NCBI RefSeq assembly: GCF_003334385.1 | Contig: NZ_QOWN01000017.1 | Source: Escherichia coli | GTDB taxonomy: Bacteria > Pseudomonadota > Gammaproteobacteria > Enterobacterales > Enterobacteriaceae | Length of the DNA: 64,000 nucleotides | Strand: one strand, 5' to 3' | Part shown: one piece after another, positions 1-64,000 of the stretch | How the letters are laid out: each line of letters begins with the position of its first letter | Position numbering within the stretch: position 1 is the stretch's first letter | Program-made: the position numbers and the translations under genes | Notes under the pieces: model-generated | Seen by the model: the letters and a program-made list of their open reading frames with translations, nothing else | The model's database searches: none | What the model was told of the DNA's origin: nothing

Positions 1-477
1 CACGCCCATCACGCTGGAACAGAGAGTCAGCATCAGGCCAAACAGAACCGAGATCCGCGTGCCATAGAGAATGCGTGCCAGCACATCGCCGCCGTTGGCA
101 TCCGTTCCCAGCCAGTTTTGCCGGGAGGGTGGAGAAGGGAAGGGCTTATCGGTAGCAAAGTTGATACTGGTAGCACCAAAGCGAATCGGTGCCCACAGTA
201 CCCAGCCGTTATTTTCCAGCCGTTGTTTCAGCCACGGGTCCTGATAATCAGCCTGACTTGCCAGCGGGCCGCCAAAATCGCTTTCGCTGTAGTTTTTCAA
301 TAACGGGAAATACCAACTGCCGTCATAACGCACCAGCAACGGTTTATCGTTGGCGATAAGTTCAGAACACAAACTCAAACCAAACAAGACGAGGAAAATC
401 CATAACGACCAGTAGCCGCGACGGTTATGACGAAAACGCGCCCAACGGGCCTGATTGACGGGGCTGAGTCGCGACAT
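1..477 (-). CDS. yejE: ABC transporter permease YejE, N-terminal portion only (gene runs off the window start)
   Basis: Minus-strand frame open from 477 to position 1; ATG at 475-477 overlaps the yejB stop (TAATG coupling); translation [34 protein letters not shown]... fits YejE; position after yejB as in the yejABEF operon. Not in ORF track because no stop lies in the window. Confidence 0.75.
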   Translation of the reverse strand, partial: MSRLSPVNQARWARFRHNRRGYWSLWIFLVLFGLSLCSELIANDKPLLVRYDGSWYFPLLKNYSESDFGGPLASQADYQDPWLKQRLENNGWVLWAPIRFGATSINFATDKPFPSPPSRQNWLGTDANGGDVLARILYGTRISVLFGLMLTLCSSVMGV

Positions 478-1571
478 TAACGTCCCTCAAAATCAATACG
501 CGGATCAACCAGCGTATAGCTGATATCACTGACAATATTCAGCAGCAGGCCAATCAGGGTGAAAATATACAAGGTACCAAACATTACAGGATAATCGCGC
601 GAGACGGTCGCTTCGTAGCCCAGTAAGCCCAGACCATTGAGTGAAAACATCACCTCAATCAGCAGCGAGCCGGTAAAAAACATGCTGATAAACGTCGCCG
701 GAAAACCGGCAATCACCAGCAGCATGGCGTTGCGGAACACATGTTTCCAGAGAATATTTTTTTCACTTACCCCTTTCGCACGCGCGGTCACCACGTATTG
801 CTTGCGCACTTCATCAAGGAATGAGTTTTTTGTCAGCATGGTCAGCGCCGCAAAGCCACCAATCACTGTCGCCAGCACCGGCAGTGTGATATGCCACAGA
901 TAATCGGTGATTTTCTGATACCACGGCAGCGAATCAAAGTTAGCGGAAACCAGGCCGCGTAGAGGGAACAGGTCGAAATAGCTGCCGCCCGCGAAGAAGA
1001 CAATCAGCAGGATGGCAAACAAAAAGGCCGGAATGGCGTAGCCGATGATGATAAATGCGCTACTCCAGACGTCAAAGCGGCTCCCATTATAAACAGCTTT
1101 GCGAATGCCTAACGGAATCGACACCAGATAGATAATCAGCGTGCTCCACAATCCGAGGGTGATGGAAACCGGCAGACTGTCTTTAATCAGCGTCAGCACC
1201 GAGGCGCTGCGAAACAGGCTATCGCCAAAATCAAAGCGGATGTAGTCCCAGAGCATTTTGAAGTAACGTTCGTGGATCGGCTTATCAAAACCGTAGCGAT
1301 GAGTGATCTCAGCGATCACTTCTGGATCTAATCCGCGTCCGCCACGGTAATTACTGTCGCTGATATTGCCGACACCCGTTTGCGCATGGCTGGCACGAAC
1401 ACCTTCACCGCCTGCGCCGGGTAATACTCCGGCATTACCAAACTCAATGGCGGCGATGGCCTGGTCGACCGGACCGCCAGGCGCAATTTGCACGATGAAA
1501 AAGTTGATGGTGATAATCGCCCATAATGTTGGGATCACCAGCAACAGACGGCGAATCAGGTAAGCGCCCAT
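477..1571 (-). CDS. yejB: oligopeptide/microcin C ABC transporter permease YejB
   Basis: 364 aa ORF in track; polytopic membrane protein with ABC permease signature; synteny between yejA and yejE. Confidence 0.9.
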
Positions 1572-3386
1572 CTACTCTCCCTGTTTGCTGGCGGACGGCA
1601 GTTTGGCCGCTTTATTGACGTCATACCACCAGGTATCGATACCGAGGCTATAGATGGGGCGCACGGCCGGCTGGGAGAATTTATCCCACCAGGCGAGACG
1701 GTCTTCCGCCATGTACCACATTGGCAGCATGTAATAATTCCACGTTAATACGCGATCCAGTGCTCGCCCCAACGGCAGTAATTTTTCTTTATTTCCCTGC
1801 GCGGCAATAATTTGGTTGATCAGCGAGTCGATAACCGGGCTTTGCACGCCGGGGGCATTATAAGTGGAATTGATATATTCCGATGACCAGGAAATCTGTA
1901 AATCGGAACTGGGTCACGGCATCGCCCGCCATACGCGTGGCATCATGTCATAGTCGCGACTGCGCATGCGGTTAGTGATTTGCGAGTTATCCACCTTGCG
2001 AATGTCCATGTTGATACCTAGCCGTTGCAGGCTGTGCTGGAACGGCAATACCCACTGACTATTGCTGCTTGCGGGAAGCAATAATTCAAAGCTGAGTGGC
2101 TGACCCGTTGTGGCATTAACGCGTTGCTGACCCTTCAGCACCCAGCCCGCTTCGTTGAGAAGTTTGTCGGCTTTTAACAGGTTGTCACGATCGTAGCCAT
2201 CGCCTTTGGATACCGGCGGCTGGTAGATTTGTGTGAAGACTTCTGACGGTAGATCTTTTTTCATTGGTGCCAGAAGCACCAGCTCCGCGGCGTCGGGGTA
2301 ATTTCTGGCCGCGTATTCGGTATTCTGAAAATAACTGTTCGTGCGACTCCAGGCATTGTAAAACAACGCCTTGTTCATCCATTCAAAGTCAAAGGCGAGA
2401 GTGATAGCTTCCCGGACCCGGCGATCGCTGAATACCGGACGTTGGATATTAAACGCCAGCCAACGCGTATCTTGGGCTGATTCGTTCTTTTGCTCATCTT
2501 TGATGATGTATTTTTTATCGAAATTTTTACCGGTATAACGCGTGGCCCAGTTTTTGGCGTCGTTTTCCATACGCAAATCAAAGGCACCTGCTTTAAACGC
2601 TTCAAAGGCGACATTATCATCGAGGTAATAATCGTAGCGAATGGTGTCGAAATTCCAGCGTCCACGGTTTACCGGTAAGTTTGCTGCCCAGTAATCTTTC
2701 ACACGGGAATAGACAATATTTTGCCCCATTTTCCAGGACGTAACGCGGTACGGACCACTGGCAAGCGGAGGCGTGGCGAGCGGGTCGCTAAGTTTGTGAT
2801 CCTTCCAGTACTTTTCTGGAAATACCGGCAGCGAAAACAGACTCAGCATATCTTCTTTGCCGGGTTTAGCTAACTCAATGCGCACGGTTAACGGTGCAAT
2901 GGCTTTGACGGTGGTGCCTTTGTAGACCAGACGAAATTGCGGCACGCCTTCGGTCATAAATTTTTGAAAAGTAAACTCTACATCGCGGGCAGTAATGGGC
3001 GAACCATCATGAAAACGGGCGCGCGGATTAATAGCGACCTCCACCCAGGAATAATCGTCAGCATAGCGTGCGCTTTCAGCAATCAGCGGGTAATAACTGC
3101 CTGGTTCGTCATCGGAAGTCGTAAATAGCGTGTCGTACAGCTGCTCGGTGCGTGCGCCCGGGTTGCCGCGCAGTGCATAGCGGTTGAAATTATCGAAGGT
3201 GCCGAGGGCTGACAACGTTATCTGCCCACCTTTTGGCGCGGCGGGGTTCACATAATCAAAATGGTTGAAATTAAACGCGTACCGGGGTTCGCCCAGCACG
3301 GCAAAGGCATAGCTTTCCTTGATAGCCTGCGCCTGCACACCAAAGGTGAACAGAGCGATAAACAGCAGCAGTATGCGCACAATCAT
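1572..3386 (-). pseudogene. yejA: periplasmic substrate-binding protein YejA interrupted by an in-frame TGA (stop at 1914-1916)
   Basis: Track ORFs 1914..3392 (492 aa) and 1572..1847 (91 aa) are in the same frame, separated only by TGA at 1914-1916; together with start at MIVRILLL (3386) they span 604 codons, the length I recall for intact YejA. Confidence 0.7.
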
Positions 3387-3467
3387 CTGCAACGGATTTC
3401 CTTTTACTCATCATTAGCCGCAATCCGGCATGCTTTCACTATGAATAATAAGGGACGTAAGCACACC

Positions 3468-5024
3468 TTACCACTGCGGCGTATACGGTTTCTTTAGCCA
3501 GCGAACAAAATCGTCCAGCGGTAACGGGCGGCTAATCCAGTAGCCTTGCATGAAATTAACGCCGCGTTCGCTTAGCCATCGCGCCTGTTCCGGCGTTTCG
3601 ACCCCTTCAGCAACCGTCAGCATATTGAGGCGTTTCGCCAGCGTCAGCACCGCGTCAAGTACGGGGGAAGTGATCGTTTCCGTACCGATGGCGTTGATAA
3701 ATCCACGGTCAATTTTCAGATAATCGAGCGTAAAACGCTCAAGATAGATAAGCGCGCTGTGCCCGGTGCCGAAGTCATCAATAGCAATTTCTACGCCGAC
3801 CGAGTGCAGCCAGGCGAAGAGTTGTGTGGCTTCTTGCTCTTTCAACATATCGCGCTCGGTAATTTCCAGCACAATCTGGAAATGGTGTGCGGGCAGGGAA
3901 GTGAGCAGTTTCTGGATATCTGCTTTAAAGCTTTCGCTGTGCAGATGGTCCGGCGCAATGTTAATACCAAATTTGACGCCTACCGGCAGCACTTTTTCTA
4001 ATTCTGCGGCATCGCGGGCAATTAACTCAAACAGGTGCTGAGTCAGCGGCACAATCATCTTTTGCGATTCGGCAAAGTTAATGAAGGCATCCGGGGGAAT
4101 TTCTCCCGCGACAGGATGCCGCCAGCGTAGCAGTACTTCCAGGCCCGTTACTCGCAAAGCTTGTGTATCCACCACCGGTTGATACGCCACGTAAAATTGT
4201 TCGCGCTTGATGGCGGTCATGATTTCTCTGCCGGGGCGCATACGTACGCTCATCAGGTAATAGCAGAGCAGGCCAACGACAGTTCCACTCATGCCGCCCA
4301 GTAAAAATGCGTACCACACATCGTTCCATGTCCAGTCATCTGCATAAAGCCGAACGGTCAGAGGAATGCCCGCAATTTTAGTTTCACGGACTGGCATGTC
4401 GGTTAATTCGTTAACGTTCATCAAACGTGAAGAAAAGGTAGATAGCGCAGTATTGCCAATAATGAGGGCGACGCCATCGTAATCTTCCTGCCGTGAACTA
4501 TAAAAGAGTGAAGGCGTCAGGTTGAGATTCAGAGCGGCAAAGACGCCGCTATTTTTCAGCAAAGGGTTGCGATACCAGATGACGATTGCGGGTTTGTTCG
4601 GCACCATCGGCGTGCCGGGTAAGATCGCCATATCGACGTTTTTATTAATGTCGAGCGCCGGAATCAATTCATTGAGTGGAATGTCCATCTCACCGGTCGC
4701 AGATGAACAGAATGTTTTTTTATCTTTCACCAGCACAAACGTTCGGACATTCATGCTAAACGCTGCGCGGGCGGTCAGTTCGGGGTTAGCTTGCTGGCAG
4801 GTATCTAAGGTCAGCGGCTGGAGCCGGTCAGTAGTGGATTTCAGGTCGGCAAAATAGGTATCGAGATACTTTTGTACGTCGGTAATCAGTGTGTCGTATT
4901 TGACTTCGTGCTTATGCCAGGCCACTAAAAACTGAAGGCAACTCACCAGTATCGCAATCATTACGCCTGCAACAATGCAGGTAAGCAGGAGCTTACGTCC
5001 AAAATTGGGAGCGCGTATGAACAT
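3468..5024 (-). CDS. rtn: membrane-anchored EAL-domain protein Rtn (c-di-GMP phosphodiesterase family)
   Basis: 518 aa ORF; N-terminal TM segment plus C-terminal EAL-like domain; synteny between yejA and mepS. Confidence 0.85.
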   Translation of the reverse strand: MFIRAPNFGRKLLLTCIVAGVMIAILVSCLQFLVAWHKHEVKYDTLITDVQKYLDTYFADLKSTTDRLQPLTLDTCQQANPELTARAAFSMNVRTFVLVKDKKTFCSSATGEMDIPLNELIPALDINKNVDMAILPGTPMVPNKPAIVIWYRNPLLKNSGVFAALNLNLTPSLFYSSRQEDYDGVALIIGNTALSTFSSRLMNVNELTDMPVRETKIAGIPLTVRLYADDWTWNDVWYAFLLGGMSGTVVGLLCYYLMSVRMRPGREIMTAIKREQFYVAYQPVVDTQALRVTGLEVLLRWRHPVAGEIPPDAFINFAESQKMIVPLTQHLFELIARDAAELEKVLPVGVKFGINIAPDHLHSESFKADIQKLLTSLPAHHFQIVLEITERDMLKEQEATQLFAWLHSVGVEIAIDDFGTGHSALIYLERFTLDYLKIDRGFINAIGTETITSPVLDAVLTLAKRLNMLTVAEGVETPEQARWLSERGVNFMQGYWISRPLPLDDFVRWLKKPYTPQW

Positions 5025-5130
5025 GATTCCGTTAATTTCCTGAAATTACGACAACATTTAAAAGATAACAATGACCGGACTATAGCCTGGATCAAGACGC
5101 GGAAACATCATTTTCTCTGATGAATGAAAA

Positions 5131-5158
5131 CAAAAAAGCACTGCCTAAGCAGTGCTTT
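5131..5158 (-). terminator. rho-independent terminator downstream of mepS
   Basis: Inverted repeat aagcactgc/gcagtgctt (5136-5158) with A-run on plus strand (T-run on minus strand) immediately 3' of mepS. Confidence 0.5.
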
Positions 5159-5204
5159 CAGTTAACTCGTCAGGATAGCCAAGGGATTGCATCCAAACGG
5201 TTTA

Positions 5205-5771
5205 TTAGCTGCGGCTGAGAACCCGGCGTGCTTCGTTGTAACGCTTCTTCCAGTACGGTTCATTCATGCTGGAAATAATAACACCACTGCTGGTGGAAGC
5301 ATGGACAAACTGATTGTTGCCGATATAAATACCGACATGGCGTCCCGTTGAACCGGCACGGAACAGAACTAAATCACCCGTACGCAAATTACTGCGGGAA
5401 ACAGATTTACCCATTTCCTGCTGTTCGTAAGTCGAACGCGGAAGTTCTAAGCCAAATTGCTCACGGAATGTACGCTGTACGAAACCAGAACAATCGATAC
5501 CTTTTTTAGTGCTGCCGCCCAGACGATAACGTACGCCTTTCCAGTCAGCATACTGATCCATAATTCGCGATTTTACGTCGACATTACGAACCAGGTTTTC
5601 AAATTCATCCTGAGAAGCTTGCAGTGATGATGTTTCACTACCCACTGCACGTGTCTCAGGATGCATATTCTTTGCGGTGTTATTTGCACTACATGCAGAA
5701 AGCAGAACCGCTACTGCAATCGCGGGAATCCCGCGCAAGATATATCTCAAAATCGGTTGAGATTTGACCAT
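5205..5771 (-). CDS. mepS: peptidoglycan DD-endopeptidase/LD-carboxypeptidase MepS (Spr), NlpC/P60 lipoprotein
   Basis: 188 aa ORF with lipoprotein signal (LLSACS) and NlpC/P60 Cys-His motif region; synteny. Confidence 0.9.
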
Positions 5772-6182
5772 GTTGTTTGTTTTCCCTTGAAGTCCTTAAC
5801 GACAAATATCGTTATAAAAAAATGCCAAGCGACACGAGACTAATTACCTGGGCATGTTGAAACAATTCCTTAAGGCCAAATCTGTGGACTAACGCACAAA
5901 ATTATATGCTGTGAGGATAATCTACCGCCGAGGCAAAACGAGTTCGAGATTACCCGATTGGTGCGGTCTTGGCGAGCGGTTTTACATGATTTTTTATAAG
6001 AAAAAGTGATACAGAAAGTTAATAAGCGGGGTTGGTCAATTAAAGTACAATTGAGTGAAACGCATGCAATCCATTCATTTACTTAGAGAATGATTTTTGC
6101 GTTCGATAGATGAAAGCACGGTGCGCATCATCAGGATTATCCTCACTATAAAAATAACCCTGATGATGTTAATTACTGTGAG

Positions 6183-6896
6183 TTATTTGTTTTGGAAATG
6201 TTTGTTTTTTCCTGGTAGTGATTTGTCAAAAAAGGTGATTAATCGATCACTTAATGGCGTCAGCAACACCCAGGGCAAACCGATCAATATCACGGTCATC
6301 GAACCGACAATGATGTCAGTAAACCAGTGTGCGCCAATCATTACTCTGGGAAATGCAAAAACCACAAAAATAATAAGGGCGATAAGGCCTGCAACTTTGC
6401 CGAAATAACGCCACATGAATGCCGAAAAAATAAGCAGCATCATGCCGTGATCGCCGGGAAAGCTATCTCGTGAGGCATCTTTCGTGGGAACAGAGAGCAG
6501 TTCGCTGACGCGGTTAATATCGGTAAAAGTCAATGTTGGGCTGGCCCGTTTTACAGGAATTAATGCCTGACCCAGCTGGTTTAATACCACTGCAGTTAAT
6601 AGCATGACCAGACCAATAATCACGATACGTCGTCTGCCAGGGGCGTTTTCTTTCAGCCAGAAACTCAGCATCAACATACCCATCGCCAGCAGTGAACAAC
6701 CGTCGAAGGCGCGATTGTTGGTCAATGCAACCAGCCACAAAAAGGCCTTACTTTCGACCAGTTTCTGATTAAAGAAATAAAAAATATCCGCATCAATCGG
6801 CAACCAGAATCCATGATTAACGGGGATATACCAGGAAAGAAACAGCGCGAGGCCGACAATATTCAACAACACTATTTGCGGCAAATTTTTAATCAT
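6183..6896 (-). CDS. lpxT: lipid A 1-diphosphate synthase LpxT (PAP2 family)
   Basis: Track ORF 6183..6932; likely start at MIKNLPQ (6896) giving 237 aa; multi-TM PAP2-like protein; synteny next to yeiR. Confidence 0.8.
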   Translation of the reverse strand: MIKNLPQIVLLNIVGLALFLSWYIPVNHGFWLPIDADIFYFFNQKLVESKAFLWLVALTNNRAFDGCSLLAMGMLMLSFWLKENAPGRRRIVIIGLVMLLTAVVLNQLGQALIPVKRASPTLTFTDINRVSELLSVPTKDASRDSFPGDHGMMLLIFSAFMWRYFGKVAGLIALIIFVVFAFPRVMIGAHWFTDIIVGSMTVILIGLPWVLLTPLSDRLITFFDKSLPGKNKHFQNK

Positions 6897-6934
6897 ATTT
6901 TCTCTAATTATCTTACTGAAAAACGCAGGCAACC

Positions 6935-7921
6935 TTACGCGGTAGTCGCTAAACGAAGCTTCAACAGCGCGCTCTGCAAGGCATTCCAGTCAGCTTCGCT
7001 GCTGGAAATCAGCTCAATACGGCTGTCCGGTGGCGCAACGTTTTGCGTTTCAATGTGCAGGTCATCGCCCTGACGGTTGATTCGCACCAGCCCTTCGGGA
7101 ATACGCAGCACGCCTTTGACGCGTTCCACCGGTGCAAGTCGCGCCCATTCCAGAATGCCAATGGTGTCGAATACCGTATCAGCGTCGAATATCCAGCCGC
7201 AGGCCTGATATCCTTGCCCGCTGTTCAGACTGCGACGCCAGCGTTGATGCTCTGGCAGGCTTAACGCTGCTAACCCTTTTTTCACGACATGCTGATGAGA
7301 ATGCGCGGCGCTGGCGGGCAACTCGGCTAAATTGCGACGCGGCAAATCCAGAAGATGACCGTCAACTTTCCCATGCTCACTGTGAATTAATTGTCGATCG
7401 CCACCATTTTGCTGCCACCAACGCTGTAGCGCTTGCTCACTTTCGGGCGTCGTACGGTCGGATTTATTGGCGACAATGATGTCTGCGGCAGCCAGCTGGT
7501 CACGGAAGTTTTCATTGCTGGCGCTTTTTTCGTCCAGCAGCAAGCGCGGATCGAGAATGCACAAGGTGGCGCGCAGATCTATCCACGGTTCATAGACTGG
7601 TGCGGTTAACAGATCGAGGATCTGTTTCGGATGGCCCAGCCCGGTCGGCTCTATCAACAAGCGGTCTGGTTTTCCCTGACGCAGTAAGGTATTCAACCCT
7701 ACCTGCATGGGTAAACCATTAACGCAGCACATGCAGCCGCCGGGGATCTCTTTCAGCAATGCGCCGCTATCGGCGAGCAAAGCACCATCAATTCCGACTT
7801 CCCCAAATTCATTAACCAGTACCGCCCATTTTTCGTTGGGATCTTTATGGGCTAACAGATGAAGAATCGACGTGGTTTTCCCGCTGCCGAGAAAACCGGT
7901 GATGAGGTTGGTCCTGGTCAC
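6935..7921 (-). CDS. yeiR: CobW/P47K-family zinc-binding GTPase YeiR
   Basis: 328 aa ORF; N-terminal P-loop GFLGSGKTT and CxCC motif; synteny. Confidence 0.85.
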   Translation of the reverse strand: MTRTNLITGFLGSGKTTSILHLLAHKDPNEKWAVLVNEFGEVGIDGALLADSGALLKEIPGGCMCCVNGLPMQVGLNTLLRQGKPDRLLIEPTGLGHPKQILDLLTAPVYEPWIDLRATLCILDPRLLLDEKSASNENFRDQLAAADIIVANKSDRTTPESEQALQRWWQQNGGDRQLIHSEHGKVDGHLLDLPRRNLAELPASAAHSHQHVVKKGLAALSLPEHQRWRRSLNSGQGYQACGWIFDADTVFDTIGILEWARLAPVERVKGVLRIPEGLVRINRQGDDLHIETQNVAPPDSRIELISSSEADWNALQSALLKLRLATTA

Positions 7922-8038
7922 AACGGCTCCGCAATACTCTGGTAAGTTAACTGAGCGTTAATCCTGGCTAAAAAAGGCAGAAAAGAGAAGGGGAGAGCGG
8001 ACGAAGGTGAGCTTCATCCGCTTTAACCGCAGAAATCG

Positions 8039-9505
8039 TTAAATTTTGAGGGTGTTTAATAGCGCCTGATGTGCGCCGAATTGTACGATTTGTTGCCAGG
8101 CTTGTTCGATGGCCTGCACAAAATGCGGGTTATCTGGCAGATCATCACCGAAAACTTCACGCAGGGAAAGCAGGGCGGTTACGCGTTGTTCACTGCTGCT
8201 GCCCGCAACAAGTTCGCGAATTTTATCGCTAAGCGGATCGCGAACATCAATGGCATTTCCGGCATCATCAACGCCGCTGACGTAACGCATCCAGCCTGCA
8301 ACGCCTAATGCCAGCAACGACCAGTCCGTTTCGCGCCCCTGATGTATGCGAATACCTGCCAGCATGCGTTGCGGTAATTTCTGGCTGCCATCCATCGCGA
8401 TTTGCCAGGTCTTATGTTTCAGCGCCGGATTAGCAAAACGTGCAATTAACTTATCCGCATATTGTGTTAAATCGACATCTTTAATTTGCAGTGTCGGCGC
8501 TTGCTCATCCAGCATTAATGTTCTGGCGGCATGGCGAAATGCGCGATCCTGCATGCAATCACTGATATGGGCGAATCCTGAGAGGTAACCCAGATAAGCG
8601 AGAAAAGAGTGGCTGCCATTAAGCATCCGCAGTTTCATCTCTTCCCATGGCAGGACATCATTCACCATTTGTACACCTGCGACTTCCCAGGCAGGACGCC
8701 CAGCGACGAAGTTATCTTCCACCACCCACTGGATAAACGGTTCGCAGCTAATCGCGCAGGGATCATTCACCCCCAGATGCTGGCTGATTTCCACCAGTGA
8801 TTCGTCGGTTGCAGCCGGAACAATGCGGTCGACCATGGTTCCCGGAAAACTGACGTGCTCTTTTATCCACCCGGCGAGTTCTGGCGAACGTTTTTCTGCC
8901 ATTCCCAGCACCGCGTTTTTCACCACATGACCATTGTCGGGAATATTGTCGCAGGAGAGCACGGTAAACGGTGTAAGGCCGCGCTCACGGCGGCGTTTCA
9001 GTGCTTCGACGAGAATACCCGGTGCGGAGTGAGGTTCTTCAGGGGTTTGTAGATCGTGAATAATCCGCGGATTACTGGTGTCGAGTGCACCGGTGGCCGG
9101 GTCAATACAATAGCCTTTTTCGGTAATCGTCAGGGAAACAATTGCCACCTGTGGCTCGCAAAATTTCTCAATAATTGCCGCTAAGGAATCCAGTTTTGCA
9201 TTAAGGCATTCGTGAACGGCACCGACAATTATCACCTGATTGCCGTCCGCACCTTTCTCCAGCACGGTATATAAATGGTTCTGTGCGCGGAGCTGGCTCA
9301 TCAGTTGATCACCGCTGAACAAGCTGATTTCACAGATCCCCCAGTCGCCGCCCTGGGCATTCAGCACACGATCGGTCAGTAACGCCTGATGAGCGCGGTG
9401 AAAGGCTCCAAAGCCAAAATGAACGATACGTGATTGCAACTGCTGGCGATCATAGCGTGGAGCGTGTACATGATGCGGGAGCGTAACGGAGGCGATTGTA
9501 TTCAT
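8039..9505 (-). CDS. yeiQ: mannitol/fructuronate dehydrogenase-family oxidoreductase YeiQ
   Basis: Track ORF 8039..9514; start probably MNTIASV (9505) for 488 aa; long-chain mannitol dehydrogenase family features; synteny. Confidence 0.8.
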   Translation of the reverse strand: MNTIASVTLPHHVHAPRYDRQQLQSRIVHFGFGAFHRAHQALLTDRVLNAQGGDWGICEISLFSGDQLMSQLRAQNHLYTVLEKGADGNQVIIVGAVHECLNAKLDSLAAIIEKFCEPQVAIVSLTITEKGYCIDPATGALDTSNPRIIHDLQTPEEPHSAPGILVEALKRRRERGLTPFTVLSCDNIPDNGHVVKNAVLGMAEKRSPELAGWIKEHVSFPGTMVDRIVPAATDESLVEISQHLGVNDPCAISCEPFIQWVVEDNFVAGRPAWEVAGVQMVNDVLPWEEMKLRMLNGSHSFLAYLGYLSGFAHISDCMQDRAFRHAARTLMLDEQAPTLQIKDVDLTQYADKLIARFANPALKHKTWQIAMDGSQKLPQRMLAGIRIHQGRETDWSLLALGVAGWMRYVSGVDDAGNAIDVRDPLSDKIRELVAGSSSEQRVTALLSLREVFGDDLPDNPHFVQAIEQAWQQIVQFGAHQALLNTLKI

Positions 9506-9727
9506 AGGAGTCACGTCTTAGTAACGATTAATTAACAACGACAGTGTAAAGTTATATGACAGCAATTGAAATTGGTCTGGATTGTTAATGCGATGAAGTG
9601 TGAGGGCGATCAATCAACGAGTGAAAATTGAGGGCGTAAGGTGTTCAGGAAGCGCAAAATAGAAGATTGGTATAATAAATTAAAAAAGGGACAGCCTGAG
9701 CTATCCCTTTTCTGCATGCGGCTGAAG

Positions 9728-10300
9728 TTAGTCAGCACGCCCCATATAACGGCGTTCTTCGATATGGATACGAATTTTTTCGCCCGGGCTTAAGTATTCT
9801 GGTACCTGAATCACCAGACCAGTGCTCAATGTCGCCGGTTTGTTACGGGCGCTGGCAGATGCCCCTTTGATGCCTGGTGCGGTTTCAACGATTTCCAGAT
9901 CAACGGTCTGCGGCAGCTCAAGCGCCAGCAGTTGACCGTCCCAGGTCAGCACCTGCATGTCCGGCATGCCGCCCTCTGGCATAAACAGCAACTCTTCTTC
10001 AATCTGATCTTTGGTGAAGGTATACGGGGTATAGTCTTCTTTATCCATAAAGACATATTCGTTGCCATCGACATAGGAGAAGTCAACGTAACGGCGGGTC
10101 AGCGTCACGGTGTCAACGATATCATCACCTTTGAAACGCTCTTCTACTTTCAGCCCGGTACGGACATCAGAAAAACGCATTTTGTACAGCGTAGCGGCAC
10201 CGCGGGCAGTGGGCGACTGAATATCAATATCCTTAACCAGCAGCAGTTTGCCGTTGTAATTCAGTACCATACCTTTTTTAATTTCGTTCGCTCTTGGCAT
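9728..10300 (-). CDS. yeiP: elongation factor P-like protein YeiP
   Basis: Track ORF is over-extended (275 aa); EF-P-like sequence begins at [10 protein letters not shown] (10300) giving 190 aa. Confidence 0.85.
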
Positions 10301-10454
10301 CGAAAAATTCCTGTAGTCGAAAATGTCAAAAATATCGCGACAAAGTACTCGCGACGGGCCTTTCGGGCAAGTGGTATTCGCACTTTTGCTGGTGCAAAAA
10401 AGGTGGTACTGTGCGCGCTCATCAATCCGGTGGTTAACCTTAAGAGAACAACGT

Positions 10455-10709
10455 ATGGAATGCCGTCCGGGTTGCGGGGCGTGTTGCACTGCCCCTTCAA
10501 TTTCCAGCCCTATTCCCGGTATGCCAGATGGCAAGCCCGCCAATACGCCCTGCATTCAGCTTGATGAACAGCAACGCTGTAAAATTTTCACCTCGCCACT
10601 GCGACCGAAAGTCTGTGCAGGCTTACAAGCCAGCGCTGAAATGTGCGGTAACTCGCGTCAGCAGGCCATGACCTGGCTTATCGATCTGGAAATGCTGACC
10701 GCGCCTTAA
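10455..10709 (+). CDS. yeiW: small cysteine-rich protein YeiW
   Basis: Track ORF 10323..10709; conserved part starts [11 protein letters not shown] (10455), 84 aa; overlaps setB stop by 4 nt. Confidence 0.65.
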
Positions 10710-11887
10710 ACATCTTTAATCCGCAGTAAGCAAAACAGAGTGGCGATAATCATCACCATCGCAAACCAGAACACAGCGTGATAATTCCAGATCTCGGCGA
10801 CGATGCCCGCCACTGATCCTGCGATGATCCAGCCCACGCGCGAAGTGTTGGTATAGAGCGTGGTGGCTGAACCCGCCTGACCGGGCATCAGATCCTGAAA
10901 ATAGAGCATCCCGATGCCGCCCAGAATGCCAATAAAAATAGCATTTAGCAGCTGCAAGCCCAACAGAATGACAGGTGAATGCGCCATCAGCATTCCTGCG
11001 TAAAAACAGACGCCACCCACGGCAGCAACGCGCATTAAGAAACGCTTACCCAGACGTTTGGCGAAATATCCGGCAATCAACATCGTCGGGATTTCCAGCC
11101 CGGCGGCGGTCCCCATCATCACACCGGCCAGTTTCTCGGGAAGATGCAGTTCGTTGATAATAAATAGCGGCATGTTGATGATGTACAGGCTGTTCGAGCC
11201 CCACATCAATGTACAAATGACAAACAGCAGCAGCGTATCGCGACGGTTACGGCGCGGCGCTTCGATCGTGCCGGTCGCCAGCGGAAGCTCTTTTTGCATC
11301 GACGGTAAAAACAGCCACACCATCACACCGCAAACAATAAACGCTACCGCTGCGCTCAGATACATTACCGTAAAGCTGAAACCCATCGCTAAGGCATAAG
11401 CCAGCGGTGGGCCAATGACCCATGCCAGTGAAACCTGAGCGCGTAAAAAAGAGCTGAACATCACCGCCTCACGTCCGGTTTTGTCGGCATGTTCACGGGC
11501 AAGGGCAAACATTTGCGGGTTAGCGGTCGAGCCAAAGCTGCTAAGAAAGACGCCAACGAATAGCAAAACAAAGTAGTTGCGATTCCAGGCAAAAAGGGTG
11601 CAGGCCAGCACGCCTAACAGGCAGCAAAAGACAATCAGCGATTTGCGATCGCCGCGCTTATCAGAGCGCCCGGCGAGAAACTGACTTACCAGAATCCCAA
11701 TGACAGCGCTGCCGGTAAAGAAGAATCCCACCATCGCCGGACGGGCATGTACTTCATCGGTAAGAAAAATACTGAGTGTCGGGGTTTGCAGAGCGCCCGC
11801 AATACCGGTGAGAAAGGCAACGATTAAAAACGCCGTCGAGGTCAGGTCAAACGATTTCGCGCTGGAGACTGCGGGGGAGTTATGCAT
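10706..11887 (-). CDS. setB: sugar efflux MFS transporter SetB
   Basis: 393 aa ORF, 12-TM MFS profile; synteny divergent from fruB. Confidence 0.85.
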
Positions 11888-12154
11888 GCTGGTCGATCAC
11901 TGGAAGAGGAAGACGCGGAGTTTACGCTGCTTGTCAGAAAATAAACAGACAGCGAAATCAAAAGCGCCACGAATAGTCAAAATGCCATTTCACTGTTGCT
12001 GATTGGCTGCTGACGCTGCTGAAATGAAATTGCTGATAACGGATTTTCCCATCAGCAATTAGGAAAAATGGCAAAAAATTGTGCAGCACATCAAACTTTT
12101 GCTCATAACTTTACGGCTTTCCTTGCGTGCTGAAACAGAAGTATTATGCTTTCT

Positions 12155-12240
12155 TGAAACGTTTCAGCGCGATCTTGTCTTTAACCCTAAGCCAGGTTGG
12201 CGCTTTTTTTCTCATAGAGGCTGAATCGTTTCAATTCAGC
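12155..12240 (+). promoter_or_regulatory. fruBKA promoter region with two Cra (FruR) operator-like palindromes
   Basis: tgaaacgtttca at 12155-12166 and gctgaatcgtttcaattcagc at 12220-12240, both matching the Cra half-site TGAAWC/GWTTCA, located just upstream of fruB ATG (12255). Confidence 0.6.
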
Positions 12241-12254
12241 AAGAGAGGAGAACT

Positions 12255-13385
12255 ATGTTCCAGTTATCCGTACAGGACATCCATCCGGGCGAAAAGGCCG
12301 GAGACAAAGAAGAGGCGATTCGCCAGGTCGCTGCGGCGCTGGTGCAGGCCGGTAATGTAGCAGAAGGCTACGTCAATGGCATGCTGGCGCGCGAACAGCA
12401 AACCTCAACGTTCCTCGGCAATGGTATTGCTATTCCACACGGCACTACCGACACCCGCGATCAGGTGCTGAAAACCGGCGTTCAGGTATTTCAGTTCCCG
12501 GAAGGCGTCACCTGGGGTGACGGTCAGGTAGCGTACGTGGCAATCGGTATTGCTGCCAGCTCGGATGAACATCTGGGCCTGCTACGCCAGCTGACCCACG
12601 TACTGAGCGATGATTCCGTTGCTGAACAACTGAAGTCAGCAACAACAGCAGAAGAACTTCGCGCATTACTGATGGGCGAAAAGCAGAGTGAGCAGCTGAA
12701 GCTCGACAACGAAATGCTGACACTGGATATCGTCGCCAGCGATCTGCTGACTCTTCAGGCGCTGAACGCTGCGCGTCTGAAAGAGGCGGGGGCAGTTGAC
12801 GCCACTTTCGTCACCAAAGCCATCAATGAACAACCGCTGAATCTCGGACAGGGTATCTGGCTGAGCGATAGCGCCGAAGGCAATCTGCGTAGCGCGATTG
12901 CGGTAAGCCGTGCGGCAAATGCTTTTGATGTGGACGGCGAAACGGCAGCCATGCTGGTGAGTGTGGCGATGAATGACGATCAGCCCATCGCGGTTCTTAA
13001 GCGTCTCGCTGATTTATTGCTCGACAATAAAGCTGACCGCTTGCTGAAAGCGGATGCGGCAACGTTGCTGGCGCTGCTGACCAGCGATGATGCGCCGACC
13101 GACGACGTGTTAAGCGCGGAGTTTGTGGTGCGCAATGAACACGGCCTGCATGCTCGTCCAGGTACCATGCTGGTCAATACCATTAAACAATTTAACAGTG
13201 ATATTACCGTGACAAACCTTGATGGTACCGGCAAACCGGCAAACGGACGTAGTCTGATGAAAGTTGTGGCACTTGGCGTTAAGAAAGGTCATCGCCTACG
13301 CTTTACCGCCCAGGGTGCAGATGCTGAACAGGCGCTGAAAGCAATCGGCGACGCTATCGCTGCTGGTCTTGGGGAGGGCGCATAA
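12255..13385 (+). CDS. fruB: fructose PTS multiphosphoryl transfer protein FruB (IIA-FPr)
   Basis: 376 aa ORF; N-terminal IIA-like and C-terminal HPr-like domain (GLHARPG); operon with fruK, fruA. Confidence 0.9.
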
Positions 13386-14323
13386 TGAGCAGACGTGTTG
13401 CTACTATCACCCTTAATCCGGCTTATGACCTTGTTGGTTTCTGCCCGGAAATTGAACGCGGCGAAGTGAACCTGGTGAAAACCACCGGTCTGCATGCGGC
13501 GGGTAAAGGCATCAACGTGGCCAAAGTATTAAAAGACCTGGGAATTGATGTCACCGTTGGCGGCTTCCTGGGTAAAGACAATCAGGATGGTTTTCAGCAA
13601 CTGTTCAGCGAGCTGGGCATTGCCAACCGTTTCCAGGTTGTACAGGGGCGCACCCGAATTAACGTTAAGCTGACGGAAAAAGACGGCGAAGTGACCGACT
13701 TCAACTTCTCGGGTTTTGAAGTCACCCCCGCCGACTGGGAACGCTTTGTGACTGATTCTCTGAGCTGGCTCGGTCAGTTCGATATGGTCTGTGTCAGCGG
13801 AAGCTTACCGTCAGGCGTCAGCCCGGAAGCGTTCACCGACTGGATGACTCGCCTGCGTAGTCAGTGTCCTTGCATTATCTTTGATAGTAGCCGTGAAGCG
13901 TTAGTAGCAGGTTTGAAAGCGGCACCGTGGCTGGTGAAACCTAACCGCCGCGAGCTGGAAATCTGGGCAGGCCGTAAACTGCCTGAAATGAAAGATGTGA
14001 TTGAAGCTGCACATGCGCTACGTGAACAAGGCATCGCGCATGTTGTTATTTCACTGGGTGCCGAAGGCGCGCTTTGGGTTAATGCCTCCGGCGAATGGAT
14101 CGCCAAACCACCGTCAGTCGATGTCGTAAGCACCGTTGGCGCAGGGGATTCTATGGTTGGTGGCCTGATTTATGGCTTGCTGATGCGTGAATCCAGTGAA
14201 CACACACTGCGTCTGGCGACAGCTGTTGCAGCCCTGGCGGTAAGTCAAAGCAATGTGGGTATTACCGATCGTCCGCAGTTGGCCGCAATGATGGCGCGCG
14301 TCGACTTACAACCTTTTAACTGA
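13385..14323 (+). CDS. fruK: 1-phosphofructokinase FruK (PfkB family)
   Basis: 312 aa ORF; PfkB motifs (GAGD); start overlaps fruB stop. Confidence 0.9.
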   Translation: MSRRVATITLNPAYDLVGFCPEIERGEVNLVKTTGLHAAGKGINVAKVLKDLGIDVTVGGFLGKDNQDGFQQLFSELGIANRFQVVQGRTRINVKLTEKDGEVTDFNFSGFEVTPADWERFVTDSLSWLGQFDMVCVSGSLPSGVSPEAFTDWMTRLRSQCPCIIFDSSREALVAGLKAAPWLVKPNRRELEIWAGRKLPEMKDVIEAAHALREQGIAHVVISLGAEGALWVNASGEWIAKPPSVDVVSTVGAGDSMVGGLIYGLLMRESSEHTLRLATAVAALAVSQSNVGITDRPQLAAMMARVDLQPFN

Positions 14324-14339
14324 CAGCAGGAGAGGCATA

Positions 14340-16031
14340 ATGAAAACGCTGCTGATTATTGACGCTAATCTCGGTCAGGCACGCGCCTATATGGCGAAGA
14401 CCCTGCTGGGCGCGGCGGCGCGAAAAGCAAAACTGGAAATCATCGACAATCCGAACGACGCTGAAATGGCGATTGTTCTCGGTGATTCCATCCCGAACGA
14501 CAGCGCGCTGAACGGTAAAAATGTCTGGCTGGGCGATATTTCCCGGGCAGTTGCGCACCCTGAGCTGTTCCTGAGTGAAGCCAAAGGCCATGCGAAACCT
14601 TACACTGCGCCGGTCGCTGCGACAGCACCAGTTGCCGCCAGCGGTCCGAAACGCGTAGTTGCGGTGACTGCTTGCCCGACTGGCGTAGCACACACCTTTA
14701 TGGCGGCTGAAGCCATTGAAACCGAAGCGAAAAAACGTGGCTGGTGGGTGAAAGTTGAAACCCGTGGTTCTGTTGGCGCGGGTAATGCAATCACTCCCGA
14801 AGAAGTCGCAGCAGCGGATCTGGTGATTGTGGCGGCAGATATCGAAGTGGATCTGGCGAAATTTGCTGGTAAACCGATGTATCGTACCTCTACCGGTCTG
14901 GCGCTGAAGAAAACCGCGCAGGAACTGGATAAAGCGGTTGCTGAAGCAACGCCGTATGAACCGGCGGGCAAAGCTCAAACGGCGACCACTGAAAGTAAGA
15001 AAGAGAGTGCAGGCGCATACCGTCACTTGCTGACGGGCGTTTCTTACATGCTGCCGATGGTCGTTGCAGGTGGTCTGTGTATCGCGCTTTCTTTTGCTTT
15101 TGGTATCGAAGCGTTTAAAGAGCCGGGTACGTTGGCTGCGGCGCTGATGCAGATTGGTGGTGGTTCAGCCTTTGCGCTGATGGTGCCGGTACTGGCAGGT
15201 TATATTGCCTTTTCCATTGCCGATCGTCCGGGCCTCACTCCGGGTCTGATTGGCGGTATGCTGGCGGTCAGCACCGGTTCTGGCTTCATTGGTGGTATTA
15301 TTGCGGGCTTCCTGGCTGGTTACATTGCGAAGTTAATCAGTACGCAATTGAAACTGCCACAGAGTATGGAGGCGCTGAAACCGATCCTGATCATTCCGCT
15401 AATTTCCAGTCTGGTGGTCGGTCTGGCGATGATCTACCTGATCGGTAAACCAGTTGCTGGCATTCTCGAAGGGCTGACTCACTGGCTGCAGACCATGGGG
15501 ACTGCGAATGCGGTTCTGCTGGGGGCGATCCTCGGTGGCATGATGTGTACTGACATGGGCGGTCCGGTAAACAAAGCAGCGTACGCATTCGGTGTGGGTC
15601 TGCTGAGTACTCAAACCTATGGCCCGATGGCGGCGATTATGGCGGCAGGTATGGTGCCACCGCTGGCAATGGGTCTGGCAACAATGGTGGCGCGTCGCAA
15701 ATTCGACAAAGCGCAGCAGGAAGGTGGCAAAGCCGCTCTGGTATTGGGACTGTGCTTCATTTCGGAAGGTGCAATTCCGTTTGCTGCTCGTGATCCGATG
15801 CGTGTGCTGCCGTGCTGTATCGTGGGTGGGGCGCTGACTGGCGCAATCTCAATGGCGATTGGTGCGAAACTGATGGCACCGCACGGTGGTCTGTTTGTTC
15901 TGCTGATCCCTGGCGCTATTACGCCGGTATTGGGTTACCTGGTAGCAATTATTGCCGGTACGCTGGTGGCGGGTTTGGCCTATGCCTTCCTGAAACGTCC
16001 GGAAGTGGACGCAGTAGCGAAAGCAGCGTAA
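14340..16031 (+). CDS. fruA: fructose PTS EIIB'BC component FruA
   Basis: 563 aa ORF; duplicated IIB domain plus membrane IIC domain. Confidence 0.9.
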   Translation: MKTLLIIDANLGQARAYMAKTLLGAAARKAKLEIIDNPNDAEMAIVLGDSIPNDSALNGKNVWLGDISRAVAHPELFLSEAKGHAKPYTAPVAATAPVAASGPKRVVAVTACPTGVAHTFMAAEAIETEAKKRGWWVKVETRGSVGAGNAITPEEVAAADLVIVAADIEVDLAKFAGKPMYRTSTGLALKKTAQELDKAVAEATPYEPAGKAQTATTESKKESAGAYRHLLTGVSYMLPMVVAGGLCIALSFAFGIEAFKEPGTLAAALMQIGGGSAFALMVPVLAGYIAFSIADRPGLTPGLIGGMLAVSTGSGFIGGIIAGFLAGYIAKLISTQLKLPQSMEALKPILIIPLISSLVVGLAMIYLIGKPVAGILEGLTHWLQTMGTANAVLLGAILGGMMCTDMGGPVNKAAYAFGVGLLSTQTYGPMAAIMAAGMVPPLAMGLATMVARRKFDKAQQEGGKAALVLGLCFISEGAIPFAARDPMRVLPCCIVGGALTGAISMAIGAKLMAPHGGLFVLLIPGAITPVLGYLVAIIAGTLVAGLAYAFLKRPEVDAVAKAA

Positions 16032-16187
16032 TAAAAGGTGTGTTACAGGGCAGAAATTTCCTGTCCTGTAACATTTGATGAGCGCAAAGAGAATGACCGG
16101 TTTGTGAATGTAATTTTATGAATTTAAATGGTTTTATCTTTCAGTAGAAACTTCAAACGTTCATCAAACACTCAGGTTATTTCCTCA

Positions 16188-16217
16188 AGGGCAGATTATT
16201 TTCTGCCCTTTTTTATT
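16188..16217 (+). terminator. rho-independent terminator after fruA
   Basis: Hairpin aagggcaga/tctgccctt followed by TTTTTT; a second weaker hairpin at 16042-16072. Confidence 0.55.
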
Positions 16218-16453
16218 GTTCTGTTCTGTGCATCCCGTCACAAATTCCTCGCTTTTGTAATTCAGGCATTTAATCGCATTTTGTGAGCCTGCTCAAATCT
16301 GCCCATTTTGCCTCTCTGGCGGTAATTTACTTTACGTAAAACATGCATACTATGAGCACATGTTTAAATATGAACACATGTTTAAACCGTCTTTGCAGTA
16401 TCTATATTCTTGTGGATTGACAGGGTTGGTAATTTTTTACCAGAGGACGTGCT

Positions 16454-17395
16454 ATGCGCGAAAAGGATTATGTCGTAATTATAGGTTCGGCGAATATTGA
16501 TGTCGCCGGATATTCACATGAATCATTAAATTATGCGGATTCAAATCCAGGTAAAATAAAATTTACGCCTGGTGGAGTAGGGCGCAATATTGCACAAAAC
16601 CTGGCGTTGCTGGGTAACAAAGCCTGGCTACTGAGCGCCGTAGGCAGTGATTTTTATGGTCAATCGCTGCTAACGCAAACCAATCAATCTGGCGTTTATG
16701 TCGATAAATGCCTGATTGTGCCGGGAGAAAATACGTCGAGTTATTTATCATTACTCGATAATACCGGTGAAATGCTGGTTGCTATAAATGACATGAATAT
16801 TAGCAACGCTATTACAGCTGAATATCTCGCACAGCACGGTGAATTTATTCAGAGGGCAAAGGTCATTGTCGCGGACTGTAATATCAGTGAAGAGGCACTG
16901 GCATGGATTCTGGATAATGCCGCCAACGTACCCGTATTTGTCGATCCGGTTTCGGCATGGAAATGTGTCAAAGTGCGCGACCGTCTAAATCAGATCCACA
17001 CTCTCAAGCCAAACCGCCTTGAAGCGGAAACCCTGAGTGGGATTGCGCTGTCAGGGCGTGAAGATGTGGCAAAAGTTGCTGCCTGGTTCCATCAACATGG
17101 CCTGAACCGACTGGTATTGAGCATGGGCGGCGACGGCGTTTATTACAGCGATATCAGCGGTGAAAGTGGCTGGTCTGCGCCGATCAAAACCAATGTTATT
17201 AATGTTACCGGAGCGGGCGATGCCATGATGGCGGGACTTGCTTCGTGTTGGGTAGACGGAATGCCGTTTGCCGAATCTGTTCGTTTCGCACAGGGATGTT
17301 CGTCAATGGCGCTCTCCTGTGAATACACCAATAACCCCGATTTATCGATTGCCAACGTTATATCGTTAGTGGAGAACGCAGAATGTCTGAATTAA
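16454..17395 (+). CDS. psuK: pseudouridine kinase PsuK (PfkB family)
   Basis: 313 aa ORF, ribokinase/PfkB fold motifs (GAGDAMMAG); synteny with psuG, psuT. Confidence 0.85.
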   Translation: MREKDYVVIIGSANIDVAGYSHESLNYADSNPGKIKFTPGGVGRNIAQNLALLGNKAWLLSAVGSDFYGQSLLTQTNQSGVYVDKCLIVPGENTSSYLSLLDNTGEMLVAINDMNISNAITAEYLAQHGEFIQRAKVIVADCNISEEALAWILDNAANVPVFVDPVSAWKCVKVRDRLNQIHTLKPNRLEAETLSGIALSGREDVAKVAAWFHQHGLNRLVLSMGGDGVYYSDISGESGWSAPIKTNVINVTGAGDAMMAGLASCWVDGMPFAESVRFAQGCSSMALSCEYTNNPDLSIANVISLVENAECLN

Positions 17396-18327
17396 AAATT
17401 TCCCCTGAATTATTACAAATTTCCCCGGAAGTGCAGGACGCTTTAAAAAACAAAAAACCGGTTGTGGCGCTGGAATCGACCATTATTTCTCACGGGATGC
17501 CGTTCCCACAAAATGCCCAGACCGCAATTGAAGTTGAAGAAACTATTCGTAAACAGGGCGCTGTACCTGCCACGATCGCCATTATTGGCGGCGTGATGAA
17601 AGTGGGGTTAAGCAAAGAAGAAATTGAATTACTGGGTCGTGAAGGGCATAACGTGACCAAAGTTAGTCGTCGCGATTTACCTTTTGTTGTTGCCGCCGGA
17701 AAAAATGGCGCAACCACTGTGGCTTCAACGATGATTATTGCGGCGCTTGCCGGAATTAAAGTATTTGCCACCGGGGGAATTGGTGGTGTGCATCGCGGGG
17801 CGGAACATACCTTCGATATTTCTGCCGATTTGCAAGAACTGGCAAATACTAATGTCACCGTTGTTTGTGCCGGGGCGAAATCTATTCTCGATTTAGGATT
17901 AACCACTGAGTATTTAGAAACCTTCGGTGTGCCGTTAATTGGCTATCAGACTAAAGCGCTGCCTGCGTTTTTCTGCCGCACCAGCCCGTTTGACGTCAGC
18001 ATTCGTCTCGACAGCGCCAGCGAAATTGCCCGTGCAATGGCGGTGAAATGGCAAAGCGGTCTGAACGGTGGCCTCGTGGTAGCGAACCCGATCCCGGAAC
18101 AGTTTGCTATGCCGGAACACACTATCAATGCGGCGATCGATCAGGCGGTAGCTGAAGCTGAAGCTGAAGCTCAGGGAGTCATTGGTAAAGAAAGTACGCC
18201 ATTCCTGCTGGCGCGCGTTGCTGAACTGACCGGCGGTGACAGCCTGAAATCCAACATCCAGCTGGTGTTCAACAACGCCATTCTGGCGAGCGAAATTGCC
18301 AAAGAATATCAGCGTCTCGCGGGTTAA
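17383..18327 (+). CDS. psuG: pseudouridine-5'-phosphate glycosidase PsuG
   Basis: 314 aa ORF overlapping psuK by 13 nt; indigoidine synthase A-like family; contains (gctgaa)x3 in-frame repeat at 18151-18168. Confidence 0.85.
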   Translation: MSELKISPELLQISPEVQDALKNKKPVVALESTIISHGMPFPQNAQTAIEVEETIRKQGAVPATIAIIGGVMKVGLSKEEIELLGREGHNVTKVSRRDLPFVVAAGKNGATTVASTMIIAALAGIKVFATGGIGGVHRGAEHTFDISADLQELANTNVTVVCAGAKSILDLGLTTEYLETFGVPLIGYQTKALPAFFCRTSPFDVSIRLDSASEIARAMAVKWQSGLNGGLVVANPIPEQFAMPEHTINAAIDQAVAEAEAEAQGVIGKESTPFLLARVAELTGGDSLKSNIQLVFNNAILASEIAKEYQRLAG

Positions 18328-18420
18328 TTTCTGACGGGCAGAAAGCCGTCGCCCGTACTCATCAAGCATACCAAAACCTGGCGCTGACGCCGGGTTTACC
18401 GGCATGAAGGGAAAATCATT

Positions 18421-19671
18421 ATGGATATAATGAGAAGTGTTGTGGGGATGGTGGTGTTACTGGCAATAGCATTTCTGTTGTCAGTGAATAAAAAGAGCAT
18501 CAGTTTGCGCACGGTTGGAGCCGCACTGCTGCTGCAAATCGCTATTGGTGGCATCATGCTCTACTTCCCACCGGGAAAATGGGCAGTAGAACAGGCGGCA
18601 TTAGGCGTTCATAAAGTGATGTCTTACAGTGATGCCGGTAGCGCCTTCATTTTTGGTTCGCTGGTTGGGCCGAAAATGGATGTCCTGTTTGACGGTGCGG
18701 GTTTTATCTTCGCCTTTCGCGTACTTCCGGCGATTATTTTCGTTACTGCGCTCATCAGTCTGCTGTACTACATTGGCGTGATGGGGCTGCTGATTCGCAT
18801 CCTTGGCAGCATTTTCCAGAAAGCCCTCAACATCAGCAAAATCGAATCTTTTGTTGCGGTTACTACTATTTTCCTCGGGCAAAATGAGATCCCGGCGATC
18901 GTTAAACCGTTTATCGATCGCATGAATCGCAACGAGTTGTTTACCGCAATTTGTCGCGGGATGGCGTCCATTGCTGGTTCGATGATGATTGGTTATGCCG
19001 GAATGGGCGTACCAATTGACTACCTGTTAGCGGCATCGCTGATGGCGATCCCTGGCGGGATTTTGTTTGCACGTATTTTTAGCCCGGCAACCGAGCCTTC
19101 GCAGGTCACATTTGAAAATCTGTCGTTCAGCGAAACGCCGCCAAAAAGCTTTATCGAAGCGGCGGCGAGCGGTGCGATGACCGGGCTAAAAATCGCCGCT
19201 GGTGTGGCGACGGTGGTAATGGCGTTTGTCGCAATTATTGCGCTGATCAACGGCATTATCGGCGGAATTGGCGGCTGGTTTGGTTTCGCCAATGCCTCTC
19301 TGGAAAGTATTTTTGGCTATGTGCTGGCACCGCTGGCGTGGATCATGGGTGTGGACTGGAGTGATGCCAATCTTGCGGGTAGCCTGATTGGGCAGAAACT
19401 GGCGATTAACGAATTCGTCGCTTACCTGAGTTTCTCCCCATACCTGCAAACGGGCGGCACGCTGGAAGTGAAAACCATTGCGATTATCTCCTTTGCGCTT
19501 TGTGGTTTTGCTAACTTTGGTTCTATCGGTGTTGTCGTTGGCGCATTTTCGGCTATTTCGCCAAAACGCGCGCCGGAAATCGCCCAGCTTGGTTTACGGG
19601 CGCTGGCAGCAGCAACGCTTTCCAACCTGATGAGTGCGACTATTGCCGGGTTCTTTATTGGTCTGGCGTAA
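18421..19671 (+). CDS. psuT: concentrative nucleoside (CNT family) transporter, PsuT
   Basis: 416 aa polytopic membrane protein, paralog of the ORF at 21611..22861; directly downstream of psuG. Confidence 0.75.
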   Translation: MDIMRSVVGMVVLLAIAFLLSVNKKSISLRTVGAALLLQIAIGGIMLYFPPGKWAVEQAALGVHKVMSYSDAGSAFIFGSLVGPKMDVLFDGAGFIFAFRVLPAIIFVTALISLLYYIGVMGLLIRILGSIFQKALNISKIESFVAVTTIFLGQNEIPAIVKPFIDRMNRNELFTAICRGMASIAGSMMIGYAGMGVPIDYLLAASLMAIPGGILFARIFSPATEPSQVTFENLSFSETPPKSFIEAAASGAMTGLKIAAGVATVVMAFVAIIALINGIIGGIGGWFGFANASLESIFGYVLAPLAWIMGVDWSDANLAGSLIGQKLAINEFVAYLSFSPYLQTGGTLEVKTIAIISFALCGFANFGSIGVVVGAFSAISPKRAPEIAQLGLRALAAATLSNLMSATIAGFFIGLA

Positions 19672-19680
19672 TGCTCGATT

Positions 19681-19722
19681 TGTAGACCGGATAAAACGTA
19701 TTAAGCGTTGCATCCGGCAATC
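19681..19722. repeat. REP (repetitive extragenic palindrome) element
   Basis: tgtagaccggataaaacgtattaagcgttgcatccggcaa, typical REP/PU palindromic motif. Confidence 0.6.
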
Positions 19723-19741
19723 GCGCTATTGAAAATAATTT

Positions 19742-20401
19742 TTACTGCATCATCCCGGAGAATTTATTCTCCGGGTCCATCTCCAGCGCCAGTCCTGACA
19801 ACTGCTTTCTGTTTTTAATGAGATACCCTTTCTTGCTTTTAATTAATAAACCGTCGTGAATGAACTGCGCGAGAACATATAAAAGATGTCGATAAGAAAC
19901 GCCTAAATACTCTGCCGCTTGCGTATGCTTTTCGTGATAAAGATCACCTTCCTGCGAGAGTAATATAAATGCTGCCAGGCGATTCACTAACGGAAATGAT
20001 TGATTCTGAGTTAAAGAAACAATATTACGATAATTTTTATGACTTAAGGTGACGCAGAGTTTTCGTAAAAATAGCGTGTCGTTTAATAACAGCGGACGGT
20101 AATGTTTCATAGGGAGCGCAAGGCACCAACACTCTTCAATAGCCTGCACCGCACGCGGTTCATGGTCTTTATCGATTAACTCAATCTCGCCAATAAAACA
20201 GGGGGCGGCAAAGAAATCGATCAGCGACACGCGACCATTAGCTAGCGTGGCGTAAAGCCTGGCGCGGCCTCGCGTCAGGTAAAACAGCCAGGACGGCTGT
20301 TGCCCTTCCTGCACAATGTAGTCACGCGCTAAAAAATGAAACAGCCGCGTATCGGCTGAAACATCCGTTAAAAAGCAATCCTTAAACGCGGATTCACTCA
20401 T
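19742..20401 (-). CDS. yeiL: CRP/FNR-family transcriptional regulator YeiL
   Basis: Track ORF 19742..20440; probable start MSESAFKD (20401), 219 aa; cNMP-binding-like N-terminus and C-terminal HTH. Confidence 0.75.
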
Positions 20402-20569
20402 CAATTGCTGCTTAAGATCATTATTGTGGATTTCTTTCACGATGTTTATCCGCTATGAGATTTCTCATATTTAGCATACGTACGCTGTTGTTAAGATTCA
20501 ATCATCGGCCCGGTCGAATTTTCTTTGCTGTAGAAAAAATAACGCAACTGGAAACAGAGGAAATAAACA

Positions 20570-21511
20570 ATGGAAAAGAGAAAAATTATTCTGGATTGTG
20601 AGCCGGGTCATGATGATGCTATTGCTATAATGATGGCGGCGAAACATCCGGCAATAGATTTATTAGGCATCACTATTGTAGCGGGTAATCAGACGCTTGA
20701 TAAAACATTAATTAATGGCCTGAATGTTTGCCAGAAACTGGAGATTAATGTTCCGGTTTATGCGGGGATGCCGCAGCCCATTATGCGTCAACAAATCGTT
20801 GCCGATAATATTCACGGTGAAACCGGACTGGATGGCCCGGTATTCGAGCCGCTGACCCGCCAGGCAGAAAGCACTCATGCGGTGAAATATATCATTGATA
20901 CCCTGATGGCAAGCGATGGCGATATCACTCTGGTGCCGGTTGGTCCGCTTTCAAATATCGCGGTGGCAATGCGTATGCAACCCGCGATCCTGCCCAAAAT
21001 CCGTGAAATTGTGCTAATGGGCGGCGCTTACGGTACAGGCAACTTCACGCCATCTGCCGAGTTCAACATCTTTGCCGACCCGGAAGCCGCACGCGTAGTG
21101 TTCACCTCCGGCGTTCCATTAGTGATGATGGGCCTCGATCTCACCAACCAGACCGTTTGCACCCCGGACGTGATTGCTCGGATGGAAAGGGCAGGCGGCC
21201 CCGCCGGAGAGCTGTTCAGCGACATCATGAACTTCACTCTCAAAACGCAGTTCGAAAACTACGGCCTTGCTGGCGGCCCGGTGCACGACGCCACCTGCAT
21301 CGGTTATCTGATTAACCCTGATGGCATTAAAACCCAGGAGATGTACGTCGAAGTGGACGTCAACAGTGGCCCTTGCTATGGGCGTACCGTCTGCGACGAG
21401 CTGGGCGTTCTTGGCAAGCCCGCCAATACCAAAGTCGGCATCACTATTGATACAGACTGGTTCTGGGGATTAGTCGAAGAGTGCGTGCGCGGCTACATCA
21501 AAACCCATTAA
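20570..21511 (+). CDS. rihB: pyrimidine-specific ribonucleoside hydrolase RihB
   Basis: 313 aa ORF with inosine-uridine nucleoside hydrolase N-terminal DxDxxxDD motif ([11 protein letters not shown]). Confidence 0.85.
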
Positions 21512-21610
21512 GTGTTGATAACAAGCCGGGCCGGTATCGCAAGATGCAGGCCTGGCTATTTCTGATGGGCAGAAAGCCGTCGCCCAATATGACATGAAGA
21601 GATAATCACT

Positions 21611-22861
21611 ATGGATGTCATGAGAAGTGTTCTGGGAATGGTGGTATTGCTGACGATTGCGTTTTTACTGTCAGTAAACAAGAAGAAGATCAGCCTGCGT
21701 ACCGTTGGCGCGGCGTTAGTGTTACAGGTCGTGATTGGCGGCATTATGCTTTGGTTACCGCTAGGGCGTTGGGTCGCTGAAAAAGTCGCTTTTGGCGTGC
21801 ATAAAGTGATGGCGTACAGCGACGCGGGTAGCGCATTTATCTTCGGTTCTCTGGTCGGACCGAAAATGGATACCTTATTTGATGGTGCAGGATTTATCTT
21901 TGGTTTCAGGGTGTTACCGGCAATTATCTTCGTCACCGCGCTGGTGAGTATTCTCTACTACATCGGTGTGATGGGGATTTTAATTCGAATTCTCGGCGGT
22001 ATCTTCCAGAAAGCATTAAATATCAGCAAGATCGAGTCATTCGTCGCGGTCACCACCATTTTCCTCGGGCAAAACGAAATTCCGGCAATCGTCAAACCCT
22101 TTATCGATCGTCTGAATCGCAATGAATTATTTACAGCGATTTGTAGTGGCATGGCCTCGATTGCTGGTTCGACAATGATTGGTTACGCCGCACTGGGCGT
22201 GCCTGTGGAATATCTGCTGGCGGCATCATTAATGGCGATCCCTGGCGGGATCTTGTTTGCCCGCCTGTTAAGCCCGGCAACGGAATCTTCGCAGGTTTCC
22301 TTTAATAACCTCTCTTTCACCGAAACACCGCCAAAAAGCATTATTGAAGCCGCTGCGACAGGGGCAATGACCGGGCTGAAAATCGCCGCAGGTGTGGCAA
22401 CAGTGGTGATGGCATTTGTTGCAATAATTGCGTTGATTAACGGTATTATCGGCGGCGTTGGTGGCTGGTTTGGTTTTGAACATGCCTCGCTGGAGTCCAT
22501 TTTAGGTTACCTGCTGGCTCCACTGGCGTGGGTGATGGGTGTGGACTGGAGTGATGCGAATCTTGCCGGGAGTTTGATTGGACAGAAACTGGCAATAAAT
22601 GAATTTGTCGCTTATCTCAATTTCTCACCCTATCTGCAAACGGCTGGCACTCTCGATGCTAAAACTGTGGCGATTATTTCCTTCGCGTTGTGCGGTTTCG
22701 CTAACTTTGGTTCTATCGGGGTGGTGGTGGGGGCGTTTTCTGCGGTTGCGCCACACCGTGCGCCGGAAATCGCCCAGCTTGGTTTACGGGCGCTGGCGGC
22801 GGCGACGCTTTCCAACTTGATGAGTGCGACCATTGCCGGGTTCTTTATTGGTTTAGCTTGA
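21611..22861 (+). CDS. nupX: concentrative nucleoside (CNT family) transporter NupX
   Basis: 416 aa, highly similar along its length to the psuT product at 18421..19671; synteny next to yeiI. Confidence 0.75.
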   Translation: MDVMRSVLGMVVLLTIAFLLSVNKKKISLRTVGAALVLQVVIGGIMLWLPLGRWVAEKVAFGVHKVMAYSDAGSAFIFGSLVGPKMDTLFDGAGFIFGFRVLPAIIFVTALVSILYYIGVMGILIRILGGIFQKALNISKIESFVAVTTIFLGQNEIPAIVKPFIDRLNRNELFTAICSGMASIAGSTMIGYAALGVPVEYLLAASLMAIPGGILFARLLSPATESSQVSFNNLSFTETPPKSIIEAAATGAMTGLKIAAGVATVVMAFVAIIALINGIIGGVGGWFGFEHASLESILGYLLAPLAWVMGVDWSDANLAGSLIGQKLAINEFVAYLNFSPYLQTAGTLDAKTVAIISFALCGFANFGSIGVVVGAFSAVAPHRAPEIAQLGLRALAAATLSNLMSATIAGFFIGLA

Positions 22862-22869
22862 GTGTCATT

Positions 22870-22965
22870 GCCTGATGCGCAAGCTTATCAGGCCTACATT
22901 TACTTGCTGAAATTGCCTGATTTGTAGGCCGGATAAGACGCGTTAAGCGTCGCATCCGGCAACAT
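22870..22965. repeat. REP element pair (BIME-like)
   Basis: gcctgatgcgcaagcttatcaggcctaca and tgtaggccggataagacgcgttaagcgtcgcatccggcaa in opposite orientation. Confidence 0.6.
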
Positions 22966-22967
22966 TG

Positions 22968-24056
22968 TTACACCATTGGCACTAATGAAAGCGCGTTATC
23001 GGCAGACAGGGTAGGGTTGTTTAAGCTGCCGCTGGCGCGCGAAATTGCCGCGCAGGCTACCGCAAAACGGGCGCTGTCGCGGAAACTGTATCCTTCAAGA
23101 AAGCTATATACCAGGCCCGCCATAAAACCATCGTCAGCACCAAAACTGTCTACTGTCGTATGCGCTGGCGCGGTCAGCAAAAATTGTTCTCCATCCTTTT
23201 CGCTGCAATAAACTGACTCATCGGGCAAATAAACAAACAGTTGCTGAACACCTTGCTGATGCAATGCATTCACTGCGGTATTACGGTCAGCATCGCTGGT
23301 GATCGCCTGTCCCCATAAAATTTCCAGCTCCGGTAAAGTGGGTTTCAGGGTGTGAATATGCGCCAGCCAGTGTTTGATTTTGCCCGCTTTGAATTCTGAA
23401 ACGGTATCGACAAACACCGGGATTTCATCAGCGAGGGTAAAGACCCATTCCAGCGCCTCGGCTGTCAGGTTGCAATCAGCCAGTACCACGCCCGCATGAC
23501 GAAGTAAATCGCGCGACCCGTTCAGTAGTTGCGGTGTCAACTGTTCCAGCAGATGGGTATCGTTAATCGCCAGCACGGTTTGATCGTCTCGATTGGCAAT
23601 TGCCAGATACGTCGATGTGCTTTGACCATGCAAACGAACGCAGCCGGAGACATTCACGCCGGCACGGCGCGTTTCTTCCAGGAGCATTTCGCCATAAAAG
23701 TCATCGCCAATCACTGAAAGCAAATGGACGTCACGGCCTAACAGCGCCAGATTGTGGGCGATGTTGCGTCCCACGCCGCCCGCTGAGCAATGAATTGTAC
23801 CGGGATGAGAAGCCGATTGCGGGTAACGGATATCCGCCATCCCGCGAATATCCATATTGATTGTCCCCACCACTACGCAGTATTCCTGCTCGGTGAGAAT
23901 GTAACCTTTGCCTTTAATCCGGCCTTTGCGCATTAAATCCATAATATGCGCCGCAACGCGCGAACGGCTGATTTGCAGCATGTCCGCAATTTCGTTCTGC
24001 TGAATCAGCGGGTTACGCCGTAAAATTGCAAGGATCTCCTTTTCCCGGTTATTCAT
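22968..24056 (-). CDS. yeiI: PfkB-family sugar/nucleoside kinase with N-terminal HTH domain, YeiI
   Basis: 362 aa ORF; N-terminal winged-helix-like segment followed by ribokinase-like domain; paralogous to psuK. Confidence 0.8.
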   Translation of the reverse strand: MNNREKEILAILRRNPLIQQNEIADMLQISRSRVAAHIMDLMRKGRIKGKGYILTEQEYCVVVGTINMDIRGMADIRYPQSASHPGTIHCSAGGVGRNIAHNLALLGRDVHLLSVIGDDFYGEMLLEETRRAGVNVSGCVRLHGQSTSTYLAIANRDDQTVLAINDTHLLEQLTPQLLNGSRDLLRHAGVVLADCNLTAEALEWVFTLADEIPVFVDTVSEFKAGKIKHWLAHIHTLKPTLPELEILWGQAITSDADRNTAVNALHQQGVQQLFVYLPDESVYCSEKDGEQFLLTAPAHTTVDSFGADDGFMAGLVYSFLEGYSFRDSARFAVACAAISRASGSLNNPTLSADNALSLVPMV

Positions 24057-24058
24057 CT

Positions 24059-24916
24059 TCAGGCTACCGCTTTTTCAGTTTGTTGCGCTTTCAGCCAGGC
24101 GATCTCTTCTGCCCAGATATCCGGGTTGATGGTTTCGAGGATCAGCGGAATGCCGTCGAAACGGTCGTCCTGCATGATCCAGCGGAACGCATCATGACCG
24201 ATATTGCCTTCACCGAGGCTATGATGGCGGTCAACGCGGCTGCCAAAGGTGCTTTTCGCATCGTTAAGGTGCATCCCGCGCAGATACTTAAAGCCGACAG
24301 TACGGGCAAAATCCGCGAATGTTTTCTCGCATTCGGCTGGAGTACGCAAATCATACCCGGCAGCGAAAGCATGGCAGGTATCAATGCAGACGCCGACGCG
24401 GGATTTATCTTCCACGCCGTCGATAATCGCCGCGAGATGTTCGAATTTAAACCCTAAGTTACTGCCCTGACCGGCGGTGTTTTCTATCACCGCTGTCACA
24501 CCTTGAGTTTTATCCAGCGCAATGTTGATGGATTCGGCAATACGCGCAAGGCAATCCTCTTCTGAAATCTGCATCAGATGGCTGCCAGGGTGGAAGTTGA
24601 GCAAAGAAAGCCCCAGCTGTTCGCAACGCTGCATTTCATCTATAAAGGCATCGCGCGATTTTTCCAGAGCTTCAGTGACCGGATGTCCGAGGTTAATCAG
24701 ATAACTGTCGTGGGGAAGAATTTGCGCCGATGTGTAGTGATATTTTTCACAGGCGGCTTTGAATTCATCGATGGTTTGCGTCGTGAGCGGTGCGGCACGC
24801 CACTGACGTTGGTTTTTGGTGAACAAGGCAAACGCGGTTGCGTCGATTTCGGCGGCGCGAATTGCGGCATTTGCCAGACCGCCAGCAGCACTAACGTGCG
24901 CTCCAATGTATTTCAT
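24059..24916 (-). CDS. nfo: endonuclease IV (AP endonuclease) Nfo
   Basis: 285 aa ORF starting [16 protein letters not shown]-barrel AP endonuclease 2 family. Confidence 0.9.
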
Positions 24917-24989
24917 GCGAGGACTCCTGTTAAACCCGCTGGAGGAAAACGGTAATGATAGCGGGTTAACAGGAGCAAGATGTAGTGGT

Positions 24990-26039
24990 TTATGCGATGA
25001 CGCTTTGAATCACATAGTTAATCGCACCACCACCAACAATCAGCCAGGCAAACAGTACCAGTGCCATCAGCAGAGGTTTCGCCCCAGCTTTTTTCAGCGC
25101 GCTGACGTGAGTGGTCAGACCCAGCGCCGCCATCGCCATTGCCAGCAGGAAGGTATCCAGCGTTACCAGCATGTTCACCACGCTCTGCGGTAACAGGTGG
25201 AACGAGTTAAAGATGGCAACTACGATGAACAAGATGGCAAACCACGGAATAGTGATTTTGCTTTTCTCGCCGCTGTTCGCCCCAGACAGCTGTTTAACAC
25301 GCGCCGCCAGCAGGATGAGGAACGGAGCCAGCATCATCACGCGCAGCATTTTGGAAATAACTGCTGCGTTTTCCGCATCCGGGCTGATGGCATGACCTGC
25401 CGCCACCACCTGCGCCACTTCGTGCACAGTAGAACCAATGTAGATACCGAAAGTTTCCGGACTAAACCATTGAGACATCAGCGGATATATCGCCGGGTAG
25501 AGGAAAATCGCGACGGTCCCGAAGATAACAACGGTTGCAACAGCCACGGTTACTTTACTGGCTTCCGCTTTCACTACCGGCTCAGTCGCCAGTACCGCGG
25601 CAGCACCACAGATACTGCTACCGGCACCGATCAACCAGCTGGTGTGCTTATCCAGACCAAACACTTTCTGCCCCAGGAAGCAAGCCAGCAGGAAGGTACT
25701 GGACAGCGTCAACACGTCAATGATGATCCCACTGATACCGACATCGGCAATTTGCGAGAACGTCAGACGGAAGCCATAAAGAATGATACCCAGACGTAAT
25801 AAATATTGCTTGGCAAACAGCACACCACCGTCACAGCTTTTCCAGATGTGCGGATAGATGGTGTTGCCTAAAACCATCCCCAACAAGATTGCGAGGGTGA
25901 GGGCACTAAACCCGGCACCCGCAACCGCGGGAATGGAACCACCCCACAGGGCGACCCCGGTGATAACTGCACTCAGGGCTAACCCCGGAATAAAATGCCA
26001 CAGTGTACGATGTTGTTTCTGTAAGGTGATATTCGTCAT
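24990..26039 (-). CDS. yeiH: UPF0324 family inner membrane protein YeiH
   Basis: 349 aa polytopic membrane protein; divergent from LysR regulator yeiE. Confidence 0.8.
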
Positions 26040-26137
26040 AACCCTCTCCTTTAACCGGGCATAAGGTTACGACTAACTGGTTTAAAAATAAAATTGATTA
26101 TATATTTATAATTAATCTTTATAAGTGGTAAGCGACT

Positions 26138-27019
26138 ATGCACATCACCCTCCGGCAGTTGGAAGTTTTTGCAGAAGTATTGAAAAGTGGATCAACCACC
26201 CAGGCGTCGGTGATGCTGGCGTTGTCGCAATCAGCAGTGAGCGCAGCCTTGACCGACCTGGAAGGGCAGCTTGGCGTGCAACTGTTTGATCGCGTGGGGA
26301 AAAGACTGGTTGTTAATGAACACGGGCGGCTGCTCTATCCGCGTGCGTTGGCATTGCTTGAACAGGCGGTTGAAATCGAACAACTGTTTCGCGAAGACAA
26401 CGGCGCGATTCGTATCTATGCCAGTAGTACCATCGGTAACTACATTCTGCCTGCAGTTATCGCCCGTTATCGCCATGATTATCCGCAGTTGCCGATTGAA
26501 CTTAGCGTTGGGAATAGCCAGGACGTGATGCAAGCGGTGCTGGATTTCCGCGTTGATATTGGCTTTATTGAAGGACCGTGCCACAGCACTGAAATCATTT
26601 CTGAACCGTGGCTGGAAGACGAGCTGGTGGTTTTCGCCGCGCCGACTTCGCCGTTGGCCCGTGGTCCGGTCACCTTAGAACAGCTGGCCGCTGCGCCGTG
26701 GATCCTGCGTGAACGCGGTTCCGGCACGCGGGAGATTGTCGATTATCTGTTGCTGTCACATTTACCGAAGTTTGAGATGGCGATGGAATTAGGTAACTCC
26801 GAGGCAATCAAACATGCGGTGCGTCATGGGTTGGGAATTAGTTGCCTGTCGCGACGTGTGATTGAAGATCAATTGCAGGCAGGCACATTAAGTGAAGTTG
26901 CGGTCCCTCTGCCGCGCCTGATGCGTACGTTGTGGCGTATACATCATCGGCAAAAACACCTTTCCAACGCGCTACGGCGCTTTCTGGACTATTGCGATCC
27001 CGCAAATGTGCCGCGTTAA
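26138..27019 (+). CDS. yeiE: LysR-family transcriptional regulator YeiE
   Basis: 293 aa; N-terminal HTH and LysR substrate-binding domain; divergent arrangement with yeiH. Confidence 0.8.
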
Positions 27020-27223
27020 GTTGCTGTACAAGAACATGCTGGTGCTGTGTCGATTTCGTGACGCAGCGCCTTCAGCATGCATTCGCCAGAAAAGAGATTG
27101 GCTGCTTTACTTATAATCCCTGGGCGATCATGAAGGTGTCTTATAACCGTGTATTTCTGCCGGAAGGATTGCCAATCGTCTGCTACAATCGCGCCTCATT
27201 TTTAAGATGGATAGCATTTTTGT

Positions 27224-28693
27224 ATGGTTTCCGAAACTAAAACCACAGAAGCGCCGGGCTTACGCCGTGAATTAAAGGCGCGTCACCTGACGATGATTGC
27301 CATTGGCGGTTCCATCGGTACAGGTCTTTTTGTTGCCTCTGGCGCAACGATTTCTCAGGCAGGTCCGGGCGGGGCATTGCTCTCGTATATGCTGATTGGC
27401 CTGATGGTTTACTTCCTGATGACCAGTCTCGGTGAACTGGCTGCATATATGCCGGTTTCCGGTTCGTTTGCCACTTACGGTCAGAACTATGTTGAAGAAG
27501 GCTTTGGCTTCGCGCTGGGCTGGAACTACTGGTACAACTGGGCGGTGACTATCGCCGTTGACCTGGTTGCAGCTCAGCTGGTCATGAGCTGGTGGTTCCC
27601 GGATACACCGGGCTGGATCTGGAGTGCGTTGTTCCTCGGCGTTATCTTCCTGCTGAACTACATCTCAGTTCGTGGCTTTGGTGAAGCGGAATACTGGTTC
27701 TCACTGATCAAAGTCACGACAGTTATTGTCTTTATCATCGTTGGCGTGCTGATGATTATCGGTATCTTCAAAGGCGCGCAGCCTGCGGGCTGGAGCAACT
27801 GGACAATCGGCGAAGCGCCGTTTGCTGGTGGTTTTGCGGCGATGATCGGCGTAGCTATGATTGTCGGCTTCTCTTTCCAGGGAACCGAGCTGATCGGTAT
27901 TGCTGCAGGCGAGTCCGAAGATCCGGCGAAAAACATTCCACGCGCGGTACGTCAGGTGTTCTGGCGAATCCTGTTGTTCTATGTGTTCGCGATCCTGATT
28001 ATCAGCCTGATTATTCCGTACACCGATCCGAGCCTGCTGCGTAACGATGTTAAAGACATCAGCGTTAGTCCGTTCACCCTGGTGTTCCAGCACGCGGGTC
28101 TGCTCTCTGCGGCGGCGGTGATGAACGCAGTTATTCTGACGGCGGTGCTGTCAGCGGGTAACTCCGGTATGTATGCGTCTACTCGTATGCTGTACACCCT
28201 GGCGTGTGACGGTAAAGCGCCGCGCATTTTCGCTAAACTGTCGCGTGGTGGCGTGCCGCGTAATGCGCTGTATGCGACGACGGTGATTGCCGGTCTGTGC
28301 TTCCTGACCTCCATGTTTGGCAACCAGACGGTATACCTGTGGCTGCTGAACACCTCCGGGATGACGGGTTTTATCGCCTGGCTGGGGATTGCCATTAGCC
28401 ACTATCGCTTCCGTCGCGGTTACGTATTGCAGGGACACGACATTAACGATCTGCCGTACCGTTCAGGTTTCTTCCCACTGGGGCCGATCTTCGCATTCAT
28501 TCTGTGTCTGATTATCACTTTGGGCCAGAACTACGAAGCGTTCCTGAAAGATACTATTGACTGGGGCGGCGTAGCGGCAACGTATATTGGTATCCCGCTG
28601 TTCCTGATTATTTGGTTCGGCTACAAGCTGATTAAAGGAACTCACTTCGTACGCTACAGCGAAATGAAGTTCCCGCAGAACGATAAGAAATAA
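27224..28693 (+). CDS. lysP: lysine-specific permease LysP (APC family)
   Basis: 489 aa 12-TM amino acid permease; synteny. Confidence 0.9.
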   Translation: MVSETKTTEAPGLRRELKARHLTMIAIGGSIGTGLFVASGATISQAGPGGALLSYMLIGLMVYFLMTSLGELAAYMPVSGSFATYGQNYVEEGFGFALGWNYWYNWAVTIAVDLVAAQLVMSWWFPDTPGWIWSALFLGVIFLLNYISVRGFGEAEYWFSLIKVTTVIVFIIVGVLMIIGIFKGAQPAGWSNWTIGEAPFAGGFAAMIGVAMIVGFSFQGTELIGIAAGESEDPAKNIPRAVRQVFWRILLFYVFAILIISLIIPYTDPSLLRNDVKDISVSPFTLVFQHAGLLSAAAVMNAVILTAVLSAGNSGMYASTRMLYTLACDGKAPRIFAKLSRGGVPRNALYATTVIAGLCFLTSMFGNQTVYLWLLNTSGMTGFIAWLGIAISHYRFRRGYVLQGHDINDLPYRSGFFPLGPIFAFILCLIITLGQNYEAFLKDTIDWGGVAATYIGIPLFLIIWFGYKLIKGTHFVRYSEMKFPQNDKK

Positions 28694-28713
28694 GTTTCCT
28701 CCCTTCCTTGCTA

Positions 28714-28740
28714 AGCCCTCTCAACCGAGAGGGCTTTTTC
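28714..28740 (+). terminator. rho-independent terminator after lysP
   Basis: agccctctc aacc gagagggct followed by TTTTT. Confidence 0.6.
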
Positions 28741-28787
28741 AATTCCATTTCCCTGACAAATCATGCGGATATAAAATTTAACATTTG

Positions 28788-28818
28788 GATTGATAATTGT
28801 TATCGTTTGCATTATCGT
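28788..28818 (+). promoter_or_regulatory. Fur box-like operator in cirA promoter
   Basis: attgataattgttatcgtttgcattatcgtt resembles the GATAATGATAATCATTATC Fur consensus, located about 170 bp upstream of the cirA start. Confidence 0.55.
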
Positions 28819-28986
28819 TACACCGCAATCAAAAAAGGCTGACAAATCAGAGGCTGTTCCGGCTTTCTGGGATGATCACCTGCATAAAAAATAAGTCCAC
28901 CGCGATGCTGCCGTACGCAAGGGGACGTGAAGAAGATGTGAGCGATAACCCATTTTATTTTCGTAGTTACCTCATGGAGATATGGA

Positions 28987-30979
28987 ATGTTTAGGTTGAA
29001 CCCTTTCGTACGGGTCGGGCTGTGTTTGTCCGCTATTTCTTGTGCATGGCCTGTGTTAGCGGTCGATGATGATGGCGAAACGATGGTTGTCACTGCATCT
29101 TCCGTGGAACAAAATCTTAAAGATGCACCTGCCAGTATCAGCGTCATTACCCAGGAAGACCTGCAGCGAAAACCGGTACAGAATCTGAAGGATGTCCTCA
29201 AAGAAGTGCCTGGCGTACAACTGACGAACGAAGGGGATAACCGTAAGGGCGTTAGTATTCGTGGTCTGGACAGCAGCTATACCCTGATTCTCGTCGACGG
29301 TAAACGCGTGAACTCCCGCAATGCCGTCTTCCGCCACAATGATTTCGATCTGAACTGGATCCCGGTCGATTCCATCGAACGTATTGAAGTGGTCCGTGGC
29401 CCGATGTCGTCGCTGTACGGTTCCGATGCGCTCGGCGGTGTAGTGAATATCATCACCAAAAAAATCGGTCAGAAATGGTCGGGTACCGTTACCGTCGATA
29501 CCACCATTCAGGAACATCGCGATCGCGGTGACACCTATAACGGTCAGTTCTTTACCAGTGGACCATTAATTGATGGTGTGCTGGGAATGAAAGCTTACGG
29601 CAGCCTGGCAAAACGTGAAAAGGATGACCCGCAAAACTCAACGACCACCGATACCGGAGAAACGCCGCGTATTGAAGGATTCTCCAGCCGCGACGGCAAT
29701 GTCGAATTTGCCTGGACACCGAATCAAAATCACGATTTTACTGCCGGATACGGTTTCGACCGTCAGGATCGTGATTCCGACTCGCTGGACAAAAACCGCC
29801 TGGAACGCCAGAACTACTCCGTCAGCCATAATGGGCGTTGGGATTACGGCACCAGCGAACTGAAATACTACGGTGAGAAAGTCGAGAACAAAAACCCTGG
29901 CAACAGCAGCCCGATAACTTCCGAAAGCAATACGGTCGACGGCAAATACACGTTGCCGCTGACGGCGATTAATCAGTTTCTCACGGTTGGCGGTGAATGG
30001 CGTCACGACAAACTTAGCGATGCGGTGAACCTGACCGGGGGAACCAGCTCCAAAACGTCTGCCAGCCAGTACGCGCTGTTTGTGGAAGATGAATGGCGGA
30101 TCTTCGAGCCGCTGGCGCTGACGACCGGCGTGCGTATGGACGATCACGAAACCTACGGTGAACACTGGAGTCCGCGTGCCTACCTGGTTTTATAACGCCA
30201 CCGACACCGTAACGGTGAAAGGGGGCTGGGCGACGGCATTTAAAGCACCTTCTCTGTTGCAACTTAGCCCTGACTGGACGAGCAATTCCTGCCGTGGCGC
30301 ATGTAAGATTGTGGGTAGCCCGGATCTGAAACCAGAAACCAGCGAAAGTTGGGAGCTGGGGCTTTACTACATGGGTGAAGAAGGCTGGCTGGAAGGGGTT
30401 GAATCCAGCGTTACCGTTTTCCGTAACGATGTGAAAGATCGTATCAGCATCAGCCGTACGTCTGACGTCAACGCTGCACCGGGCTACCAAAACTTTGTTG
30501 GTTTTGAGACGGGCGCTAACGGACGGCGCATACCGGTATTTAGCTACTACAACGTTAACAAAGCTCGTATTCAGGGCGTGGAAACCGAACTGAAAATTCC
30601 GTTCAACGATGAATGGAAACTGTCGATCAACTACACCTACAACGATGGTCGTGATGTCAGCAACGGCGAAAACAAACCGCTATCCGATCTGCCGTTCCAT
30701 ACTGCTAACGGTACGCTGGACTGGAAACCGCTGGCGCTGGAAGACTGGTCATTCTATGTTTCTGGGCACTATACCGGGCAGAAACGCGCCGACAGCGCGA
30801 CGGCTAAAACACCGGGCGGTTATACCATCTGGAATACCGGCGCGGCCTGGCAGGTGACTAAAGACGTCAAACTGCGCGCAGGCGTGCTGAACCTTGGCGA
30901 CAAGGATCTCAGTCGTGACGACTACAGCTATAACGAAGACGGACGTCGTTACTTTATGGCAGTGGATTATCGCTTCTGA
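28987..30979 (+). pseudogene. cirA: catecholate siderophore / colicin I receptor CirA disrupted by a +1 frameshift (T-run 30188-30191)
   Basis: Two overlapping track ORFs (28987..30195, 402 aa; 30158..30979, 273 aa) that together give a TonB-dependent receptor once one T is removed from the TTTT run at 30188-30191; total span 1993 nt = 664 codons + 1 nt. Confidence 0.8.
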
Positions 30980-31010
30980 TGAGAAGATGCCCGGCGAACC
31001 GGGCGGACTT

Positions 31011-31880
<870 letters not shown>

Positions 31881-32104
31881 TCATCATACCGTTTATTCAA
31901 TGTGCTGTGAGTAACTTTCACTTCCGTATTTGCATAACGATGTTTTAACATCTGCTGATGAAAGGCAGCGGCAATTACAATAATTATCGCTGTGAATACT
32001 GGATTATGTGCGCCGCCTCACGCACAATAATCAGGCTGTAAATCAGCTTAATAACTTTGCCCCCACGCAGGGCGGAGGCGTCACACCTGCAGGAGAAATC
32101 ATAA

Positions 32105-32773
32105 ATGCCATCACTCAGTAAAGAAGCGGCCCTGGTTCATGAAGCGTTAGTTGCGCGAGGACTGGAAACACCGCTGCGCCCGCCCGTGCATGAAATGGAT
32201 AACGAAACGCGCAAAAGCCTTATTGCTGGTCATATGACCGAAATCATGCAGCTGCTGAATCTCGACTTGGCTGATGACAGTTTGATGGAAACGCCGCATC
32301 GCATCGCTAAAATGTATGTCGATGAAATTTTCTCCGGTCTGGATTACGCCAATTTCCCGAAAATCACCCTCATTGAAAACAAAATGAAGGTCGATGAAAT
32401 GGTCACCGTGCGCGATATCACTCTGACCAGCACCTGTGAACACCATTTTGTTACCATCGATGGCAAAGCGACGGTGGCCTATATCCCGAAAGATTCGGTG
32501 ATCGGTCTGTCAAAAATTAACCGCATTGTGCAGTTCTTTGCCCAGCGTCCGCAGGTGCAGGAACGTCTGACGCAGCAAATTCTTATTGCGCTACAAACGC
32601 TGCTGGGCACCAATAACGTGGCTGTCTCGATCGACGCGGTGCATTACTGCGTGAAGGCGCGTGGCATCCGCGATGCAACCAGTGCCACGACAACGACCTC
32701 TCTTGGTGGATTGTTCAAATCCAGTCAGAATACGCGCCACGAGTTTCTGCGCGCTGTGCGTCATCACAACTGA
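32105..32773 (+). CDS. folE: GTP cyclohydrolase I FolE
   Basis: 222 aa ORF; strong match to GTP cyclohydrolase I core (CEHH motif region). Confidence 0.9.
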
Positions 32774-32789
32774 TTAAAAGGCAGGAACC

Positions 32790-33947
32790 ATGGAGCGCAA
32801 CGTCACGCTCGATTTTGTTCGCGGCGTCGCCATTCTGGGGATCCTGCTATTAAACATCAGCGCCTTTGGGCTACCAAAGGCGGCTTATCTCAATCCCGCC
32901 TGGTACGGTGCTATTACGCCGCGGGATGCATGGACTTGGGCATTTCTTGATCTCATCGGCCAGGTGAAATTCCTCACGCTTTTTGCGCTACTGTTTGGTG
33001 CGGGCCTGCAAATGTTGCTGCCCCGTGGCAGACGCTGGATCCAGTCGCGGTTAACGCTGTTAGTCTTGTTGGGCTTTATTCACGGTTTATTGTTCTGGGA
33101 CGGCGATATTTTGCTGGCTTACGGGCTGGTGGGCTTAATCTGCTGGCGGCTGGTGCGCGATGCGCCATCGGTAAAAAGCCTGTTTAATACAGGCGTCATG
33201 CTTTATCTGGTGGGGCTTGGCGTTTTGCTGTTATTGGGGCTGATTTCCGACAGCCAGACCAGCCGCGCCTGGACGCCGGATGCATCGGCTATTTTGTATG
33301 AAAAATACTGGAAGCTTCACGGCGGCGTTGAAGCGATCAGTAATCGTGCCGATGGTGTTGGCAACAGTTTACTGGCACTGGGCGCACAGTATGGCTGGCA
33401 ACTGGCAGGGATGATGCTCATTGGTGCGGCGCTGATGCGCAGCGGCTGGCTGAAAGGGCAGTTCAGCTTACGTCACTATCGTCGTACTGGTTTTGTGCTG
33501 GTGGCGATTGGGGTGACCATTAACCTTCCTGCCATCGCCCTGCAATGGCAGCTGGACTGGGCGTATCGCTGGTGTGCCTTCTTACTTCAAATGCCGCGGG
33601 AACTGAGTGCGCCGTTTCAGGCGATTGGCTATGCGTCGCTGTTTTATGGCTTCTGGCCGCAATTGAGCCGCTTTAAGCTGGTGCTTGCGATCGCCTGCGT
33701 CGGACGGATGGCGCTGACCAACTATCTATTGCAAACGCTGATTTGTACCACGCTTTTTTACCACCTCGGTTTGTTTATGCATTTTGACCGCCTGGAGCTG
33801 CTGGCGTTTGTTATTCCGGTATGGCTGGCGAATATCCTCTTCTCTGTTATCTGGCTGCGTTACTTCCGCCAGGGGCCGGTGGAATGGCTCTGGCGTCAGT
33901 TAACTTTGCGTGCTGCCGGACCGGCAATATCTAAAACATCAAGATAA
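32790..33947 (+). CDS. yeiB: DUF418-family inner membrane protein YeiB
   Basis: 385 aa polytopic membrane protein 16 nt downstream of folE. Confidence 0.8.
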   Translation: MERNVTLDFVRGVAILGILLLNISAFGLPKAAYLNPAWYGAITPRDAWTWAFLDLIGQVKFLTLFALLFGAGLQMLLPRGRRWIQSRLTLLVLLGFIHGLLFWDGDILLAYGLVGLICWRLVRDAPSVKSLFNTGVMLYLVGLGVLLLLGLISDSQTSRAWTPDASAILYEKYWKLHGGVEAISNRADGVGNSLLALGAQYGWQLAGMMLIGAALMRSGWLKGQFSLRHYRRTGFVLVAIGVTINLPAIALQWQLDWAYRWCAFLLQMPRELSAPFQAIGYASLFYGFWPQLSRFKLVLAIACVGRMALTNYLLQTLICTTLFYHLGLFMHFDRLELLAFVIPVWLANILFSVIWLRYFRQGPVEWLWRQLTLRAAGPAISKTSR

Positions 33948-33977
33948 CGATCTGGATCACATTCGTTAACAAAACGG

Positions 33978-34012
33978 CTGTAACCGTTTCCATTGCTGTG
34001 ACTCGATTCACG
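33978..34012 (+). promoter_or_regulatory. galS promoter: gal operator-like site plus CRP-like site
   Basis: ctgtaaccgtttccat (33978-33993) resembles GalR/GalS operator GTGKAANCGNTTNCAC; tgtgactcgattcacg (33997-34012) resembles CRP TGTGA-N6-TCACA. Confidence 0.45.
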
Positions 34013-34088
34013 AAGTCCAGTATTCAGTGCTGACAAAATAGCCGCCAGCAAGCAGTCATTTACTGCAATCTCATAACAGGTAGTGAAT

Positions 34089-35129
34089 ATGATCACCATT
34101 CGTGATGTAGCGCGTCAGGCTGGCGTCTCTGTGGCAACGGTTTCCCGGGTGCTCAATAACAGCACGCTGGTCAGTGCCGACACGCGTGAAGCAGTAATGA
34201 AAGCCGTGAGTGAGCTGGATTATCGGCCAAACGCCAATGCCCAGGCGCTGGCAACTCAGGTTAGCGACACCATTGGCGTGGTGGTGATGGACGTTTCTGA
34301 TGCGTTTTTCGGCGCGCTGGTAAAAGCGGTGGATCTGGTCGCTCAGCAGCATCAGAAATACGTGCTAATCGGCAATAGCTATCATGAAGCGGAAAAAGAG
34401 CGTCACGCCATTGAGGTGTTAATTCGCCAGCGTTGTAATGCGTTGATTGTTCACTCAAAAGCATTGAGTGACGATGAACTGGCGCAATTTATGGATAACA
34501 TTCCCGGTATGGTGTTAATCAACCGCGTTGTGCCGGGGTACGCCCATCGTTGCGTTTGCCTGGATAATCTCAGCGGTGCCCGAATGGCGACGCGCATGTT
34601 GCTGAATAACGGTCATCAACGTATTGGTTATCTTTCTTCCAGCCACGGCATTGAAGATGACGCCATGCGTAAAGCAGGCTGGATGAGTGCGTTGAAAGAG
34701 CAGGATATTATTCCGCCGGAAAGCTGGATTGGCGCTGGTACGCCGGACATGCCGGGCGGTGAGGCGGCGATGGTTGAACTGCTGGGGCGCAATCTACAAC
34801 TTACCGCTGTATTTGCTTATAACGACAATATGGCCGCTGGCGCACTGACAGCATTAAAAGATAATGGCATTGCGATTCCGTTACATCTCTCAATCATCGG
34901 TTTCGATGATATTCCCATCGCCCGTTACACCGACCCGCAATTAACGACCGTGCGTTATCCCATTGCTTCAATGGCGAAATTAGCCACCGAACTGGCCTTG
35001 CAGGGGGCAGCAGGCAATATTGATCCTCGTGCCAGCCACTGTTTTATGCCGACGTTAGTGCGTCGCCATTCTGTCGCAACACGCCAGAATGCGGCGGCGA
35101 TCACTAACTCAACAAATCAGGCGATGTAA
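34089..35129 (+). CDS. galS: galactose operon isorepressor GalS (LacI family)
   Basis: Track ORF 34083..35129; start [23 protein letters not shown] (LacI HTH) gives 346 aa. Confidence 0.85.
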
Positions 35130-35158
35130 CCGCTTTCAATCTGTGAGTGATTTCACAG
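35125..35158 (+). promoter_or_regulatory. mglBAC promoter: gal operator-like site adjacent to consensus CRP site
   Basis: tgtaaccgctttcaat (35125-35140) gal-operator-like; tgtgagtgatttcaca (35143-35158) is a near-perfect CRP palindrome; about 250 bp upstream of mglB. Confidence 0.6.
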
Positions 35159-35408
35159 TATCTTAACAATGTGATAGCTATGATTGCACCGTTTTAACGT
35201 TGTAACCCGTATGTAACAGTGAATAATCACTTTTGCCGAGGTAACAGCGTCATAACAACAATTAAAGCCGTTTTCTGGAGCGTTACCGGGCATGGAAGAA
35301 CGAATTTTAAAAAGTGAGCTTCGGCGTTCAGTAACACTTCATTAACTCTACTGCCCCGCCGAGCATTTATCTCAAGCACTACCCTGCATAAGAAAAACCG
35401 GAGATACC

Positions 35409-36407
35409 ATGAATAAGAAGGTGTTAACCCTGTCTGCTGTGATGGCCAGCATGTTATTCGGTGCCGCTGCACACGCTGCTGATACTCGCATTGGTGTAAC
35501 AATCTATAAGTACGACGATAACTTTATGTCTGTAGTGCGCAAGGCTATTGAGCAAGATGCGAAAGCCGCGCCAGATGTTCAGCTGCTGATGAATGATTCT
35601 CAGAATGACCAGTCCAAGCAGAACGATCAGATCGACGTATTGCTGGCGAAAGGGGTGAAGGCACTGGCAATCAACCTGGTTGACCCGGCAGCTGCGGGTA
35701 CGGTGATTGAGAAAGCGCGTGGGCAAAACGTGCCGGTGGTTTTCTTCAACAAAGAACCGTCTCGTAAGGCGCTGGATAGCTACGACAAAGCCTACTACGT
35801 TGGCACTGACTCCAAAGAGTCCGGCATTATTCAAGGCGATTTGATTGCTAAACACTGGGCGGCGAATCAGGGTTGGGATCTGAACAAAGACGGTCAGATT
35901 CAGTTCGTACTGCTGAAAGGTGAACCGGGCCATCCGGATGCAGAAGCACGTACCACTTACGTGATTAAAGAATTGAACGATAAAGGCATCAAAACTGAAC
36001 AGTTACAGTTAGATACCGCAATGTGGGACACCGCTCAGGCGAAAGATAAGATGGACGCCTGGCTGTCTGGCCCGAACGCCAACAAAATCGAAGTGGTTAT
36101 CGCCAACAACGATGCGATGGCAATGGGCGCGGTTGAAGCGCTGAAAGCACACAACAAGTCCAGCATTCCGGTGTTTGGCGTCGATGCGCTGCCAGAAGCG
36201 CTGGCGCTGGTGAAATCCGGTGCACTGGCGGGCACCGTACTGAACGATGCTAACAACCAGGCGAAAGCGACCTTTGATCTGGCGAAAAACCTGGCCGATG
36301 GTAAAGGTGCGGCTGATGGCACCAACTGGAAAATCGACAACAAAGTGGTCCGCGTACCTTATGTTGGCGTAGATAAAGACAACCTGGCTGAATTCAGCAA
36401 GAAATAA
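35409..36407 (+). CDS. mglB: periplasmic D-galactose/D-glucose-binding protein MglB
   Basis: 332 aa with signal peptide ([11 protein letters not shown]). Confidence 0.9.
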
Positions 36408-36415
36408 GACTGATT

Positions 36416-36440
36416 GGGCGCAGTCTATTACTGCGCCCTT
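36416..36440 (+). terminator. intra-operon hairpin between mglB and mglA (attenuating terminator-like)
   Basis: gggcgcagt ctatt actgcgccc followed by TTATT. Confidence 0.45.
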
Positions 36441-36467
36441 ATTGTATGGCCAACAAGGTAAAATTAT

Positions 36468-37988
36468 ATGGTCAGCTCAACGACTCCGTCCTCCGGGGAA
36501 TACTTGTTGGAAATGAGCGGTATCAACAAGTCCTTTCCTGGTGTTAAGGCACTTGATAACGTTAATTTAAAAGTCCGGCCACATTCTATCCATGCATTAA
36601 TGGGGGAAAACGGTGCAGGAAAATCGACATTATTAAAATGCCTGTTTGGTATTTATCAAAAAGACTCCGGCACCATTTTATTCCAGGGTAAAGAGATCGA
36701 TTTCCATTCTGCAAAAGAAGCCCTGGAAAATGGTATTTCGATGGTACACCAGGAGTTAAACCTGGTATTACAACGTTCGGTGATGGATAACATGTGGCTG
36801 GGGCGATATCCCACCAAAGGCATGTTTGTCGATCAGGACAAAATGTACCGCGAAACCAAAGCGATTTTTGACGAACTGGATATTGATATCGATCCGCGTG
36901 CGCGCGTCGGCACATTATCCGTTTCGCAAATGCAGATGATCGAAATCGCCAAAGCGTTTTCCTATAACGCGAAAATTGTGATTATGGATGAACCGACTTC
37001 TTCGTTAACCGAAAAAGAGGTCAATCATCTGTTCACTATTATTCGTAAATTAAAAGAGCGCGGCTGCGGTATTGTTTATATCTCGCATAAAATGGAAGAA
37101 ATCTTCCAGTTATGTGATGAAGTTACCGTATTGCGCGACGGTCAGTGGATCGCCACCGAACCGCTGGCAGGACTGACGATGGACAAGATCATCGCCATGA
37201 TGGTTGGGCGTTCTCTTAACCAGCGTTTCCCTGACAAAGAAAACAAACCGGGCGAAGTCATCCTCGAGGTACGTAACCTGACGTCTCTGCGCCAGCCGTC
37301 GATTCGCGATGTCTCGTTTGATCTGCATAAAGGGGAGATCCTCGGTATTGCCGGTCTGGTGGGGGCGAAACGTACCGATATTGTTGAGACGTTATTTGGT
37401 ATTCGCGAGAAATCGGCTGGCACCATAACGTTGCACGGCAAACAGATCAATAACCATAATGCCAACGAAGCCATAAACCATGGATTTGCACTGGTAACTG
37501 AGGAGCGCCGCTCAACGGGAATTTATGCCTATCTGGATATTGGTTTTAACTCGTTAATTTCCAATATTCGCAACTACAAAAATAAAGTTGGTTTACTGGA
37601 TAACTCGCGGATGAAAAGCGATACCCAGTGGGTGATTGATTCGATGCGGGTAAAAACGCCGGGTCATCGGACGCAAATTGGTTCGCTCTCCGGTGGTAAT
37701 CAGCAAAAGGTGATTATTGGTCGCTGGCTACTAACGCAACCAGAAATATTAATGCTCGATGAACCGACGCGCGGTATTGATGTCGGGGCGAAGTTTGAAA
37801 TTTATCAGTTAATTGCCGAACTGGCGAAGAAAGGCAAGGGGATTATTATTATCTCCTCTGAAATGCCTGAGTTGTTAGGGATAACAGACCGTATTCTGGT
37901 CATGAGCAATGGTCTCGTTTCCGGAATTGTCGATACAAAAACAACAACGCAAAACGAAATTCTGCGTCTTGCGTCTTTGCACCTTTAA
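36468..37988 (+). CDS. mglA: galactose/methyl-galactoside ABC transporter ATP-binding protein MglA
   Basis: 506 aa with two ABC ATPase domains (Walker [10 protein letters not shown], signature LSGGNQQK). Confidence 0.9.
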
Positions 37989-38003
37989 GATTAGGGGCTT
38001 CCC

Positions 38004-39014
38004 ATGAGTGCGTTAAATAAGAAAAGTTTTCTTACTTACCTGAAAGAGGGCGGTATTTACGTCGTTCTTTTAGTTTTGCTGGCGATTATTATTTTCCAGG
38101 ACCCAACATTTTTAAGTCTGTTGAACTTAAGTAATATTCTCACCCAGTCATCGGTGCGTATTATTATCGCGCTCGGTGTGGCAGGGTTAATTGTCACCCA
38201 GGGGACCGATCTTTCTGCTGGTCGTCAGGTAGGGCTGGCGGCAGTGGTGGCTGCGACATTATTGCAGTCCATGGATAACGCCAACAAAGTGTTCCCGGAA
38301 ATGGCGACGATGCCGATTGCGCTGGTTATTCTGATTGTCTGTGCCATTGGTGCGGTGATCGGTTTGATCAACGGTCTGATTATCGCTTATCTCAACGTGA
38401 CGCCGTTCATTACCACGCTCGGCACGATGATCATCGTCTATGGCATCAACTCGCTCTATTACGACTTTGTCGGGGCGTCGCCAATTTCTGGTTTTGACAG
38501 TGGCTTCTCTACCTTTGCTCAGGGCTTTGTCGCGCTGGGGAGTTTCCGTCTCTCTTACATCACCTTCTACGCGTTGATTGCGGTGGCGTTCGTCTGGGTG
38601 TTGTGGAACAAAACCCGCTTCGGTAAGAACATTTTTGCCATTGGCGGTAACCCGGAAGCGGCAAAAGTATCTGGTGTCAACGTCGGCCTGAACCTGCTGA
38701 TGATCTACGCGTTGTCTGGCGTGTTCTATGCCTTTGGCGGGATGTTAGAAGCCGGACGTATCGGCTCTGCCACCAACAACCTCGGCTTTATGTATGAGCT
38801 GGATGCTATCGCGGCGTGCGTGGTAGGCGGTGTATCGTTCAGCGGCGGTGTGGGGACGGTGATTGGCGTGGTGACCGGGGTAATTATTTTTACCGTCATC
38901 AACTATGGCCTGACGTATATCGGCGTAAACCCATACTGGCAGTACATCATCAAAGGGGCGATTATTATCTTCGCCGTAGCGCTGGATTCACTGAAATACG
39001 CGCGTAAGAAATGA
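38004..39014 (+). CDS. mglC: galactose ABC transporter permease MglC
   Basis: 336 aa polytopic permease directly after mglA. Confidence 0.9.
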   Translation: MSALNKKSFLTYLKEGGIYVVLLVLLAIIIFQDPTFLSLLNLSNILTQSSVRIIIALGVAGLIVTQGTDLSAGRQVGLAAVVAATLLQSMDNANKVFPEMATMPIALVILIVCAIGAVIGLINGLIIAYLNVTPFITTLGTMIIVYGINSLYYDFVGASPISGFDSGFSTFAQGFVALGSFRLSYITFYALIAVAFVWVLWNKTRFGKNIFAIGGNPEAAKVSGVNVGLNLLMIYALSGVFYAFGGMLEAGRIGSATNNLGFMYELDAIAACVVGGVSFSGGVGTVIGVVTGVIIFTVINYGLTYIGVNPYWQYIIKGAIIIFAVALDSLKYARKK

Positions 39015-39059
39015 TGTGAATGTGGTCCGCATTCGGTCATAAACGCACATAACATCATG

Positions 39060-39250
39060 ATCTGTGTGGTTTTGTAGGCCGGATAAGGCGTTCACGCCGC
39101 ATCCGGCAACAGGAGCCAAATGCCGGATGCAACGCTGGCGCGTTTTATCCGGCCTACAATAAGCTCAACATACTGATTTGTATGGTTTTGTAGGCCGGAT
39201 AAGGCGTTCAAGCCGCATCCGGCGACAGGAACCAAATGCCGGATGCGTCT
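39060..39250. repeat. BIME cluster (two REP pairs)
   Basis: Two copies of tgtaggccggataaggcgttcaNgccgcatccggc with inverted partners gccggatgc..., between mglC and preA. Confidence 0.7.
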
Positions 39251-39256
39251 CTGGTT

Positions 39257-40492
39257 TTACAACGTTACCGGGTGTTCTTTCTCGCCTTTCTTAAACTTCA
39301 CTTCCCCGAGCTCAATACAACCCACCGGGCAGACGTGACCACAAAGCAGACAACCCACACATTTCTCGGTATTACAATGCGGTGTGCGGGTTTTCTCGCT
39401 CCATTCCATCGCCTGGTGACCGCCGTCGTAACAGGAAATATAACAGCGTCCACAGCCAACACATTTATCAAGATTGATACGGGGATAGACAATATAACTG
39501 CGGTCTAAATCTTCCGCCGGGACAATATTGTTATTCGCCAGACCTACCATCTCCTGCAGCGAATCAAATCCCTGATCGGCGAGATAATGCGACAACCCGC
39601 TTGCCATATCTTCCACTATCCGATACCCGTACTGCATGATGCCGGTGGTCACCTGTAACGTTGCTGCGCCGAGCAATAAAAACTCAGCCGCATCCTCCCA
39701 GGTTTCAATGCCGCCGATACCGCTGATTGGGAAATCGCGCAGTTCTGGATGGGTGCGCATTTGCTGAATGAAGCGCAGGGCGATCGGTTTTACCGCTTTA
39801 CCGGAATATCCGGAAATACTCGATTTTCCGTTAACGATCGGCATACCGATTTTCTGATTAAGATCGATATTGGTGATGGATTTAACGGTGTTAATCGCCG
39901 CAATGCCATCTGCGCCGCCGCGCTTCGCCGCCAGCGCCACTTCGCACATATCACCGATATTCGGCGTCATCTTCGCCAGCATTGGCAGCGTGGAACCCCG
40001 TTTCACTGCCCGACAATATTTTTCTACCAGCTCCGGGCTTTGCCCGACATCGCTACCCATCGCATGAGAAGTCATTTGCGGACAGGAGAAGTTACACTCG
40101 ATCATATCCGCGCCAGCTTCTTGCACCAGGCGCGCCAGCTCCTCCCATTGCTGCTCATTTTCCCCCATGATCGAAGCGATCAATACTTTGTCCGGGTAAT
40201 CTTCCTTCAGCCGACGCAGGGCGGCCAGATTCTCTTCCAACGGATGTTCAGCAATCTGCTCCATATTTTTGAAGCCGATAAAACCGGTATCTTCTTTCAC
40301 CAGATGATCAAAACGCGGCGAGACTTCGTTGGCGATAAAAAAGCCGATCGTTTTAAACACCACACCGCCCCAACCTGTGTCGTAGGCTTTGGCACACATC
40401 TCATAGCAGTTGCCTACCGGCGAAGAAGAGAGGCAGAACGGGTTGGGAAACTTCACGCCGCAAAAAGTAATCGAAAGATCTTTCGTTAACAT
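39257..40492 (-). CDS. preA: NAD-dependent dihydropyrimidine dehydrogenase subunit PreA
   Basis: Track ORF 39257..40498; DHOD-like TIM barrel plus C-terminal 2x[4Fe-4S] ferredoxin cysteine clusters; about 411 aa from MLTKDLS. Confidence 0.85.
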
Positions 40493-41724
40493 GAGCAAGC
40501 TCCCTCTAAATAGTGATGAATCGCCTCGGCGGCTTCTTTCCCGGTTTTCACGGCATAGACCACGGTTTTGTCACCCTCAACAATATCGCCAGCAGCAAAG
40601 ACTTGCGGGTCGCGGGTCTGGTAATTTTGTGTTTTGATGGTGTTACGCTGCGGCTCTAACTCCGCAAAGGCATCTAGTCTGGCATGCTGACCGACGGCGA
40701 GAATAATTTTATCTGCCGCCATCGTCAGTTCGCCCGATAACCGTACATGCTTAAACGTGACTTTATTGCCTTCCACGGCTACTGGCGTGAATCCATCGAT
40801 GATCGAAACGCCCAGCTCCCGGGCGCTGGTAAACTCTTTTTCGCTTGCCGGAAACTCATCTAACTCTTCACGCGCTACGCAAGTTACCGCCTGACAGCCG
40901 AGAACTTTCAGCGTGCTGGCTACGTCCATCGCGACATCACCGCCGCCGATAATTAATGCGCTTTGTGGAATGCTGATATCGCCTTGCGCCTGTCGTGCAC
41001 GTTGCAAGAAGTCGACGGCAATCTCAACGTCACTATGCTCAAACAGCGGTAGCCCGGAACCGCTTGATAACCCCACGGTGACCAGTACCGCGCGGTTTTC
41101 TGCTTTCAGCTGCTCAAGGGTGAGTGTGTTACCGACTTCGTTGTTGCACTTAATGGTCACGCCCATTTTTTCAATACGGGCGATCTCTGCATCCAGCACT
41201 GATTGCGGTAACCGGAATTGCGGAATACCGTTACGCAACCAGCCACCGGGGTGCGCTTCTTTCTCATAAATCGTGACGTCATAACCCTGGTTTGTCAGTG
41301 TCACACTGGCCTGCAATCCGGCAGGACCTGCGCCAATAATCGCGACTTTGCCGAGCGTTTTAGTACCGGGCTGATAAATTTCCATTCCGGTTTGTTGTTC
41401 AAAATCAGTAACAAAACGCTGTAAGCGGCCGATATCAATGGGAGCATCAACACCGGCACGGGTACAACCGCTTTGGCATAATTTCTCCGTCGGGCACACT
41501 CTGGCACAAACGGCACCGAGGGCATTATTTTCGCGAATTGTCTCGGCAGCGCCTTTAAAATTACGAAAGTAGATTGAGCGAATAAATTTCCCCGGATCGG
41601 TCTGTGCCGGGCAAGCCTGACTACAGGGAGCGTCGTGACATAATAAACAGCGAGAGGCTTCTTTAATCGCCAGTAAAGACGTAAAAGCCGGAGTGAGTTC
41701 ATCCAGATAATTTTGTTGCGGCAT
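40486..41724 (-). CDS. preT: dihydropyrimidine dehydrogenase subunit PreT
   Basis: 412 aa; Fe-S cysteine cluster N-terminus and FAD/NAD Rossmann motif (GAGPAG). Confidence 0.85.
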
Positions 41725-41917
41725 GTGATCTTCCTTAATGCTATAGGTAATTAAGGCGAGCGTTTAGTAAATAATAATGTACTGATATTAAGGCTAAGCG
41801 TGCGGGGGAATTTAAACTGTGAAAAGATTCACAAATAGCTGCGGTTAGGAATGTGATATCCGCAGCTTATCAGGTGAAGTAATAATTATTCTCAATAATT
41901 AACTGGAGAGGGGAATA

Positions 41918-43913
<1,996 letters not shown>

Positions 43914-44042
43914 GGCGTTGCCTCATAATCATGTAATGGGATAACAGTTTACGAACCCGTTGTGGCTTTATATGTGATCTGAATCTCATTAATTATGCAA
44001 CGCGTGAAACATACATCAAAAATGCGCGACGCATCGCAAATT

Positions 44043-45169
<1,127 letters not shown>

Positions 45170-45371
45170 TTAATTCGTAAAACGTGCTACCGATCACATT
45201 AAGAAATCAGCGCTTATTTTTTCGCTCCCCGGCATTACGCAATGCGCAGCGAACTCAGGCATACATCAAGCATAGAGAGGGATTGCAGTTTGCAGCAATC
45301 CCTCTTTGCAGACCTTTAATCCGCTGACCATAGGCGCTAACATAGCGCCTCATTTTTTTGCGGGTGATGAT

Positions 45372-46319
45372 ATGCGTGTGTTACTGGCACCGATGGAGGG
45401 AGTGCTTGACTCTCTGGTGCGTGAATTGCTGACCGAAGTTAACGACTACGATCTGTGCATCACCGAGTTTGTCCGCGTGGTGGATCAACTGCTGCCGGTA
45501 AAAGTCTTTCATCGCATTTGCCCTGAGCTACAAAACGCCAGCCGGACACCATCTGGTACGCTGGTGCGCGTGCAGTTGTTAGGTCAGTTCCCACAATGGC
45601 TGGCAGAGAACGCCGCCCGTGCGGTGGAGTTAGGTTCCTGGGGCGTGGATCTCAATTGCGGCTGCCCGTCGAAAACGGTTAACGGTAGCGGCGGCGGGGC
45701 GACGTTACTCAAAGATCCTGAACTCATCTACCAGGGTGCAAAAGCGATGCGTGAAGCTGTACCGGCGCATTTGCCCGTCAGCGTGAAAGTGCGTCTGGGC
45801 TGGGACAGCGGTGAGAAGAAATTTGAAATCGCCGATGCGGTTCAACAGGCTGGCGCTACGGAGCTGGTGGTGCATGGGCGGACGAAAGAGCAGGGTTACC
45901 GCGCGGAGCATATTGACTGGCAGGCGATTGGCGATATTCGCCAGCGGCTGAATATTCCGGTGATTGCCAACGGTGAAATCTGGGACTGGCAGAGCGCGCA
46001 ACAATGCATGGCGATCAGCGGTTGCGACGCAGTGATGATTGGTCGCGGGGCGCTCAATATTCCCAACCTGAGCCGGGTGGTAAAATATAACGAACCGCGA
46101 ATGCCGTGGCCGGAGGTGGTTGCTTTGCTGCAAAAATATACCCGTCTGGAAAAGCAGGGCGATACCGGGTTATATCACGTTGCGCGGATTAAACAGTGGT
46201 TGAGTTATTTGCGTAAAGAATACGATGAAGCAACGGAATTATTTCAGCATGTTCGGGTGTTGAATAATTCCCCTGATATTGCAAGGGCTATTCAGGCAAT
46301 TGATATCGAGAAACTCTAA
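45372..46319 (+). CDS. dusC: tRNA-dihydrouridine synthase C DusC
   Basis: Track ORF 45306..46319; conserved protein begins [11 protein letters not shown] (45372), 315 aa. Confidence 0.8.
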
Positions 46320-46360
46320 AAAACCATAGTGATGTTTTTTGACAATGTGTTAGCTCTTTA

Positions 46361-46625
46361 TCAATAGGCCGCACGGTTGTTTGGTGGCGTCAAAATTGCC
46401 GAGGCGTTCCCTGAAGGCCGGGGCAGCCCACATGGATGTGGGCTGAGGGCGCGTTTTACAGGGATGTTACCTCGCGCCCGACCCGGTAGCCGTAAGGGAT
46501 AAGTCGAGGGCACCGCGCAGCGGCGATTTTGTTCGCCAGAGCCCGGGGGTGCAGGGGGCGGCGGCGATTGGCCGCCCCCTGCGCGCTCCTTGCGCCAGTG
46601 ATTATATGAAGCAATGCACATGACA
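46361..46625. other. GC-rich, hairpin-dense intergenic element of unknown nature (possible structured RNA or repeat)
   Basis: About 265 bp of markedly higher GC than flanking AT-rich intergenic DNA; contains perfect inverted repeats gcagggggcggc/gccgccccctgc, gcccacat/atgtgggc, gggcgcg/cgcgccc; the 86 aa ORF called here is low-complexity and likely spurious. Confidence 0.35.
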
Positions 46626-46691
46626 GGAGCGCAACAGGATGAGAGACTGAAATATTCTCGTTATTTTCGGACCTGATGACATTAATTAATT

Positions 46692-46775
46692 TTAAAATAT
46701 CATCTTAAATACGCCAGTCACCACCAGTAGCCCAATCAGGAAAATAATCAATACAGCCCAGAGTATAATTTTCAT
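46692..46775 (-). CDS. yohP: small hydrophobic membrane protein YohP (27 aa)
   Basis: Minus-strand ORF MKIILWAVLIIFLIGLLVVTGVFKMIF; not in ORF track because under 60 aa. Confidence 0.6.
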   Translation of the reverse strand: MKIILWAVLIIFLIGLLVVTGVFKMIF

Positions 46776-46998
46776 TGGCGTTCCTTTATTTGTGAGTGCT
46801 GAATAAGTATAGGAAAAAACGAAGCCCTTTGCCGTTATCCATAAACGATTAAGATAAATCGGAAGATATCATTCACTTAGTGTATATTTTTCTGGATATG
46901 TCGTTTTATTGCCACTGATGTATTGCCACGCGAAACTAAAAAATATATCGCAACACACGGTAATCTCCGCGCACCTTTTCTTACCTGATTATTCCCCC

Positions 46999-48435
46999 AT
47001 GAATCGTGATTCCTTTTATCCAGCCATCGCCTGTTTTCCGCTGTTACTGATGCTGGCCGGGTGTGCGCCTATGCATGAAACCCGCCAGGCGTTAAGCCAG
47101 CAAACGCCCGCTGCACAAGTTGACACCGCATTACCCACGGCGCTGAAAAATGGTTGGCCAGACAGCCAATGGTGGCTGGAGTATCACGATAATCAACTCA
47201 CTTCCTTAATTAACAATGCACTACAGAACGCACCGGATATGCAGGTGGCTGAACAGCGCATTCAGCTAGCTGAAGCCCAGGCGAAGGCAGTTGCCACTCA
47301 GGATGGTCCGCAGATCGACTTTTCGGCGGATATGGAGCGGCAAAAAATGTCGGCAGAAGGCTTAATGGGGCCGTTTGCTCTGAACGATCCGGCCGCAGGT
47401 ACGACCGGCCCGTGGTACACCAACGGTACTTTTGGCTTAACGGCGGGCTGGCATCTCGATATCTGGGGAAAGAATCGGGCGGAGGTTACTGCCCGCCTGG
47501 GTACGGTTAAAGCACGGGCGGCGGAACGCGAGCAAACCCGCCAATTGCTGGCTGGCAGCGTAGCCCGCCTGTACTGGGAGTGGCAAACCCAGGCGGCGTT
47601 AAACACGGTCTTGCAGCAAATAGAAAAAGAGCAGAACACCATTATCGCGACCGATCGCCAGCTATATCAGAACGGGATTACTTCTTCAGTTGAAGGTGTG
47701 GAAACCGATATTAATGCCAGCAAAACCCGGCAGCAGCTCAACGATGTCGCGGGGAAAATGAAAATTATTGAGGCACGGTTAAGCGCACTTACAAATAACC
47801 AGACAAAGTCATTGAAGCTTAAACCGGTCGCGTTGCCGAAAGTGGCAAGCCAGCTTCCTGATGAACTGGGGTACTCCTTACTGGCCCGGCGGGCAGATTT
47901 GCAGGCGGCGCACTGGTACGTTGAGTCATCGCTAAGCACCATTGATGCGGCAAAAGCGGCATTTTATCCTGACATCAACCTGATGGCCTTCCTGCAACAG
48001 GATGCGTTGCACTTAAGCGATCTGTTCCGTCATTCCGCGCAGCAAATGGGCGTTACGGCAGGCCTGACGCTACCCATTTTCGATAGTGGTCGTCTTAACG
48101 CCAATCTCGATATCGCAAAAGCCGAAAGCAACTTGTCTATCGCCAGCTACAACAAAGCGGTGGTTGAAGCGGTGAATGACGTGGCGCGGGCAGCCAGTCA
48201 GGTTCAGACACTGGCGGAGAAAAACCAGCATCAGGCGCAAATTGAGCGCGATGCCTTGCGTGTGGTAGGTCTTGCGCAGGCGCGCTTTAACGCGGGCATC
48301 ATTGCTGGTTCCCGCGTCAGCGAAGCCAGAATCCCCGCGCTGCGTGAGCGGGCCAATGGCCTGTTATTGCAAGGGCAGTGGCTGGATGCCTCCATTCAAC
48401 TCACTGGTGCGTTGGGCGGGGGTTACAAACGCTGA
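46999..48435 (+). CDS. mdtQ: outer membrane efflux lipoprotein (OMF/NodT family) MdtQ, apparently intact
   Basis: Track ORF 46909..48435 uninterrupted; lipoprotein signal with lipobox LLMLAGC from MNRDSFYPA (46999), 478 aa; OMF-type coiled-coil/beta-barrel repeats. Confidence 0.75.
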   Translation: MNRDSFYPAIACFPLLLMLAGCAPMHETRQALSQQTPAAQVDTALPTALKNGWPDSQWWLEYHDNQLTSLINNALQNAPDMQVAEQRIQLAEAQAKAVATQDGPQIDFSADMERQKMSAEGLMGPFALNDPAAGTTGPWYTNGTFGLTAGWHLDIWGKNRAEVTARLGTVKARAAEREQTRQLLAGSVARLYWEWQTQAALNTVLQQIEKEQNTIIATDRQLYQNGITSSVEGVETDINASKTRQQLNDVAGKMKIIEARLSALTNNQTKSLKLKPVALPKVASQLPDELGYSLLARRADLQAAHWYVESSLSTIDAAKAAFYPDINLMAFLQQDALHLSDLFRHSAQQMGVTAGLTLPIFDSGRLNANLDIAKAESNLSIASYNKAVVEAVNDVARAASQVQTLAEKNQHQAQIERDALRVVGLAQARFNAGIIAGSRVSEARIPALRERANGLLLQGQWLDASIQLTGALGGGYKR

Positions 48436-48487
48436 TGATATGCGCCTTCTATACTTAACGTTTATTCAGCGTTAAGTGGAGAACTCG

Positions 48488-49249
48488 ATGGCACAGGTTG
48501 CGATTATTACCGCCTCCGATTCGGGGATCGGCAAAGAGTGCGCGTTATTACTGGCGCAGCAGGGGTTTGATATTGGTATTACCTGGCACTCAGATGAAGA
48601 AGGGGCAAAAGATACCGCGCGTGAGGTAGTTAGCCACGGCGTACGTGCGGAGATCGTGCAGCTGGATCTCGGCAATCTACCAGAAGGGGCACTGGCTCTG
48701 GAGAAACTCATTCAACGGCTGGGGCGCATTGATGTGCTGGTGAATAATGCGGGTGCAATGACCAAAGCGCCGTTTCTTGATATGGCTTTTGATGAGTGGC
48801 GCAAGATTTTTACCGTTGATGTCGATGGTGCATTCTTATGCTCGCAAATTGCGGCTCGTCAGATGGTGAAACAAGGGCAGGGCGGTCGCATCATCAACAT
48901 TACGTCGGTACATGAACATACGCCGCTGCCGGATGCCAGCGCCTACACAGCCGCTAAACATGCGCTCGGTGGGTTAACCAAAGCGATGGCGCTGGAGCTG
49001 GTCAGGCATAAGATTTTGGTGAACGCAGTCGCGCCTGGGGCGATCGCCACGCCAATGAATGGCATGGATGACAGCGACGTGAAGCCCGACGCGGAGCCTT
49101 CGATTCCCTTGCGGCGTTTTGGCGCAACGCATGAGATTGCCAGCCTGGTGGTGTGGCTTTGTTCGGAGGGCGCAAATTACACCACCGGGCAGTCGTTGAT
49201 AGTGGATGGCGGCTTTATGTTGGCGAATCCACAGTTCAACCCAGAATAG
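48488..49249 (+). CDS. yohF: short-chain dehydrogenase/reductase YohF
   Basis: Track ORF 48476..49249; SDR Rossmann motif TASDSGIG and catalytic YxxxK (YTAAK). Confidence 0.8.
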   Translation: MAQVAIITASDSGIGKECALLLAQQGFDIGITWHSDEEGAKDTAREVVSHGVRAEIVQLDLGNLPEGALALEKLIQRLGRIDVLVNNAGAMTKAPFLDMAFDEWRKIFTVDVDGAFLCSQIAARQMVKQGQGGRIINITSVHEHTPLPDASAYTAAKHALGGLTKAMALELVRHKILVNAVAPGAIATPMNGMDDSDVKPDAEPSIPLRRFGATHEIASLVVWLCSEGANYTTGQSLIVDGGFMLANPQFNPE

Positions 49250-49299
49250 CGCAGTGAGGTGCGTGGATATTTCATTGGGTAATATTTTGGTCGGCATGA

Positions 49300-49370
49300 A
49301 AAGACGCACAAGCGTCGTATCAGGCATGGTACTCCGGATGTCGGATGCGGCGCGAACGCCTTATCCAGGG
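49300..49370. repeat. REP-like palindromic element
   Basis: ccggatgtcggatgcggcgcgaacgccttatcc. Confidence 0.4.
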
Positions 49371-49378
49371 CAATGGTT

Positions 49379-49957
49379 TTACGCCTGATGATCCGGCTTT
49401 TTCTTCCCGCGTCGTTTCAGCCACCAGCGCACGCCCACCACCAGAACCACGACCAGAATCAACCAGACCCAGTGCTTCAAATGCTGGTCGAGATTGTGCA
49501 ACCACGGCGCAATCACCTGACCACCAGCGTAACCAATAGTGGTAAAAATCAACGCCCAGGCAAATGCGCCGAGAATATTCAGCGGCAGAAAGATTTTCGG
49601 CGGCAGCTGGCTGGCACCAATCAGCGTCGGGCCAATCACCCGAAAGCCATACATAAAGCGCGTACCAATGACAAACAGATACGGATGGCGTTGGATAAGT
49701 TTCTGCGCCCGCTCAATTTTATCCTGATGTTTCGAGAAACGGCGTAACAGCTTGCCGCCAAACCGCCGCCCGCACAGATAGAGCACCTGGTCGCCAATCA
49801 TGCCGCCAAGCGCCACAGAAAGTACCACCAGCGGGAACTTTAATAGCCCCTGATGCGCCGCAACGCCTCCCAGCAAAGTCACGGTTTCACCTTCCGCCAG
49901 GCTACCGATCACCAGCGCGGCATAACCATATTGTGAGATAAGTGTATTGAGATCCAT
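49379..49957 (-). CDS. yohD: DedA-family inner membrane protein YohD
   Basis: Track ORF 49379..49993; start MDLNTLISQYGYAAL (49957), 192 aa. Confidence 0.8.
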   Translation of the reverse strand: MDLNTLISQYGYAALVIGSLAEGETVTLLGGVAAHQGLLKFPLVVLSVALGGMIGDQVLYLCGRRFGGKLLRRFSKHQDKIERAQKLIQRHPYLFVIGTRFMYGFRVIGPTLIGASQLPPKIFLPLNILGAFAWALIFTTIGYAGGQVIAPWLHNLDQHLKHWVWLILVVVLVVGVRWWLKRRGKKKPDHQA

Positions 49958-50126
49958 AGGCCAGTCTGTCTCCCTTTGGTTGCCAGTAAGCATACACCCT
50001 GTGAATCATTCACGCTGAAAAAGGACGTTCATCAGACAGTGAAAATTACATGGGCGAACAAAAAATAATCACAAGCTGACTTATACTTGAACTGTCAGGT
50101 TCATGAACTCACAACAAGGGGGCGGT

Positions 50127-50714
50127 ATGAGCCATGTCTGGGGACTGTTTTCCCATCCCGATCGTGAAATGCAGGTGATTAATCGCGAAAACGAAACGAT
50201 TTCTCACCATTACACCCACCACGTTTTGCTGATGGCGGCGATTCCGGTGATTTGCGCCTTCATTGGCACTACACAGATTGGCTGGAATTTTGGCGATGGC
50301 ACTATCCTGAAGTTATCCTGGTTTACCGGACTGGCGCTGGCTGTCTTGTTTTACGGCGTTATGCTGGCTGGGGTCGCGGTGATGGGGCGGGTCATCTGGT
50401 GGATGGCGCGTAATTATCCGCAGCGTCCGTCACTTGCGCACTGCATGGTCTTCGCGGGCTACGTTGCAACTCCGCTGTTTTTAAGCGGTCTGGTGGCGCT
50501 TTATCCACTGGTCTGGTTGTGTGCGCTGGTCGGCACGGTGGCGCTGTTTTACACCGGCTACCTGCTTTACCTTGGTATTCCGAGCTTCCTGAATATCAAC
50601 AAAGAGGAAGGCCTTAGCTTCTCTAGTTCGACGCTGGCGATTGGCGTGCTGGTACTGGAAGTGCTGCTCGCCCTAACCGTTATACTATGGGGCTACGGTT
50701 ATCGTTTGTTCTAG
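50127..50714 (+). CDS. yohC: Yip1-family inner membrane protein YohC
   Basis: Track ORF 50103..50714; start MSHVWGLFSHP, 195 aa, multi-TM. Confidence 0.75.
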   Translation: MSHVWGLFSHPDREMQVINRENETISHHYTHHVLLMAAIPVICAFIGTTQIGWNFGDGTILKLSWFTGLALAVLFYGVMLAGVAVMGRVIWWMARNYPQRPSLAHCMVFAGYVATPLFLSGLVALYPLVWLCALVGTVALFYTGYLLYLGIPSFLNINKEEGLSFSSSTLAIGVLVLEVLLALTVILWGYGYRLF

Positions 50715-50887
50715 AAAGTTCTTTGACGTTGCATTGCTGGCGTAAATGTCAGCAATGCAGCATTTCCTCACGATTCTCCTTTGACGATCGCACTTTTTGC
50801 TCGTTATGATGGCGTCGCTAGCCTCAGTAAATCCTTACTCCGGCGGTGCGCAACCCGTGCGCGTGAACCACTATCTGAATGCTCATC

Positions 50888-51820
50888 ATGCCGAAATTTC
50901 GAGTTTCTTTATTTAGCCTGGCCCTGATGCTGGCTGTGCCTTTTGCACCGCAGGCCGTTGCGAAAACGGCAGCCGCTACCACCGCTTCACAACCGGAAAT
51001 TGCCTCCGGTAGCGCGATGATTGTTGATCTGAATACCAACAAAGTGATCTATTCGAACCACCCGGATCTGGTGCGTCCGATTGCGTCTATCAGCAAATTA
51101 ATGACCGCGATGGTTGTGCTGGATGCACGACTGCCGCTGGATGAAAAACTAAAAGTGGATATCAGCCAGACGCCGGAGATGAAAGGGGTCTATTCGCGCG
51201 TACGACTGAATAGCGAAATCAGCCGTAAAGATATGCTGTTGCTGGCGCTGATGTCTTCAGAAAACCGCGCGGCGGCAAGCCTTGCGCACCATTATCCCGG
51301 TGGTTACAAAGCCTTTATTAAGGCAATGAATGCGAAAGCGAAATCGCTCGGAATGAACAACACGCGCTTTGTTGAACCTACCGGATTGTCGGTGCATAAC
51401 GTTTCAACTGCCCGTGACTTAACCAAACTGCTCATTGCCAGCAAACAATATCCGTTGATCGGGCAGTTAAGTACTACCCGGGAAGATATGGCAACCTTCT
51501 CTAATCCGACGTATACGCTGCCGTTCCGCAATACTAATCATCTGGTGTATCGCGATAACTGGAATATTCAGTTAACCAAAACCGGCTTTACCAATGCGGC
51601 GGGCCATTGTCTGGTGATGCGTACGGTTATCAATAATAAACCGGTGGCGCTGGTAGTGATGGACGCGTTTGGCAAATATACCCATTTTGCCGATGCCAGC
51701 CGCCTGCGTACCTGGATTGAAACCGGTAAAGTGATGCCTGTGCCGGCAGCAGCGTTGAGCTATAAAAAACAAAAAGCCGCCCAAATGGCGGCGGCGGGGC
51801 AGACGGCACAGAACGATTAA
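50888..51820 (+). CDS. pbpG: D-alanyl-D-alanine endopeptidase PBP7 (PbpG)
   Basis: Track ORF 50879..51820; signal peptide then SxxK (SISK), SxN and KTG motifs of class C low-MW PBPs. Confidence 0.85.
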
Positions 51821-51827
51821 GTGAATT

Positions 51828-51857
51828 CGGATGGCGATACTCTGCCATCCGTAATTT
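51828..51857. terminator. bidirectional terminator hairpin between convergent pbpG and dld
   Basis: cggatggc gatactct gccatccg flanked by T-run on plus strand. Confidence 0.5.
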
Positions 51858-53573
51858 TTACTCCACTTCCTGCCAGTTTTTCCGTTTACTGGTTTTACCG
51901 ATCCCCGGATTCATGCTGTTGGTCGGATCGTTCTCGCGATAGAACTTCTGCAACGTCTCCGGTGCTTTATACAAATGACCGACGTTATGCTCGGCAGGGT
52001 ACTGCGCGCCGCGCTGCTGTAGCAGTTCCAGCATCTGTTCTTTTAACGCATGCACATCCACGCCTTTTTTCACTATGTAATCCTGATGGAAGACATAGCA
52101 CATAAAATGGCCGTAATAGAGCTTGTGCACCAGCTGGCTGTCGATCTCCGGCGGTAAATGCTCATACCACTCGGTGTCGTTACGCCGCAGAGCGATATCC
52201 AACGCCAGAATGTCTTCGACTTCATCGGAATGCACCGCCTGATAACGAATTGCTGCGCCCGCAGCGGCGAAACGGTGTAAAAACGCTTTGCTGCCTTCCT
52301 CCGGCGTACAGACAAAGAAATCGCCTTCGGCCTGTTTGAAATAATCCACCAGCCACGATTTGGCTTCGCCCACGCCATCGCCCGCCATTTTTAACAGCAG
52401 ATGATGCTCGTATTTATCGCGCCAGTTTTTCATGCGCGGCGGTAAATGGCTGGGGAACAGGTGACCGAATTTTTGCATCGCACGGTCAGTAAAATGCGGA
52501 CGGAAGAATTTCACTTTCTCCAGCATCGCATCGGTGCGTCCCTTGAGATTAAAGAAGAACGGCATCTTGTCGGTGCCTAACTTATCAATCATCAGGAAGG
52601 TGTCTTTGCCGTATTTTTCCGCAATATCGTAGATATTCCGGTGCATATATTCCCCGGCAACCGGCAGATTTTCGAAGTTAGCCAGAATATGACGGCGGAT
52701 TTCGGTCAGCACTTCCGGCTGGTTGGTGCCGATATAAAACACCTGCTGATTTTTTTCCGCTTCGAAGGTATCAAGACGTACTGCAAAGACCGCCAGCTTC
52801 CCGGCGCAACCAGAAGATTCAAATAACCGATCAGGATCGGCGTTATAACGTGCGGGCGTGTCGGCTTCAATATCACGAACGCGGTGGACATAGTCATAAT
52901 CGTGGGCGTGACGACCATCGTGACGCACATCGTCATCTTTGATGCGATCATCATCCAGCTTGCTAAGGATCTGCTCCGGCGTTTCGCCCAGATCAATCCC
53001 CAGATGGTTCACCAGCGTCAGTTTGCCGTCTTCATTTATACGCGCGAATAACGACATTTCGGTATACGCCGGGCCACGTTGCACCAGCGAGCCGCCGGAG
53101 TTGTTACAAATACCGCCGATGACCGATGCGCCTATACACGATGATCCAATCACTGAGTGCGGTTCGCGTCCCAGCGGTTTGAGGGCTTTTTCCAGCGAAT
53201 AGAGCGTGGTGCCCGGATAGGCCAGCACCTGTTCGCCCTTGCCAAGAACGTGCAGCTTGTCGAGACGCAGGGTGCTGATGATAACGACATCGCGATCATA
53301 ATCGTTACCGTTTGGCGTCGATCCTTCGGTCAGGCCTGTATTGGCGGCCTGCATCAGAATAATTTTGTCGGCGGTGACGCAGGCTTTCAGCACCCGCCAC
53401 AATTCTAGTAGTGAGCCAGGGAAAACGACAGCCAGCGCGTCGCCCTGACCAGAACGGAAGCCCTTGCGATAGCGGGCCGTTTTTGCGGGATCGGTGAGCA
53501 GGTGTGAAGAACCCACCAGACGAGCAAGTTCATTCAAAAAGGCTTTATTATCAGTTGTTGTCATGGAAGACAT
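51858..53573 (-). CDS. dld: FAD-dependent D-lactate dehydrogenase Dld
   Basis: Track ORF 51858..53606; start MSSMTTTDNKAFLNEL (53573), 571 aa. Confidence 0.9.
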   Translation of the reverse strand: MSSMTTTDNKAFLNELARLVGSSHLLTDPAKTARYRKGFRSGQGDALAVVFPGSLLELWRVLKACVTADKIILMQAANTGLTEGSTPNGNDYDRDVVIISTLRLDKLHVLGKGEQVLAYPGTTLYSLEKALKPLGREPHSVIGSSCIGASVIGGICNNSGGSLVQRGPAYTEMSLFARINEDGKLTLVNHLGIDLGETPEQILSKLDDDRIKDDDVRHDGRHAHDYDYVHRVRDIEADTPARYNADPDRLFESSGCAGKLAVFAVRLDTFEAEKNQQVFYIGTNQPEVLTEIRRHILANFENLPVAGEYMHRNIYDIAEKYGKDTFLMIDKLGTDKMPFFFNLKGRTDAMLEKVKFFRPHFTDRAMQKFGHLFPSHLPPRMKNWRDKYEHHLLLKMAGDGVGEAKSWLVDYFKQAEGDFFVCTPEEGSKAFLHRFAAAGAAIRYQAVHSDEVEDILALDIALRRNDTEWYEHLPPEIDSQLVHKLYYGHFMCYVFHQDYIVKKGVDVHALKEQMLELLQQRGAQYPAEHNVGHLYKAPETLQKFYRENDPTNSMNPGIGKTSKRKNWQEVE

Positions 53574-53768
53574 TTTCCACTCCTTGTGGTGGCGAAAAAA
53601 TATCACAAACTAGAATAGCGCCTTGTATAACAATTCAGCGAGTGAATATTTTGAAAATTCAGACAATAAACTGAGCATTCTTTTTCTCTCTCCATCATGC
53701 TTATGGCAAACTACGGTTTTTGCACCATTTTCGCTGCCACGTCGGGCAACAAAGGAAGAAAAATCCAT

Positions 53769-56066
53769 ATGAAATGGCTATGTTCAGTAGGAATCGCGGT
53801 GAGTCTGGCCCTGCAGCCAGCACTGGCGGATGATTTATTCGGCAACCATCCATTAACGCCCGAAGCGCGGGATGCGTTCGTCACCGAACTGCTTAAGAAA
53901 ATGACAGTTGATGAGAAAATTGGTCAGCTGCGCTTAATCAGCGTCGGCCCGGATAACCCGAAAGAGGCGATCCGCGAGATGATCAAAGACGGTCAGGTTG
54001 GGGCGATTTTCAACACCGTAACCCGTCAGGATATCCGCGCCATGCAGGATCAGGTGATGGAATTAAGCCGCCTGAAAATTCCTCTTTTCTTTGCTTACGA
54101 CGTGCTGCACGGTCAGCGCACGGTGTTCCCGATTAGCCTCGGTCTGGCCTCGTCTTTTAACCTCGATGCAGTGAAAACGGTCGGACGTGTCTCTGCTTAT
54201 GAAGCGGCAGATGATGGCCTGAATATGACCTGGGCACCGATGGTCGATGTCTCGCGCGATCCGCGCTGGGGACGTGCTTCCGAAGGTTTTGGCGAAGATA
54301 CGTATCTCACCTCAACAATGGGTAAAACCATGGTGGAAGCGATGCAGGGTAAAAGCCCGGCAGATCGCTACTCGGTGATGACCAGCGTCAAACACTTTGC
54401 CGCATACGGCGCGGTAGAAGGCGGTAAAGAGTACAACACCGTCGATATGAGTCCGCAGCGCCTGTTTAATGATTATATGCCGCCGTACAAAGCGGGGCTG
54501 GACGCAGGCAGCGGCGCGGTGATGGTGGCGCTGAACTCGCTGAACGGCACGCCAGCCACCTCCGATTCCTGGCTGCTGAAAGATGTTCTGCGCGACCAGT
54601 GGGGCTTTAAAGGCATCACCGTTTCCGATCACGGTGCAATCAAAGAGCTGATTAAACATGGCACGGCGGCAGACCCGGAAGATGCGGTGCGCGTGGCGCT
54701 GAAATCCGGAATCAACATGAGCATGAGCGACGAGTACTACTCGAAGTATCTGCCTGGGTTGATTAAATCCGGCAAAGTGACGATGGCAGAGCTGGACGAT
54801 GCTGCCCGCCATGTACTGAACGTTAAATATGATATGGGGTTGTTTAACGACCCATACAGCCATTTGGGGCCGAAAGAGTCTGACCCGGTGGATACCAATG
54901 CCGAAAGCCGCCTGCACCGTAAAGAAGCGCGTGAAGTGGCGCGCGAAAGCTTGGTGTTGCTGAAAAACCGTCTCGAAACGTTACCGCTGAAAAAATCGGC
55001 CACCATTGCGGTGGTTGGGCCACTGGCGGACAGTAAACGTGACGTGATGGGCAGCTGGTCCGCAGCCGGTGTTGCCGATCAATCCGTGACCGTACTGACC
55101 GGGATTAAAAATGCCGTCGGTGAAAACGGTAAAGTGCTGTATGCCAAAGGGGCGAACGTTACCAGTGACAAAGGCATTATCGATTTCCTGAATCAGTATG
55201 AAGAAGCGGTCAAAGTCGATCCGCGTTCGCCGCAAGAGATGATTGATGAAGCGGTGCAGACGGCGAAACAATCTGATGTGGTGGTGGCTGTAGTCGGTGA
55301 AGCACAGGGGATGGCGCACGAAGCCTCCAGCCGGACCGATATCACTATTCCGCAAAGCCAACGTGACTTGATTGCGGCGCTGAAAGCCACCGGTAAACCG
55401 CTGGTGCTGGTGCTGATGAACGGGCGTCCGCTGGCGCTGGTGAAAGAAGATCAGCAGGCTGATGCGATTCTGGAAACCTGGTTTGCGGGGACTGAAGGCG
55501 GTAATGCAATTGCCGATGTATTGTTTGGCGATTACAACCCGTCCGGCAAGCTGCCAATGTCCTTCCCGCGTTCTGTCGGGCAGATCCCGGTGTACTACAG
55601 CCATCTGAATACCGGTCGCCCGTATAATGCCGACAAGCCGAACAAATACACTTCGCGTTATTTTGATGAAGCTAACGGGGCGTTGTATCCGTTCGGCTAT
55701 GGGCTGAGCTACACCACTTTCACCGTCTCTGATGTGAAACTTTCTGCGCCGACCATGAAGCGTGACGGCAAAGTGACTGCCAGCGTGCAGGTGACGAACA
55801 CCGGTAAGCGCGAGGGTGCCACGGTAGTGCAGATGTACTTGCAGGATGTGACGGCTTCCATGAGTCGCCCTGTGAAACAGCTGAAAGGCTTTGAGAAAAT
55901 CACCCTGAAACCGGGCGAAACTCAGACTGTCAGCTTCCCGATCGATATTGAGGCGCTGAAGTTCTGGAATCAACAGATGAAATATGACGCCGAGCCTGGC
56001 AAGTTCAATGTCTTTATCGGCACTGATTCCGCACGCGTTAAGAAAGGCGAGTTTGAGTTGCTGTAA
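53769..56066 (+). CDS. bglX: periplasmic beta-glucosidase BglX (GH3)
   Basis: Track ORF 53697..56066; signal peptide MKWLCSVGIAVSLALQPALA; glycoside hydrolase family 3 domains; 765 aa. Confidence 0.85.
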   Translation: MKWLCSVGIAVSLALQPALADDLFGNHPLTPEARDAFVTELLKKMTVDEKIGQLRLISVGPDNPKEAIREMIKDGQVGAIFNTVTRQDIRAMQDQVMELSRLKIPLFFAYDVLHGQRTVFPISLGLASSFNLDAVKTVGRVSAYEAADDGLNMTWAPMVDVSRDPRWGRASEGFGEDTYLTSTMGKTMVEAMQGKSPADRYSVMTSVKHFAAYGAVEGGKEYNTVDMSPQRLFNDYMPPYKAGLDAGSGAVMVALNSLNGTPATSDSWLLKDVLRDQWGFKGITVSDHGAIKELIKHGTAADPEDAVRVALKSGINMSMSDEYYSKYLPGLIKSGKVTMAELDDAARHVLNVKYDMGLFNDPYSHLGPKESDPVDTNAESRLHRKEAREVARESLVLLKNRLETLPLKKSATIAVVGPLADSKRDVMGSWSAAGVADQSVTVLTGIKNAVGENGKVLYAKGANVTSDKGIIDFLNQYEEAVKVDPRSPQEMIDEAVQTAKQSDVVVAVVGEAQGMAHEASSRTDITIPQSQRDLIAALKATGKPLVLVLMNGRPLALVKEDQQADAILETWFAGTEGGNAIADVLFGDYNPSGKLPMSFPRSVGQIPVYYSHLNTGRPYNADKPNKYTSRYFDEANGALYPFGYGLSYTTFTVSDVKLSAPTMKRDGKVTASVQVTNTGKREGATVVQMYLQDVTASMSRPVKQLKGFEKITLKPGETQTVSFPIDIEALKFWNQQMKYDAEPGKFNVFIGTDSARVKKGEFELL

Positions 56067-56076
56067 TGCTTTAGTA

Positions 56077-56150
56077 AGGGCGCGACGTTTGCGCCCTTTG
56101 TAGGCCGGATAAGGCGCTCGCGCCGCATCCGGCAGGAAACGCCGGACCGA
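56077..56150 (+). terminator. terminator hairpin after bglX followed by a REP element
   Basis: agggcgc gacgttt gcgccct then tgtaggccggataaggcgctcgcgccgcatccggcagg. Confidence 0.5.
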
Positions 56151-56276
56151 ATATGCCTCTTAAGTATTTATCTGATTCTGCAACTGAATCCTTCCGCTCA
56201 AGCTAACCCCGCCATTATCAACTATGCTTTTCTCTTAATTCGCTGAAAACAACAGTAAAAGAATGAGGAAAGCATC

Positions 56277-57194
56277 ATGCCACTCTTAAAGCTCTGGGCA
56301 GGTTCACTGGTTATGTTGGCAGCCGTGAGCCTGCCGCTACAGGCGGCTTCCCCCGTTAAAGTCGGTTCAAAAATCGATACCGAAGGTGCGCTACTCGGCA
56401 ATATCATTTTGCAGGTGCTGGAAAGCCACGGCGTACCGACGGTGAATAAAGTGCAACTCGGAACGACTCCTGTGGTGCGCGGGGCGATTACTTCCGGTGA
56501 ACTGGATATCTATCCGGAATATACCGGCAATGGCGCTTTCTTCTTTAAAGATGAAAACGATGCAGCGTGGAAAAACGCGCAGCAAGGTTACGAGAAAGTC
56601 AAAAAGCTCGATTCGGAGCACAACAAGTTAATCTGGCTGACGCCCGCGCCTGCAAATAACACCTGGACTATCGCCGTGCGTCAGGATGTGGCAGAGAAAA
56701 ATAAACTCACTTCGCTTGCCGACCTGAGTCGTTATCTGCAAGAGGGCGGCACCTTCAAACTGGCAGCCTCGGCAGAGTTTATCGAACGCGCCGATGCGTT
56801 ACCCGCGTTTGAAAAAGCCTATGGCTTTAAGCTCGGTCAGGATCAGTTGCTGTCACTGGCTGGTGGCGACACGGCGGTGACGATCAAAGCCGCTGCCCAG
56901 CAAACCTCTGGCGTTAATGCTGCAATGGCTTACGGCACTGACGGCCCGGTAGCGGCGCTGGGGCTGCAAACCTTAAGCGATCCGCAAGGTGTGCAACCTA
57001 TCTACGCGCCTGCACCAGTGGTGCGTGAGTCGGTGTTGAGGGAGTATCCGCAAATGGCACAGTGGCTACAGCCAGTCTTCGCCAGCCTCGATGCAAAAAC
57101 ATTGCAGCAACTGAATGCCAGCATTGCTGTGGAAGGACTGGATGCCAAAAAAGTGGCTGCCGACTACCTGAAACAAAAAGGGTGGACGAAGTAA
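56277..57194 (+). CDS. osmF: glycine betaine-binding periplasmic protein OsmF (YehZ)
   Basis: 305 aa with signal peptide; first gene of yehZYXW-type ABC operon. Confidence 0.85.
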   Translation: MPLLKLWAGSLVMLAAVSLPLQAASPVKVGSKIDTEGALLGNIILQVLESHGVPTVNKVQLGTTPVVRGAITSGELDIYPEYTGNGAFFFKDENDAAWKNAQQGYEKVKKLDSEHNKLIWLTPAPANNTWTIAVRQDVAEKNKLTSLADLSRYLQEGGTFKLAASAEFIERADALPAFEKAYGFKLGQDQLLSLAGGDTAVTIKAAAQQTSGVNAAMAYGTDGPVAALGLQTLSDPQGVQPIYAPAPVVRESVLREYPQMAQWLQPVFASLDAKTLQQLNASIAVEGLDAKKVAADYLKQKGWTK

Positions 57195-57200
57195 TTTCCC

Positions 57201-58358
57201 GTGACTTATTTCCGTATTAATCCTGTTCTGGCGCTGCTGCTGTTGCTGACGGCAATCGCAGCGGCGCTGCCGTTTATCAGTTACGCGCCTAATCGTTTAG
57301 TTTCGGGTGAGGGGCGTCATCTCTGGCAGCTGTGGCCGCAAACGATCTGGATGCTGGTGGGCGTTGGTTGCGCCTGGCTGACGGCCTGTTTTATTCCCGG
57401 TAAAAAAGGCAGCATTTGTGCACTCATTCTGGCGCAATTCGTCTTCGTATTGCTGGTGTGGGGAGCTGGAAAGGCGGCGACCCAACTGGCGCAAAATGGC
57501 AGTGCGCTGGCGCGTACCAGCCTCGGCAGTGGTTTCTGGCTGGCTGCGGCGCTGGCATTGCTGGCCTGTAGCGATGCCATCCGCCGAATCTCCACGCATC
57601 CGCTGTGGCGCTGGTTGTTGCATATGCAGATTGCCATTATTCCGCTGTGGTTGCTGTACTCCGGCACGCTTAACGATCTCTCACTAATGAAAGAATACGC
57701 CAACCGTCAGGATGTGTTTGACGACGCGCTGGCACAACATCTGACGTTGCTGTTTGGTGCGGTGCTGCCTGCGTTAGTGATTGGTGTGCCGTTGGGCATC
57801 TGGTGCTACTTTTCCACTGCTCGGCAGGGGGCAATTTTTTCTCTGCTCAATGTGATTCAGACCGTGCCTTCGGTGGCGCTCTTTGGCCTGTTGATTGCGC
57901 CGCTTGCCGCGCTGGTTACGGCCTTTCCGTGGCTGGGGACGCTCGGCATAGCAGGAACCGGAATGACACCCGCACTGATTGCGCTGGTGCTCTATGCCTT
58001 GCTGCCGCTGGTGCGCGGCGTGGTAGTCGGTTTGAACCAGATCCCGCGCGATGTGCTGGAAAGCGCCAGAGCGATGGGGATGAGCGGGGCGCAGCGTTTC
58101 CTGCATGTTCAGTTACCGCTGGCGTTACCGGTATTTCTGCGCAGCCTGCGGGTGGTGATGGTGCAAACTGTAGGTATGGCGGTGATTGCGGCGTTAATCG
58201 GTGCAGGCGGTTTTGGTGCGCTGGTTTTCCAGGGGCTGCTAAGCAGCGCCATTGATTTAGTGTTGCTGGGGGTGATCCCGGTAATTGTTCTGGCGGTGCT
58301 TACCGACGCGCTGTTCGATTTGCTTATCGCACTGCTGAAGGTGAAACGTAATGATTGA
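57201..58358 (+). CDS. yehY: osmoprotectant ABC transporter permease YehY
   Basis: 385 aa polytopic permease. Confidence 0.85.
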
Positions 58359-59277
58359 ATTTAGCCATGTCAGCAAACTGTTCGGCGCACAAAAAGCCGT
58401 TAACGATCTCAATCTCAATTTTCAGGAAGGGAGTTTTTCGGTGCTGATTGGCACATCTGGCTCCGGCAAATCCACCACCCTGAAAATGATTAACCGCCTG
58501 GTGGAGCATGACAGCGGAGAGATCCGCTTTGCCGGAGAAGAAATTCGCTCGCTGCCAGTACTGGAGTTGCGCCGCCGGATGGGCTATGCCATTCAATCTA
58601 TTGGCCTGTTCCCCCACTGGAGCGTGGCGCAAAACATCGCTACCGTGCCGCAATTACAAAAATGGTCGCGGGCGCGGATTGACGATCGTATCGACGAATT
58701 AATGGCGCTACTGGGGCTGGAGTCAAATTTGCGTGAGCGTTATCCGCATCAGCTTTCCGGTGGTCAGCAGCAACGTGTGGGAGTGGCGCGTGCACTGGCT
58801 GCCGATCCGCAAGTCTTACTAATGGATGAACCTTTTGGCGCACTGGACCCGGTAACGCGCGGCGCGTTGCAACAAGAGATGACGCGCATTCACCGTTTGC
58901 TGGGGCGTACCATTGTGCTGGTCACTCATGATATTGATGAGGCGCTACGGCTGGCAGAACATCTGGTATTGATGGATCACGGTGAAGTAGTGCAGCAGGG
59001 CAATCCGCTGACGATGCTGACTCGTCCGGCGAATGATTTTGTCCGCCAGTTTTTTGGACGTAGTGAACTGGGTGTGCGCCTGCTTTCGTTACGTAGTGTG
59101 GCGGATTACGTGCGTCGCGAAGAACGAGCAGATGGTGAGGCACTGGCAGAAGAGATGACGCTACGCGATGCGCTCTCTCTGTTTGTTGCGCGGGGATGCG
59201 AGGTGCTGCCGGTGGTGAACATGCAGGGCCAGCCTTGCGGCACGCTGCATTTTCAGGATCTGCTGGTGGAGGCGTAA
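58351..59277 (+). CDS. yehX: osmoprotectant ABC transporter ATP-binding protein YehX
   Basis: 308 aa; Walker [10 protein letters not shown], signature LSGGQQQR, Walker B LLMDEP. Confidence 0.85.
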
Positions 59278-59281
59278 GCGT

Positions 59282-60013
59282 ATGAAGATGTTGCGCGATC
59301 CGCTGTTCTGGCTCATTGCTCTGTTTGTGGCGCTGATTTTCTGGCTGCCTTACAGCCAGCCGCTGTTTGCTGCCTTGTTCCCACAACTGCCACGACCCGT
59401 TTATCAGCAAGAAAGTTTTGCAGCTCTGGCACTGGCTCATTTCTGGCTGGTGGGAATTTCGAGTTTGTTTGCGGTGATCATTGGCACTGGTGCCGGAATT
59501 GCTGTCACTCGCCCGTGGGGCGCGGAATTTCGCCCACTGGTGGAAACTATTGCCGCCGTTGGACAGACTTTTCCGCCCGTCGCAGTGCTGGCGATCGCCG
59601 TTCCGGTGATCGGCTTTGGTCTGCAACCAGCGATTATCGCCTTGATCCTTTACGGTGTGCTGCCCGTCCTGCAGGCGACACTTGCCGGGCTGGGAGCGAT
59701 TGATGCCAGCGTGACAGAAGTTGCGAAAGGTATGGGAATGAGTCGTGGTCAGCGACTGCGTAAGGTCGAGCTACCGCTGGCGGCTCCGGTGATTCTGGCG
59801 GGCGTGCGAACTTCGGTGATTATCAACATTGGTACGGCGACGATCGCCTCAACGGTAGGGGCCAGCACGCTGGGTACGCCCATCATCATCGGGCTTAGCG
59901 GATTTAATACCGCGTATGTGATCCAGGGGGCGTTACTGGTGGCACTGGCGGCGATCATCGCAGACCGCCTGTTTGAAAGGCTGGTGCAGGCGCTTAGCCA
60001 GCACGCAAAATAA
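59282..60013 (+). CDS. yehW: osmoprotectant ABC transporter permease YehW
   Basis: 243 aa polytopic permease. Confidence 0.85.
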
Positions 60014-60101
60014 AGGTATAACCTGCGAGCATGACGCCACCAATTCCGCCTAACGCCATAAACAGGAACAGGGCGATGACCCCAATTTTAGCTATGCGCA
60101 T
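59994..60101 (-). CDS. yohO: small membrane protein YohO (35 aa)
   Basis: Minus-strand [38 protein letters not shown] overlapping the yehW 3' end convergently by 20 nt; absent from ORF track (under 60 aa). Confidence 0.6.
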
Positions 60102-60160
60102 AATGCACTCCTTATGTTAACGAAAGGATTGTACAGTAAAGCGCATTTGTTAACGAATCA

Positions 60161-60845
60161 TTAAATGCCGAGTGGGAAAATATCATGGCCTTGTTCTTGC
60201 CAACTGGTGAGTTGCTGCTGTTGGGCGGAGGTTCGATTTTCACCGCACCACACCAGCAATGTACGGCCTTCGAATAGTTCAGGGCGTAGTTGATTGAGCG
60301 AGTGGGCGAGGACATCAATGCGCCATCCTTGTTGACTGGCAATCCAGCCCTCCAGCCACAGACGGGTGGTATCCTGAATATTCCAGCCAACCACCAGCGC
60401 ATCTTTACCCTGTTTTTTACGTGCCGAAGCCAGACAAATGGCGATGTAGTTGATCAGTACGCCGTCGAGGATCGCCAGCAGCGCCTGGAGAGTCGGTTGT
60501 TGGCACTGAAGCCGTCGGCGCAGAGGAATAAACAGATGTGTGGTGAGTGTCTGGGCGGGGTAATCCTGACCGCGCTCTTTGATCCACGTTCGCAGGCTAT
60601 GTAGATTGCCGCTTTGCAGGTAAGTCAGTAATGTTTCTTGCTGATCGCGCCAGCCGTTCTGCACATCAACATTTTCATTACTGAGCAGCATTTTAACTTT
60701 GCTGACCTGCACGCCGTTGTCGATCCAGCGTTTGATCTCGCGGATCCGGTCAATATCGGCATCGTTGAACAGCCGATGACCGCCGTCTGTCCGTTGCGGT
60801 TTCAGCAATCCGTAACGCCTCTGCCACGCGCGTAACGTGACAGGG
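60161..60845 (-). pseudogene. mlrA: MerR-family regulator MlrA (YehV), 3' fragment truncated by prophage insertion
   Basis: Minus-strand frame encodes ...PVTLRAWQRRYGLLKPQRTDGGHRLFNDADIDRIREIKRW... but the N-terminal HTH start is missing; similarity to MlrA ends near 60845, where integrase-adjacent phage DNA begins. Confidence 0.8.
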
Positions 60846-60882
60846 ATTAAGGGTAAACTAATTGATTTTGCAAGTTTTTATT

Positions 60883-64000: not shown

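What the first reader, a model, noticed from the sequence alone, without database searches (positions are those of the whole stretch)
1914..1916. In-frame TGA interrupts yejA
The two track ORFs covering yejA are in the same frame and separated only by TGA at 1914-1916 (...RVWRAMP*PSSDLQISW...). Total length otherwise equals the expected 604 codons, so this looks like a single nonsense substitution, plausibly TGG to TGA. YejA is the substrate-binding component of the YejABEF peptide importer, which is also the uptake route for microcin C. The truncated product would lack about 110 C-terminal residues.
Basis: seen in the sequence. Interest (0 to 1): 0.5.

Follow-up and report, generated by a model that had tools for sequence, protein, structure and literature searches.

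The report
Nonsense mutation W491* in E. coli yejA
A single G-to-A change turns tryptophan codon 491 of yejA, the binding protein of the peptide/microcin C importer, into a stop codon in one small E. coli lineage. This is an ordinary, recent gene-inactivating mutation, not a new kind of feature.

Summary
yejA lies on the minus strand (ATG 3386, natural stop 1572-1574) and has one in-frame TGA at 1914-1916. In K-12 and the closest complete genomes codon 491 is TGG (Trp), so the change is a single G>A on the coding strand at window 1914. Without it the gene has the expected 604 codons. None of the 5,270 complete E. coli genomes matched by a 58-nt probe carries the TGA. An independent assembly (SRR3823653) is identical to the window over 9.4 kb including the TGA, so a sequencing error is unlikely. 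The allele marks a small recent sub-clade of a phylogroup-A-like lineage related to strain SCU-104. The 490-residue product lacks 114 residues: the end of lobe 2, the second hinge strand, the last lobe-1 strand and four ligand contacts (Ser475, Asp476, Thr489, Tyr490). It cannot work as a binding protein. yejB, yejE and yejF remain intact. The predicted outcome is loss or strong reduction of YejABEF import, and so microcin C resistance. Some leak is possible, because Trp-tRNA readthrough of Pro-UGA-C would rebuild the wild-type protein. The same W491* occurs on a second haplotype, and other yejA-inactivating alleles exist. At this database size that does not show selection. Interest is low.

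The parts
1917..3386 (-). yejA codons 1-490: signal peptide 1-19, lobe 1 and most of lobe 2 of the binding protein
   Evidence: 99.8% DNA identity and full synteny with K-12 yejA. The exact 490-aa product is in the public collection and hits PF00496 SBP_bac_5.
1914..1916 (-). Premature stop TGA replacing Trp491 (TGG). The SNP is at 1914. The context is CCG-TGA-C (Pro-UGA-C).
   Evidence: TGG in K-12, SCU-104, P13-6 and EC2. 0 of 5,270 complete genomes match the TGA probe exactly. The same base is in the independent assembly L003.
1572..1913 (-). Untranslated yejA 3' remnant: codons 492-604 plus the natural stop TAG at 1572-1574. It encodes ligand contacts Ser475, Asp476, Thr489, Tyr490 (mature numbering), hinge 540-542 and the last lobe-1 segment.
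   Evidence: The frame stays open and is identical to K-12 over this segment. Structural boundaries and contacts come from PMC10924461.
1572..1847 (-). Mechanical 91-aa ORF (GTG start) within the remnant, often called as a separate gene in assemblies with a disrupted yejA. No Shine-Dalgarno sequence and no signal peptide, so probably not expressed.
477..1571 (-). yejB permease, intact (364 aa). Its ATG directly follows the yejA stop, and it has its own GGGAG Shine-Dalgarno sequence inside the yejA 3' end.
   Evidence: One synonymous window-specific SNP at 885.
1..477 (-). yejE permease, 3' part (cut off by the window start). Intact as far as it can be seen.
   Evidence: In the identical-haplotype contig L003, yejE (341 aa) and yejF (529 aa) are full length.
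1877..1909 (-). Local RNA hairpin starting 5 nt after the UGA. It is also present in wild-type alleles, so it is not a dedicated recoding signal.
   Evidence: z = -2.2. No Rfam family match in 1400-3600.

Best explanation
This is a real, inherited nonsense mutation (Trp491 TGG>TGA) in yejA, carried by a small, recent sub-lineage of commensal-type E. coli. Translation normally ends after Pro490. The exported 471-residue mature fragment lacks the last third of lobe 2, one of the two hinge strands, the C-terminal lobe-1 strand and four ligand-contacting residues. It therefore cannot close on a peptide or dock productively on YejBE, and is probably degraded. The YejABEF importer is consequently lost or strongly reduced, and the predicted phenotype is resistance to microcin C and related Trojan-horse peptides. 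Two modifiers are inferred and not shown. First, the 342 nt of untranslated mRNA begins with a C-rich, G-poor stretch, which could allow Rho-dependent polarity on yejBEF. Second, a small fraction of ribosomes should read UGA with Trp-tRNA(Trp), which regenerates exactly wild-type YejA, so the allele may be a strong hypomorph and not a null. Shown here: the mutation, its direction, its inheritance, its rarity and what it removes. Inferred: loss of function, the phenotype, polarity and leak.
For: The mutation and its direction: (TGG in four reference genomes). Rarity: (0 exact among 5,270 complete genomes). A TGG control pattern found 15 metagenome contigs and the TGA pattern 0. Inheritance, not error: L003 from SRR3823653 is 100% identical over 9,386 nt including the TGA, with 8 further similar places. 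Recent origin: the rest of the operon is intact. The window-specific marker proteins yeiG S257C and psuT S179R are on only 5-6 contigs, against 63-99 contigs for the older markers. What is lost: Pfam SBP_bac_5 spans residues 98-502. E. coli YejA structures exist (7Z6F, 8FSQ-S, 7ATR). Lobe and hinge boundaries and the contacts Ser475, Asp476, Thr489, Tyr490 are in PMC10924461. Function of the system: deleting any one yej gene gives microcin C resistance (PMC10924461). Leak: about 2% (37 C) and 4% (25 C) UGA readthrough through Trp-tRNA(Trp) versus RF2 in a K-12 reporter (PMC10570021). C-terminal Pro slows termination (PMC7246954, PMC3834316). Polarity: 31% C and 18% G in the first 78 nt after the stop.
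Against: No phenotype, protein or RNA data are available here. The readthrough figure comes from a K-12 reporter in a different context; from my own recall, natural isolates usually carry a more active RF2 than K-12. yejB has its own Shine-Dalgarno sequence, so polarity may be small. The read-level check of this exact isolate could not be run.
Confidence: 0.85

Rival explanations
1. Adaptive loss. The stop was selected because blocking YejABEF protects against microcin C-type peptide-nucleotide antibiotics made by competing gut enterobacteria. A UGA at a Trp codon would give a leaky allele that a single step can revert.
For: yej knockouts are microcin C resistant. The same W491* sits on a second, unrelated haplotype (L021). 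Several other yejA-inactivating alleles exist: delG1460, W500* on two haplotypes, S502*, and +/-C at nt 1531. The same lineage also carries a frameshifted cirA, another bacteriocin gate.
Against: One nonsense change among 12 lineage-specific SNPs in 50 kb is not unusual. The search that found the other alleles can only see lesions near codons 483-513. In a collection of hundreds of thousands of E. coli assemblies, the same G>A transition in a non-essential gene is expected to recur by mutation alone. yejA is present at 80% or more of its length in 5,421 of 5,426 complete genomes and none carries this stop, so loss has not spread. The cirA frameshift is older and is shared with SCU-104, which has an intact yejA.
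Confidence: 0.2
2. The gene is functionally intact thanks to readthrough. Pro-UGA-C is weak enough that Trp insertion yields sufficient wild-type YejA, so the stop has little phenotypic effect.
For: UGA is read by Trp-tRNA(Trp) at 2-4% in a K-12 reporter. C-terminal Pro impairs release. From my own recall, UGA followed by C is the weakest tetranucleotide stop in E. coli (Poole, Brown and Tate 1995). The downstream frame and yejBEF are undamaged.
Against: A few percent of normal binding-protein level is a large reduction. An intact downstream frame is equally expected for a very recent mutation. No conservation of the TGA in other lineages suggests any use.
Confidence: 0.1
3. It is a sequencing or assembly error in the source genome.
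For: It is a single-base substitution, and the reads of this isolate were not available.
Against: An independently assembled contig from another run (L003) is identical over 9.4 kb including the TGA, with 8 similar places. A second haplotype (L021) also carries it. It is a substitution, not a homopolymer indel.
Confidence: 0.03
4. It is programmed recoding, i.e. selenocysteine insertion or programmed readthrough at a conserved UGA.
For: A hairpin begins 5 nt after the UGA.
Against: The codon is TGG in all other genomes examined. The hairpin is present in wild-type alleles too. No Rfam family, SECIS included, matches at E<=1. The solved YejA structures have Trp here.
Confidence: 0.01

Closest known systems
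E. coli K-12 yejA (b2177), substrate-binding protein of the YejABEF peptide / microcin C ABC importer; PDB 7Z6F, 8FSQ-8FSS, 7ATR
   Same: Same locus and synteny (pdeN-yejA-yejB-yejE-yejF). 1811 of 1815 nt are identical, and the protein is identical for residues 1-490 and 492-604.
   Different: Codon 491 is TGA instead of TGG, so the normal product stops at residue 490.
Laboratory yej transposon and deletion mutants selected for microcin C resistance (Novikova et al. 2007, as cited in PMC10924461)
   Same: Loss of the binding protein of the same transporter, so the expected phenotype is the same.
   Different: This is a natural point nonsense allele near the 3' end, potentially leaky, and not a null deletion or insertion. 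Its phenotype is untested.
Other natural yejA-inactivating alleles in public E. coli assemblies (delG1460, W500*, S502*, +/-C at nt 1531, ISApl1 insertion in strain E423)
   Same: Independent disruptions of the same gene, with yejBEF left in place.
   Different: Different positions and mutation types. W491* is found only on the window/L003 haplotype and on L021.
Classical leaky UGA nonsense mutants, read through by near-cognate Trp-tRNA(Trp)
   Same: A UGA stop in E. coli, competing with RF2. Here the inserted residue would be the original one.
   Different: Readthrough at this site has not been measured. The context (Pro-UGA-C) is only inferred to be weak.

Membership tests
yejA ortholog (YejABEF binding protein, Pfam SBP_bac_5, cluster C) | Conserved position between pdeN and yejB-yejE-yejF | tested here: met
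   the gene order is identical in K-12, SCU-104 and the window.
yejA ortholog (YejABEF binding protein, Pfam SBP_bac_5, cluster C) | Sequence identity to the characterised and crystallised E. coli YejA | tested here: met
   4 nt differences in 1815. K-12 YejA equals the PDB 7Z6F chain over residues 20-604.
yejA ortholog (YejABEF binding protein, Pfam SBP_bac_5, cluster C) | SBP_bac_5 domain | tested here: met
   PF00496 spans residues 98-502 of the K-12 protein. The 490-aa product still hits PF00496, but the last 12 residues of the matched region (491-502) are lost.
yejA ortholog (YejABEF binding protein, Pfam SBP_bac_5, cluster C) | Uninterrupted 604-codon reading frame encoding both lobes and both hinge strands | tested here: not met
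   TGA at codon 491. It removes mature residues 472-585, including hinge 540-542.
Pseudogene / loss-of-function allele caused by a nonsense mutation | In-frame stop where intact orthologs have a sense codon, with the derived state in this lineage | tested here: met
   TGG in K-12, SCU-104, P13-6 and EC2. No exact TGA probe match in 5,270 complete genomes.
Pseudogene / loss-of-function allele caused by a nonsense mutation | Heritable: present in independent assemblies | tested here: met
   L003 plus 8 similar places; L021.
Pseudogene / loss-of-function allele caused by a nonsense mutation | Actual loss of protein function or phenotype | not testable with these tools
   This needs a microcin C sensitivity assay and a YejA western blot. 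It is inferred from the structure.
Programmed UGA recoding (selenocysteine or programmed readthrough) | UGA conserved among orthologs | tested here: not met
Programmed UGA recoding (selenocysteine or programmed readthrough) | Dedicated downstream RNA element (SECIS or a known readthrough stimulator) | tested here: not met
   No Rfam match at E<=1. The local hairpin is part of the wild-type coding sequence.

The most novel reading that the evidence does not exclude
W491* could be a recurrently selected 'dimmer' allele. A UGA at a Trp codon in a weak Pro-UGA-C context would cut YejA to a few percent, enough to escape microcin C-type Trojan-horse antibiotics. The readthrough product would still be exactly wild type, and one transition would restore the gene. 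Its presence on two haplotypes, and in a lineage that has also lost the colicin/microcin receptor CirA, would then reflect bacteriocin-driven selection in the gut.
Probability: 0.08. Interest if true: 0.55.

Novelty: new member of a known kind. Interest (0 to 1): 0.2.

Why it matters
This matters mainly for annotation and phenotype prediction. Isolates of this sub-lineage should be annotated with yejA as a pseudogene (W491*), and are predicted to be resistant or much less sensitive to microcin C and to synthetic peptide conjugates that enter through YejABEF. It is also a caution when counting alleles by product sequence: many database '490-aa YejA' entries are contig-end truncations, not this allele. 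It does not reveal a new mechanism.

Tried and rejected
(1) Sequencing artefact: rejected, because independent assemblies carry the same base. (2) Selenocysteine or programmed recoding: rejected. The codon is TGG elsewhere, no Rfam hit was found, and the hairpin is part of the wild-type sequence. (3) Shigella-type genome decay: rejected. The window is collinear with commensal E. coli SCU-104, differing by 30 SNPs and one 6-bp indel in 64 kb, with no IS elements in the region. The only other broken gene seen is cirA. (4) An IS insertion hotspot to explain contigs that end at codon 490 in L004-L007: the only IS found in yejA (ISApl1, strain E423) is near codon 224. Those contig ends are best treated as chance breaks, and they do not count as TGA alleles. 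(5) A Dcm or deaminase hotspot at 1914: the context GGGCCAC is not CCWGG and not 5'-TC. Only the neighbouring SNP at 2472 lies in a Dcm site. (6) A hypermutation or recombination patch to explain four C>T changes in 1.6 kb: the clustering is only marginal (scan P about 0.05). No complete genome carries the synonymous variants on a similar background, so no donor could be identified, and this is left open. (7) Strain identity: accession numbers (QOWN01, GCA_003334385, SRR3823653, ERR1948963) gave no hits in the paper library. (8) Metagenome scan for the TGA allele: 0 hits, but the TGG control gave only 15, so the scan has little power.

Full report
OBSERVATION. yejA lies on the minus strand of the window. 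The K-12-equivalent ATG is at 3386 and the natural stop (TAG) at 1572-1574, directly followed by the ATG of yejB. Translating 3392-1572 gives one open frame broken by a single stop...RVWRAMP*PSSDLQISW.... That stop is TGA on the minus strand, i.e. tca at 1914-1916 on the plus strand. Base-by-base comparison with K-12 MG1655 (L001) and the best database hit SCU-104 (L002) shows no length difference: 1815 nt, or 604 codons plus the stop. There are four substitutions relative to K-12. Three are synonymous (Q305, L456, P483). The fourth is codon 491 TGG (Trp) changed to TGA, at window position 1914. The only adjustments are that the gene is on the minus strand and that 114 residues are lost, not about 110.

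IS IT REAL, AND HOW COMMON IS IT? No complete E. coli RefSeq genome is identical in yejA; the best has three mismatches. A 58-nt probe centred on the TGA was designed so that only an exact match reaches 99% identity. It found 5,270 genomes, all in the 90-99% bands and none exact. The allele is therefore absent from that collection.

It is not an error, though. The exact 490-residue product is in the public protein collection. One contig that encodes it (L003, Logan assembly of SRR3823653) is 100% identical to the window over 9,386 nt, including the TGA, and 8 similar places were not displayed.

One caution applies. Other database '490-aa' entries (L004-L007) are unrelated genotypes whose contigs simply end after codon 490. 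They are not TGA alleles. A scan of JGI metagenome contigs found the TGA pattern 0 times and the TGG control 15 times, so that scan has little power.

LINEAGE. The whole 64-kb window is collinear with the human commensal strain SCU-104, differing by 30 SNPs and one 6-bp indel. Polarising the differences with K-12, P13-6 and EC2 gives 12 window-specific SNPs and one in-frame 6-bp insertion in the first 50 kb. W491* is the only one of them that introduces a stop.

Exact-sequence look-ups of the variant proteins show nested clades. The cirA frameshift fragment is on about 99 contigs, and psuG+2aa and rihB D11E are on 63 each. nupX P51L is on 24, yeiG S257C on 6 and psuT S179R on 5. The yejA stop belongs with the youngest and smallest group, for example assemblies GCA_003334385.1 and GCA_014465035.1. 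In L003, yejB, yejE and yejF are full length, as expected for a recent event.

WHAT IS LOST. Pfam SBP_bac_5 covers residues 98-502. E. coli YejA has been crystallised (7Z6F, 8FSQ-S, 7ATR). In mature numbering (precursor minus 19), lobe 1 is residues 1-286 plus 540-579, lobe 2 is 287-539, and the hinge is formed by 282-287 and 540-542 (PMC10924461). The stop corresponds to mature residue 472.

The fragment therefore lacks the last 68 residues of lobe 2, one of the two hinge strands and the C-terminal lobe-1 segment. It also lacks four ligand-contacting residues just after the stop. Ser475 and Asp476 hold the ligand's arginine side chain. Thr489 and Tyr490 hydrogen-bond the ligand's main chain. 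A Venus-flytrap binding protein missing these parts cannot function; this step is an inference from the structure. Deleting any one of the four yej genes confers microcin C resistance (PMC10924461, citing Novikova et al.). The predicted phenotype is therefore microcin C resistance.

MODIFIERS (INFERRED).

(a) Leak. In E. coli, UGA is read at a low rate by Trp-tRNA(Trp) competing with RF2. A K-12 reporter gave about 2% at 37 C and 4% at 25 C (PMC10570021). Because the ancestral codon was Trp, the readthrough product would be exactly wild-type YejA. The context is CCG-UGA-C. C-terminal proline slows release and induces SsrA tagging (Hayes et al. 2002, as cited in PMC3834316 and PMC7246954). From my own recall, UGA-C is the weakest tetranucleotide stop in E. 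coli, and natural isolates usually have a more active RF2 than K-12. Neither of these two recalled points was tested here.

(b) Polarity. The stop leaves 342 nt untranslated before yejB. The first 78 nt are 31% C and 18% G, a composition compatible with Rho loading. However, yejB has its own GGGAG Shine-Dalgarno sequence.

(c) The 91-aa downstream ORF (GTG at 1847) has no Shine-Dalgarno sequence or signal peptide and is probably not expressed.

RECODING EXCLUDED. The codon is TGG in every other genome examined. No Rfam family matches 1400-3600 at E<=1. The hairpin at 1877-1909 (z = -2.2) is part of the wild-type coding sequence. Only 24-30 aa ORFs lie on the opposite strand at the site.

DRIFT OR SELECTION? 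Looking up the 91-aa remnant ORF revealed other natural yejA lesions: delG1460, W500* (TAG) on two haplotypes, S502*, and +/-C in a C-run at nt 1531. It also revealed the same W491* TGA in L021 (GCA_907175675.1).

L021 lacks all of the window's other derived variants (885, 1938, 2019, 2472) and has two private ones. SCU-104 shares 2019A and the cirA frameshift with the window but has TGG. The TGA therefore either arose twice or moved on a very short recombination tract.

This is suggestive of selection but weak. The look-up only detects lesions around codons 483-513. G>A is the commonest mutation type. In a collection of hundreds of thousands of E. coli assemblies, recurrence at a given site of a non-essential gene is expected by mutation alone. 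One nonsense change among 12 lineage-specific SNPs is also unremarkable. I therefore rank 'recent loss-of-function allele, cause of fixation unknown, probably drift' first, and adaptive loss under microcin C-type pressure as a minority rival.

COMPARISON WITH WHAT IS KNOWN. The locus is a member of the yejA orthologous group by synteny, identity and domain, but it fails the intact-frame criterion. It is a nonsense pseudogene, or hypomorph, of a well-characterised gene. The expected effect is the same as that of laboratory yej knockouts. This specific natural allele is not described in the papers searched, but it is already present in public assemblies.

VERDICT. This is an ordinary lineage-restricted nonsense mutation and its interest is low. 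The residual novelty lies only in the possible leaky-hypomorph or recurrent-selection reading.

Noticed in passing
window 28987-30979 (+), insertion at 30185-30188: cirA (catecholate siderophore receptor, which from my recall is the colicin Ia/Ib and microcin receptor) carries a +1 frameshift, T3>T4. It is split into ORFs 28987-30195 and 30158-30979. The frameshift is shared with SCU-104 (annotated 'frameshifted') and absent from K-12, P13-6 and EC2. The exact 402-aa fragment is on about 99 contigs. It is a second bacteriocin/siderophore entry gate broken in the same 64 kb, and it is older than the yejA stop.
   Followed up: partly
window 885, 1914, 1938, 2472: Four of the 12 window-specific SNPs fall within 1,588 bp of yejB-yejA. 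All are C>T on the + strand (G>A on the coding strand). The scan-statistic P is about 0.05. Position 2472 is the inner C of a CCTGG Dcm site; the others are not. No complete genome shares the synonymous variants on a similar background, so no recombination donor was identified.
   Followed up: partly
L021 (GCA_907175675.1), locus 962-2434; also L017-L026: The same W491* TGA occurs on a different yejA-yejB haplotype. Other natural yejA-inactivating alleles exist: delG1460, W500* on two haplotypes, S502*, +/-C at nt 1531, and an ISApl1 insertion near codon 224 in strain E423 (L027).
   Followed up: partly
L004-L007, locus position 7470-7471: Contigs from at least four unrelated E. coli genotypes end exactly after yejA codon 490. 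They yield partial products identical to the true 490-aa truncated protein, which inflates the apparent count of the allele. They are probably chance contig ends, but the number (about 15 places) is somewhat high and unexplained.
   Followed up: partly
window 18150-18155 (+), psuG: A window-specific in-frame 6-bp insertion adds Ala-Glu to an AEAEAEA repeat in pseudouridine-5'-phosphate glycosidase. The exact protein is on 63 contigs.
   Followed up: no
window 20602 (+), rihB codon 11: A D11E substitution lies in the N-terminal DCDPGHDD motif of ribosylpyrimidine nucleosidase RihB (now DCEPGHDD). The exact protein is on 63 contigs. In the relatives SCU-104 and EC2, rihB is annotated as a pseudogene (internal stop, frameshift), so this gene may be decaying repeatedly.
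   Followed up: no
window about 60883-64000 (-): A prophage end (tyrosine integrase 60883-62169, excisionase 62203-62457, DUF551 protein 62941-63885) directly abuts mlrA. Only 458 of 5,426 complete genomes cover at least 80% of window 50001-64000.
   Followed up: no
window 1877-1909 (-): An 8-bp-stem hairpin starts 5 nt after the premature UGA (MFE z-score -2.2 for the 86-nt segment). It is also present in wild-type yejA, so its position next to the stop is coincidental. It could nevertheless influence termination or readthrough.
   Followed up: partly
window about 46998-48434 (+), mdtQ: mdtQ is intact in the window, SCU-104, P13-6 and EC2, whereas K-12 has a 1-nt deletion (at window 47146) and is annotated as frameshifted. 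From my recall, this is the known K-12 pseudogene.
   Followed up: no

Follow-up and report, generated by a model that had tools for sequence, protein, structure and literature searches.

A tandem repeat upstream of the pseudouridine operon psuKGT of Escherichia coli was found to hold two 12 bp palindromic boxes, which are retained at fixed positions in the psuK promoters of related bacteria. That the psuK repeat is a set of twin protein-binding operators can be stated with high confidence. It is fairly likely, judging from the genes that accompany the boxes, that these are operators for the protein YeiI, through which a psuK promoter dependent on CRP would be kept repressed until the presence of pseudouridine is sensed. 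The DNA that was analysed, referred to here as the window, is a 64 kb stretch of an E. coli genome, and the locus concerned is its fruBKA-psuKGT region.

The tandem repeat, the psuK promoter and the paired boxes

The 12-mer cacatgtttaaa is present as exact copies at 16357-16368 and 16375-16386. An earlier note on this DNA had described this 12 bp repeat and its 18 bp period, both of which were confirmed by an exact match search, although the repeat is longer than had been claimed. In full, it is an 18 bp unit present twice, head-to-tail, from 16351 to 16386, and is reported by TRF as 18 bp x 2.0 with 94% matches and a score of 65. Being head-to-tail and of high identity, the 18 bp units constitute a tandem direct repeat. 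The psuK ATG, at 16454, follows the end of the repeat by 67 bp, in keeping with the roughly 70 bp given in the note. The intergenic region, between the end of fruA at 16031 and the start of psuK, is 422 bp, identical to that of MG1655.

16351..16368, + strand, repeat unit 1 TATGAGCACATGTTTAAA, from TRF and repeat search
16369..16386, + strand, repeat unit 2 TATGAACACATGTTTAAA, 17/18 identical to unit 1, from TRF and repeat search

The psuK repeat is non-random and far beyond chance. It is the sole tandem duplication in the 64 kb window with a unit of more than 12 nt and one mismatch at most; shuffled windows contain a mean of 0.12 such duplications, counting any unit of 12 to 30 nt. An exact search of the 64 kb found no copy of the 12-mer beyond these two. 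When two mismatches were allowed, for either the 12-mer or the box, only chance-level matches were found in the window, all of them in coding sequence (735 in a permease gene, 25284, and 26378). There is no other intergenic box in the 64 kb window, and no local regulon of boxes beyond psuK was seen there.

A set of 5426 complete E. coli genomes was searched by megablast, and 4228 of these have a match to the K-12-type psuK intergenic region. The repeat is in two copies in approximately 4195 of them, in one copy in 3, UC4224 being one of these, and in three copies in 8, such as GB089 and 09-00049. Exactly two copies are therefore kept in about 99.7% of the K-12-type genomes, and the genomes with one or three copies indicate occasional slippage of the repeat. 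The idea that psuK is absent from the other 22% of E. coli was rejected: strain S5 has a deeply divergent, E. albertii-like haplotype that is missed by megablast, in which psuK and yeiI are approximately 81% identical to those of K-12. In the S5 haplotype the boxes are kept 18 bp apart, and the units agree with each other at only some 12 of their 18 positions.

Only in the K-12-type Escherichia haplotype are the two units nearly identical; in other genera unit 2 reads ATGAACATGTGCTCTAAT. Since the units diverge outside of the K-12-type haplotype and the boxes are kept, the conserved feature is the pair of palindromes, rather than the direct repeat. The near-perfect identity of the units probably arose through slippage or conversion between the two boxes. 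The note had proposed that absence of the repeat from orthologous promoters would speak against a regulatory role; the near-identical 18 bp repeat is indeed absent outside of the K-12-type haplotype, but the boxes are present in those promoters.

The regions upstream of psuK were aligned for 12 enterobacterial promoters (Escherichia clades, E. albertii, Buttiauxella, Citrobacter, and a Raoultella MAG). The alignment contains invariant blocks at fixed spacing, corresponding to a CRP-like site, a -35, a -10, and the two boxes. These features of the E. coli locus and the operon they precede are as follows.

16282..16297, no strand assigned, CRP-like site TGTGAGCCTGCTCAAA (TGTGA-N6-TCAAA); TTGTGA-N6-TTCAnATCT is invariant, at fixed spacing, in the 12 promoters
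16326..16331, + strand, -35 hexamer TTTACT of psuKp; TTTAC is invariant in the 12 promoters
16348..16353, + strand, -10 hexamer TACTAT, with a 16 nt spacer; TAyyAT is at a fixed distance from the -35 in all genera aligned
16354..16365, no strand assigned, box 1 GAGCACATGTTT, directly after the -10, at about -7 to +5 of the predicted start
16372..16383, no strand assigned, box 2 GAACACATGTTT, 18 bp from box 1, at about +12 to +23 of the predicted start
16454..19671, + strand, operon of psuK (16454-17395), psuG (17383-18327) and psuT (18421-19671), from ORFs, the MG1655 annotation and NCBIfam

The product of psuK matches the NCBIfam pseudouridine kinase equivalog. From the position of the -10, transcription is predicted to start near 16360. 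The psuK promoter is weak (TTTACT, 16 nt, TACTAT) and, as judged from its sequence, is probably dependent on CRP-cAMP at the predicted site, the centre of which is about 70-71 bp upstream of the predicted start, a class I position. The same footprint is found behind fruA (E. coli, Buttiauxella) and behind a LysR gene (Citrobacter, Raoultella), which shows that it belongs to psuK. A consensus promoter scan missed the conserved promoter, because this scores 8/12, and reported a downstream TTTAAA/TATATT pair that scores 9/12. The acatgcat sequence, described in the note as a palindrome, is in the spacer between the -35 and the -10 and is not conserved in other genera; the 8-mer itself is not palindromic, but it does contain ATGCAT.

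The assignment of the promoter is supported by a mutation that improves its -35. An A>C change in the psuK/fruA intergenic region, at position 2257444 of MG1655 (version 2), arose independently in many mice and was called adaptive, and has also been found in long-term stationary-phase cultures (PMC7518454, PMC9509342, PMC6731689, PMC7858067). Altered psuK expression and faster growth were reported with it (PMC9509342). With a genome-version offset of 1978, verified using srlR L25S from the same mutation tables, the change maps to 16328, a T on this strand, which is the third T of TTTACT, generating TTGACT. The breseq annotation from the stationary-phase study, 'intergenic (-126/+297)', independently leads to the same base. 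The psuK/fruA A>C is thus an up-mutation in the -35 of the conserved promoter, like other -35 up-mutations of experimental evolution, in this case changing TTTACT to TTGACT 16 nt from TACTAT. Published accounts describe it as intergenic or in the promoter region only; the link to the -35 and to the operators is drawn here. Among the mutations listed, the A>C at -126 is the sole recurrent adaptive allele at the psuK locus. The TTGACT allele is in five complete genomes, four of which are the laboratory K-12 derivatives S17-1, ST18, ER1821R, and ER2683.

Each 18 bp unit of the repeat holds one 12 bp palindromic box. Box 1 reads rAACAyrTGTTy in 12/12 of the aligned enterobacterial promoters, and both boxes fit rAACAyrTGyTy, 18 bp apart, in all 12. 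Across species the centre of the box varies, being CA, TG, CG, or TA, while AACA and TGTT are fixed. The consensus for the family of boxes is cAAACA-NN-TGTTTg; compared to AAACA-N2-TGTTT, box 1 of E. coli has two mismatches and box 2 has one, within the limit of two to three that was set for the family.

All 5-mer palindromes with spacers of 0 to 8 were enumerated in the 200 bp upstream of psu operons from 13 genera. The top-ranked palindrome is AAACA-N2-TGTTT, found in 12 of the 13 genera, the best in 200 shuffled sets reaching 5 or fewer, with the caveat that the enterobacterial promoters in the comparison are non-independent samples. The CRP consensus TGTGA-N6-TCACA, with one mismatch or fewer, is tied for second in these 200 bp regions (8/13 genera).

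Two boxes are found 18 to 19 bp apart in Yersinia, Serratia, Pasteurella, Enterobacter, Shewanella, and Aliivibrio, and in Yersinia, Serratia, Pasteurella, Shewanella, and Aliivibrio the pair was located between the -10 and the start codon. Examples of the pairs, with the distance from box 1 to box 2, are given here.

Yersinia: box 1 AGACACATGTTT, +18, box 2 AAACAAGTGTCC
Pasteurella: box 1 CAAACAAAAGTTGA, +18, box 2 TAAACAGGTGTTGA
Shewanella: box 1 TAAACAAAAGTTTG, +19, box 2 GCAAACATATGTTTGC
Enterobacter: box 1 CAAACAGATGTTTG, +18, box 2 CAAACATAAGCTCT

Boxes are also present upstream of the psu operon in Burkholderiaceae. The proximal site of Xenorhabdus is arranged differently from that of the other genera. 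Single, fully palindromic boxes exist far upstream as well, such as AACCAAACACTTGTTTGGTT in Yersinia; in Yersinia, Serratia, Xenorhabdus, and Salmonella these distal palindromes are perfect over 14 to 20 bp with a 2 nt centre.

YeiI and the HTH_24-PfkB proteins

The gene proposed to encode the regulator, yeiI, lies beyond psuT on the opposite strand.

22968..24056, - strand, yeiI, proposed regulator, from Pfam, BLASTP, an AlphaFold model and conserved neighbourhood

It is 3 bp downstream of nfo and is present in 5423 of the 5426 complete E. coli genomes. Pfam identifies a winged helix, HTH_24, in residues 1-48 of YeiI (E=2e-10). The PfkB domain that follows is 39% identical to PsuK over 307 residues by BLASTP (E=6e-76). 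In the AlphaFold model (pLDDT 87), three helices with a wing are followed by a flexible linker and then by the kinase body.

The gene yeiI lies directly after psuT, and converges on psuKGT, in E. albertii, Citrobacter, Buttiauxella, Raoultella, Enterobacter, and one Salmonella island; in E. coli, psuT and yeiI are separated by an insertion of yeiL-rihB-nupX. The HTH_24-PfkB architecture is widespread among relatives, and in seven distant taxa (Yersinia, Serratia, Xenorhabdus, Pasteurella, Shewanella, Aliivibrio, and a Burkholderiaceae MAG) the operon has the layout [fusion]-psuG(-psuT), the fusion gene coming first. In the 13 kb loci examined, including those from Yersinia, Serratia, Pasteurella, and Shewanella, this first gene is the only kinase gene of the psu operon. 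The boxes of these fusion-type operons are at -33 and -15 from the ATG. A gene for an HTH_24-PfkB protein is in or next to the psu operon in all 13 of the genera used for the motif count, and no other regulator was seen consistently near the psu operons in the loci examined. No DNA-binding domain other than the fused winged helix is constantly found with the boxes. YeiI is therefore likely to be the protein that binds them.

Alignment of the proteins separates the family by its kinase motifs. The first-in-operon fusions keep DSNPG and GAGD, as does PsuK. The recognition helix of HTH_24-PfkB proteins also varies, reading RSRVAAHI or RSGVAGHI. YeiI and its orthologues, from genomes with a separate PsuK, have ASHPG-like and GADD or GADE motifs instead, so YeiI lacks the GAGD and DSNPG pair by which PfkB kinases are recognized. 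On this basis, YeiI is probably now a non-catalytic sensor. No box of its own is present upstream of E. coli yeiI, behind nfo.

YeiI was called 'uncharacterized' or 'function unknown' in papers from 2022 and 2025, was given as a hypothetical transcription factor and nothing further in a 2018 listing, and is missing from a 2016 census of E. coli transcription factors. In the literature searched, neither a solved structure nor a described function was found for the HTH_24-PfkB architecture. The note's view that the regulator of psuK is ill-defined is borne out: the open literature that was searched yielded no assigned psuK regulator, no 'PsuR', and no pseudouridine regulon, RegulonDB, EcoCyc, and RegPrecise being outside the scope of this search. 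Nor was any publication on YeiI binding to DNA or on an effect of YeiI upon psuK found in the open literature, and a paper on regulon reconstruction in Shewanella makes no mention of the pseudouridine system.

The combination of a winged helix and a kinase-like sensor has a parallel in the ROK-family repressors (NagC, Mlc, XylR), which have an N-terminal winged helix and a sugar-kinase-like sensor domain. As proposed for YeiI, these use a kinase fold as the ligand sensor of the repressor and bind palindromic operators, frequently a pair, in promoters of the catabolic or transport genes concerned, and true kinases and non-catalytic repressors coexist as paralogues. YeiI differs from the ROK family in that its sensor has a PfkB/ribokinase fold, rather than a ROK/ASKHA fold, and in the box, AAACA-N2-TGTTT. 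The psu fusions that have all of the kinase motifs would, from their sequences, both phosphorylate pseudouridine and autoregulate, as in the trigger enzymes BirA, NadR, and PutA, although the enzyme class and the DNA-binding domain are different. By comparison with these trigger enzymes, the two roles appear to be split in E. coli between PsuK and YeiI.

Other readings of the boxes

The note took the repeat to be a binding site of the CRP/FNR or response-regulator type and suggested YeiL or CytR as the protein that binds it. That it is a conserved cis element of the psuK promoter holds, but the type of site does not, the element being a pair of 5-N2-5 palindromes with a period of 18 to 19 bp. 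It is unlikely that the boxes are bound by YeiL, which belongs to the CRP/FNR family, by CytR, or by a response regulator reading direct repeats. YeiL has location in its favour, yeiL being 70 bp downstream of psuT in the window, and homologues of YeiL are found in several Enterobacterales, so that distribution by itself does not decide against YeiL. In addition, PrfA, a CRP/FNR member, recognizes TTAACA-N2-TGTTAA, which resembles the box. However, both boxes are kept in E. albertii, Citrobacter, Buttiauxella, Raoultella, and Enterobacter, where yeiL is absent from the psu locus. In Hafnia and Enterococcus, homologues of YeiL are the divergent partners of an operon for a rihB-like hydrolase and a transporter, which makes YeiL the likely regulator of rihB-nupX. 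A slight further indication against YeiL is that the box-bearing Pasteurella, Shewanella, Aliivibrio, and Burkholderiaceae are not among the best 120 YeiL relatives. The geometry also differs, since CRP sites are TGTGA-N6-TCACA (5-N6-5) and FNR sites are TTGAT-N4-ATCAA (5-N4-5), and the units of the repeat do not have the form of either.

Sites of the OmpR/PhoB type are direct repeats with a period of approximately 10 to 11 bp, or 21 to 22 bp. The boxes have a period of 18 to 19 bp and stay palindromic while the flanks of the units diverge between genera, which does not fit a response regulator. Promoters for nucleoside catabolism are often under the control of CRP and CytR, and to this extent CytR is a reasonable candidate at psuK. 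The CytR operator, however, consists of TGCAA-type repeats lying between a pair of CRP sites that are about 52 bp apart. Upstream of psuK there is only one CRP-like site, there are no conserved TGCAA repeats, and conservation is also lacking for the ATGCAT of the spacer (ACACGCTTAC in Citrobacter).

By-eye comparison of the units with consensus sequences for CRP, FNR, LexA, ArgR, ArcA, the marbox, the LacI family, KdgR, GlpR, FabR, and NrdR suggested no fit in spacing and conservation. Control of psuK by the SOS system was also considered. The LexA box is CTGT-N8-ACAG, and none was seen by eye in the 422 bp intergenic region. In proteomics data, the levels of PsuG and PsuK are strongly lowered in recA mutants exposed to ciprofloxacin; many CRP-regulon proteins are in the same lists, thus the effect of recA on PsuG and PsuK may be indirect.

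It is quite unlikely that the boxes are activator sites for the promoter reported by the consensus scan (TTTAAA at 16381-16386, 16 nt, TATATT at 16403-16408). The score of this downstream promoter and the lack of repressor knock-outs among the listed adaptive mutations would both fit with an activator, for which the boxes would be at approximately -61 to -32. Its hexamers, however, are not conserved beyond the K-12-type haplotype, whereas the upstream promoter is invariant and lies at a constant distance from the CRP-like site, and it is the upstream -35 that is improved by the adaptive SNP. Such a promoter would also not fit into the 15 to 33 bp that separate the boxes from the ATG in the fusion-type operons.

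The boxes could instead act in RNA, giving the psuK mRNA a 5'-terminal stem-loop that controls its stability or translation and is formed between box 1 and box 2 or, in E. coli, between 16362-16372 and 16377-16387. This is very unlikely. Every genus allows a hairpin of -8 to -15 kcal/mol to be drawn, but this is because two similar palindromes are mutually complementary. The E. coli leader does fold better than shuffled sequences (z = -2.9), and box 2 would be transcribed from a start near 16360. Against this, the two boxes have a covariation score of 0.100, lower than in 500 out of 500 shuffles (mean 0.178), and the left half of box 1 is conserved although it is upstream of the predicted start. 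The single perfect palindromes far upstream, with their 2 nt centres, cannot form RNA hairpins. A search of 15950-16550 against Rfam gave only a chance-level match to a human lncRNA, with 13.9 bits against a gathering score of 48.

It is highly improbable that the repeat arose neutrally, by slippage, and lacks any function of its own. Such a duplication would account for the restriction of the 17/18 identity to the K-12-type Escherichia haplotype and for the variation in copy number (1, 2, or 3) among isolates, but not for the almost universal retention of two copies. In addition, E. albertii, the divergent E. coli haplotype, Citrobacter, Buttiauxella, Raoultella, and Enterobacter have boxes in the same alignment columns and with the same spacing, and pairs occur in distant families, so both boxes pre-date the homogenization of the units.

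Proposed regulation of psuKGT and its evolution

With YeiI as the protein that binds the boxes, the following scheme is proposed for E. coli. CRP-cAMP, bound at about -70, would activate the weak psuK promoter. Dimers of YeiI on both boxes, covering about -7 to +23, would block initiation or escape by RNA polymerase. Pseudouridine, or its 5'-phosphate, would bind to the kinase-like domain of YeiI and cause its release from the DNA. As a result, psuKGT would be expressed only in the presence of pseudouridine and the absence of glucose. That YeiI acts as a repressor, with pseudouridine as its effector, is judged to be somewhat better than an even proposition. The direction of control, repression, is suggested by the fusion-type operons, in which the boxes are so close to the ATG that there is no room for a promoter downstream of them.

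This arrangement resembles that of deoP2, cdd, udp, and nupG, which are controlled by CytR and DeoR, in having a CRP-type site upstream and operators at the core promoter. As at those promoters, expression of psuKGT would be expected to need both the absence of glucose and the presence of the nucleoside. The psuK promoter differs from them in its one CRP-like site at about -70, where they have tandem CRP sites on either side of CytR, in having no CytR (TGCAA) or DeoR (TGTTAGAA) motifs, and in having its operators downstream of the -10.

In evolution experiments, de-repression has usually come about through the knock-out of a repressor, as for frlR, dgoR, srlR, and glpR. No mutations in yeiI or in the boxes are among those listed in the gut and stationary-phase evolution tables. 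Since only the -35 SNP recurs at psuK, a model of simple repression has to suppose that expression is limited by the strength of the promoter and not by the repressor. It may be that the limiting step is the strength of the promoter or its dependence on CRP, or that YeiI has functions beyond repression.

It is possible to envisage how the E. coli system came about. In the many Gammaproteobacteria, and the one Burkholderiaceae MAG, in which the fusion is first in the operon, it would act as both the enzyme and an autorepressor. The ancestor may have been such a bifunctional kinase-repressor, which was duplicated in the group containing Escherichia, Citrobacter, and Enterobacter. After the duplication, PsuK would have become the enzyme, losing the winged helix, and YeiI the regulator, losing the catalytic constraint. 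The split in the motifs, with GAGD and DSNPG kept on one side and degenerate in YeiI, fits with duplication and subfunctionalization. There is perhaps an even chance that the whole of this wider account is correct, in which HTH_24-PfkB proteins are an undescribed family of ribokinase-fold sensors, ancestrally kinase and autorepressor in one, with PsuK and YeiI a split of the two, the E. coli repeat an operator pair, and its 1-, 2-, and 3-copy alleles tuning repression.

The psuK element is of a familiar kind, an operator pair, and the family of the regulator is apparently undescribed. Two gaps in the annotation of K-12 are joined here, psuKGT being without an assigned regulator and yeiI being an orphan gene. 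The prediction is precise and cheap to test, having operator coordinates, a promoter, and a candidate effector. A pseudouridine-responsive switch of this sort would be a candidate for use in engineered strains that produce pseudouridine. The operator pair sits on a promoter of demonstrated adaptive importance, and a highly reproducible mutation from the gut and from stationary phase gains a mechanistic reading, as a -35 up-mutation of a CRP-dependent promoter that is proposed to be repressed. This has a bearing on the scavenging by commensals of pseudouridine from RNA turnover. If the account is true, a ribokinase-fold class would join the regulators derived from enzymes, and PsuK and YeiI would be a clean example of the subfunctionalization of a trigger enzyme.

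Features around psuK and elsewhere in the window

Local sequence features include:

16041-16073, fruA terminator
16187-16210, second strong terminator-like hairpin with a T-run
16426-16443, conserved hairpin or palindrome (TTGGTAA-TTTT-TTACCAG) adjoining the psuK Shine-Dalgarno sequence
18148, tandem duplication of a 12-nt unit with 1 mismatch, inside psuG
49435, tandem duplication of a 12-nt unit with 1 mismatch

The fruA terminator and the second terminator-like hairpin are separated by approximately 115 nt. No Rfam family matches this segment (16074-16215), which may represent a small transcript or a remnant. Apparent REP-type repeats take its place in the divergent haplotype of E. coli strain S5 (L025).

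The palindrome at 16426-16443 has the counterpart TGGCAA...TTGCCA in other genera. Pairing holds in 92% of cells, and one pair is compensatory (C-G in 7 sequences, U-A in 4). The palindrome could be a stem for translational control or a second protein site.

Variation at the psu locus

Both psuK and yeiI occur within E. coli as two deeply divergent haplotypes with approximately 81% DNA identity (16454-24056; loci L024 and L025). Among complete E. coli genomes, the yeiI alleles are present in 3363 versus 2060. The haplotypes are mosaic, as in FORC_029, which has the divergent yeiI together with a K-12-type psuK, and the promoter of the divergent haplotype is similar to that of E. albertii.

In some isolates the psu locus has been struck by IS1 insertions and deletions (strain A30 locus L023 and genome matches H80-H83). 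Strain A30 lacks psuK together with its promoter, as well as part of psuG. IS1 is present in the psuK/psuG region of several duck and human isolates, among them 23AR1101, where the psuK annotation is split into two pieces.

Regulation of the neighbouring genes

Between psuT and yeiI, E. coli carries an inserted module, yeiL-rihB-nupX (19742-22900). In Hafnia alvei and Enterococcus malodoratus (L026 and L027), YeiL homologues are again encoded divergently from genes for a rihB-like nucleoside hydrolase and a nucleoside transporter, therefore YeiL is probably the regulator of rihB-nupX. The candidate psuK regulator gene yeiI follows nfo, which encodes the SoxS-regulated endonuclease IV, after a gap of 3 bp (22968-24916). 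This order is kept in E. albertii, Citrobacter, Buttiauxella, Raoultella, and Enterobacter, thus yeiI may share a transcript with a gene for oxidative-stress repair.

Expression of psuKGT

When recA mutants of several clinical isolates are exposed to ciprofloxacin, the most reduced proteins include PsuG and PsuK, with log2 fold changes down to -6 (PMC11039860). They are listed together with SOS proteins and many members of the CRP regulon. By eye, no LexA box was seen in the psuK promoter (422-bp intergenic region). The difference may stem from pseudouridine that is released by RNA turnover and acts as an inducer, or from the growth state.

The -35 up allele TTGACT at 16328, already known from evolution experiments, is fixed in one pigeon isolate, fEC.1, and in the laboratory strains S17-1, ST18, ER1821R, and ER2683, therefore psuKGT is probably over-expressed in some common laboratory strains.

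What the first reader, a model, noticed from the sequence alone, without database searches (positions are those of the whole stretch)
18151..18171. In-frame hexanucleotide repeat (gctgaa)x3 within psuG
Encodes AEAEAEA near the PsuG C-terminus. The ORF is 314 aa, whereas I recall 312 aa for K-12 PsuG, consistent with one extra repeat unit. This is a slippage-prone microsatellite inside a coding region.
Basis: partly seen in the sequence, partly recalled or inferred. Interest (0 to 1): 0.2.

Follow-up and report, generated by a model that had tools for sequence, protein, structure and literature searches.

The report
Six-base repeat length variant in psuG
This E. coli pseudouridine-breakdown gene carries one extra copy of a six-base repeat, adding two amino acids to a surface hairpin of the enzyme; it is a real but rare and ordinary copy-number variant made by replication slippage.

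Summary
(GCTGAA)x3+GCT lies at 18151-18171 (Tandem Repeats Finder (TRF): AGCTGA x3.7, 18150-18171). It is in frame in psuG (17383-18327, 314 aa) and encodes AEAEAEA at residues 257-263.

K-12 psuG is 939 nt / 312 aa with two units. The window differs from it by this 6-bp insertion and one SNP (V220A).

The tract is a small polymorphic coding microsatellite.
- **Complete genomes (5,426):** 7 records carry three units and 25 carry one. None carry four or zero.
- **Larger protein collection:** all of 0, 1, 2, 3 and 4 units exist (308-316 aa).
- **Recurrence:** each variant sits on a haplotype otherwise identical to a two-unit allele. That implies at least 8 separate slippage events.
- **Control:** no variant was found in about 1,900 genomes whose tract is interrupted (B2 type, GCTGAAGCCGAAGAA).

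The two extra residues fall at the tip of the alpha11/alpha12 "lid" hairpin. AlphaFold models them as a longer turn with the fold unchanged.

This is not phase variation, because every copy number keeps the reading frame. The effect on function is untested and probably small. The finding is ordinary and of low interest.

The parts
18150..18171 (+). Perfect hexanucleotide tandem repeat: AGCTGA x3.67, or (GCTGAA)x3+GCT from 18151. It encodes AEAEAEA (residues 257-263). One unit (6 bp) is extra relative to K-12.
17383..18327 (+). psuG (yeiN) coding sequence, 314 aa, pseudouridine-5'-phosphate glycosidase. The protein is identical to RefSeq WP_087894452.1.
18115..18165 (+). Codons 245-261, predicted helix alpha11, the first helix of the lid hairpin. 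The repeat forms its C-terminal end.
   Evidence: AlphaFold model. Helix assignment by alignment to AtPUMY (8K05) and PMC10761123.
18166..18183 (+). Codons 262-267 (EAQGVI), the predicted turn at the hairpin tip. It is 6 residues here and 4 (QGVI) in the two-unit parent.
18184..18228 (+). Codons 268-282, predicted helix alpha12 of the lid. It contains the invariant Thr272 (18196-18198; K-12 Thr270, AtPUMY Thr289).
18041..18041 (+). The only SNP between the window psuG and K-12 psuG: C here (Ala220), T in K-12 (Val220). The other strains examined share the window's C.
16454..17395 (+). psuK (pseudouridine kinase). It is intact, identical in protein to K-12, and overlaps the psuG start by 13 nt.
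18421..19671 (+). psuT (NupC-family nucleoside transporter). It is intact, with two private substitutions.

Best explanation
The tract is a short coding microsatellite in psuG. In E. coli lineages of the K-12, B1 and O157 types, point substitutions turned an ancestral K/A-E-A-E-E codon run into a perfect AGCTGAAGCTGAAGC tract of 2.67 units. During replication the nascent and template strands occasionally realign by one 6-bp unit, adding or removing one Ala-Glu pair. The window carries the +1 product: three units, 314 aa. Because the unit is two codons, the reading frame and expression are untouched. The only consequence is that the distal end of helix alpha11, at the tip of the alpha11/alpha12 lid hairpin over the active site, becomes two residues longer. 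The change is most likely nearly neutral. Shown: the repeat, the extra unit relative to K-12, the 0-4 unit series, its recurrence on different haplotypes, and its position in the structure. Inferred: slippage as the molecular event, and near-neutrality of the variant.
For: The window equals K-12 plus 6 bp and one SNP. At the DNA level there is a series of 0, 1, 2, 3 and 4 units, and every variant differs from a two-unit allele of the same haplotype by whole units only. The three-unit allele occurs on K-12-like, E94 and O157-type haplotypes. The one-unit allele occurs on K-12-like, O55:H7 and FDAARGOS_943 haplotypes. The four-unit allele has 0 SNPs against the E94 three-unit allele. The zero-unit allele sits on the FDAARGOS_943 haplotype. 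Exact-protein counts in the large collection are: 308 aa on 3 contigs, 310 aa on at least 1000, 312 aa on at least 1000, 314 aa on 63, and 316 aa on 1. Among complete genomes, 7 records have three units, 25 have one, and none have four or zero. No +/-6 variant occurs in 1,291 B2-type genomes with the interrupted tract, nor in the GCCGAAGCCGAAGAG background. For structure, alignment to AtPUMY places the repeat at the end of alpha11. AlphaFold gives the same fold for the three-unit and two-unit proteins (mean pLDDT 94.0 and 95.0), with the extra residues in a longer turn. Some homologs naturally have hairpins 2-3 residues shorter or 2 residues longer.
Against: No mutation rate was measured, so slippage is inferred from the pattern alone. 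The contrast between perfect and interrupted tracts rests on about 8 inferred events, not on thousands of independent genomes. By my rough estimate P is about 0.03 if events are spread in proportion to genome numbers. Neutrality is not shown. The PIP-to-TPF spacing equals the K-12 value in 83 of 103 diverse homologs. The lid is needed for catalysis, since AtPUMY T289A in alpha12 is inactive (PMC10761123). AlphaFold confidence at the tip falls from 88 to 70. Several carriers of variant alleles have a damaged psu operon, so relaxed selection is possible.
Confidence: 0.85

Rival explanations
1. Single origin plus recombination. The three-unit allele arose once and was moved between lineages by homologous recombination, rather than arising repeatedly.
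For: Within phylogroup A, the window, the 2017.xxCC strains and Z1324SEC0014 share an identical psuG block. Their flanks differ by about 160 SNPs over 35 kb, and the haplotype boundary lies only about 460 bp upstream of psuG. That mosaic pattern is typical of recombination.
Against: The E94-type and O157-type three-unit alleles differ from the window allele by 22-23 SNPs across the gene, including 3 SNPs within 12 nt downstream of the tract. Each is identical (0 SNPs) to a two-unit or four-unit allele of its own haplotype. A single origin would need recombination breakpoints inside the 22-nt tract each time.
Confidence: 0.05
2. Functional tuning. Changing the number of Ala-Glu pairs alters lid length and dynamics, and so changes the kinetics of pseudouridine-phosphate cleavage or synthesis. 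The variants are kept by selection.
For: The repeat lies in the alpha11/alpha12 lid, whose opening and closing is required for catalysis (PMC10761123). The hairpin length is conserved in most homologs. The 310-aa allele is common, on at least 1000 contigs.
Against: There are no functional data. The three-unit allele is rare: 7 of about 5,400 genomes and 63 contigs. The variant residues are Ala and Glu at the solvent-exposed tip, far in sequence from the catalytic residues E31, K166 and D149. The variants show no obvious association with host or source.
Confidence: 0.07
3. Decay under relaxed selection. The length variants are mildly or fully inactivating and persist because the psu operon is dispensable in those lineages.
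For: E92/E94 (three units) have a frameshifted psuK. 2017.01.04CC (three units) lost psuK and the psuG 5' end to IS1. FDAARGOS_943 (one unit) has psuG cut by IS5. Strain 58-3 has IS1 in psuG. A pan-genome paper lists psuG and psuT among 'extended-core' genes, not strict core genes (PMC12595684).
Against: In the window, psuK, psuG and psuT are all intact. The same holds in 2017.04.03CC, Z1324SEC0014, HS30-1 and O55:H7. Homologs with equally short or long hairpins exist. The predicted fold is unchanged.
Confidence: 0.1
4. Sequencing or assembly artefact in the window.
For: None specific. The reads cannot be inspected.
Against: The identical 314-aa protein occurs on 63 contigs from several sources. 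The identical 101-nt DNA occurs in five complete-genome records from different studies. A 6-bp whole-unit indel is not a typical sequencing error.
Confidence: 0.01

Closest known systems
E. coli K-12 PsuG/YeiN (312 aa; PDB 4GIJ, 4GIK, 4GIL, 4GIM; RefSeq WP_001292460.1)
   Same: Same gene, same psuK-psuG-psuT operon, and 656 bits over the full length. All catalytic positions are present.
   Different: K-12 has two repeat units (AEAEA) and Val220. The window has three units (AEAEAEA) and Ala220.
Other length alleles of the same tract: 310 aa (one unit, WP_016230878.1 and O55:H7 WP_001292457.1), 308 aa (zero units), 316 aa (four units, EFJ2950141.1)
   Same: Same tract, same whole-unit steps, and otherwise identical haplotypes.
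   Different: Copy number and frequency. The one-unit allele is much commoner than the window's three-unit allele: at least 1000 contigs against 63, and 25 complete-genome records against 7.
Simple-sequence-repeat contingency loci of Haemophilus, Neisseria and Campylobacter (slipped-strand mispairing; from general knowledge)
   Same: The presumed mutational mechanism: strand slippage in a tandem repeat inside a gene.
   Different: Contingency loci have long tracts whose unit is not a multiple of three, or which lie in promoters, so copy changes switch surface or restriction-modification genes on and off. Here the unit is 6 bp, the tract has at most 4 units, the gene encodes a cytoplasmic catabolic enzyme, and the frame is always kept.
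Low-copy 6-bp VNTR markers used for E. coli MLVA typing (from memory; not checked here)
   Same: Hexanucleotide unit and copy number varying between strains.
   Different: Typing loci are chosen for high diversity. This tract has the two-unit state in about 99% of genomes, so it has little typing value. I found no paper describing it.
Arabidopsis PUMY (PDB 8K05-8K07), alpha11/alpha12 lid
   Same: Homologous fold. The repeat aligns with the C-terminal end of alpha11, just before the turn and the Thr289-containing alpha12.
   Different: AtPUMY, like K-12, has the standard hairpin length and aligns with a 2-residue gap against the window protein.

Membership tests
PsuG / Indigoidine_A family (pseudouridine-5'-phosphate glycosidase) | Full-length match to Pfam PF04227 | tested here: met
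   PF04227, E 1.7e-130, model positions 1-291 of 291, query residues 16-308.
PsuG / Indigoidine_A family (pseudouridine-5'-phosphate glycosidase) | Near identity to the biochemically and structurally characterised E. coli enzyme | tested here: met
   4GIJ, 656 bits. The only differences are V220A and the AE insertion.
PsuG / Indigoidine_A family (pseudouridine-5'-phosphate glycosidase) | Catalytic and ligand residues present: Glu31, Lys93, Thr130, Asp149, Lys166, lid Thr (K-12 270), Asn (K-12 289) | tested here: met
   One search lists E31, K93, D149 and T272 as invariant, and T130, K166 and N291 as nearly invariant, numbered in the window protein. Their roles are taken from PMC10761123.
PsuG / Indigoidine_A family (pseudouridine-5'-phosphate glycosidase) | Operon with pseudouridine kinase and nucleoside transporter | tested here: met
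   (psuK equivalog NF007355 at 714 bits; psuT TIGR00804). The gene order is as in K-12.
PsuG / Indigoidine_A family (pseudouridine-5'-phosphate glycosidase) | Enzymatic activity of the 314-aa allele | not testable with these tools
   This needs an enzyme assay or a growth test.
Coding microsatellite / VNTR made by slipped-strand mispairing | Perfect head-to-tail repeat, unit of 6 bp or less, at least 3 copies | tested here: met
Coding microsatellite / VNTR made by slipped-strand mispairing | Strains differ by whole units with otherwise identical flanks | tested here: met
   0, 1, 2, 3 and 4 units.
Coding microsatellite / VNTR made by slipped-strand mispairing | Independent recurrence on different haplotypes | tested here: met
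   three haplotypes each for the one-unit and three-unit alleles, with stepwise four-unit and zero-unit alleles.
Coding microsatellite / VNTR made by slipped-strand mispairing | Variation absent where the repeat is interrupted | tested here: met
   (1,291 B2-type genomes, none). Statistical weight is limited because few independent events are involved.
Coding microsatellite / VNTR made by slipped-strand mispairing | Measured instability in culture | not testable with these tools
   This needs a fluctuation test or deep amplicon sequencing.
Phase-variable contingency locus | A copy-number change shifts the reading frame or the promoter spacing | tested here: not met
   The unit is 6 bp and lies inside the coding sequence. 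All alleles from 308 to 316 aa are open.
Phase-variable contingency locus | Long, hypermutable tract | tested here: not met
   At most 4 units were seen. About 99% of genomes share one state.
Phase-variable contingency locus | The gene encodes a surface, host-interaction or restriction-modification function | tested here: not met
   The gene encodes a cytoplasmic nucleotide-catabolic enzyme.

The most novel reading that the evidence does not exclude
The number of Ala-Glu pairs at the tip of the PsuG lid hairpin tunes lid opening and closing, and so tunes the rate or the direction (cleavage versus synthesis) of the pseudouridine-phosphate reaction. The recurrent one-unit and three-unit alleles would then be selected natural kinetic variants. 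Such variants could also be of use for enzymatic pseudouridine production.
Probability: 0.07. Interest if true: 0.3.

Novelty: new member of a known kind. Interest (0 to 1): 0.12.

Why it matters
It matters little. It is a clean, small example of in-frame microsatellite slippage in a housekeeping-type enzyme gene. A natural control comes with it: lineages whose tract is interrupted show no length variants. It also provides a ready-made series of PsuG lid-length variants (308-316 aa). These could be compared kinetically, which has some relevance because YeiN/PsuG is used in enzymatic pseudouridine synthesis (PMC7722734 and PMC10116470, titles seen). It is of no use as a switch and of little use as a typing marker.

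Tried and rejected
- **NCBIfam:** it returned no family for PsuG at E<=1e-10, so membership rests on Pfam and PDB.
- **Primary structure paper:** the E. coli paper (Huang et al. 2012, PMC3526674) is not held. Helix assignments therefore come from the Arabidopsis paper, an alignment and AlphaFold.
- **Literature:** searches for this polymorphism found nothing relevant.
- **Census method:** the tool gives only identity bands and up to 60 rows. I used synthetic 83-107-nt queries for each copy number and background. Counts by band include partial matches, so I relied on the top-ranked full-coverage rows. The totals per background (about 3,470 perfect-tract, 1,291 B2-type, about 640 GCCGAA-type) are approximate.
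- **Anchor regular expression:** it failed on 46 of 149 homologs, which were fragments or had different motifs. The 83/103 figure is therefore for the subset that matched.
- **Source genome:** I looked for it among the complete genomes carrying three units. None is the source, since all differ by more than 150 SNPs over 35 kb.
- **Readings rejected:**
  - Phase variation, because every allele is in frame.
  - The antisense ORF 17935..18405 (156 aa, 'SFSFSFS'), which is only the reverse reading of psuG.
  - Artefact, because the allele is seen in many independent assemblies.

Full report

Yes. The + strand at 18150-18171 reads AGCTGAAGCTGAAGCTGAAGCT. That is gctgaa three times from 18151, followed by gct. 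TRF reports period 6, 3.7 copies and 100% matches.

The tract lies in the ORF 17383..18327 (+), which is 314 aa. Position 18151 starts codon 257, so the tract encodes A257-EAEAE-A263.

It is more than chance. It is the only tract of period 4-12 with at least 3.5 copies in the window. None of 300 Markov simulations produced a period-6 tract of 22 nt or more. A 16-nt tract like the K-12 one is expected only about 0.06 times per window.

**2. What is the gene?**

The ORF is psuG (yeiN), pseudouridine-5'-phosphate glycosidase.
- It matches Pfam PF04227 end to end.
- It matches the E. coli crystal structure 4GIJ at 656 bits. The only differences are V220A and a two-residue insertion.
- It sits between psuK and psuT, as in K-12.

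Over 35 kb the window is 99.94% identical to MG1655, with 15 SNPs and 2 indels. It is not MG1655, and it is none of the complete genomes that share the allele.

**3. Comparison with K-12 and other strains**

MG1655 psuG is 939 nt / 312 aa and carries AGCTGAAGCTGAAGCT, which is two units and encodes AEAEA.

*Complete genomes.* Of 5,426 complete E. coli genomes, 5,407 have psuG, and the sampled rows are almost all 939 nt. I searched with synthetic queries for each copy number.

| Units | Complete-genome records |
|---|---|
| 3 | 7: three 2017.xxCC human strains from Viet Nam (one deposited twice), a swine strain, and two near-identical bovine strains, E92 and E94 |
| 1 | 25 |
| 4 | 0 |
| 0 | 0 |

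*Larger collection.* Exact-sequence look-ups in a collection of about 15 billion proteins gave these counts for the K-12-like protein background.

| Protein length | Units | Contigs |
|---|---|---|
| 308 aa | 0 | 3 |
| 310 aa | 1 | at least 1000 |
| 312 aa | 2 | at least 1000 |
| 314 aa (the window protein) | 3 | 63 |
| 316 aa | 4 | 1 |

In the O157-type background, the one-unit allele is on 41 contigs and the three-unit allele on 2.

*DNA of the variants.* DNA retrieved for these proteins shows whole-unit differences only.

**4. Recurrence**

Each variant allele is identical, apart from whole units, to a two-unit allele of its own haplotype.
- The window and HS30-1 (one unit) have 0 SNPs between them and 1 SNP to K-12.
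- The O157-type three-unit allele has 0 SNPs to the O157 two-unit allele.
- O55:H7 (one unit) has 2 SNPs to O157.
- The four-unit allele has 0 SNPs to the E94 three-unit allele.
- The zero-unit allele matches the FDAARGOS_943 one-unit haplotype.

These haplotypes differ from one another by 13-24 SNPs across the gene, including SNPs 3-12 nt downstream of the tract. That implies at least eight separate gain or loss events.

Within phylogroup A, the three-unit allele sits on an identical psuG block flanked by different haplotypes. Identity by descent with recombination cannot be excluded there.

**5. A natural control**

Enterobacterial relatives read KEAEE at this site. B2-type E. coli read AEAEE, encoded by the interrupted GCTGAAGCCGAAGAA. 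A third type has GCCGAAGCCGAAGAG.

No +6 or -6 allele exists in 1,291 B2-type genomes or in the third type. The corresponding proteins are also absent from the large collection.

All 32 variant genomes belong to the roughly 3,470 genomes with the perfect tract. This fits slippage that depends on the repeat. The weight is limited, because it rests on about eight events; my rough estimate is P about 0.03.

**6. Where it lies in the protein**

Alignment to Arabidopsis PUMY, together with its published description, places the repeat at the C-terminal end of helix alpha11. Alpha11 and alpha12 form a protruding antiparallel hairpin that acts as a lid over the active site and closes on ligand binding. 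Thr289 in alpha12 (Thr272 here) contacts the phosphate, and the T289A mutant is inactive (PMC10761123).

AlphaFold models were compared for the three-unit protein and its two-unit parent.

| Feature | Three units (314 aa) | Two units (312 aa) |
|---|---|---|
| Mean pLDDT | 94.0 | 95.0 |
| Helix alpha11 | 245-261 | 245-261 |
| Turn at the tip | 6 residues (EAQGVI) | 4 residues (QGVI) |
| pLDDT of residues 261-270 | 70 | 88 |

AlphaFold is a weak judge of mutational effects, so this shows only where the residues go.

**7. Is the hairpin length constrained?**

K-12 PsuG, AtPUMY and AlnA all align with a two-residue gap against the window protein.

Among 103 diverse homologs with recognisable anchors, 83 have the K-12 spacing of 38 residues from PIP to TPF. 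The rest range from 32 to 51. In a 40-sequence alignment, two homologs are 2 residues shorter in the same place, matching the one-unit allele. One is 3 residues shorter. One has 2 extra residues in the turn.

The length is therefore usually conserved but not fixed.

**8. Mechanism and verdict**

The best explanation is slipped-strand mispairing in a short perfect hexanucleotide tract. It gives an in-frame gain of one Ala-Glu pair at the exposed tip of the lid hairpin, probably with little effect.

It is not phase variation. The unit is two codons, the tract is short, and all alleles remain open.

The alternatives are less supported:
- a single origin spread by recombination;
- adaptive tuning of the lid;
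- decay under relaxed selection, since several carriers have a broken psu operon;
- a sequencing or assembly artefact.

I found no paper describing this polymorphism, but the allele is already in RefSeq as WP_087894452.1. It is a new instance of a well-known kind of variation and is of low interest.

Noticed in passing
window 30185-30188 (cirA, ORFs 28987..30195 and 30158..30979): The window has TTTT where K-12 has TTT. This 1-bp insertion splits cirA, the catecholate siderophore / colicin I receptor, into two ORFs of 402 and 273 aa, so cirA appears frameshifted in this strain.
   Followed up: partly
window 18955 and 19078 (psuT, 18421..19671): Two private non-synonymous changes in psuT, S179R and L220F, relative to K-12. 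All six other strains compared carry the K-12 bases.
   Followed up: partly
window 885-34019: Of the 15 SNPs between the window and MG1655 over 35 kb, 9 are T in the window and C in K-12, a transition-heavy spectrum. The window is a very close relative of K-12 but not MG1655 itself.
   Followed up: no
window 18094-18100 and 18112-18118: CCGGAAC occurs as a direct repeat 18 nt apart inside psuG. A 306-aa E. coli allele (for example in APEC O78) lacks exactly the six residues between the repeats (PIPEHTIN instead of PIPEQFAMPEHTIN). A 326-aa allele with a 14-aa duplication, GGLNGGLVVANPIP, also exists.
   Followed up: partly
loci L002 (E94), L014 (2017.01.04CC), L009 (FDAARGOS_943); strain 58-3 (H10): The psu operon is damaged in several strains: psuK is frameshifted in E94, IS1 has removed psuK and the psuG 5' end in 2017.01.04CC, IS5 has truncated psuG in FDAARGOS_943, and IS1 sits in psuG in strain 58-3.
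   Followed up: no
window 55400-55415 (bglX-like ORF 53697..56066): This is the second-longest hexanucleotide tract in the window, GCTGGT x2.7, encoding LVLVL. It was not compared across strains.
   Followed up: no
window 17391-17430: An imperfect 21-nt tandem duplication lies at the 5' end of psuG (ELKISPELLQISPE), scored by TRF at 89% matches.
   Followed up: no
E. coli genome collection: Six psuG matches of the B2 type lie on records labelled as plasmids. They were not inspected.
   Followed up: no

What the first reader, a model, noticed from the sequence alone, without database searches (positions are those of the whole stretch)
18328..18357. Conserved leader hairpin upstream of psuT, shared with nupX, with a compensatory base change
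tttctgacgggcagaaagccgtcgcccgta upstream of psuT recurs upstream of nupX as tttctgatgggcagaaagccgtcgcccaat (21558-21589). The stem acgggc/gcccgt becomes atgggc/gcccaa, a partly compensated C:G to T:A change that preserves pairing around an identical loop agaaagccgtc. This suggests a functional RNA or operator element common to the two paralogous nucleoside transporters, duplicated along with the genes.
Basis: seen in the sequence. Interest (0 to 1): 0.45.

Follow-up and report, generated by a model that had tools for sequence, protein, structure and literature searches.

The report
Conserved leader hairpin before nucleoside transporters
A 23-base RNA stem-loop with a nearly unchanging loop sits just upstream of two sister nucleoside-transporter genes (psuT and nupX) in E. 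coli and across its bacterial order; it looks like an uncatalogued regulatory RNA whose binding partner is still unknown.

Summary
A 28-base block (ATTTCTGA[C/T]GGGCAGAAAGCCGTCGCCC) lies upstream of both psuT and nupX, although silent sites of the two genes are only 48% identical.

A protein-based search, blind to the motif, returned 54 psuT/nupX leaders from about 45 Enterobacterales species. Nearly all carry NN-GGGC-A-G-NNN-GC-N-GU-C-GCCC-NN. It follows psuG in one context and rihB in the other.

- 91.5% of cells are paired.
- Five of seven pairs show changes on both sides.
- The key pair is C:G in 33 leaders, U:A in 14 and U·G in 3.
- RNAalifold predicts the same stem independently.

Two other pairings possible in E. 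coli are not conserved elsewhere. The loop identity between the E. coli copies is partly Escherichia-specific, because four loop positions vary freely in other genera.

No Rfam family matches, I found no paper describing it, and E. coli genomes typically hold just these two copies (median 2, maximum 3).

There is no U-tract, no conserved pseudoknot partner, no predicted effect on Shine-Dalgarno access, and no operator-like symmetry.

Best reading: an autonomous mRNA hairpin recognised by a trans-acting factor, probably a protein, that sets transporter expression separately from the upstream enzyme genes. The mechanism is inferred, not shown.

The parts
18334..18356 (+). psuT-leader hairpin. 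5' strand ACGGGC at 18334-18339, 11-nt loop AGAAAGCCGUC at 18340-18350, 3' strand GCCCGU at 18351-18356. Within the loop, A18340 is bulged and G18341 pairs with C18350.
   Evidence: Sequence. Stem covariation on 54 leaders. RNAalifold. Covariance-model hit of 36.9 bits.
21565..21587 (+). nupX-leader hairpin. 5' strand AUGGGC at 21565-21570, loop AGAAAGCCGUC at 21571-21581, 3' strand GCCCAA at 21582-21587. The outermost A·A is unpaired in this strain.
   Evidence: Sequence. Covariance-model hit of 31.9 bits. Another E. coli strain (L001) has GCCCAU, which restores the outer pair.
18373..18397 (+). Second hairpin of the psuT leader: AAAACCUGGCG-CUGA-CGCCGGGUUU. It is conserved in psuT-type leaders and absent from most nupX-type leaders. 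It is followed by only three U.
   Evidence: RNAalifold on 20 leaders gives a 9-bp stem with variable loop sequence. It accounts for the 41-nt insertion relative to nupX.
21524..21557 (+). rihB 3' hairpin AGCCGGGCC-(16 nt)-GGCCUGGCU. It lies immediately upstream of the nupX hairpin, and its AUUUCU tail is the 5' flank of the motif.
   Evidence: Fold. Other genera have a different, non-homologous hairpin at this place.
18407..18423 (+). psuT Shine-Dalgarno (AAGGGA, 18407-18412) and start codon (18421-18423). The hairpin ends 64 nt before the AUG.
21596..21613 (+). nupX Shine-Dalgarno-like GAAGAG and start codon (21611-21613). The hairpin ends 23 nt before the AUG.

Best explanation
The element is a cis-acting stem-loop in the mRNA, on the + strand and in the sense of the transporter genes. 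It lies in the intercistronic leader of the last cistron of two operons: psuK-psuG-[hairpin]-psuT and rihB-[hairpin]-nupX. It has a 5-6 bp stem whose four inner pairs are almost always GGGC/GCCC, a bulged A, one further G:C pair, and a loop with fixed G-C-N-G-U. It was already present before psuT and nupX duplicated and has been under purifying selection in both copies across Enterobacterales. These points are shown. What follows is inferred. Both stem identity and scattered loop bases are fixed. The hairpin folds on its own and does not change predicted Shine-Dalgarno access. It has no U-tract and no conserved pairing partner nearby. It therefore most likely serves as a sequence-specific docking site for a trans-acting factor. 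A protein is most likely, as for coat-protein, ribosomal-protein or ThrRS operators. Less likely, an sRNA invades GUCGCCC. The factor would tune translation or stability of the transporter cistron independently of the upstream enzyme cistrons. The factor and the direction of control are unknown.
For: The motif is conserved in 54 leaders retrieved by protein similarity only. Columns G10, U22 and C26 are invariant in 54/54, and G18, G21 and G24 are kept in 52-53/54. The stem is 91.5% paired. Five of seven pairs have changes on both sides, and 0/500 shuffles reach the observed values on four of the five summary measures (31/500 for further pair types). Slid controls give 32-51% paired. RNAalifold finds the same 5-bp stem without guidance. 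The alternative stems GACGG/CCGUC and UUUCUG/CAGAAA fail. Wobble evidence for the + strand comes from 9 G·U cells in at least 4 lineages within the inner pairs. In addition, E. coli ATCC 25922 carries GGUGGGC...GCCCGUAC, which gives G·U and U·G. The paralogues are only 47.6% identical at four-fold sites, against 27/28 in the block. The hairpin is always on the sense strand, 25-68 nt from the transporter start, whatever the upstream gene. The predicted hairpin is stable (-6.4 to -13.7 kcal/mol) and forms with P > 0.9 in 19 of the 30 leaders folded (P < 0.35 in six). Forcing or blocking it does not shift predicted Shine-Dalgarno accessibility. The covariance model finds no other copy in 415 kb. 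E. coli genomes hold a median of 2 copies, with a maximum of 3.
Against: No binding factor is identified and no expression data exist for the site. The 3'-end and TSS tables I could search list nothing there. Three Enterobacter leaders have C·A at the main covarying pair, which would pair only on the opposite strand. The Hafnia, Izhakiella and Pluralibacter leaders keep a hairpin at this place but not the loop sequence. A distant psuKGT operon (L183, 66% identical transporter) has a hairpin with an 11-nt loop of unrelated sequence. A purely structural role in some lineages therefore cannot be excluded. Much of the covariation at the C:G/U:A pair follows the psuT/nupX split, so it represents few independent events.
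Confidence: 0.4

Rival explanations
1. It is a passive structural element. In this reading the hairpin is a processing or stability determinant or an RNA-polymerase pause hairpin. It would protect the upstream enzyme message from 3' exonucleases, or form a protective 5' stem-loop after cleavage, and so set different levels of enzyme and transporter without any specific partner.
For: The element is intercistronic in both operons. In psuT-type leaders the stem starts 7-13 nt after the psuG stop, where a terminating ribosome would melt it. Hafnia replaces the loop by a perfect 12-bp stem, and L183 has an unrelated hairpin at the same place. So in some lineages a hairpin as such is what is kept.
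Against: A passive hairpin does not need fixed stem identity (GGGC/GCCC in 52-54 of 54) or fixed unpaired bases (G18, C19, G21, U22) over an entire order. nupX-type leaders already have a separate rihB 3' hairpin just upstream.
Confidence: 0.2
2. It is a minimal ligand-sensing RNA, a very small riboswitch. The hairpin, perhaps with 3' tail nucleotides, would bind a pyrimidine nucleoside metabolite such as pseudouridine, uridine or a derivative, and control the transporter cistron.
For: The element is gene-specific and lies upstream of transporters in two pyrimidine-nucleoside salvage operons. Stem and loop nucleotides are fixed, as in small aptamers. The 11-nt loop and the ACCAAAA tail in many leaders superficially recall preQ1-I architecture (the comparison is from my own knowledge).
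Against: No conserved pseudoknot partner of 5 bp or more exists within 80 nt upstream or up to +90 of the CDS. The tail is deleted in many nupX leaders, including E. coli. There is no expression platform: no U-tract, and Shine-Dalgarno access is unaffected. No Rfam riboswitch matches even at E <= 10. Twenty-three nucleotides is smaller than any known single-hairpin aptamer.
Confidence: 0.12
3. It is a DNA operator. A transcription factor such as YeiL would bind the double-stranded site GGGC-N11-GCCC and act as a roadblock or as an activator of a transporter-specific promoter.
For: The arms form an inverted repeat. yeiL is adjacent to rihB-nupX in all nupX-type loci. C·A mismatches in Enterobacter do not fit + strand RNA pairing.
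Against: Only the four arm bases are symmetric. The conserved inner bases (AG...GC.GUC) are not palindromic. Arm centres lie about 15-16 bp apart, roughly one and a half helical turns, so they face opposite sides of the helix. This is unlike CRP/FNR or LysR boxes (my own knowledge). Flanking pairs covary instead of keeping a sequence, and G·U is tolerated. Orientation relative to the gene is fixed. No sigma-70-like promoter is called at either site in the scanned region. Many genomes keep the psuT hairpin without yeiL nearby.
Confidence: 0.1
4. It is part of a 3'UTR-derived small RNA or an attenuator. In this reading hairpin 1, the linker and hairpin 2 of the psuG-psuT spacer form a terminated transcript or a termination switch.
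For: The psuT spacer has the layout hairpin, A/U-rich linker, GC-rich hairpin, UUU. It gives weak sub-threshold Rfam similarity to sRNAs with this layout: isrJ at 18.9 bits and FsrA at 14.6 bits.
Against: Those scores are far below the gathering thresholds of 37 and 80 bits. The U-tract is only three U. Most nupX leaders lack hairpin 2 yet keep hairpin 1. No alternative pairing links hairpin 1 to hairpin 2 (my own inspection of the aligned leaders).
Confidence: 0.08

Closest known systems
Protein-binding mRNA operator hairpins (MS2/PP7 coat-protein operators, the thrS operator, ribosomal-protein operators)
   Same: It is a short stem with a bulged A and a loop holding a few fixed bases. It lies in an mRNA leader close to the regulated cistron. 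It is an autonomous fold, and stem pairs covary while contact bases stay fixed.
   Different: No binding protein is known. It lies 23-64 nt upstream of the start codon and does not overlap the Shine-Dalgarno sequence. There is no sequence similarity to any of these operators, and Rfam is negative.
preQ1-I riboswitch (Rfam RF00522), the smallest common riboswitch class
   Same: It has a G-rich stem of about 5 bp, a loop of about 11 nt, and an A-rich tail in many leaders. It lies upstream of a transporter for a modified-nucleoside-related compound.
   Different: No cmscan hit was found even at E <= 10. No conserved loop-tail helix was found. The tail is dispensable in many nupX leaders.
Intercistronic stabiliser or attenuator hairpins (REP in malE-malF, the rph-pyrE attenuator)
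   Same: It lies between an enzyme gene and a downstream gene. In psuT-type leaders it starts about 7-13 nt after the upstream stop codon, a geometry like rph-pyrE (the comparison is from my own knowledge).
   Different: It is not a repeated extragenic element, with two copies per genome in the typical E. coli. It has no U-tract. Its loop sequence is conserved, which those elements do not need.

Membership tests
Any Rfam 15 family | A covariance-model match at or near the gathering score | tested here: not met
   There is no hit on the hairpin at E <= 10 in the window (8 kb and 131 nt scans) or in five diverse loci. The only overlapping hits are isrJ at 18.9 bits (threshold 37) and FsrA at 14.6 bits (threshold 80). 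Both are driven by generic hairpin layout.
Riboswitch (small H-type pseudoknot, preQ1-I-like) | A conserved second helix between the loop and a 3' tail | tested here: not met
   A search for 5-bp complements to the loop in 33 leaders found none at a fixed distance from the hairpin (at most 6 of 33). The best CDS site, at +45, shows no covariation with the variable loop base.
Riboswitch (any) | Specific ligand binding that changes RNA structure or expression | not testable with these tools
   This needs in-line probing or reporter assays.
Intrinsic terminator / attenuator | A GC-rich stem followed directly by a U-tract | tested here: not met
   The stem is followed by GUACUCAUC in psuT and AAUAUGAC in nupX. 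Neither site is called by the terminator scan.
Dyad-symmetric transcription-factor operator | Conserved palindromic half-sites with helical-phase spacing | tested here: not met
   Only GGGC/GCCC is symmetric, and the conserved inner bases are asymmetric. Flanking positions covary rather than being conserved, and G·U is tolerated.
REP/BIME or other dispersed repeats | Many copies per genome in unrelated intergenic regions | tested here: not met
   Across 5425 E. coli genomes the median is 2 places and the maximum 3. The covariance model finds only the expected sites in 415 kb.
Short leader peptide / small ORF | A conserved start codon and a codon-like substitution pattern | tested here: not met
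   The AUG in AUGGGC exists only in nupX-type leaders; psuT-type leaders have ACG, GCG or CCG. The variable positions 15-17 and 20 do not fall at third codon positions of that frame. This is my own reading of the alignment.
Protein-binding operator hairpin | A specific protein bound to the RNA with a regulatory consequence | not testable with these tools
   Only the anatomy is compatible: a bulged A, fixed loop bases and fixed stem identity.

The most novel reading that the evidence does not exclude
The hairpin is the sensor of a previously unknown regulatory system for pyrimidine-nucleoside salvage. It would be either the smallest single-hairpin riboswitch, responding to pseudouridine, uridine or a derivative, or the operator of a dedicated and still unidentified RNA-binding regulator shared by the pseudouridine (psuKGT) and uridine/cytidine (rihB-nupX) operons.
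Probability: 0.12. Interest if true: 0.8.

Novelty: new member of a known kind. Interest (0 to 1): 0.45.

Why it matters
psuKGT and rihB-nupX are poorly understood operons. rihB is reported silent in laboratory strains (my own knowledge), and no transport activity has been detected for PsuT. A hairpin conserved order-wide with fixed loop bases, specific to the transporter cistron of both operons, gives a concrete handle on how these genes are controlled. It is a small, clean candidate for a new RNA-protein or RNA-ligand pair. It is also a compact example of a cis-element kept in both copies through a gene duplication, with textbook compensatory change. It would not overturn any current view, because conserved leader hairpins are a familiar kind of element.

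Tried and rejected
- **Alternative E. coli pairings.** GACGG/CCGUC and UUUCUG/CAGAAA are not conserved outside Escherichia.
- **Shine-Dalgarno sequestration switch.** Forcing or blocking the hairpin leaves predicted Shine-Dalgarno accessibility unchanged in 30 leaders.
- **Pseudoknot or long-range pairing of the loop.** No conserved partner was found. The recurrent +45 site in the CDS is explained by Ile-Ala codons and does not covary.
- **Small ORF.** MGRKPSPNMT in E. coli nupX has no start codon in psuT-type leaders.
- **Metagenome scan with GGGCAGNNNGCGGTCGCCC.** Only L171 was a true psuG-psuT spacer. L069, upstream of a tilS-like gene, looks like chance. It was uninformative about other genomic contexts.
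- **RfaH ops similarity.** The non-Escherichia GCGGUCGC against GGCGGTAGCGTG is 8/12. It fails at the variable loop position, which is C or U in Escherichia. This is a comparison from memory, rejected as coincidence.
- **Sigma-54, LysR, CRP/FNR, CytR and DeoR boxes.** None fits on inspection against consensus sequences recalled from memory.
- **Literature.** Searches for psuT, nupX, yeiM, yeiJ, psuG, rihB, and RIL-seq or 3'-end tables found nothing on this site. They gave only RprA-psuK chimeras and an antisense TSS inside nupX. One search timed out.
- **Outgroups.** NupC-family homologues of 31-47% identity, and a 66% identical psuT from 'Bartonella sp. HY', lack the motif.

Full report
**Context.** The window is an E. 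coli segment. In order it carries fruK, fruA, psuK (16454-17395), psuG (17383-18327), psuT (18421-19671), yeiL (minus strand, 19742-20440), rihB (20570-21511) and nupX (21611-22861). This follows from the ORFs and from RefSeq annotation of matching genomes. PsuT and NupX are 88% identical proteins of the NupC/CNT family.

**The observation.** The 30-mer is at 18328-18357, beginning right after the psuG stop codon. The second copy is at 21559-21588, 47 nt after the rihB stop.

The 19-base core occurs exactly twice in 64 kb, against 0.01 expected. Aligned, the two leaders share a sharply bounded block, ATTTCTGA[C/T]GGGCAGAAAGCCGTCGCCC, that is 27/28 identical. The 29 bases upstream match at 9/29. 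The coding sequences are 78.7% identical, but only 47.6% at four-fold degenerate sites. The duplication is therefore old, and a non-coding block this well kept is not neutral. Folding each copy alone is not significant (z = -2.0 and -0.9).

**Orthologous leaders.** I retrieved relatives by protein similarity, which is blind to the motif. This gave 59 loci from one genome per species. Forty-eight of them (L001-L046, L049, L050) are Enterobacterales with transporters 79-99% identical to the query.

tblastn of the neighbouring genes shows two conserved contexts: psuK-psuG-transporter, and yeiL(-)-rihB-transporter. Fifty-four leaders were aligned, including second copies within loci and the two in the window. 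Nearly all contain NN-GGGC-A-G-NNN-GC-N-GU-C-GCCC-NN, 25-68 nt before the start codon. The genera include Escherichia, Citrobacter, Klebsiella, Enterobacter, Kosakonia, Phytobacter, Buttiauxella, Salmonella, Superficieibacter, Ewingella and Pantoea.

Columns G10, U22 and C26 are invariant in 54/54. G18, G21 and G24 are kept in 52-53/54. Loop positions 15-17 and 20 vary freely.

**Structure.**
- 91.5% of cells pair.
- Five of seven pairs have changes on both sides.
- No shuffle out of 500 reaches the observed values for four of the five summary measures (31/500 for further pair types).
- Sliding the partner strand drops pairing to 32-51%.

The outermost pair holds in only 28 of 51 distinct sequences. 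In the core, Enterobacter sichuanensis has one G:C to U:A change and Hafnia has one G:C to A:U change. RNAalifold, given no structure, returns the same 5-bp stem with an 11-nt loop.

Two other pairings possible in E. coli are not maintained elsewhere: GACGG/CCGUC at 67% paired and UUUCUG/CAGAAA at 47%, neither better than the slid controls.

**Which strand.** Within the six inner pairs there are 9 G·U cells in at least four lineages. There are 4 A·C cells, all in Enterobacter. E. coli ATCC 25922 carries GGUGGGC...GCCCGUAC, which turns the two outer pairs into G·U and U·G. About 1040 E. coli genomes fall in the same 90-95% identity band, but I sequence-checked only this one. This favours sense-strand RNA, though not overwhelmingly.

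**What it is not.**
- No Rfam 15 family matches, even at E <= 10 and on very short inputs. The only overlaps are isrJ and FsrA at half or less of their thresholds, driven by generic layout.
- It is not a dispersed repeat. E. coli genomes have a median of two places and a maximum of three. A covariance model built from 43 leaders (R1) finds only the expected sites in 415 kb. Its one extra hit is the leader of a psuT pseudogene in L027.
- It is not a terminator, because no U-tract follows.
- It is not a convincing operator. Only the four arm bases are symmetric, the fixed inner bases are not, and the flanks covary instead of being conserved.
- It is not an ORF. The AUG of AUGGGC exists only in nupX-type leaders.
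- It does not gate the ribosome-binding site in any simple way. Forcing or blocking the hairpin in 30 leaders leaves predicted Shine-Dalgarno accessibility unchanged. The hairpin itself is stable (-6.4 to -13.7 kcal/mol) and dominant (P > 0.9) in the ensemble of 19 of the 30 leaders, but weak (P < 0.35) in six, including the window's nupX copy.
- No segment within 80 nt upstream or up to +90 of the CDS is consistently complementary to the loop. The best recurring site does not covary.

**Limits of the family.** Hafnia, Izhakiella and Pluralibacter keep a hairpin at the same place with a different loop. Hafnia has a perfect 12-bp stem with a tetraloop. A psuKGT operon with a 66% identical transporter, labelled 'Bartonella sp. 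HY...' in NCBI records, has two hairpins in the psuG-psuT spacer. The first has an 11-nt loop of unrelated sequence. Homologues of 31-47% identity have nothing comparable. The sequence motif is thus an Enterobacterales feature, while a hairpin as such may be older.

**Escherichia peculiarity.** In genomes of other genera that hold both copies (Phytobacter L011, Citrobacter amalonaticus L028, Klebsiella spallanzanii L026/L042), the free loop positions and the flanks differ between the copies. In Escherichia all four free loop bases and eight flanking bases are identical. This points to a short gene-conversion tract or lineage-specific selection. The deeper signal is the conserved skeleton.

**Mechanism.** Shown: a sense-strand hairpin under selection, ancestral to both paralogues, and specific to the transporter cistron. 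Inferred: fixed stem identity, scattered fixed loop bases and a bulged A are the anatomy of a recognition site, not of a passive fold. I therefore favour a trans-acting factor, most likely a protein, that tunes translation or decay of the transporter cistron separately from the enzymes (confidence about 0.4). The rivals are:
- a passive processing, stability or pause hairpin (0.2);
- a minimal ligand sensor (0.12);
- a DNA operator (0.1);
- part of a 3'UTR sRNA or attenuator together with the second hairpin (0.08).

No transcript or interaction data for the site could be found.

**Verdict.** It is an uncatalogued, order-wide cis-regulatory RNA hairpin candidate of a familiar kind. It is of moderate interest, and the experiments needed to test it are straightforward.

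Noticed in passing
window 18373-18406; loci L005-L049 at equivalent places: psuT-type leaders carry a second conserved hairpin, AAAACCUGGCG-N4-CGCCGGGUUU. It is flanked by a direct repeat of CCUGGC, once in its 5' strand and once just downstream (CCUGGCAUGAAGGG). nupX-type leaders mostly have a single CCUGGC and no hairpin, so the hairpin looks like a ~21-nt insertion or duplication. The middle strand can pair with either copy, giving a possible three-segment switch.
   Followed up: partly
window 18328-18354 versus 21559-21585: In Escherichia the two copies are identical at all four free loop positions and in the TTTCTGA flank. Other genera with both copies differ at these positions. This suggests a short gene-conversion tract between the paralogous leaders. 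It also creates Escherichia-only alternative pairings, UUUCUG/CAGAAA and GAYGG/CCGUC.
   Followed up: partly
window 21586-21590; L001:5665-5680: Most Escherichia nupX leaders, including the window, lack 12 nt directly 3' of the hairpin. These bases are present in E. coli SCPM-O-B-8794 (...GCCCATAACGGGATCAGACCTGACATG) and in other genera. The deletion also removes the outermost A:U pair.
   Followed up: yes
L182 (E. coli 13C1065T) 401-427; L027:252-562: Signs of decay. Strain 13C1065T has rihB annotated as a pseudogene and a C-to-A change in the 3' strand of the hairpin stem (GCCA). Escherichia sp. MOD1-EC7003 has a large internal deletion of psuT but an intact leader hairpin.
   Followed up: partly
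window 19570-19607 and 22760-22797: A 38-nt run of perfect identity occurs inside the psuT and nupX coding sequences. Silent sites are otherwise about 48% identical, so this may be another conversion tract or a constrained segment.
   Followed up: no
window 18395-18432 and 21588-21622: The ribosome-binding region is unusually conserved at the nucleotide level across genera: CCUGGCAUGA(A/C)GGGAA(A/G)AUCAUUAUGGAUAUAAUG. In many psuT-type leaders an upstream AUG opens an 8-codon ORF overlapping the start. That AUG is absent in Klebsiella-type leaders.
   Followed up: no
window 19685-19772 and 22927-22974: REP-like palindromes lie downstream of psuT and of nupX. They give sub-threshold naRNA4 hits on both strands.
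   Followed up: no
L183 (Logan SRR24146886 contig): A complete psuK-psuG-psuT operon has a transporter 99% identical to proteins labelled 'Bartonella sp. HY761/HY406' and 66-69% identical to enterobacterial PsuT/NupX. The nearest relatives outside its own 80-100% cluster are all enterobacterial, so it is probably a horizontal transfer. Its spacer has two hairpins but not the motif.
   Followed up: partly

Follow-up and report, generated by a model that had tools for sequence, protein, structure and literature searches.

The cirA gene in the analysed window, meaning the whole stretch of 64,000 nucleotides of Escherichia coli DNA under study, carries one extra T within a short T run, and the results make it highly probable that this is a genuine one-base insertion, inherited vertically, by which cirA has become a pseudogene in a small, naturally occurring phylogroup-A clade related to strain SCU-104 (ST8125). 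The first-pass annotation had proposed that a +1 change in the T run splits cirA into two overlapping ORFs and that removal of one T restores a single frame of 663 codons, and both proposals were borne out. The window reads TTTT at positions 30188-30191 where wild-type cirA has TTT, and the sequence from 30178 to 30195 is GCC TAC CTG GTT TTA TAA. The gene is 1993 nt long in the window compared with 1992 nt for cirA of K-12 MG1655, the length of the T run being the sole difference. Alignment with K-12 cirA, one of the checks that had been recommended, showed no mismatch on either side of the T run. With one T deleted, the window gene has 663 codons plus a stop; its DNA is then base-for-base that of K-12 and the encoded protein is identical to K-12 CirA. 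The features of the locus are the following.

28786-28824, + strand: AT-rich region upstream of cirA, GATAATTGTTATCGTTTGCATTATCGTT, a presumed iron-regulated promoter region.
28987-30979, + strand: the cirA pseudogene, covering the whole former coding region and equal to K-12 cirA plus one T.
30188-30191, + strand: the T4 run (T3 in the wild type) with the +1 insertion, changing Tyr402 to Leu followed by a TAA stop at 30193-30195.
28987-30195, + strand: the 5' ORF of 402 codons ending ...PRAYLVL*, which runs from the signal peptide through the TonB-box region and the plug (Pfam 44-152) into the initial part of the barrel.
30158-30979, + strand: the 3' ORF of 273 codons starting from GTG at 30158 in the original downstream frame, with the remaining barrel and no signal peptide of its own.

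The ORF listing of the window showed the 5' and 3' ORFs to overlap in different frames, and gene callers start the 3' ORF at the GTG at 30176 to give a product of 267 aa. Identification of the gene as cirA, also made in the first-pass annotation, was upheld by the neighbouring genes, by 100% identity to K-12 apart from the one T and by the presence of Plug and TonB-dependent barrel domains. The gene is flanked by lysP (27224-28693) and yeiG (31011-31847) in the same order as in K-12 and SCU-104. Residues 26-663 of K-12 CirA match the PDB entries 2HDF and 2HDI, described as 'Colicin I receptor', with an E value of 0. In intact CirA, Pfam places the Plug domain at residues 44-152 and the TonB-dependent barrel at residues 221-636, and the break at codon 402 therefore lies in the middle of the barrel. 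A plug and complete barrel in one polypeptide were not found in the window, the barrel being divided between the two ORFs, and cirA is therefore classified as a pseudogene rather than as a functional member of the CirA family. The gene has undergone no further decay beyond the inserted T, which suggests that the loss is recent and that deletion of one base could restore the gene.

Translation of the window allele would end after residue 402 (p.Tyr402Leufs*2; T3 to T4). The 402-residue fragment would retain the signal peptide, the TonB box and the plug, together with about half of the 22-strand barrel on its N-terminal side. Missing would be the C-terminal 262 residues, among them the ...YRF at the very end that serves as an assembly signal. 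The terminal ...YRF motif is required for insertion of outer-membrane proteins, and the fragment would be expected to fail to insert in the outer membrane. The product of the downstream ORF would have no signal peptide, and the cell would be left with no CirA. Loss of CirA function is a strong prediction from the sequence. Uptake of linear catecholates through CirA would be lost, a function that FepA and Fiu also serve. The cell would further be expected to be insensitive to colicins Ia and Ib, microcin V and Mcc1229, and the cefiderocol MIC would be expected to rise several-fold. The first-pass annotation had called loss of CirA a known route to colicin and microcin resistance; this agrees with published work in which resistance to colicins Ia/Ib and microcins on loss of CirA is established biology (PMC8853679, PMC10830755), the phenotype being predicted for the window.

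The distribution of the allele was determined with exact-match queries of 40 nt and 90 nt centred on the site and directed against 5,426 complete E. coli genomes. TTTT was present in one, that of SCU-104 (NZ_CP053284.1), and all others had TTT. SCU-104 is a commensal of a healthy student and belongs to phylogroup A, ST8125; the corresponding locus, HHJ22_RS16495, is labelled 'catecholate siderophore receptor CirA, frameshifted' by RefSeq/PGAP. The possibility that the window is SCU-104 itself was rejected, since the two differ by approximately 30 SNPs over the 64 kb; the central 42 kb accounts for 18 of these and also contains one indel of a 6-bp repeat unit. Among public contigs (NCBI, JGI/IMG, Logan and ENA), 99 encoded the exact 402-aa product and 103 the C-terminal product of 267 aa. 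The allele, with the same neighbouring genes, was present on contigs of both ERZ28616395 and ERZ28664475, which are distinct metagenome assemblies in ENA. A 27-mer containing TTTT had no match in a scan of JGI metagenome contigs.

Inheritance of the insertion was evaluated in an alignment of window positions 22940-40195 over eight sequences. The four carriers, comprising the window, SCU-104 and two metagenome contigs (L003 and L004), share a T at 32267 and a T at 37286, whereas the closest non-carriers have C and A at these positions. The non-carriers are SW071611 (wastewater, Galapagos), EC2 (urinary tract, Australia) and TOE17 (faeces, Myanmar), in all of which cirA is intact and encodes the K-12 protein WP_000489247.1. 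Since the linked SNPs are shared by the carriers and absent from the nearest relatives with intact cirA, the results indicate that the allele was inherited within the clade. The carriers differ pairwise by 1-6 SNPs in the 17 kb compared, and a nonsense mutation in rihB (21335 C>T), found only in SCU-104 and one metagenome contig, is later than the cirA insertion. The linked SNPs together with this nested diversity point to a single origin of the insertion in this background, after which the clade diversified. In the window rihB (20570-21511) is intact and encodes 313 aa; in the annotations of SW071611 and EC2 the gene is frameshifted, and it is decaying repeatedly in this lineage.

The identical +T allele of cirA was also found on a second, ST540-like haplotype encoding CirA N540S and diverging by approximately 0.5% from the K-12-like haplotype of the window. 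This haplotype was represented by ENA ERZ27246550 (L005/L016) and Logan SRR13318125 (L017), at positions equivalent to 29532-30814 of the window. Contig L005 and the Logan contig differ by 4 SNPs in 14.3 kb and are separated by 76 SNPs from the window. The N540S-type haplotype of cirA, with or without the insertion, was present in none of the complete genomes. On account of this absence L005 was at first viewed as a chimeric metagenome contig, a view weakened by the finding that SRR13318125 has the same combination of +T and N540S; a chimera is now less likely, and ERZ27246550 and SRR13318125 possibly derive from one sample. The insertion could have reached the second haplotype by either recombination or recurrence. 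The informative sites nearest the insertion are at 29607 and 30472, and consequently any recombined stretch of less than 865 bp would be invisible. The intervening SNP-free tract of 864 bp was discarded as evidence of recombination, being not significant in view of gaps of that length that are common along the same alignment. Recombination or shared ancestry is nevertheless more likely than a second identical mutation, based on the many better targets for slippage that cirA offers.

Inactivation of cirA is not confined to the +T allele. Several of the best matches to cirA among complete genomes have ISVsa5, IS150 or IS1 inside the gene. A 424-aa product ending at a stop in place of Q425 (Q425*) was encoded on 47 contigs of the protein collection, and a 276-aa C-terminal cirA ORF was present on 624 contigs. 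In the four genomes inspected (L018-L021) the 276-aa ORF was paired with four different stops, E374*, R371*, Q361* and W370*. The E374* allele was found in one of the 5,426 complete genomes. Null alleles that are numerous and individually rare are consistent with a receptor that is lost repeatedly.

The question of why the null allele became established in this clade admits two answers. According to the first, a credible explanation although one that falls somewhat short of probable, the allele became fixed in a small clade through drift or hitch-hiking, in the absence of any selection by bacteriocins, phages or drugs. The redundancy of CirA with FepA and Fiu is in accord with neutral loss, as are the rarity of the +T allele (1/5,426 complete genomes), the like rarity of each other cirA null allele checked and the decay, in several ways, of neighbouring rihB in this lineage. 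Further, nothing about the commensal SCU-104 points in an obvious way to bacteriocins; its only plasmid, examined for a link to colicins, is of 1.5 kb with just two small ORFs, and the idea of a colicin plasmid was dismissed. Drift is less easily reconciled with the many independent knock-outs of cirA (Q361*, W370*, R371*, E374*, Q425*, IS1, IS150 and ISVsa5), with the same +T on two haplotype backgrounds and with the finding that selection by microcin in the laboratory directly yields cirA frameshifts. The second answer, advanced only tentatively and judged rather unlikely, is that positive selection repeatedly favours the cirA null state in gut E. coli, acting through short-tract recombination of a favoured null allele or through recurrence. 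If true, bacteriocin warfare would keep commensals insensitive to colicins Ia/Ib and microcin V in healthy people, and those commensals would have a reduced uptake of cefiderocol independent of use of the drug. The breadth of cirA knock-outs and the presence of a null allele on two backgrounds could be the starting point of a population-genetic test of receptor loss driven by bacteriocins.

Explanations in which the organism has an intact or expressible cirA fared much worse than neutral loss. The first-pass annotation had cautioned that the extra T may be a sequencing artefact, that is, a homopolymer-length miscall placing in the assembly a T absent from the organism. Homopolymer indels are frequent among long-read errors, and the SCU-104 assembly is a MinION/MiSeq hybrid from a project that left residual errors in some of its assemblies (PMC7407071); for this reason SCU-104 alone is insufficient to settle the question. 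The caution is answered by the presence of the insertion both in that second isolate and in metagenome assemblies made independently, with 99 contigs overall, and by its co-segregation with the two linked SNPs. The site is also an improbable one for a miscall, since wild-type cirA has 72 three-base runs and one A7 run, with 17 runs of four bases and four of five bases besides, and the run affected is of just 3-4 bases. Finally, the window and SCU-104 differ by no other 1-bp indel across the 64 kb. The artefact reading is exceedingly improbable and effectively excluded, and the frameshift is to be retained as biology and not 'corrected' as a homopolymer error.

A similarly minute probability is assigned to phase variation, in which the T run would be a contingency tract flipping cirA on and off at high frequency. 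The lesion is indeed a change in length of a mononucleotide run that is revertible by deletion of one base. Known contingency tracts, however, have approximately 7 or more repeats, compared with a run of 3 or 4 T at this site. Moreover, the two states are not mixed: the four clade members have T4, and the nearest relatives and the 5,425 other complete genomes have T3.

Least probable of all is programmed recoding, which the first-pass annotation had named as a finding that would overturn its reading and by which a +1 shift of the ribosome at the T run, or slippage of the polymerase, would still produce full-length CirA: a stop directly after the run in the shifted frame (GUU UUA UAA) could in principle pause ribosomes, but the insertion is a rare derived state (1/5,426 complete genomes) within a gene otherwise base-for-base that of K-12, which makes an evolved recoding signal impossible, and neither a motif nor a stable downstream structure was found at the site. 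The CUU-UGA-C motif of the prfB type is absent, the only GGAG lies approximately 20 nt upstream at the wrong spacing, re-pairing of the tRNA in the +1 frame would probably be poor, and the 87 nt downstream have a folding energy in the range of shuffled sequences (z = -0.9). Transcriptional slippage needs far more than four U residues. The frameshift is also not conserved in homologues, as would be expected of a programmed site of the prfB type, cirA being in a single frame with TTT in 5,425 of the 5,426 complete E. coli genomes.

The region upstream of cirA and other parts of the window were also inspected. The AT-rich stretch GATAATTGTTATCGTTTGCATTATCGTT lies in what we take to be the promoter and Fur region of cirA; a search upstream of the gene for the Fur-box consensus gave no match at up to 3 mismatches. 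Directly 3' of this stretch, at 28822 and 165 nt 5' of the cirA ATG, is a G>A change private to the window, with G in 7/7 relatives. It may be that the promoter region of an already dead gene is decaying neutrally, or the change may be irrelevant.

In psuG (ORF 17383-18327) the window has at 18150-18155 one copy more of a GCTGAA (Ala-Glu) repeat than SCU-104. The change is in frame, giving 314 aa compared with 312 aa in the relatives, and 25-kb matches elsewhere are also 6 bp shorter. A prophage occupies approximately 60161-64000 on the - strand and includes ORFs for an integrase (60883-62169) and an excisionase (62203-62457) as well as phage-type genes with DUF551 and DUF4222. The prophage adjoins mlrA (yehV), a known site of attachment of lambdoid prophages, and the end of the window falls inside the prophage. 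The prophage adjacent to mlrA is common to SCU-104, SW071611, EC2 and TOE17. The mglC-preA intergenic region contains two 80-bp copies with 91% identity, at approximately 39051-39130 and 39167-39246 and 116 bp apart, which are probably intergenic repeats of the REP/BIME type. The many extra match places per record in the search with the 39-64 kb portion suggest dispersed repeats.

The results describe a natural commensal clade in which colicins Ia/Ib and microcin V are predicted to be without effect and the cefiderocol MIC to be several-fold higher. The allele is one more of a known class: the gene, the type of lesion and its effects are all textbook knowledge, and RefSeq already labels the allele as frameshifted. 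The closest counterpart is HHJ22_RS16495 of SCU-104, an identical allele, the window being another genome of the same clade at approximately 30 SNPs over 64 kb.

Spontaneous Mcc1229-resistant mutants of E. coli also carry cirA frameshifts (PMC8853679). The window allele resembles those of E. coli mutants selected with Mcc1229 or colicin in combining a cirA frameshift with a premature stop, by which bacteriocin entry through CirA/TonB is lost. The selected mutants are, however, laboratory derived with lesions near the 5' end of the gene, whereas the allele described here is a natural one at codon 402 circulating in gut E. coli.

A second group of counterparts is linked to cefiderocol. Truncations of cirA are associated with cefiderocol resistance in Enterobacterales (PMC8906715), incomplete CirA is found in 1.27% of K. 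pneumoniae genomes (PMC12054181), and the cefiderocol MIC of the Keio delta-cirA strain is 8-fold higher (bioRxiv 10.1101/2025.11.06.687119). Common to these cases and the window is a truncating mutation through which the main uptake receptor for catechol-cephalosporins is lost or, for the window, predicted to be lost. The cefiderocol-linked cases are mostly clinical carbapenemase producers under the drug, whereas SCU-104, the sole carrier of known origin, is a commensal of a healthy person; the window itself is without a resistance context, unlike the clinical isolates.

A parallel in mode of inheritance is an outbreak clade of Salmonella enterica serovar Reading in which cirA c.680delC is fixed and the receptor is truncated at residue 278 (PMC10830755). 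The frameshift in serovar Reading lowers susceptibility to colicin and cefiderocol (PMC10830755). In both instances a one-base indel in cirA that truncates the receptor is inherited by a whole clade, an emergent one in serovar Reading. The two differ in species, in site and in the nature of the indel, a deletion in serovar Reading as opposed to the insertion found here, and the phenotype measured for serovar Reading is predicted for the E. coli clade.

What the first reader, a model, noticed from the sequence alone, without database searches (positions are those of the whole stretch)
46361..46625. GC-rich, hairpin-dense island between dusC and yohP
About 265 bp with GC content well above the flanking AT-rich intergenic sequence, containing several perfect inverted repeats (gcagggggcggc...gccgccccctgc; gcccacat..atgtgggc; gggcgcg...cgcgccc). 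It does not match REP, ERIC or BIME motifs as I recall them, and the only ORF is low-complexity (poly-Pro/Gly/Ala). Could be a structured non-coding RNA, a remnant of an inserted element, or a strain-specific repeat.
Basis: seen in the sequence. Interest (0 to 1): 0.5.

Follow-up and report, generated by a model that had tools for sequence, protein, structure and literature searches.

The report
Known TRIP1c / RRS-dusC replication-stalling repeat
The GC-rich island after dusC is real, but it is a published E. coli repeat (TRIP1c, later named RRS-dusC) whose folded G-rich strand stalls DNA polymerase and leaves gaps behind the replication fork, so this is a re-discovery.

Summary
It is not new. 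It is TRIP1c of Rudd (1999), which was re-described in 2023-2026 as the "Replication Risk Sequence" RRS-dusC. The published G-quadruplex motif GGGGGTGCAGGGGGCGGCGG is present exactly at 46545-46564 (+). The copy is 100% identical to K-12 strain J53. All 5426 complete E. coli genomes carry relatives, with a median of 3 places per genome. The published mechanism is that the G-rich strand, when it is the lagging-strand template, folds and blocks DNA polymerases. This leaves ssDNA gaps of up to 2 kb. The physiological role as a topological relief valve is still a hypothesis. My analysis adds four things. Full-length homologues occur in seven Enterobacteriaceae genera besides Escherichia. Covariation is strong: 30 of 53 pairs show compensatory changes. 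Two hairpin loops are nearly invariant and match the CsrA SELEX consensus and the TwoAYGGAY motif, though below Rfam threshold. Orientation is polymorphic in natural strains, and O157:H7 strains carry both RRS inverted. There is also a diverged subfamily at yegH-asmA and proX. The DNA-obstacle model does not explain the invariant loops. Novelty: already known. Interest: low to moderate.

The parts
46363..46638 (+). Whole repeat element: TRIP1c, which is the same as RRS-dusC. The sense (G-rich) strand is the window + strand.
   Evidence: The covariance model R1 matches 46375-46638 at 266 bits. TRIP1c is described as 273 bp lying 43-44 bp downstream of the yohI/dusC stop (PMC10888264), and the dusC stop is at 46319.
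46545..46564 (+). Published G-quadruplex-forming motif of the RRS, GGGGGTGCAGGGGGCGGCGG.
   Evidence: There is one exact match in the window, with 0 expected by chance. The motif and its polymerase-blocking activity are reported in PMC11194060.
46391..46531 (+). Outer long-range helices that close the 5' domain. Helix 1 pairs 46391-46398 with 46524-46531. Helix 2 pairs 46399-46405 with 46503-46509. Helix 3 pairs 46408-46412 with 46495-46499. Helix 4 pairs 46419-46422 with 46482-46485.
   Evidence: The consensus fold and pair counts are. Helices 1-4 are 86-99% paired, and 11 of their 22 pairs show compensatory changes.
46424..46445 (+). Hairpin 1, with stem CAGCCCAC/GTGGGCTG and loop ATGGAT (ACAUGGAUGU).
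   Evidence: Five of the 7 pairs show compensatory changes, for example CCCAC/GTGGG changing to GCGC/GCGC or GGCGC/GCGCC. The loop C-A-x-G-G-A-x-G is invariant in 31 sequences. It is one of only 3 ACANGGATGT matches in 64 kb, against 0.39 expected.
46447..46479 (+). Hairpin 2, with basal stem GGGCGCG/CGCGCCC and apical ACAGGGATGT. The apical sequence matches the CsrA SELEX consensus RUACARGGAUGU at 11 of 12 positions.
   Evidence: The inverted repeat is I11. The apical A-U pair changes to G-C in 7 sequences. The consensus is taken from the review PMC7652899.
46551..46582 (+). G/C-rich hairpin GCAGGGGGCGGC...GCCGCCCCCTGC, which overlaps the G4 motif.
   Evidence: The arms are perfect 12-nt repeats. 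Helices 10 and 11 are 95-100% paired, and 5 of their 7 pairs are compensatory across genera.
46584..46631 (+). 3' terminal hairpin CGCTCCT...AGGAGCG, followed by the conserved AAC.
   Evidence: Helix 12 is 97.7% paired and 4 of its 7 pairs are compensatory: GCGCUCC/GGAGCGC in Escherichia and Klebsiella becomes CGUUCAC/GUGAACG in Enterobacter and Leclercia.

Best explanation
This is TRIP1c, which is the same element as RRS-dusC. It is one of the two near-identical GC-rich repeats of E. coli K-12. The other is TRIP1a/RRS-lysO between aqpZ and lysO. The two lie about 650 kb on either side of dif. The element acts at the DNA level. When the fork unwinds the region, the G-rich sense strand (here the window + strand, which is the lagging-strand template) folds into a very stable structure. 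That structure comprises the multi-helix hairpin domain plus a G-quadruplex-capable run at 46545-46564. It blocks DNA polymerase, so the lagging strand is left with a post-replication gap of up to about 2 kb that loads SSB and RecA. What is shown, by others in K-12: polymerase blockage in vitro, RRS-dependent ssDNA/RecA peaks, loss of the peaks on inversion, conditional essentiality of at least one RRS, and altered supercoiling. What is shown here: the identity of the element, the exact G4 motif, its strand relative to replication, and strong evolutionary selection for the folded single strand. What is only hypothesised: that the gaps serve as 'topological relief valves' or as Ter-macrodomain boundaries.
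For: Identity. The copy is 100% identical over 301 nt to K-12 J53 and has no annotation there, and MG1655 has no feature at this place either. It is 95.7% identical to the K-12 aqpZ-lysO copy. K-12-type genomes have 3 places, as TRIP1 requires. The location, length and GC content match the published TRIP1c (PMC10888264). The published RRS G4 motif is present exactly once in the window (PMC11194060).

Strand. The window is the reverse complement of MG1655 coordinates. The sense strand is the MG1655 - strand at 2,229,119-2,229,383, on the replichore that is replicated towards lower coordinates. Window GC skew is positive on + in 6 of 8 bins. Both results put the G-rich strand on the lagging-strand template, as published.

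Structure. 96.6% of cells are paired, against 84.5% in shuffles and 38-46% when partners are slid. 30 of 53 pairs carry compensatory changes, against 6-11 when slid. The covariation score is 0.359 against at most 0.080. G-U pairs outnumber A-C mismatches on the sense strand: 12 pairs (20 cells) against 3 pairs (6 cells).

Function. The experimental evidence is in PMC10287960, PMC11194060 and bioRxiv 10.64898/2026.06.16.732529.
Against: 1. Orientation is not fixed in nature. Only 3316 of 5426 genomes have the K-12 arrangement at dusC-yohP. ST131 and O157:H7 carry the copy on the other strand. 896 genomes carry the aqpZ-lysO copy inverted. O157:H7 strains show both copies inverted and have only 2 places per genome. 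Engineered K-12 strains with this arrangement showed no gap peaks and altered supercoiling. The 2026 preprint reports weaker gap formation in the reverse orientation, which softens this point.
2. Loop sequences (CAUGGAUG, ACAGGGAUGU, GGGAUAAG) are nearly invariant across genera while the stems covary. A pure structural obstacle does not need that.
3. There is no canonical four-run G3 quadruplex motif in any E. coli copy. Only two-tetrad (G2) potential is present, and the G-run is kept paired to a covarying C-rich arm.
4. Copy number (1 to 10) and location vary widely. In other strains the same intergenic slots hold REP/BIME instead.
Confidence: 0.85

Rival explanations
1. The element is, or is also, transcribed into a structured RNA related to the TwoAYGGAY motif. 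Its two GGA hairpin loops bind a CsrA dimer, so the RNA acts as a small CsrA decoy or as a CsrA-recruiting module in neighbouring transcripts.
For: The only Rfam similarity is to TwoAYGGAY (RF01731, in the Csr/Rsm clan CL00106). It scores 29.7-33.1 bits in E. coli copies, and both hairpins and the closing stem align. Hairpin 2 carries UACAGGGAUGU and hairpin 1 carries ACAUGGAUGU. The SELEX consensus is RUACARGGAUGU, with GGA in a hairpin loop. The two GGA are 28 nt apart, which lies within the 10-63 nt bridging range of a CsrA dimer. Two of the three ACANGGATGT matches in 64 kb lie here, against 0.39 expected. The loops are invariant while the stems covary. TwoAYGGAY has been proposed to bind CsrA (PMC4333381). 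The Psychromonas TwoAYGGAY copies have the same junction architecture and are also multicopy. G-U exceeds A-C on the sense strand.
Against: The Rfam score is below the gathering threshold of 43 bits, and Klebsiella copies give no hit at E<=1. No sigma-70-like promoter or intrinsic terminator was found in or next to the element. Its orientation relative to flanking genes is arbitrary: three loci are sense and three antisense in tandem gene contexts, and it is polymorphic within a locus. The supplementary gene table of the E. coli CsrA study lists dusC and ybjE/lysO as 'No' in all four yes/no columns, and no element coordinates turn up in the supplementary files. Only about 1.2% of paired cells are G-U, which is low for an RNA. 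The stems are far longer than the 4 bp or fewer typical of SELEX ligands.
Confidence: 0.12
2. The element is primarily a selfish or neutral intergenic repeat of the REP/ERIC kind. It spreads and is exchanged between strains, and its effect on replication is a by-product of a very stable fold rather than a selected function.
For: Copy number varies from 1 to 10 per E. coli genome and reaches 13 in a K. pneumoniae chromosome. Copies sit almost always downstream of genes, in convergent or tandem intergenic regions. Both orientations occur at the same three loci: dusC-yohP, aqpZ-lysO and yegH-asmA. Their junction sequences are not homologous, which implies independent insertion or cassette replacement rather than clean inversion. 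The same slots hold REP/BIME or other repeats in other strains. Tandem and head-to-head pairs occur in other genera. A truncated copy exists at yegH-asmA in a K-12-sized laboratory-derived strain, and a partial copy, TRIP1b, is reported in K-12.
Against: I found no terminal inverted repeats, no target-site duplication and no clean empty site. No associated transposase and no phage or genuine plasmid carriage was seen. Every complete E. coli genome keeps at least one copy. Loops and all 12 helices are conserved across genera, which a neutral repeat would not maintain. [quoted passage not shown]
Confidence: 0.2
3. The element encodes the 86-aa low-complexity protein on the - strand (46361-46621) or one of the shorter ORFs.
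For: The ORFs exist.
Against: Single-nucleotide indels separate E. coli from Klebsiella and Enterobacter copies, and substitutions are compensatory for base pairing rather than synonymous. The composition is simply that of GC-rich hairpin DNA.
Confidence: 0.01

Closest known systems
TRIP1 repeats of E. coli K-12 (Rudd 1999, Res Microbiol 150:653; Li et al. 2024, PMC10888264), specifically TRIP1c
   Same: The locus is the same, 43-44 bp after the yohI/dusC stop. Length (~270 bp) and GC content (62-65%) agree. The copy is ~94-96% identical to the aqpZ-lysO copy. K-12 has three copies. Further copies lie at alx-sstT (TRIP1d). Orientation varies between strains.
   Different: Nothing differs for this copy. 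The TRIP1 papers do not report the homologues in other genera, the covariation, the CsrA/TwoAYGGAY-like loops, or the diverged subfamily I found at yegH-asmA and proX-MFS (75-85% identity).
Replication Risk Sequence RRS-dusC (Pham et al. 2023 PMC10287960; Pham et al. 2024 PMC11194060; Kusi-Appauh et al. 2026 bioRxiv 10.64898/2026.06.16.732529)
   Same: It is the same element. The G4 motif matches exactly, the element is adjacent to dusC, and the G-rich strand is on the lagging-strand template.
   Different: The papers describe position and sequence as highly conserved in enterobacteria. In 5426 E. coli genomes the dusC copy has the K-12 arrangement in only 61%, and O157:H7 strains show both copies inverted. 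Across genera the conserved features are the hairpin pairs and the loop sequences. A canonical G4 is not conserved.
TwoAYGGAY RNA motif (Rfam RF01731; Weinberg et al. 2010, PMC2864571)
   Same: Both have a closing P1 stem, then two adjacent hairpins whose tips read ACAUGGAUGU and ACAGGGAYGU. The family is multicopy in Psychromonas ingrahamii. It has been proposed to bind CsrA.
   Different: The score is 29.7-33.1 bits against a gathering score of 43. The E. coli element is about 100 nt longer, with an extra G/C hairpin and a 3' hairpin. No E. coli, Klebsiella or Enterobacter accession appears in the stored part of the original alignment. The second loop is AGGGAU, not AYGGAY.
REP/BIME and ERIC intergenic repeats
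   Same: All are extragenic and lie downstream of genes. Their presence and orientation vary between strains. They occupy the same intergenic slots and form stable hairpins.
   Different: There is no sequence similarity. The element is much longer and forms a multi-helix fold rather than a single palindrome. It has far fewer copies. No associated RAYT-type transposase is known.
Neisseria gonorrhoeae pilE G4
   Same: It is a G-quadruplex-forming DNA element proposed to cause a replication-associated gap or nick (cited as the one other bacterial example in PMC11194060).
   Different: Its sequence is unrelated. It is a single G4 that serves antigenic variation. It is not a 270-bp hairpin domain.

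Membership tests
TRIP1 (TRIP1c) | Lies 43-44 bp downstream of the yohI (dusC) stop codon, between dusC and yohG/mdtQ | tested here: met
   The dusC stop is at 46317-46319. The conserved block starts at about 46363-46368. mdtQ begins at 46999.
TRIP1 (TRIP1c) | About 273 bp long, with 62-65% G+C | tested here: met
   The CM match 46375-46638 has GC 0.64. The whole block is about 276 bp.
TRIP1 (TRIP1c) | About 94% identical to TRIP1a at aqpZ-lysO, with three copies in K-12 | tested here: met
   It is 95.7% identical over 256 nt to MG1655 915,021-915,284. J53 has 3 places.
RRS (Replication Risk Sequence) | Contains the G4-forming sequence 5'-GGGGGTGCAGGGGGCGGCGG-3' on the sense strand | tested here: met
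   There is an exact match at 46545-46564 (+).
RRS (Replication Risk Sequence) | The G-rich strand is the lagging-strand template | tested here: met
   The sense strand is the MG1655 - strand at 2.229 Mb. Window + strand GC skew is positive in 6 of 8 bins. The positions of oriC and dif are from general knowledge.
RRS (Replication Risk Sequence) | Triggers lagging-strand ssDNA gaps and RecA/SSB loading, and blocks polymerases | not testable with these tools
   This is experimental, reported for this very locus in K-12 (PMC10287960 and PMC11194060).
RRS (Replication Risk Sequence) | About 650 kb from dif, paired with an inverted copy on the other replichore | not testable with these tools
   The window holds only one copy. 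MG1655 coordinates (915 kb and 2,229 kb) are consistent with the published symmetry.
TwoAYGGAY RNA (RF01731) | Reaches the Rfam gathering score (43 bits) | tested here: not met
   The window scores 29.7 bits and other E. coli copies 29.9-33.1 bits. Klebsiella copies give no hit at E<=1.
TwoAYGGAY RNA (RF01731) | Two adjacent hairpins with AYGGAY in the terminal loops, enclosed by a P1 stem | tested here: inconclusive
   Loop 1 (AUGGAU) fits. Loop 2 is AGGGAU in most copies and AUGGAU in three (Entbac110, Lec126, Easb21). A long closing stem is present.
CsrB/CsrC-type CsrA-sequestering sRNA | Many GGA motifs in hairpin loops, its own promoter and terminator, and CsrA binding in vivo | tested here: not met
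   Only two loop GGA motifs plus 2-3 others are present. No promoter or terminator was found. No CLIP evidence was found in the Potts 2017 supplement. Binding itself is not testable here.
REP/BIME (naRNA4 model) and ERIC | Sequence and structure match to the REP palindrome | tested here: not met
   Rfam finds naRNA4/REP elsewhere (L004 251-328, 59.3 bits) but not in the element.

The most novel reading that the evidence does not exclude
The DNA-obstacle model does not account for the invariant loop sequences. The RRS/TRIP1 core is an enterobacterial relative of the TwoAYGGAY motif, and its two hairpin tips are near-perfect CsrA high-affinity sites spaced for one dimer. The most novel reading still open is that a sequence-specific factor reads these loops. 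That factor could be CsrA acting on a transcript, or an unknown protein acting on the folded lagging-strand template. Under this reading RRS function, and perhaps the TwoAYGGAY class as a whole, couples a folded nucleic-acid module to a trans-acting binder instead of relying on a G-quadruplex alone.
Probability: 0.15. Interest if true: 0.6.

Novelty: already known. Interest (0 to 1): 0.25.

Why it matters
As a scan hit it does not matter. The element was catalogued in 1999 and has been studied experimentally since 2023. For people working on RRS, three observations bear on the published model.

1. About 39% of complete E. coli genomes carry the dusC copy in the non-K-12 arrangement, which was the opposite orientation in both lineages I examined. 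O157:H7 strains show both copies inverted, the arrangement that abolished gap peaks in engineered K-12.
2. What evolution conserves across genera is the hairpin pairing (30 compensatory pairs) and the loop sequences. A canonical G4 is not conserved.
3. The loops match the CsrA/TwoAYGGAY consensus, which gives a testable alternative or additional mode of action.

Tried and rejected
- **Rfam, all 4227 families.** There was nothing at threshold, only sub-threshold TwoAYGGAY plus chance-level AgvB, miRNA and snoRNA hits.
- **Promoter and terminator scan of 46100-46950.** No site lies in or next to the element.
- **Phage collection.** No match.
- **Plasmid collection.** All 34 matching records are typed non-mobilizable. 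The largest are Mb-sized chromosomes filed as plasmids, so no mobilizable-plasmid carriage was seen.
- **Genome contigs pattern scan.** The Clostridia, Bacteroidales and other non-enterobacterial hits I inspected have no hairpin and no TwoAYGGAY match, so I treated the non-enterobacterial hits as chance.
- **Sigma-54 reading of TGGCGTCAAAATTGC.** Rejected, because those positions covary as a helix and are not conserved in Enterobacter.
- **Protein-coding reading.** Rejected on indels.
- **Search for a clean empty site, target-site duplication or terminal inverted repeats.** None was found. Slots without the element hold other repeats.
- **Simple inversion as the cause of the orientation polymorphism.** Rejected for dusC-yohP and aqpZ-lysO, because the junction sequences differ. 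At yegH-asmA the inverted form is bracketed by inverted REPs.
- **Local GC-skew test.** I asked whether the sense strand lies on the lagging-strand template across 37 copies. The result was inconclusive, with about half of the copies each way on short flanks.
- **Literal sequence search in papers.** No hits.
- **CsrA CLIP-seq supplement.** No signal at dusC or lysO.

Full report
**1. The observation.** The island is real. In 100-nt windows GC is 0.58-0.73 from about 46350 to 46649, while both flanks are at 0.31-0.40. The region folds far better than shuffled sequence on either strand (z = -4.4 and -5.3). It lies between dusC (45306-46319, +) and yohP (46692-46775, -). The 86-aa low-complexity ORF on the minus strand exists, but it is an artefact of composition.

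**2. It is a repeat family.** Megablast of the element finds all 5426 complete E. coli genomes, with a median of 3 places per genome and up to 8. PGAP annotates none of the 30 listed matches. The copy in the window is 100% identical to K-12 J53, and MG1655 has no feature at this place. Other E. coli sites are:
- aqpZ-lysO
- alx-sstT
- yegH-asmA
- proX-MFS

A 'distant' search of the plasmid collection returned only non-mobilizable records. The largest are Mb-sized chromosomes filed as plasmids. It still showed copies in Klebsiella, with 13 places in one chromosome, and in Citrobacter. Phages gave nothing. A pattern scan of species-representative genomes, filtered by blastn and by my covariance model, gave full-length copies in E. 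albertii, Enterobacter, Leclercia, Atlantibacter, Pseudocitrobacter, Mangrovibacter and unnamed Enterobacteriaceae. The non-enterobacterial pattern hits I inspected were chance.

**3. A folded single strand is under selection.** I aligned 31 copies from eight genera over 281 columns and obtained a consensus of 12 helices with 53 pairs.

| Measure | Observed | Column shuffles | Partners slid 1-3 columns |
|---|---|---|---|
| Cells forming a standard pair | 96.6% | 84.5% | 38-46% |
| Pairs with changes on both sides | 30 | 18 | 6-11 |
| Covariation score | 0.359 | 0.140 | at most 0.080 |

Examples of compensatory change:
- Hairpin 1: CCCAC/GUGGG changes to GCGC/GCGC or GGCGC/GCGCC.
- 3' hairpin: GCGCUCC/GGAGCGC changes to CGUUCAC/GUGAACG.
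- Outer stem: UGGCG/CGCCA changes to CCGGC/GCCGG.

G-U pairs (12 pairs, 20 cells) outnumber A-C mismatches (3 pairs, 6 cells). The strand that folds is therefore the window + strand. The bias is modest, and it cannot separate RNA from single-stranded DNA. The hairpin tips CAUGGAUG and ACAGGGAUGU and the internal GGGAUAAG are nearly invariant.

**4. What it is called.** A literature search on the flanking genes aqpZ and ybjE found Li et al. 2024 (PMC10888264). The element is TRIP1c of Rudd (1999). It is described as 273 bp, 43-44 bp after the yohI (= dusC) stop, and 94% identical to TRIP1a at aqpZ-ybjE. TRIP1b is a partial copy after putP. TRIP1d (alx-sstT) and TRIP1e (copA-ybaP) occur in other strains. 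That paper already reports the orientation polymorphism: TRIP1c is 2952 forward and 2789 reverse, and TRIP1a is 3448 and 1255. It also reports a predicted 'double-Y' RNA fold and large inversions between copies.

[quoted passage not shown] - Pham et al. 2023 (PMC10287960)
- Pham et al. 2024 (PMC11194060)
- a 2026 preprint

Their G4 motif GGGGGTGCAGGGGGCGGCGG occurs exactly at 46545-46564 (+).

**5. Mechanism as published, and what I could check.** In K-12 the RRS give prominent RecA/SSB-ssDNA peaks on the lagging strand, and these disappear when the RRS is deleted. The G-rich strand blocks Pol I, II and IV in vitro at the G4 site. RRS placed elsewhere create new peaks. Inverted RRS give no peaks and change the supercoiling landscape. 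Both RRS can be removed only with a compensating amplification. Single-molecule work shows gaps nearly every time the G-rich strand is the lagging-strand template, and at lower frequency in the other orientation. The authors offer the 'topological relief valve' role as a hypothesis.

I could confirm identity, motif and strand. The window is the reverse complement of MG1655, so the sense strand is the MG1655 minus strand at 2.229 Mb, on the replichore copied towards lower coordinates. GC skew on the window + strand is positive in 6 of 8 bins. Both results put the G-rich strand on the lagging-strand template.

**6. Points that do not sit easily with the published picture.**

(a) Orientation. Only 3316 of 5426 genomes have the K-12 arrangement at dusC-yohP. 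In ST131 and in O157:H7 the copy is on the other strand. The junction sequences are not homologous, so this is not a clean flip. At aqpZ-lysO the K-12 copy is antisense to the genes and the O157 copy is sense, and 896 genomes carry the O157-type allele. The O157:H7 strains I examined show the aqpZ-lysO copy inverted (SS52 and others) and the dusC copy inverted (ECP19-198), with only two places per genome. So this clonal lineage appears to have both RRS inverted relative to K-12, though I did not check both loci in a single genome. The diverged copy at yegH-asmA also occurs both ways.

(b) The G4. No E. coli copy has four G3 runs. What is kept in 30 of 31 family members is two-tetrad potential on the sense strand. 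The G-run is paired to a covarying C-rich arm.

(c) The invariant loops are unexplained by a purely structural obstacle.

(d) In Atlantibacter, Leclercia and Pseudocitrobacter, copies occur as head-to-head pairs, and in K. pneumoniae as a tandem pair. A head-to-head pair would present a G-rich lagging-strand template whichever way the fork arrives. This last point is inference.

(e) A GC-skew test of orientation across 37 copies was inconclusive on short flanks.

**7. The RNA/CsrA lead.** The only Rfam similarity is to TwoAYGGAY (RF01731, Csr/Rsm clan). The score is 29.7 bits here and up to 33.1 bits in other E. coli copies, against a gathering score of 43. Both hairpins and the closing stem align. 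The original TwoAYGGAY alignment contains multicopy Psychromonas ingrahamii sequences with the same junction and with loops ACAUGGAUGU and ACAGGGACGU. No enterobacterial accession appears in the stored part of that alignment.

The CsrA SELEX consensus is RUACARGGAUGU, with the GGA in a hairpin loop, and one dimer bridges sites 10-63 nt apart (review PMC7652899). Hairpin 2 matches that consensus at 11 of 12 positions and hairpin 1 at 9 of 12. The two GGA are 28 nt apart. Two of the three ACANGGATGT matches in the whole window lie here, against 0.39 expected.

Several results count against a CsrA-binding transcript:
- I found no promoter or terminator.
- Orientation relative to neighbouring transcription is arbitrary.
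- G-U pairs are rare.
- The stems are much longer than those of SELEX ligands.
- The supplementary gene table of the E. coli CsrA study lists dusC and ybjE as 'No' in all four yes/no columns.

I keep this reading as a low-probability rival and as the most novel reading not excluded.

**8. Mobile-element reading.** Copies sit downstream of genes, vary in number, are sometimes truncated, and share slots with REP/BIME. I found no terminal repeats, no duplications, no clean empty site, no transposase and no phage or mobilizable-plasmid carriage. Every complete genome keeps at least one copy, and the fold and loops are conserved across genera. The published conditional essentiality also argues for function.

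**9. Verdict.** But the element is present in K-12 and is a named, experimentally studied family. Novelty is 'already known' and interest as a scan hit is low. The residual value lies in the cross-genus covariation, the invariant CsrA/TwoAYGGAY-like loops, the natural double-inverted strains and the diverged subfamily. Each of these suggests a direct experiment on the RRS.

Noticed in passing
window 46999-48435 (+): mdtQ is an intact 478-codon reading frame here (ATG at 46999, lipoprotein-like signal MNRDSFYPAIACFPLLLMLAGC). In K-12 J53 and MG1655 it is a 1436-nt frameshifted pseudogene. The window is therefore not from K-12 itself, even though the repeat and its near flanks (window 46100-46900) are 100% identical to J53.
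   Followed up: partly
window 17290-17299 (+): This is the third match in the window to the CsrA-consensus-like ACANGGATGT (ACAGGGATGT), outside the element. I did not examine its context.
   Followed up: no
window 46318-46340 (+): A weak A/T hairpin, AAAAAAC...GTTTTTT, lies right after the dusC stop. It may be a feeble dusC terminator and sits between the gene and the repeat. The terminator scan did not call it.
   Followed up: no
window 46609-46669 (-): A sub-threshold Rfam hit to AgvB (22.9 bits against a gathering score of 56) overlaps the 3' edge of the repeat. I judged it to be chance.
   Followed up: partly
L133 2507-2770, L134 2545-2808, L132 2501-2658, L135 2510-2772: A diverged subfamily ('type B', 75-85% identical to the window copy, with GUGAACGGAAC at the 3' end) lies at yegH-asmA in both orientations and is truncated in a K-12-sized laboratory-derived strain (L132). 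It also lies at proX-MFS in 544 genomes. The TRIP1 paper does not list it among TRIP1a-e.
   Followed up: partly
L100 2344-2604(-)/2716-2973(+); L101 12969-13230(-)/13341-13503(+); L125 5542-5804(-)/5917-6180(+); L033 1865-2129(-)/2171-2432(+); L006 2057-2319 and 2494-2756 (+): Copies occur as head-to-head pairs 40-115 nt apart in Atlantibacter, Leclercia and Pseudocitrobacter, and as a tandem pair in K. pneumoniae. A head-to-head pair would put a G-rich strand on the lagging-strand template for either fork direction.
   Followed up: no
L135 2460-2820 versus L136 and L137 (proX-MFS); L131 4547-4944 versus L002 (alx-sstT): The same intergenic slot, with identical boundaries, holds the repeat in some strains, one or two REP/BIME units in others, and a CCCTCTCCC-type repeat in K-12 at alx-sstT. 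These look like alternative 'cassettes' between conserved flanks.
   Followed up: partly
L134 2410-2910: In strain 17MR471 the inverted yegH-asmA copy is bracketed by two REP sequences in inverted orientation (GCCTGATGCGACGC...CAGGCCTAC). Recombination between REPs could be one route to the orientation flip.
   Followed up: no
L100 about 2290-2345 (-), downstream of the Atlantibacter copy: Three to four tandem GAACGGAAC motifs follow the 3' end of the Atlantibacter copies. They repeat the conserved 3'-terminal motif of the element. Their meaning is unknown.
   Followed up: no
L114 (MAG labelled Sporobacter termitidis) 2300-2514; L025 (MAG labelled Desulfacinum) 5226-5356; L032 (MAG labelled Proteobacteria): Contigs in non-enterobacterial metagenome bins carry Klebsiella- or E. 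coli-like copies at 83-94% identity. These are probably mis-binned or contaminating enterobacterial contigs.
   Followed up: no
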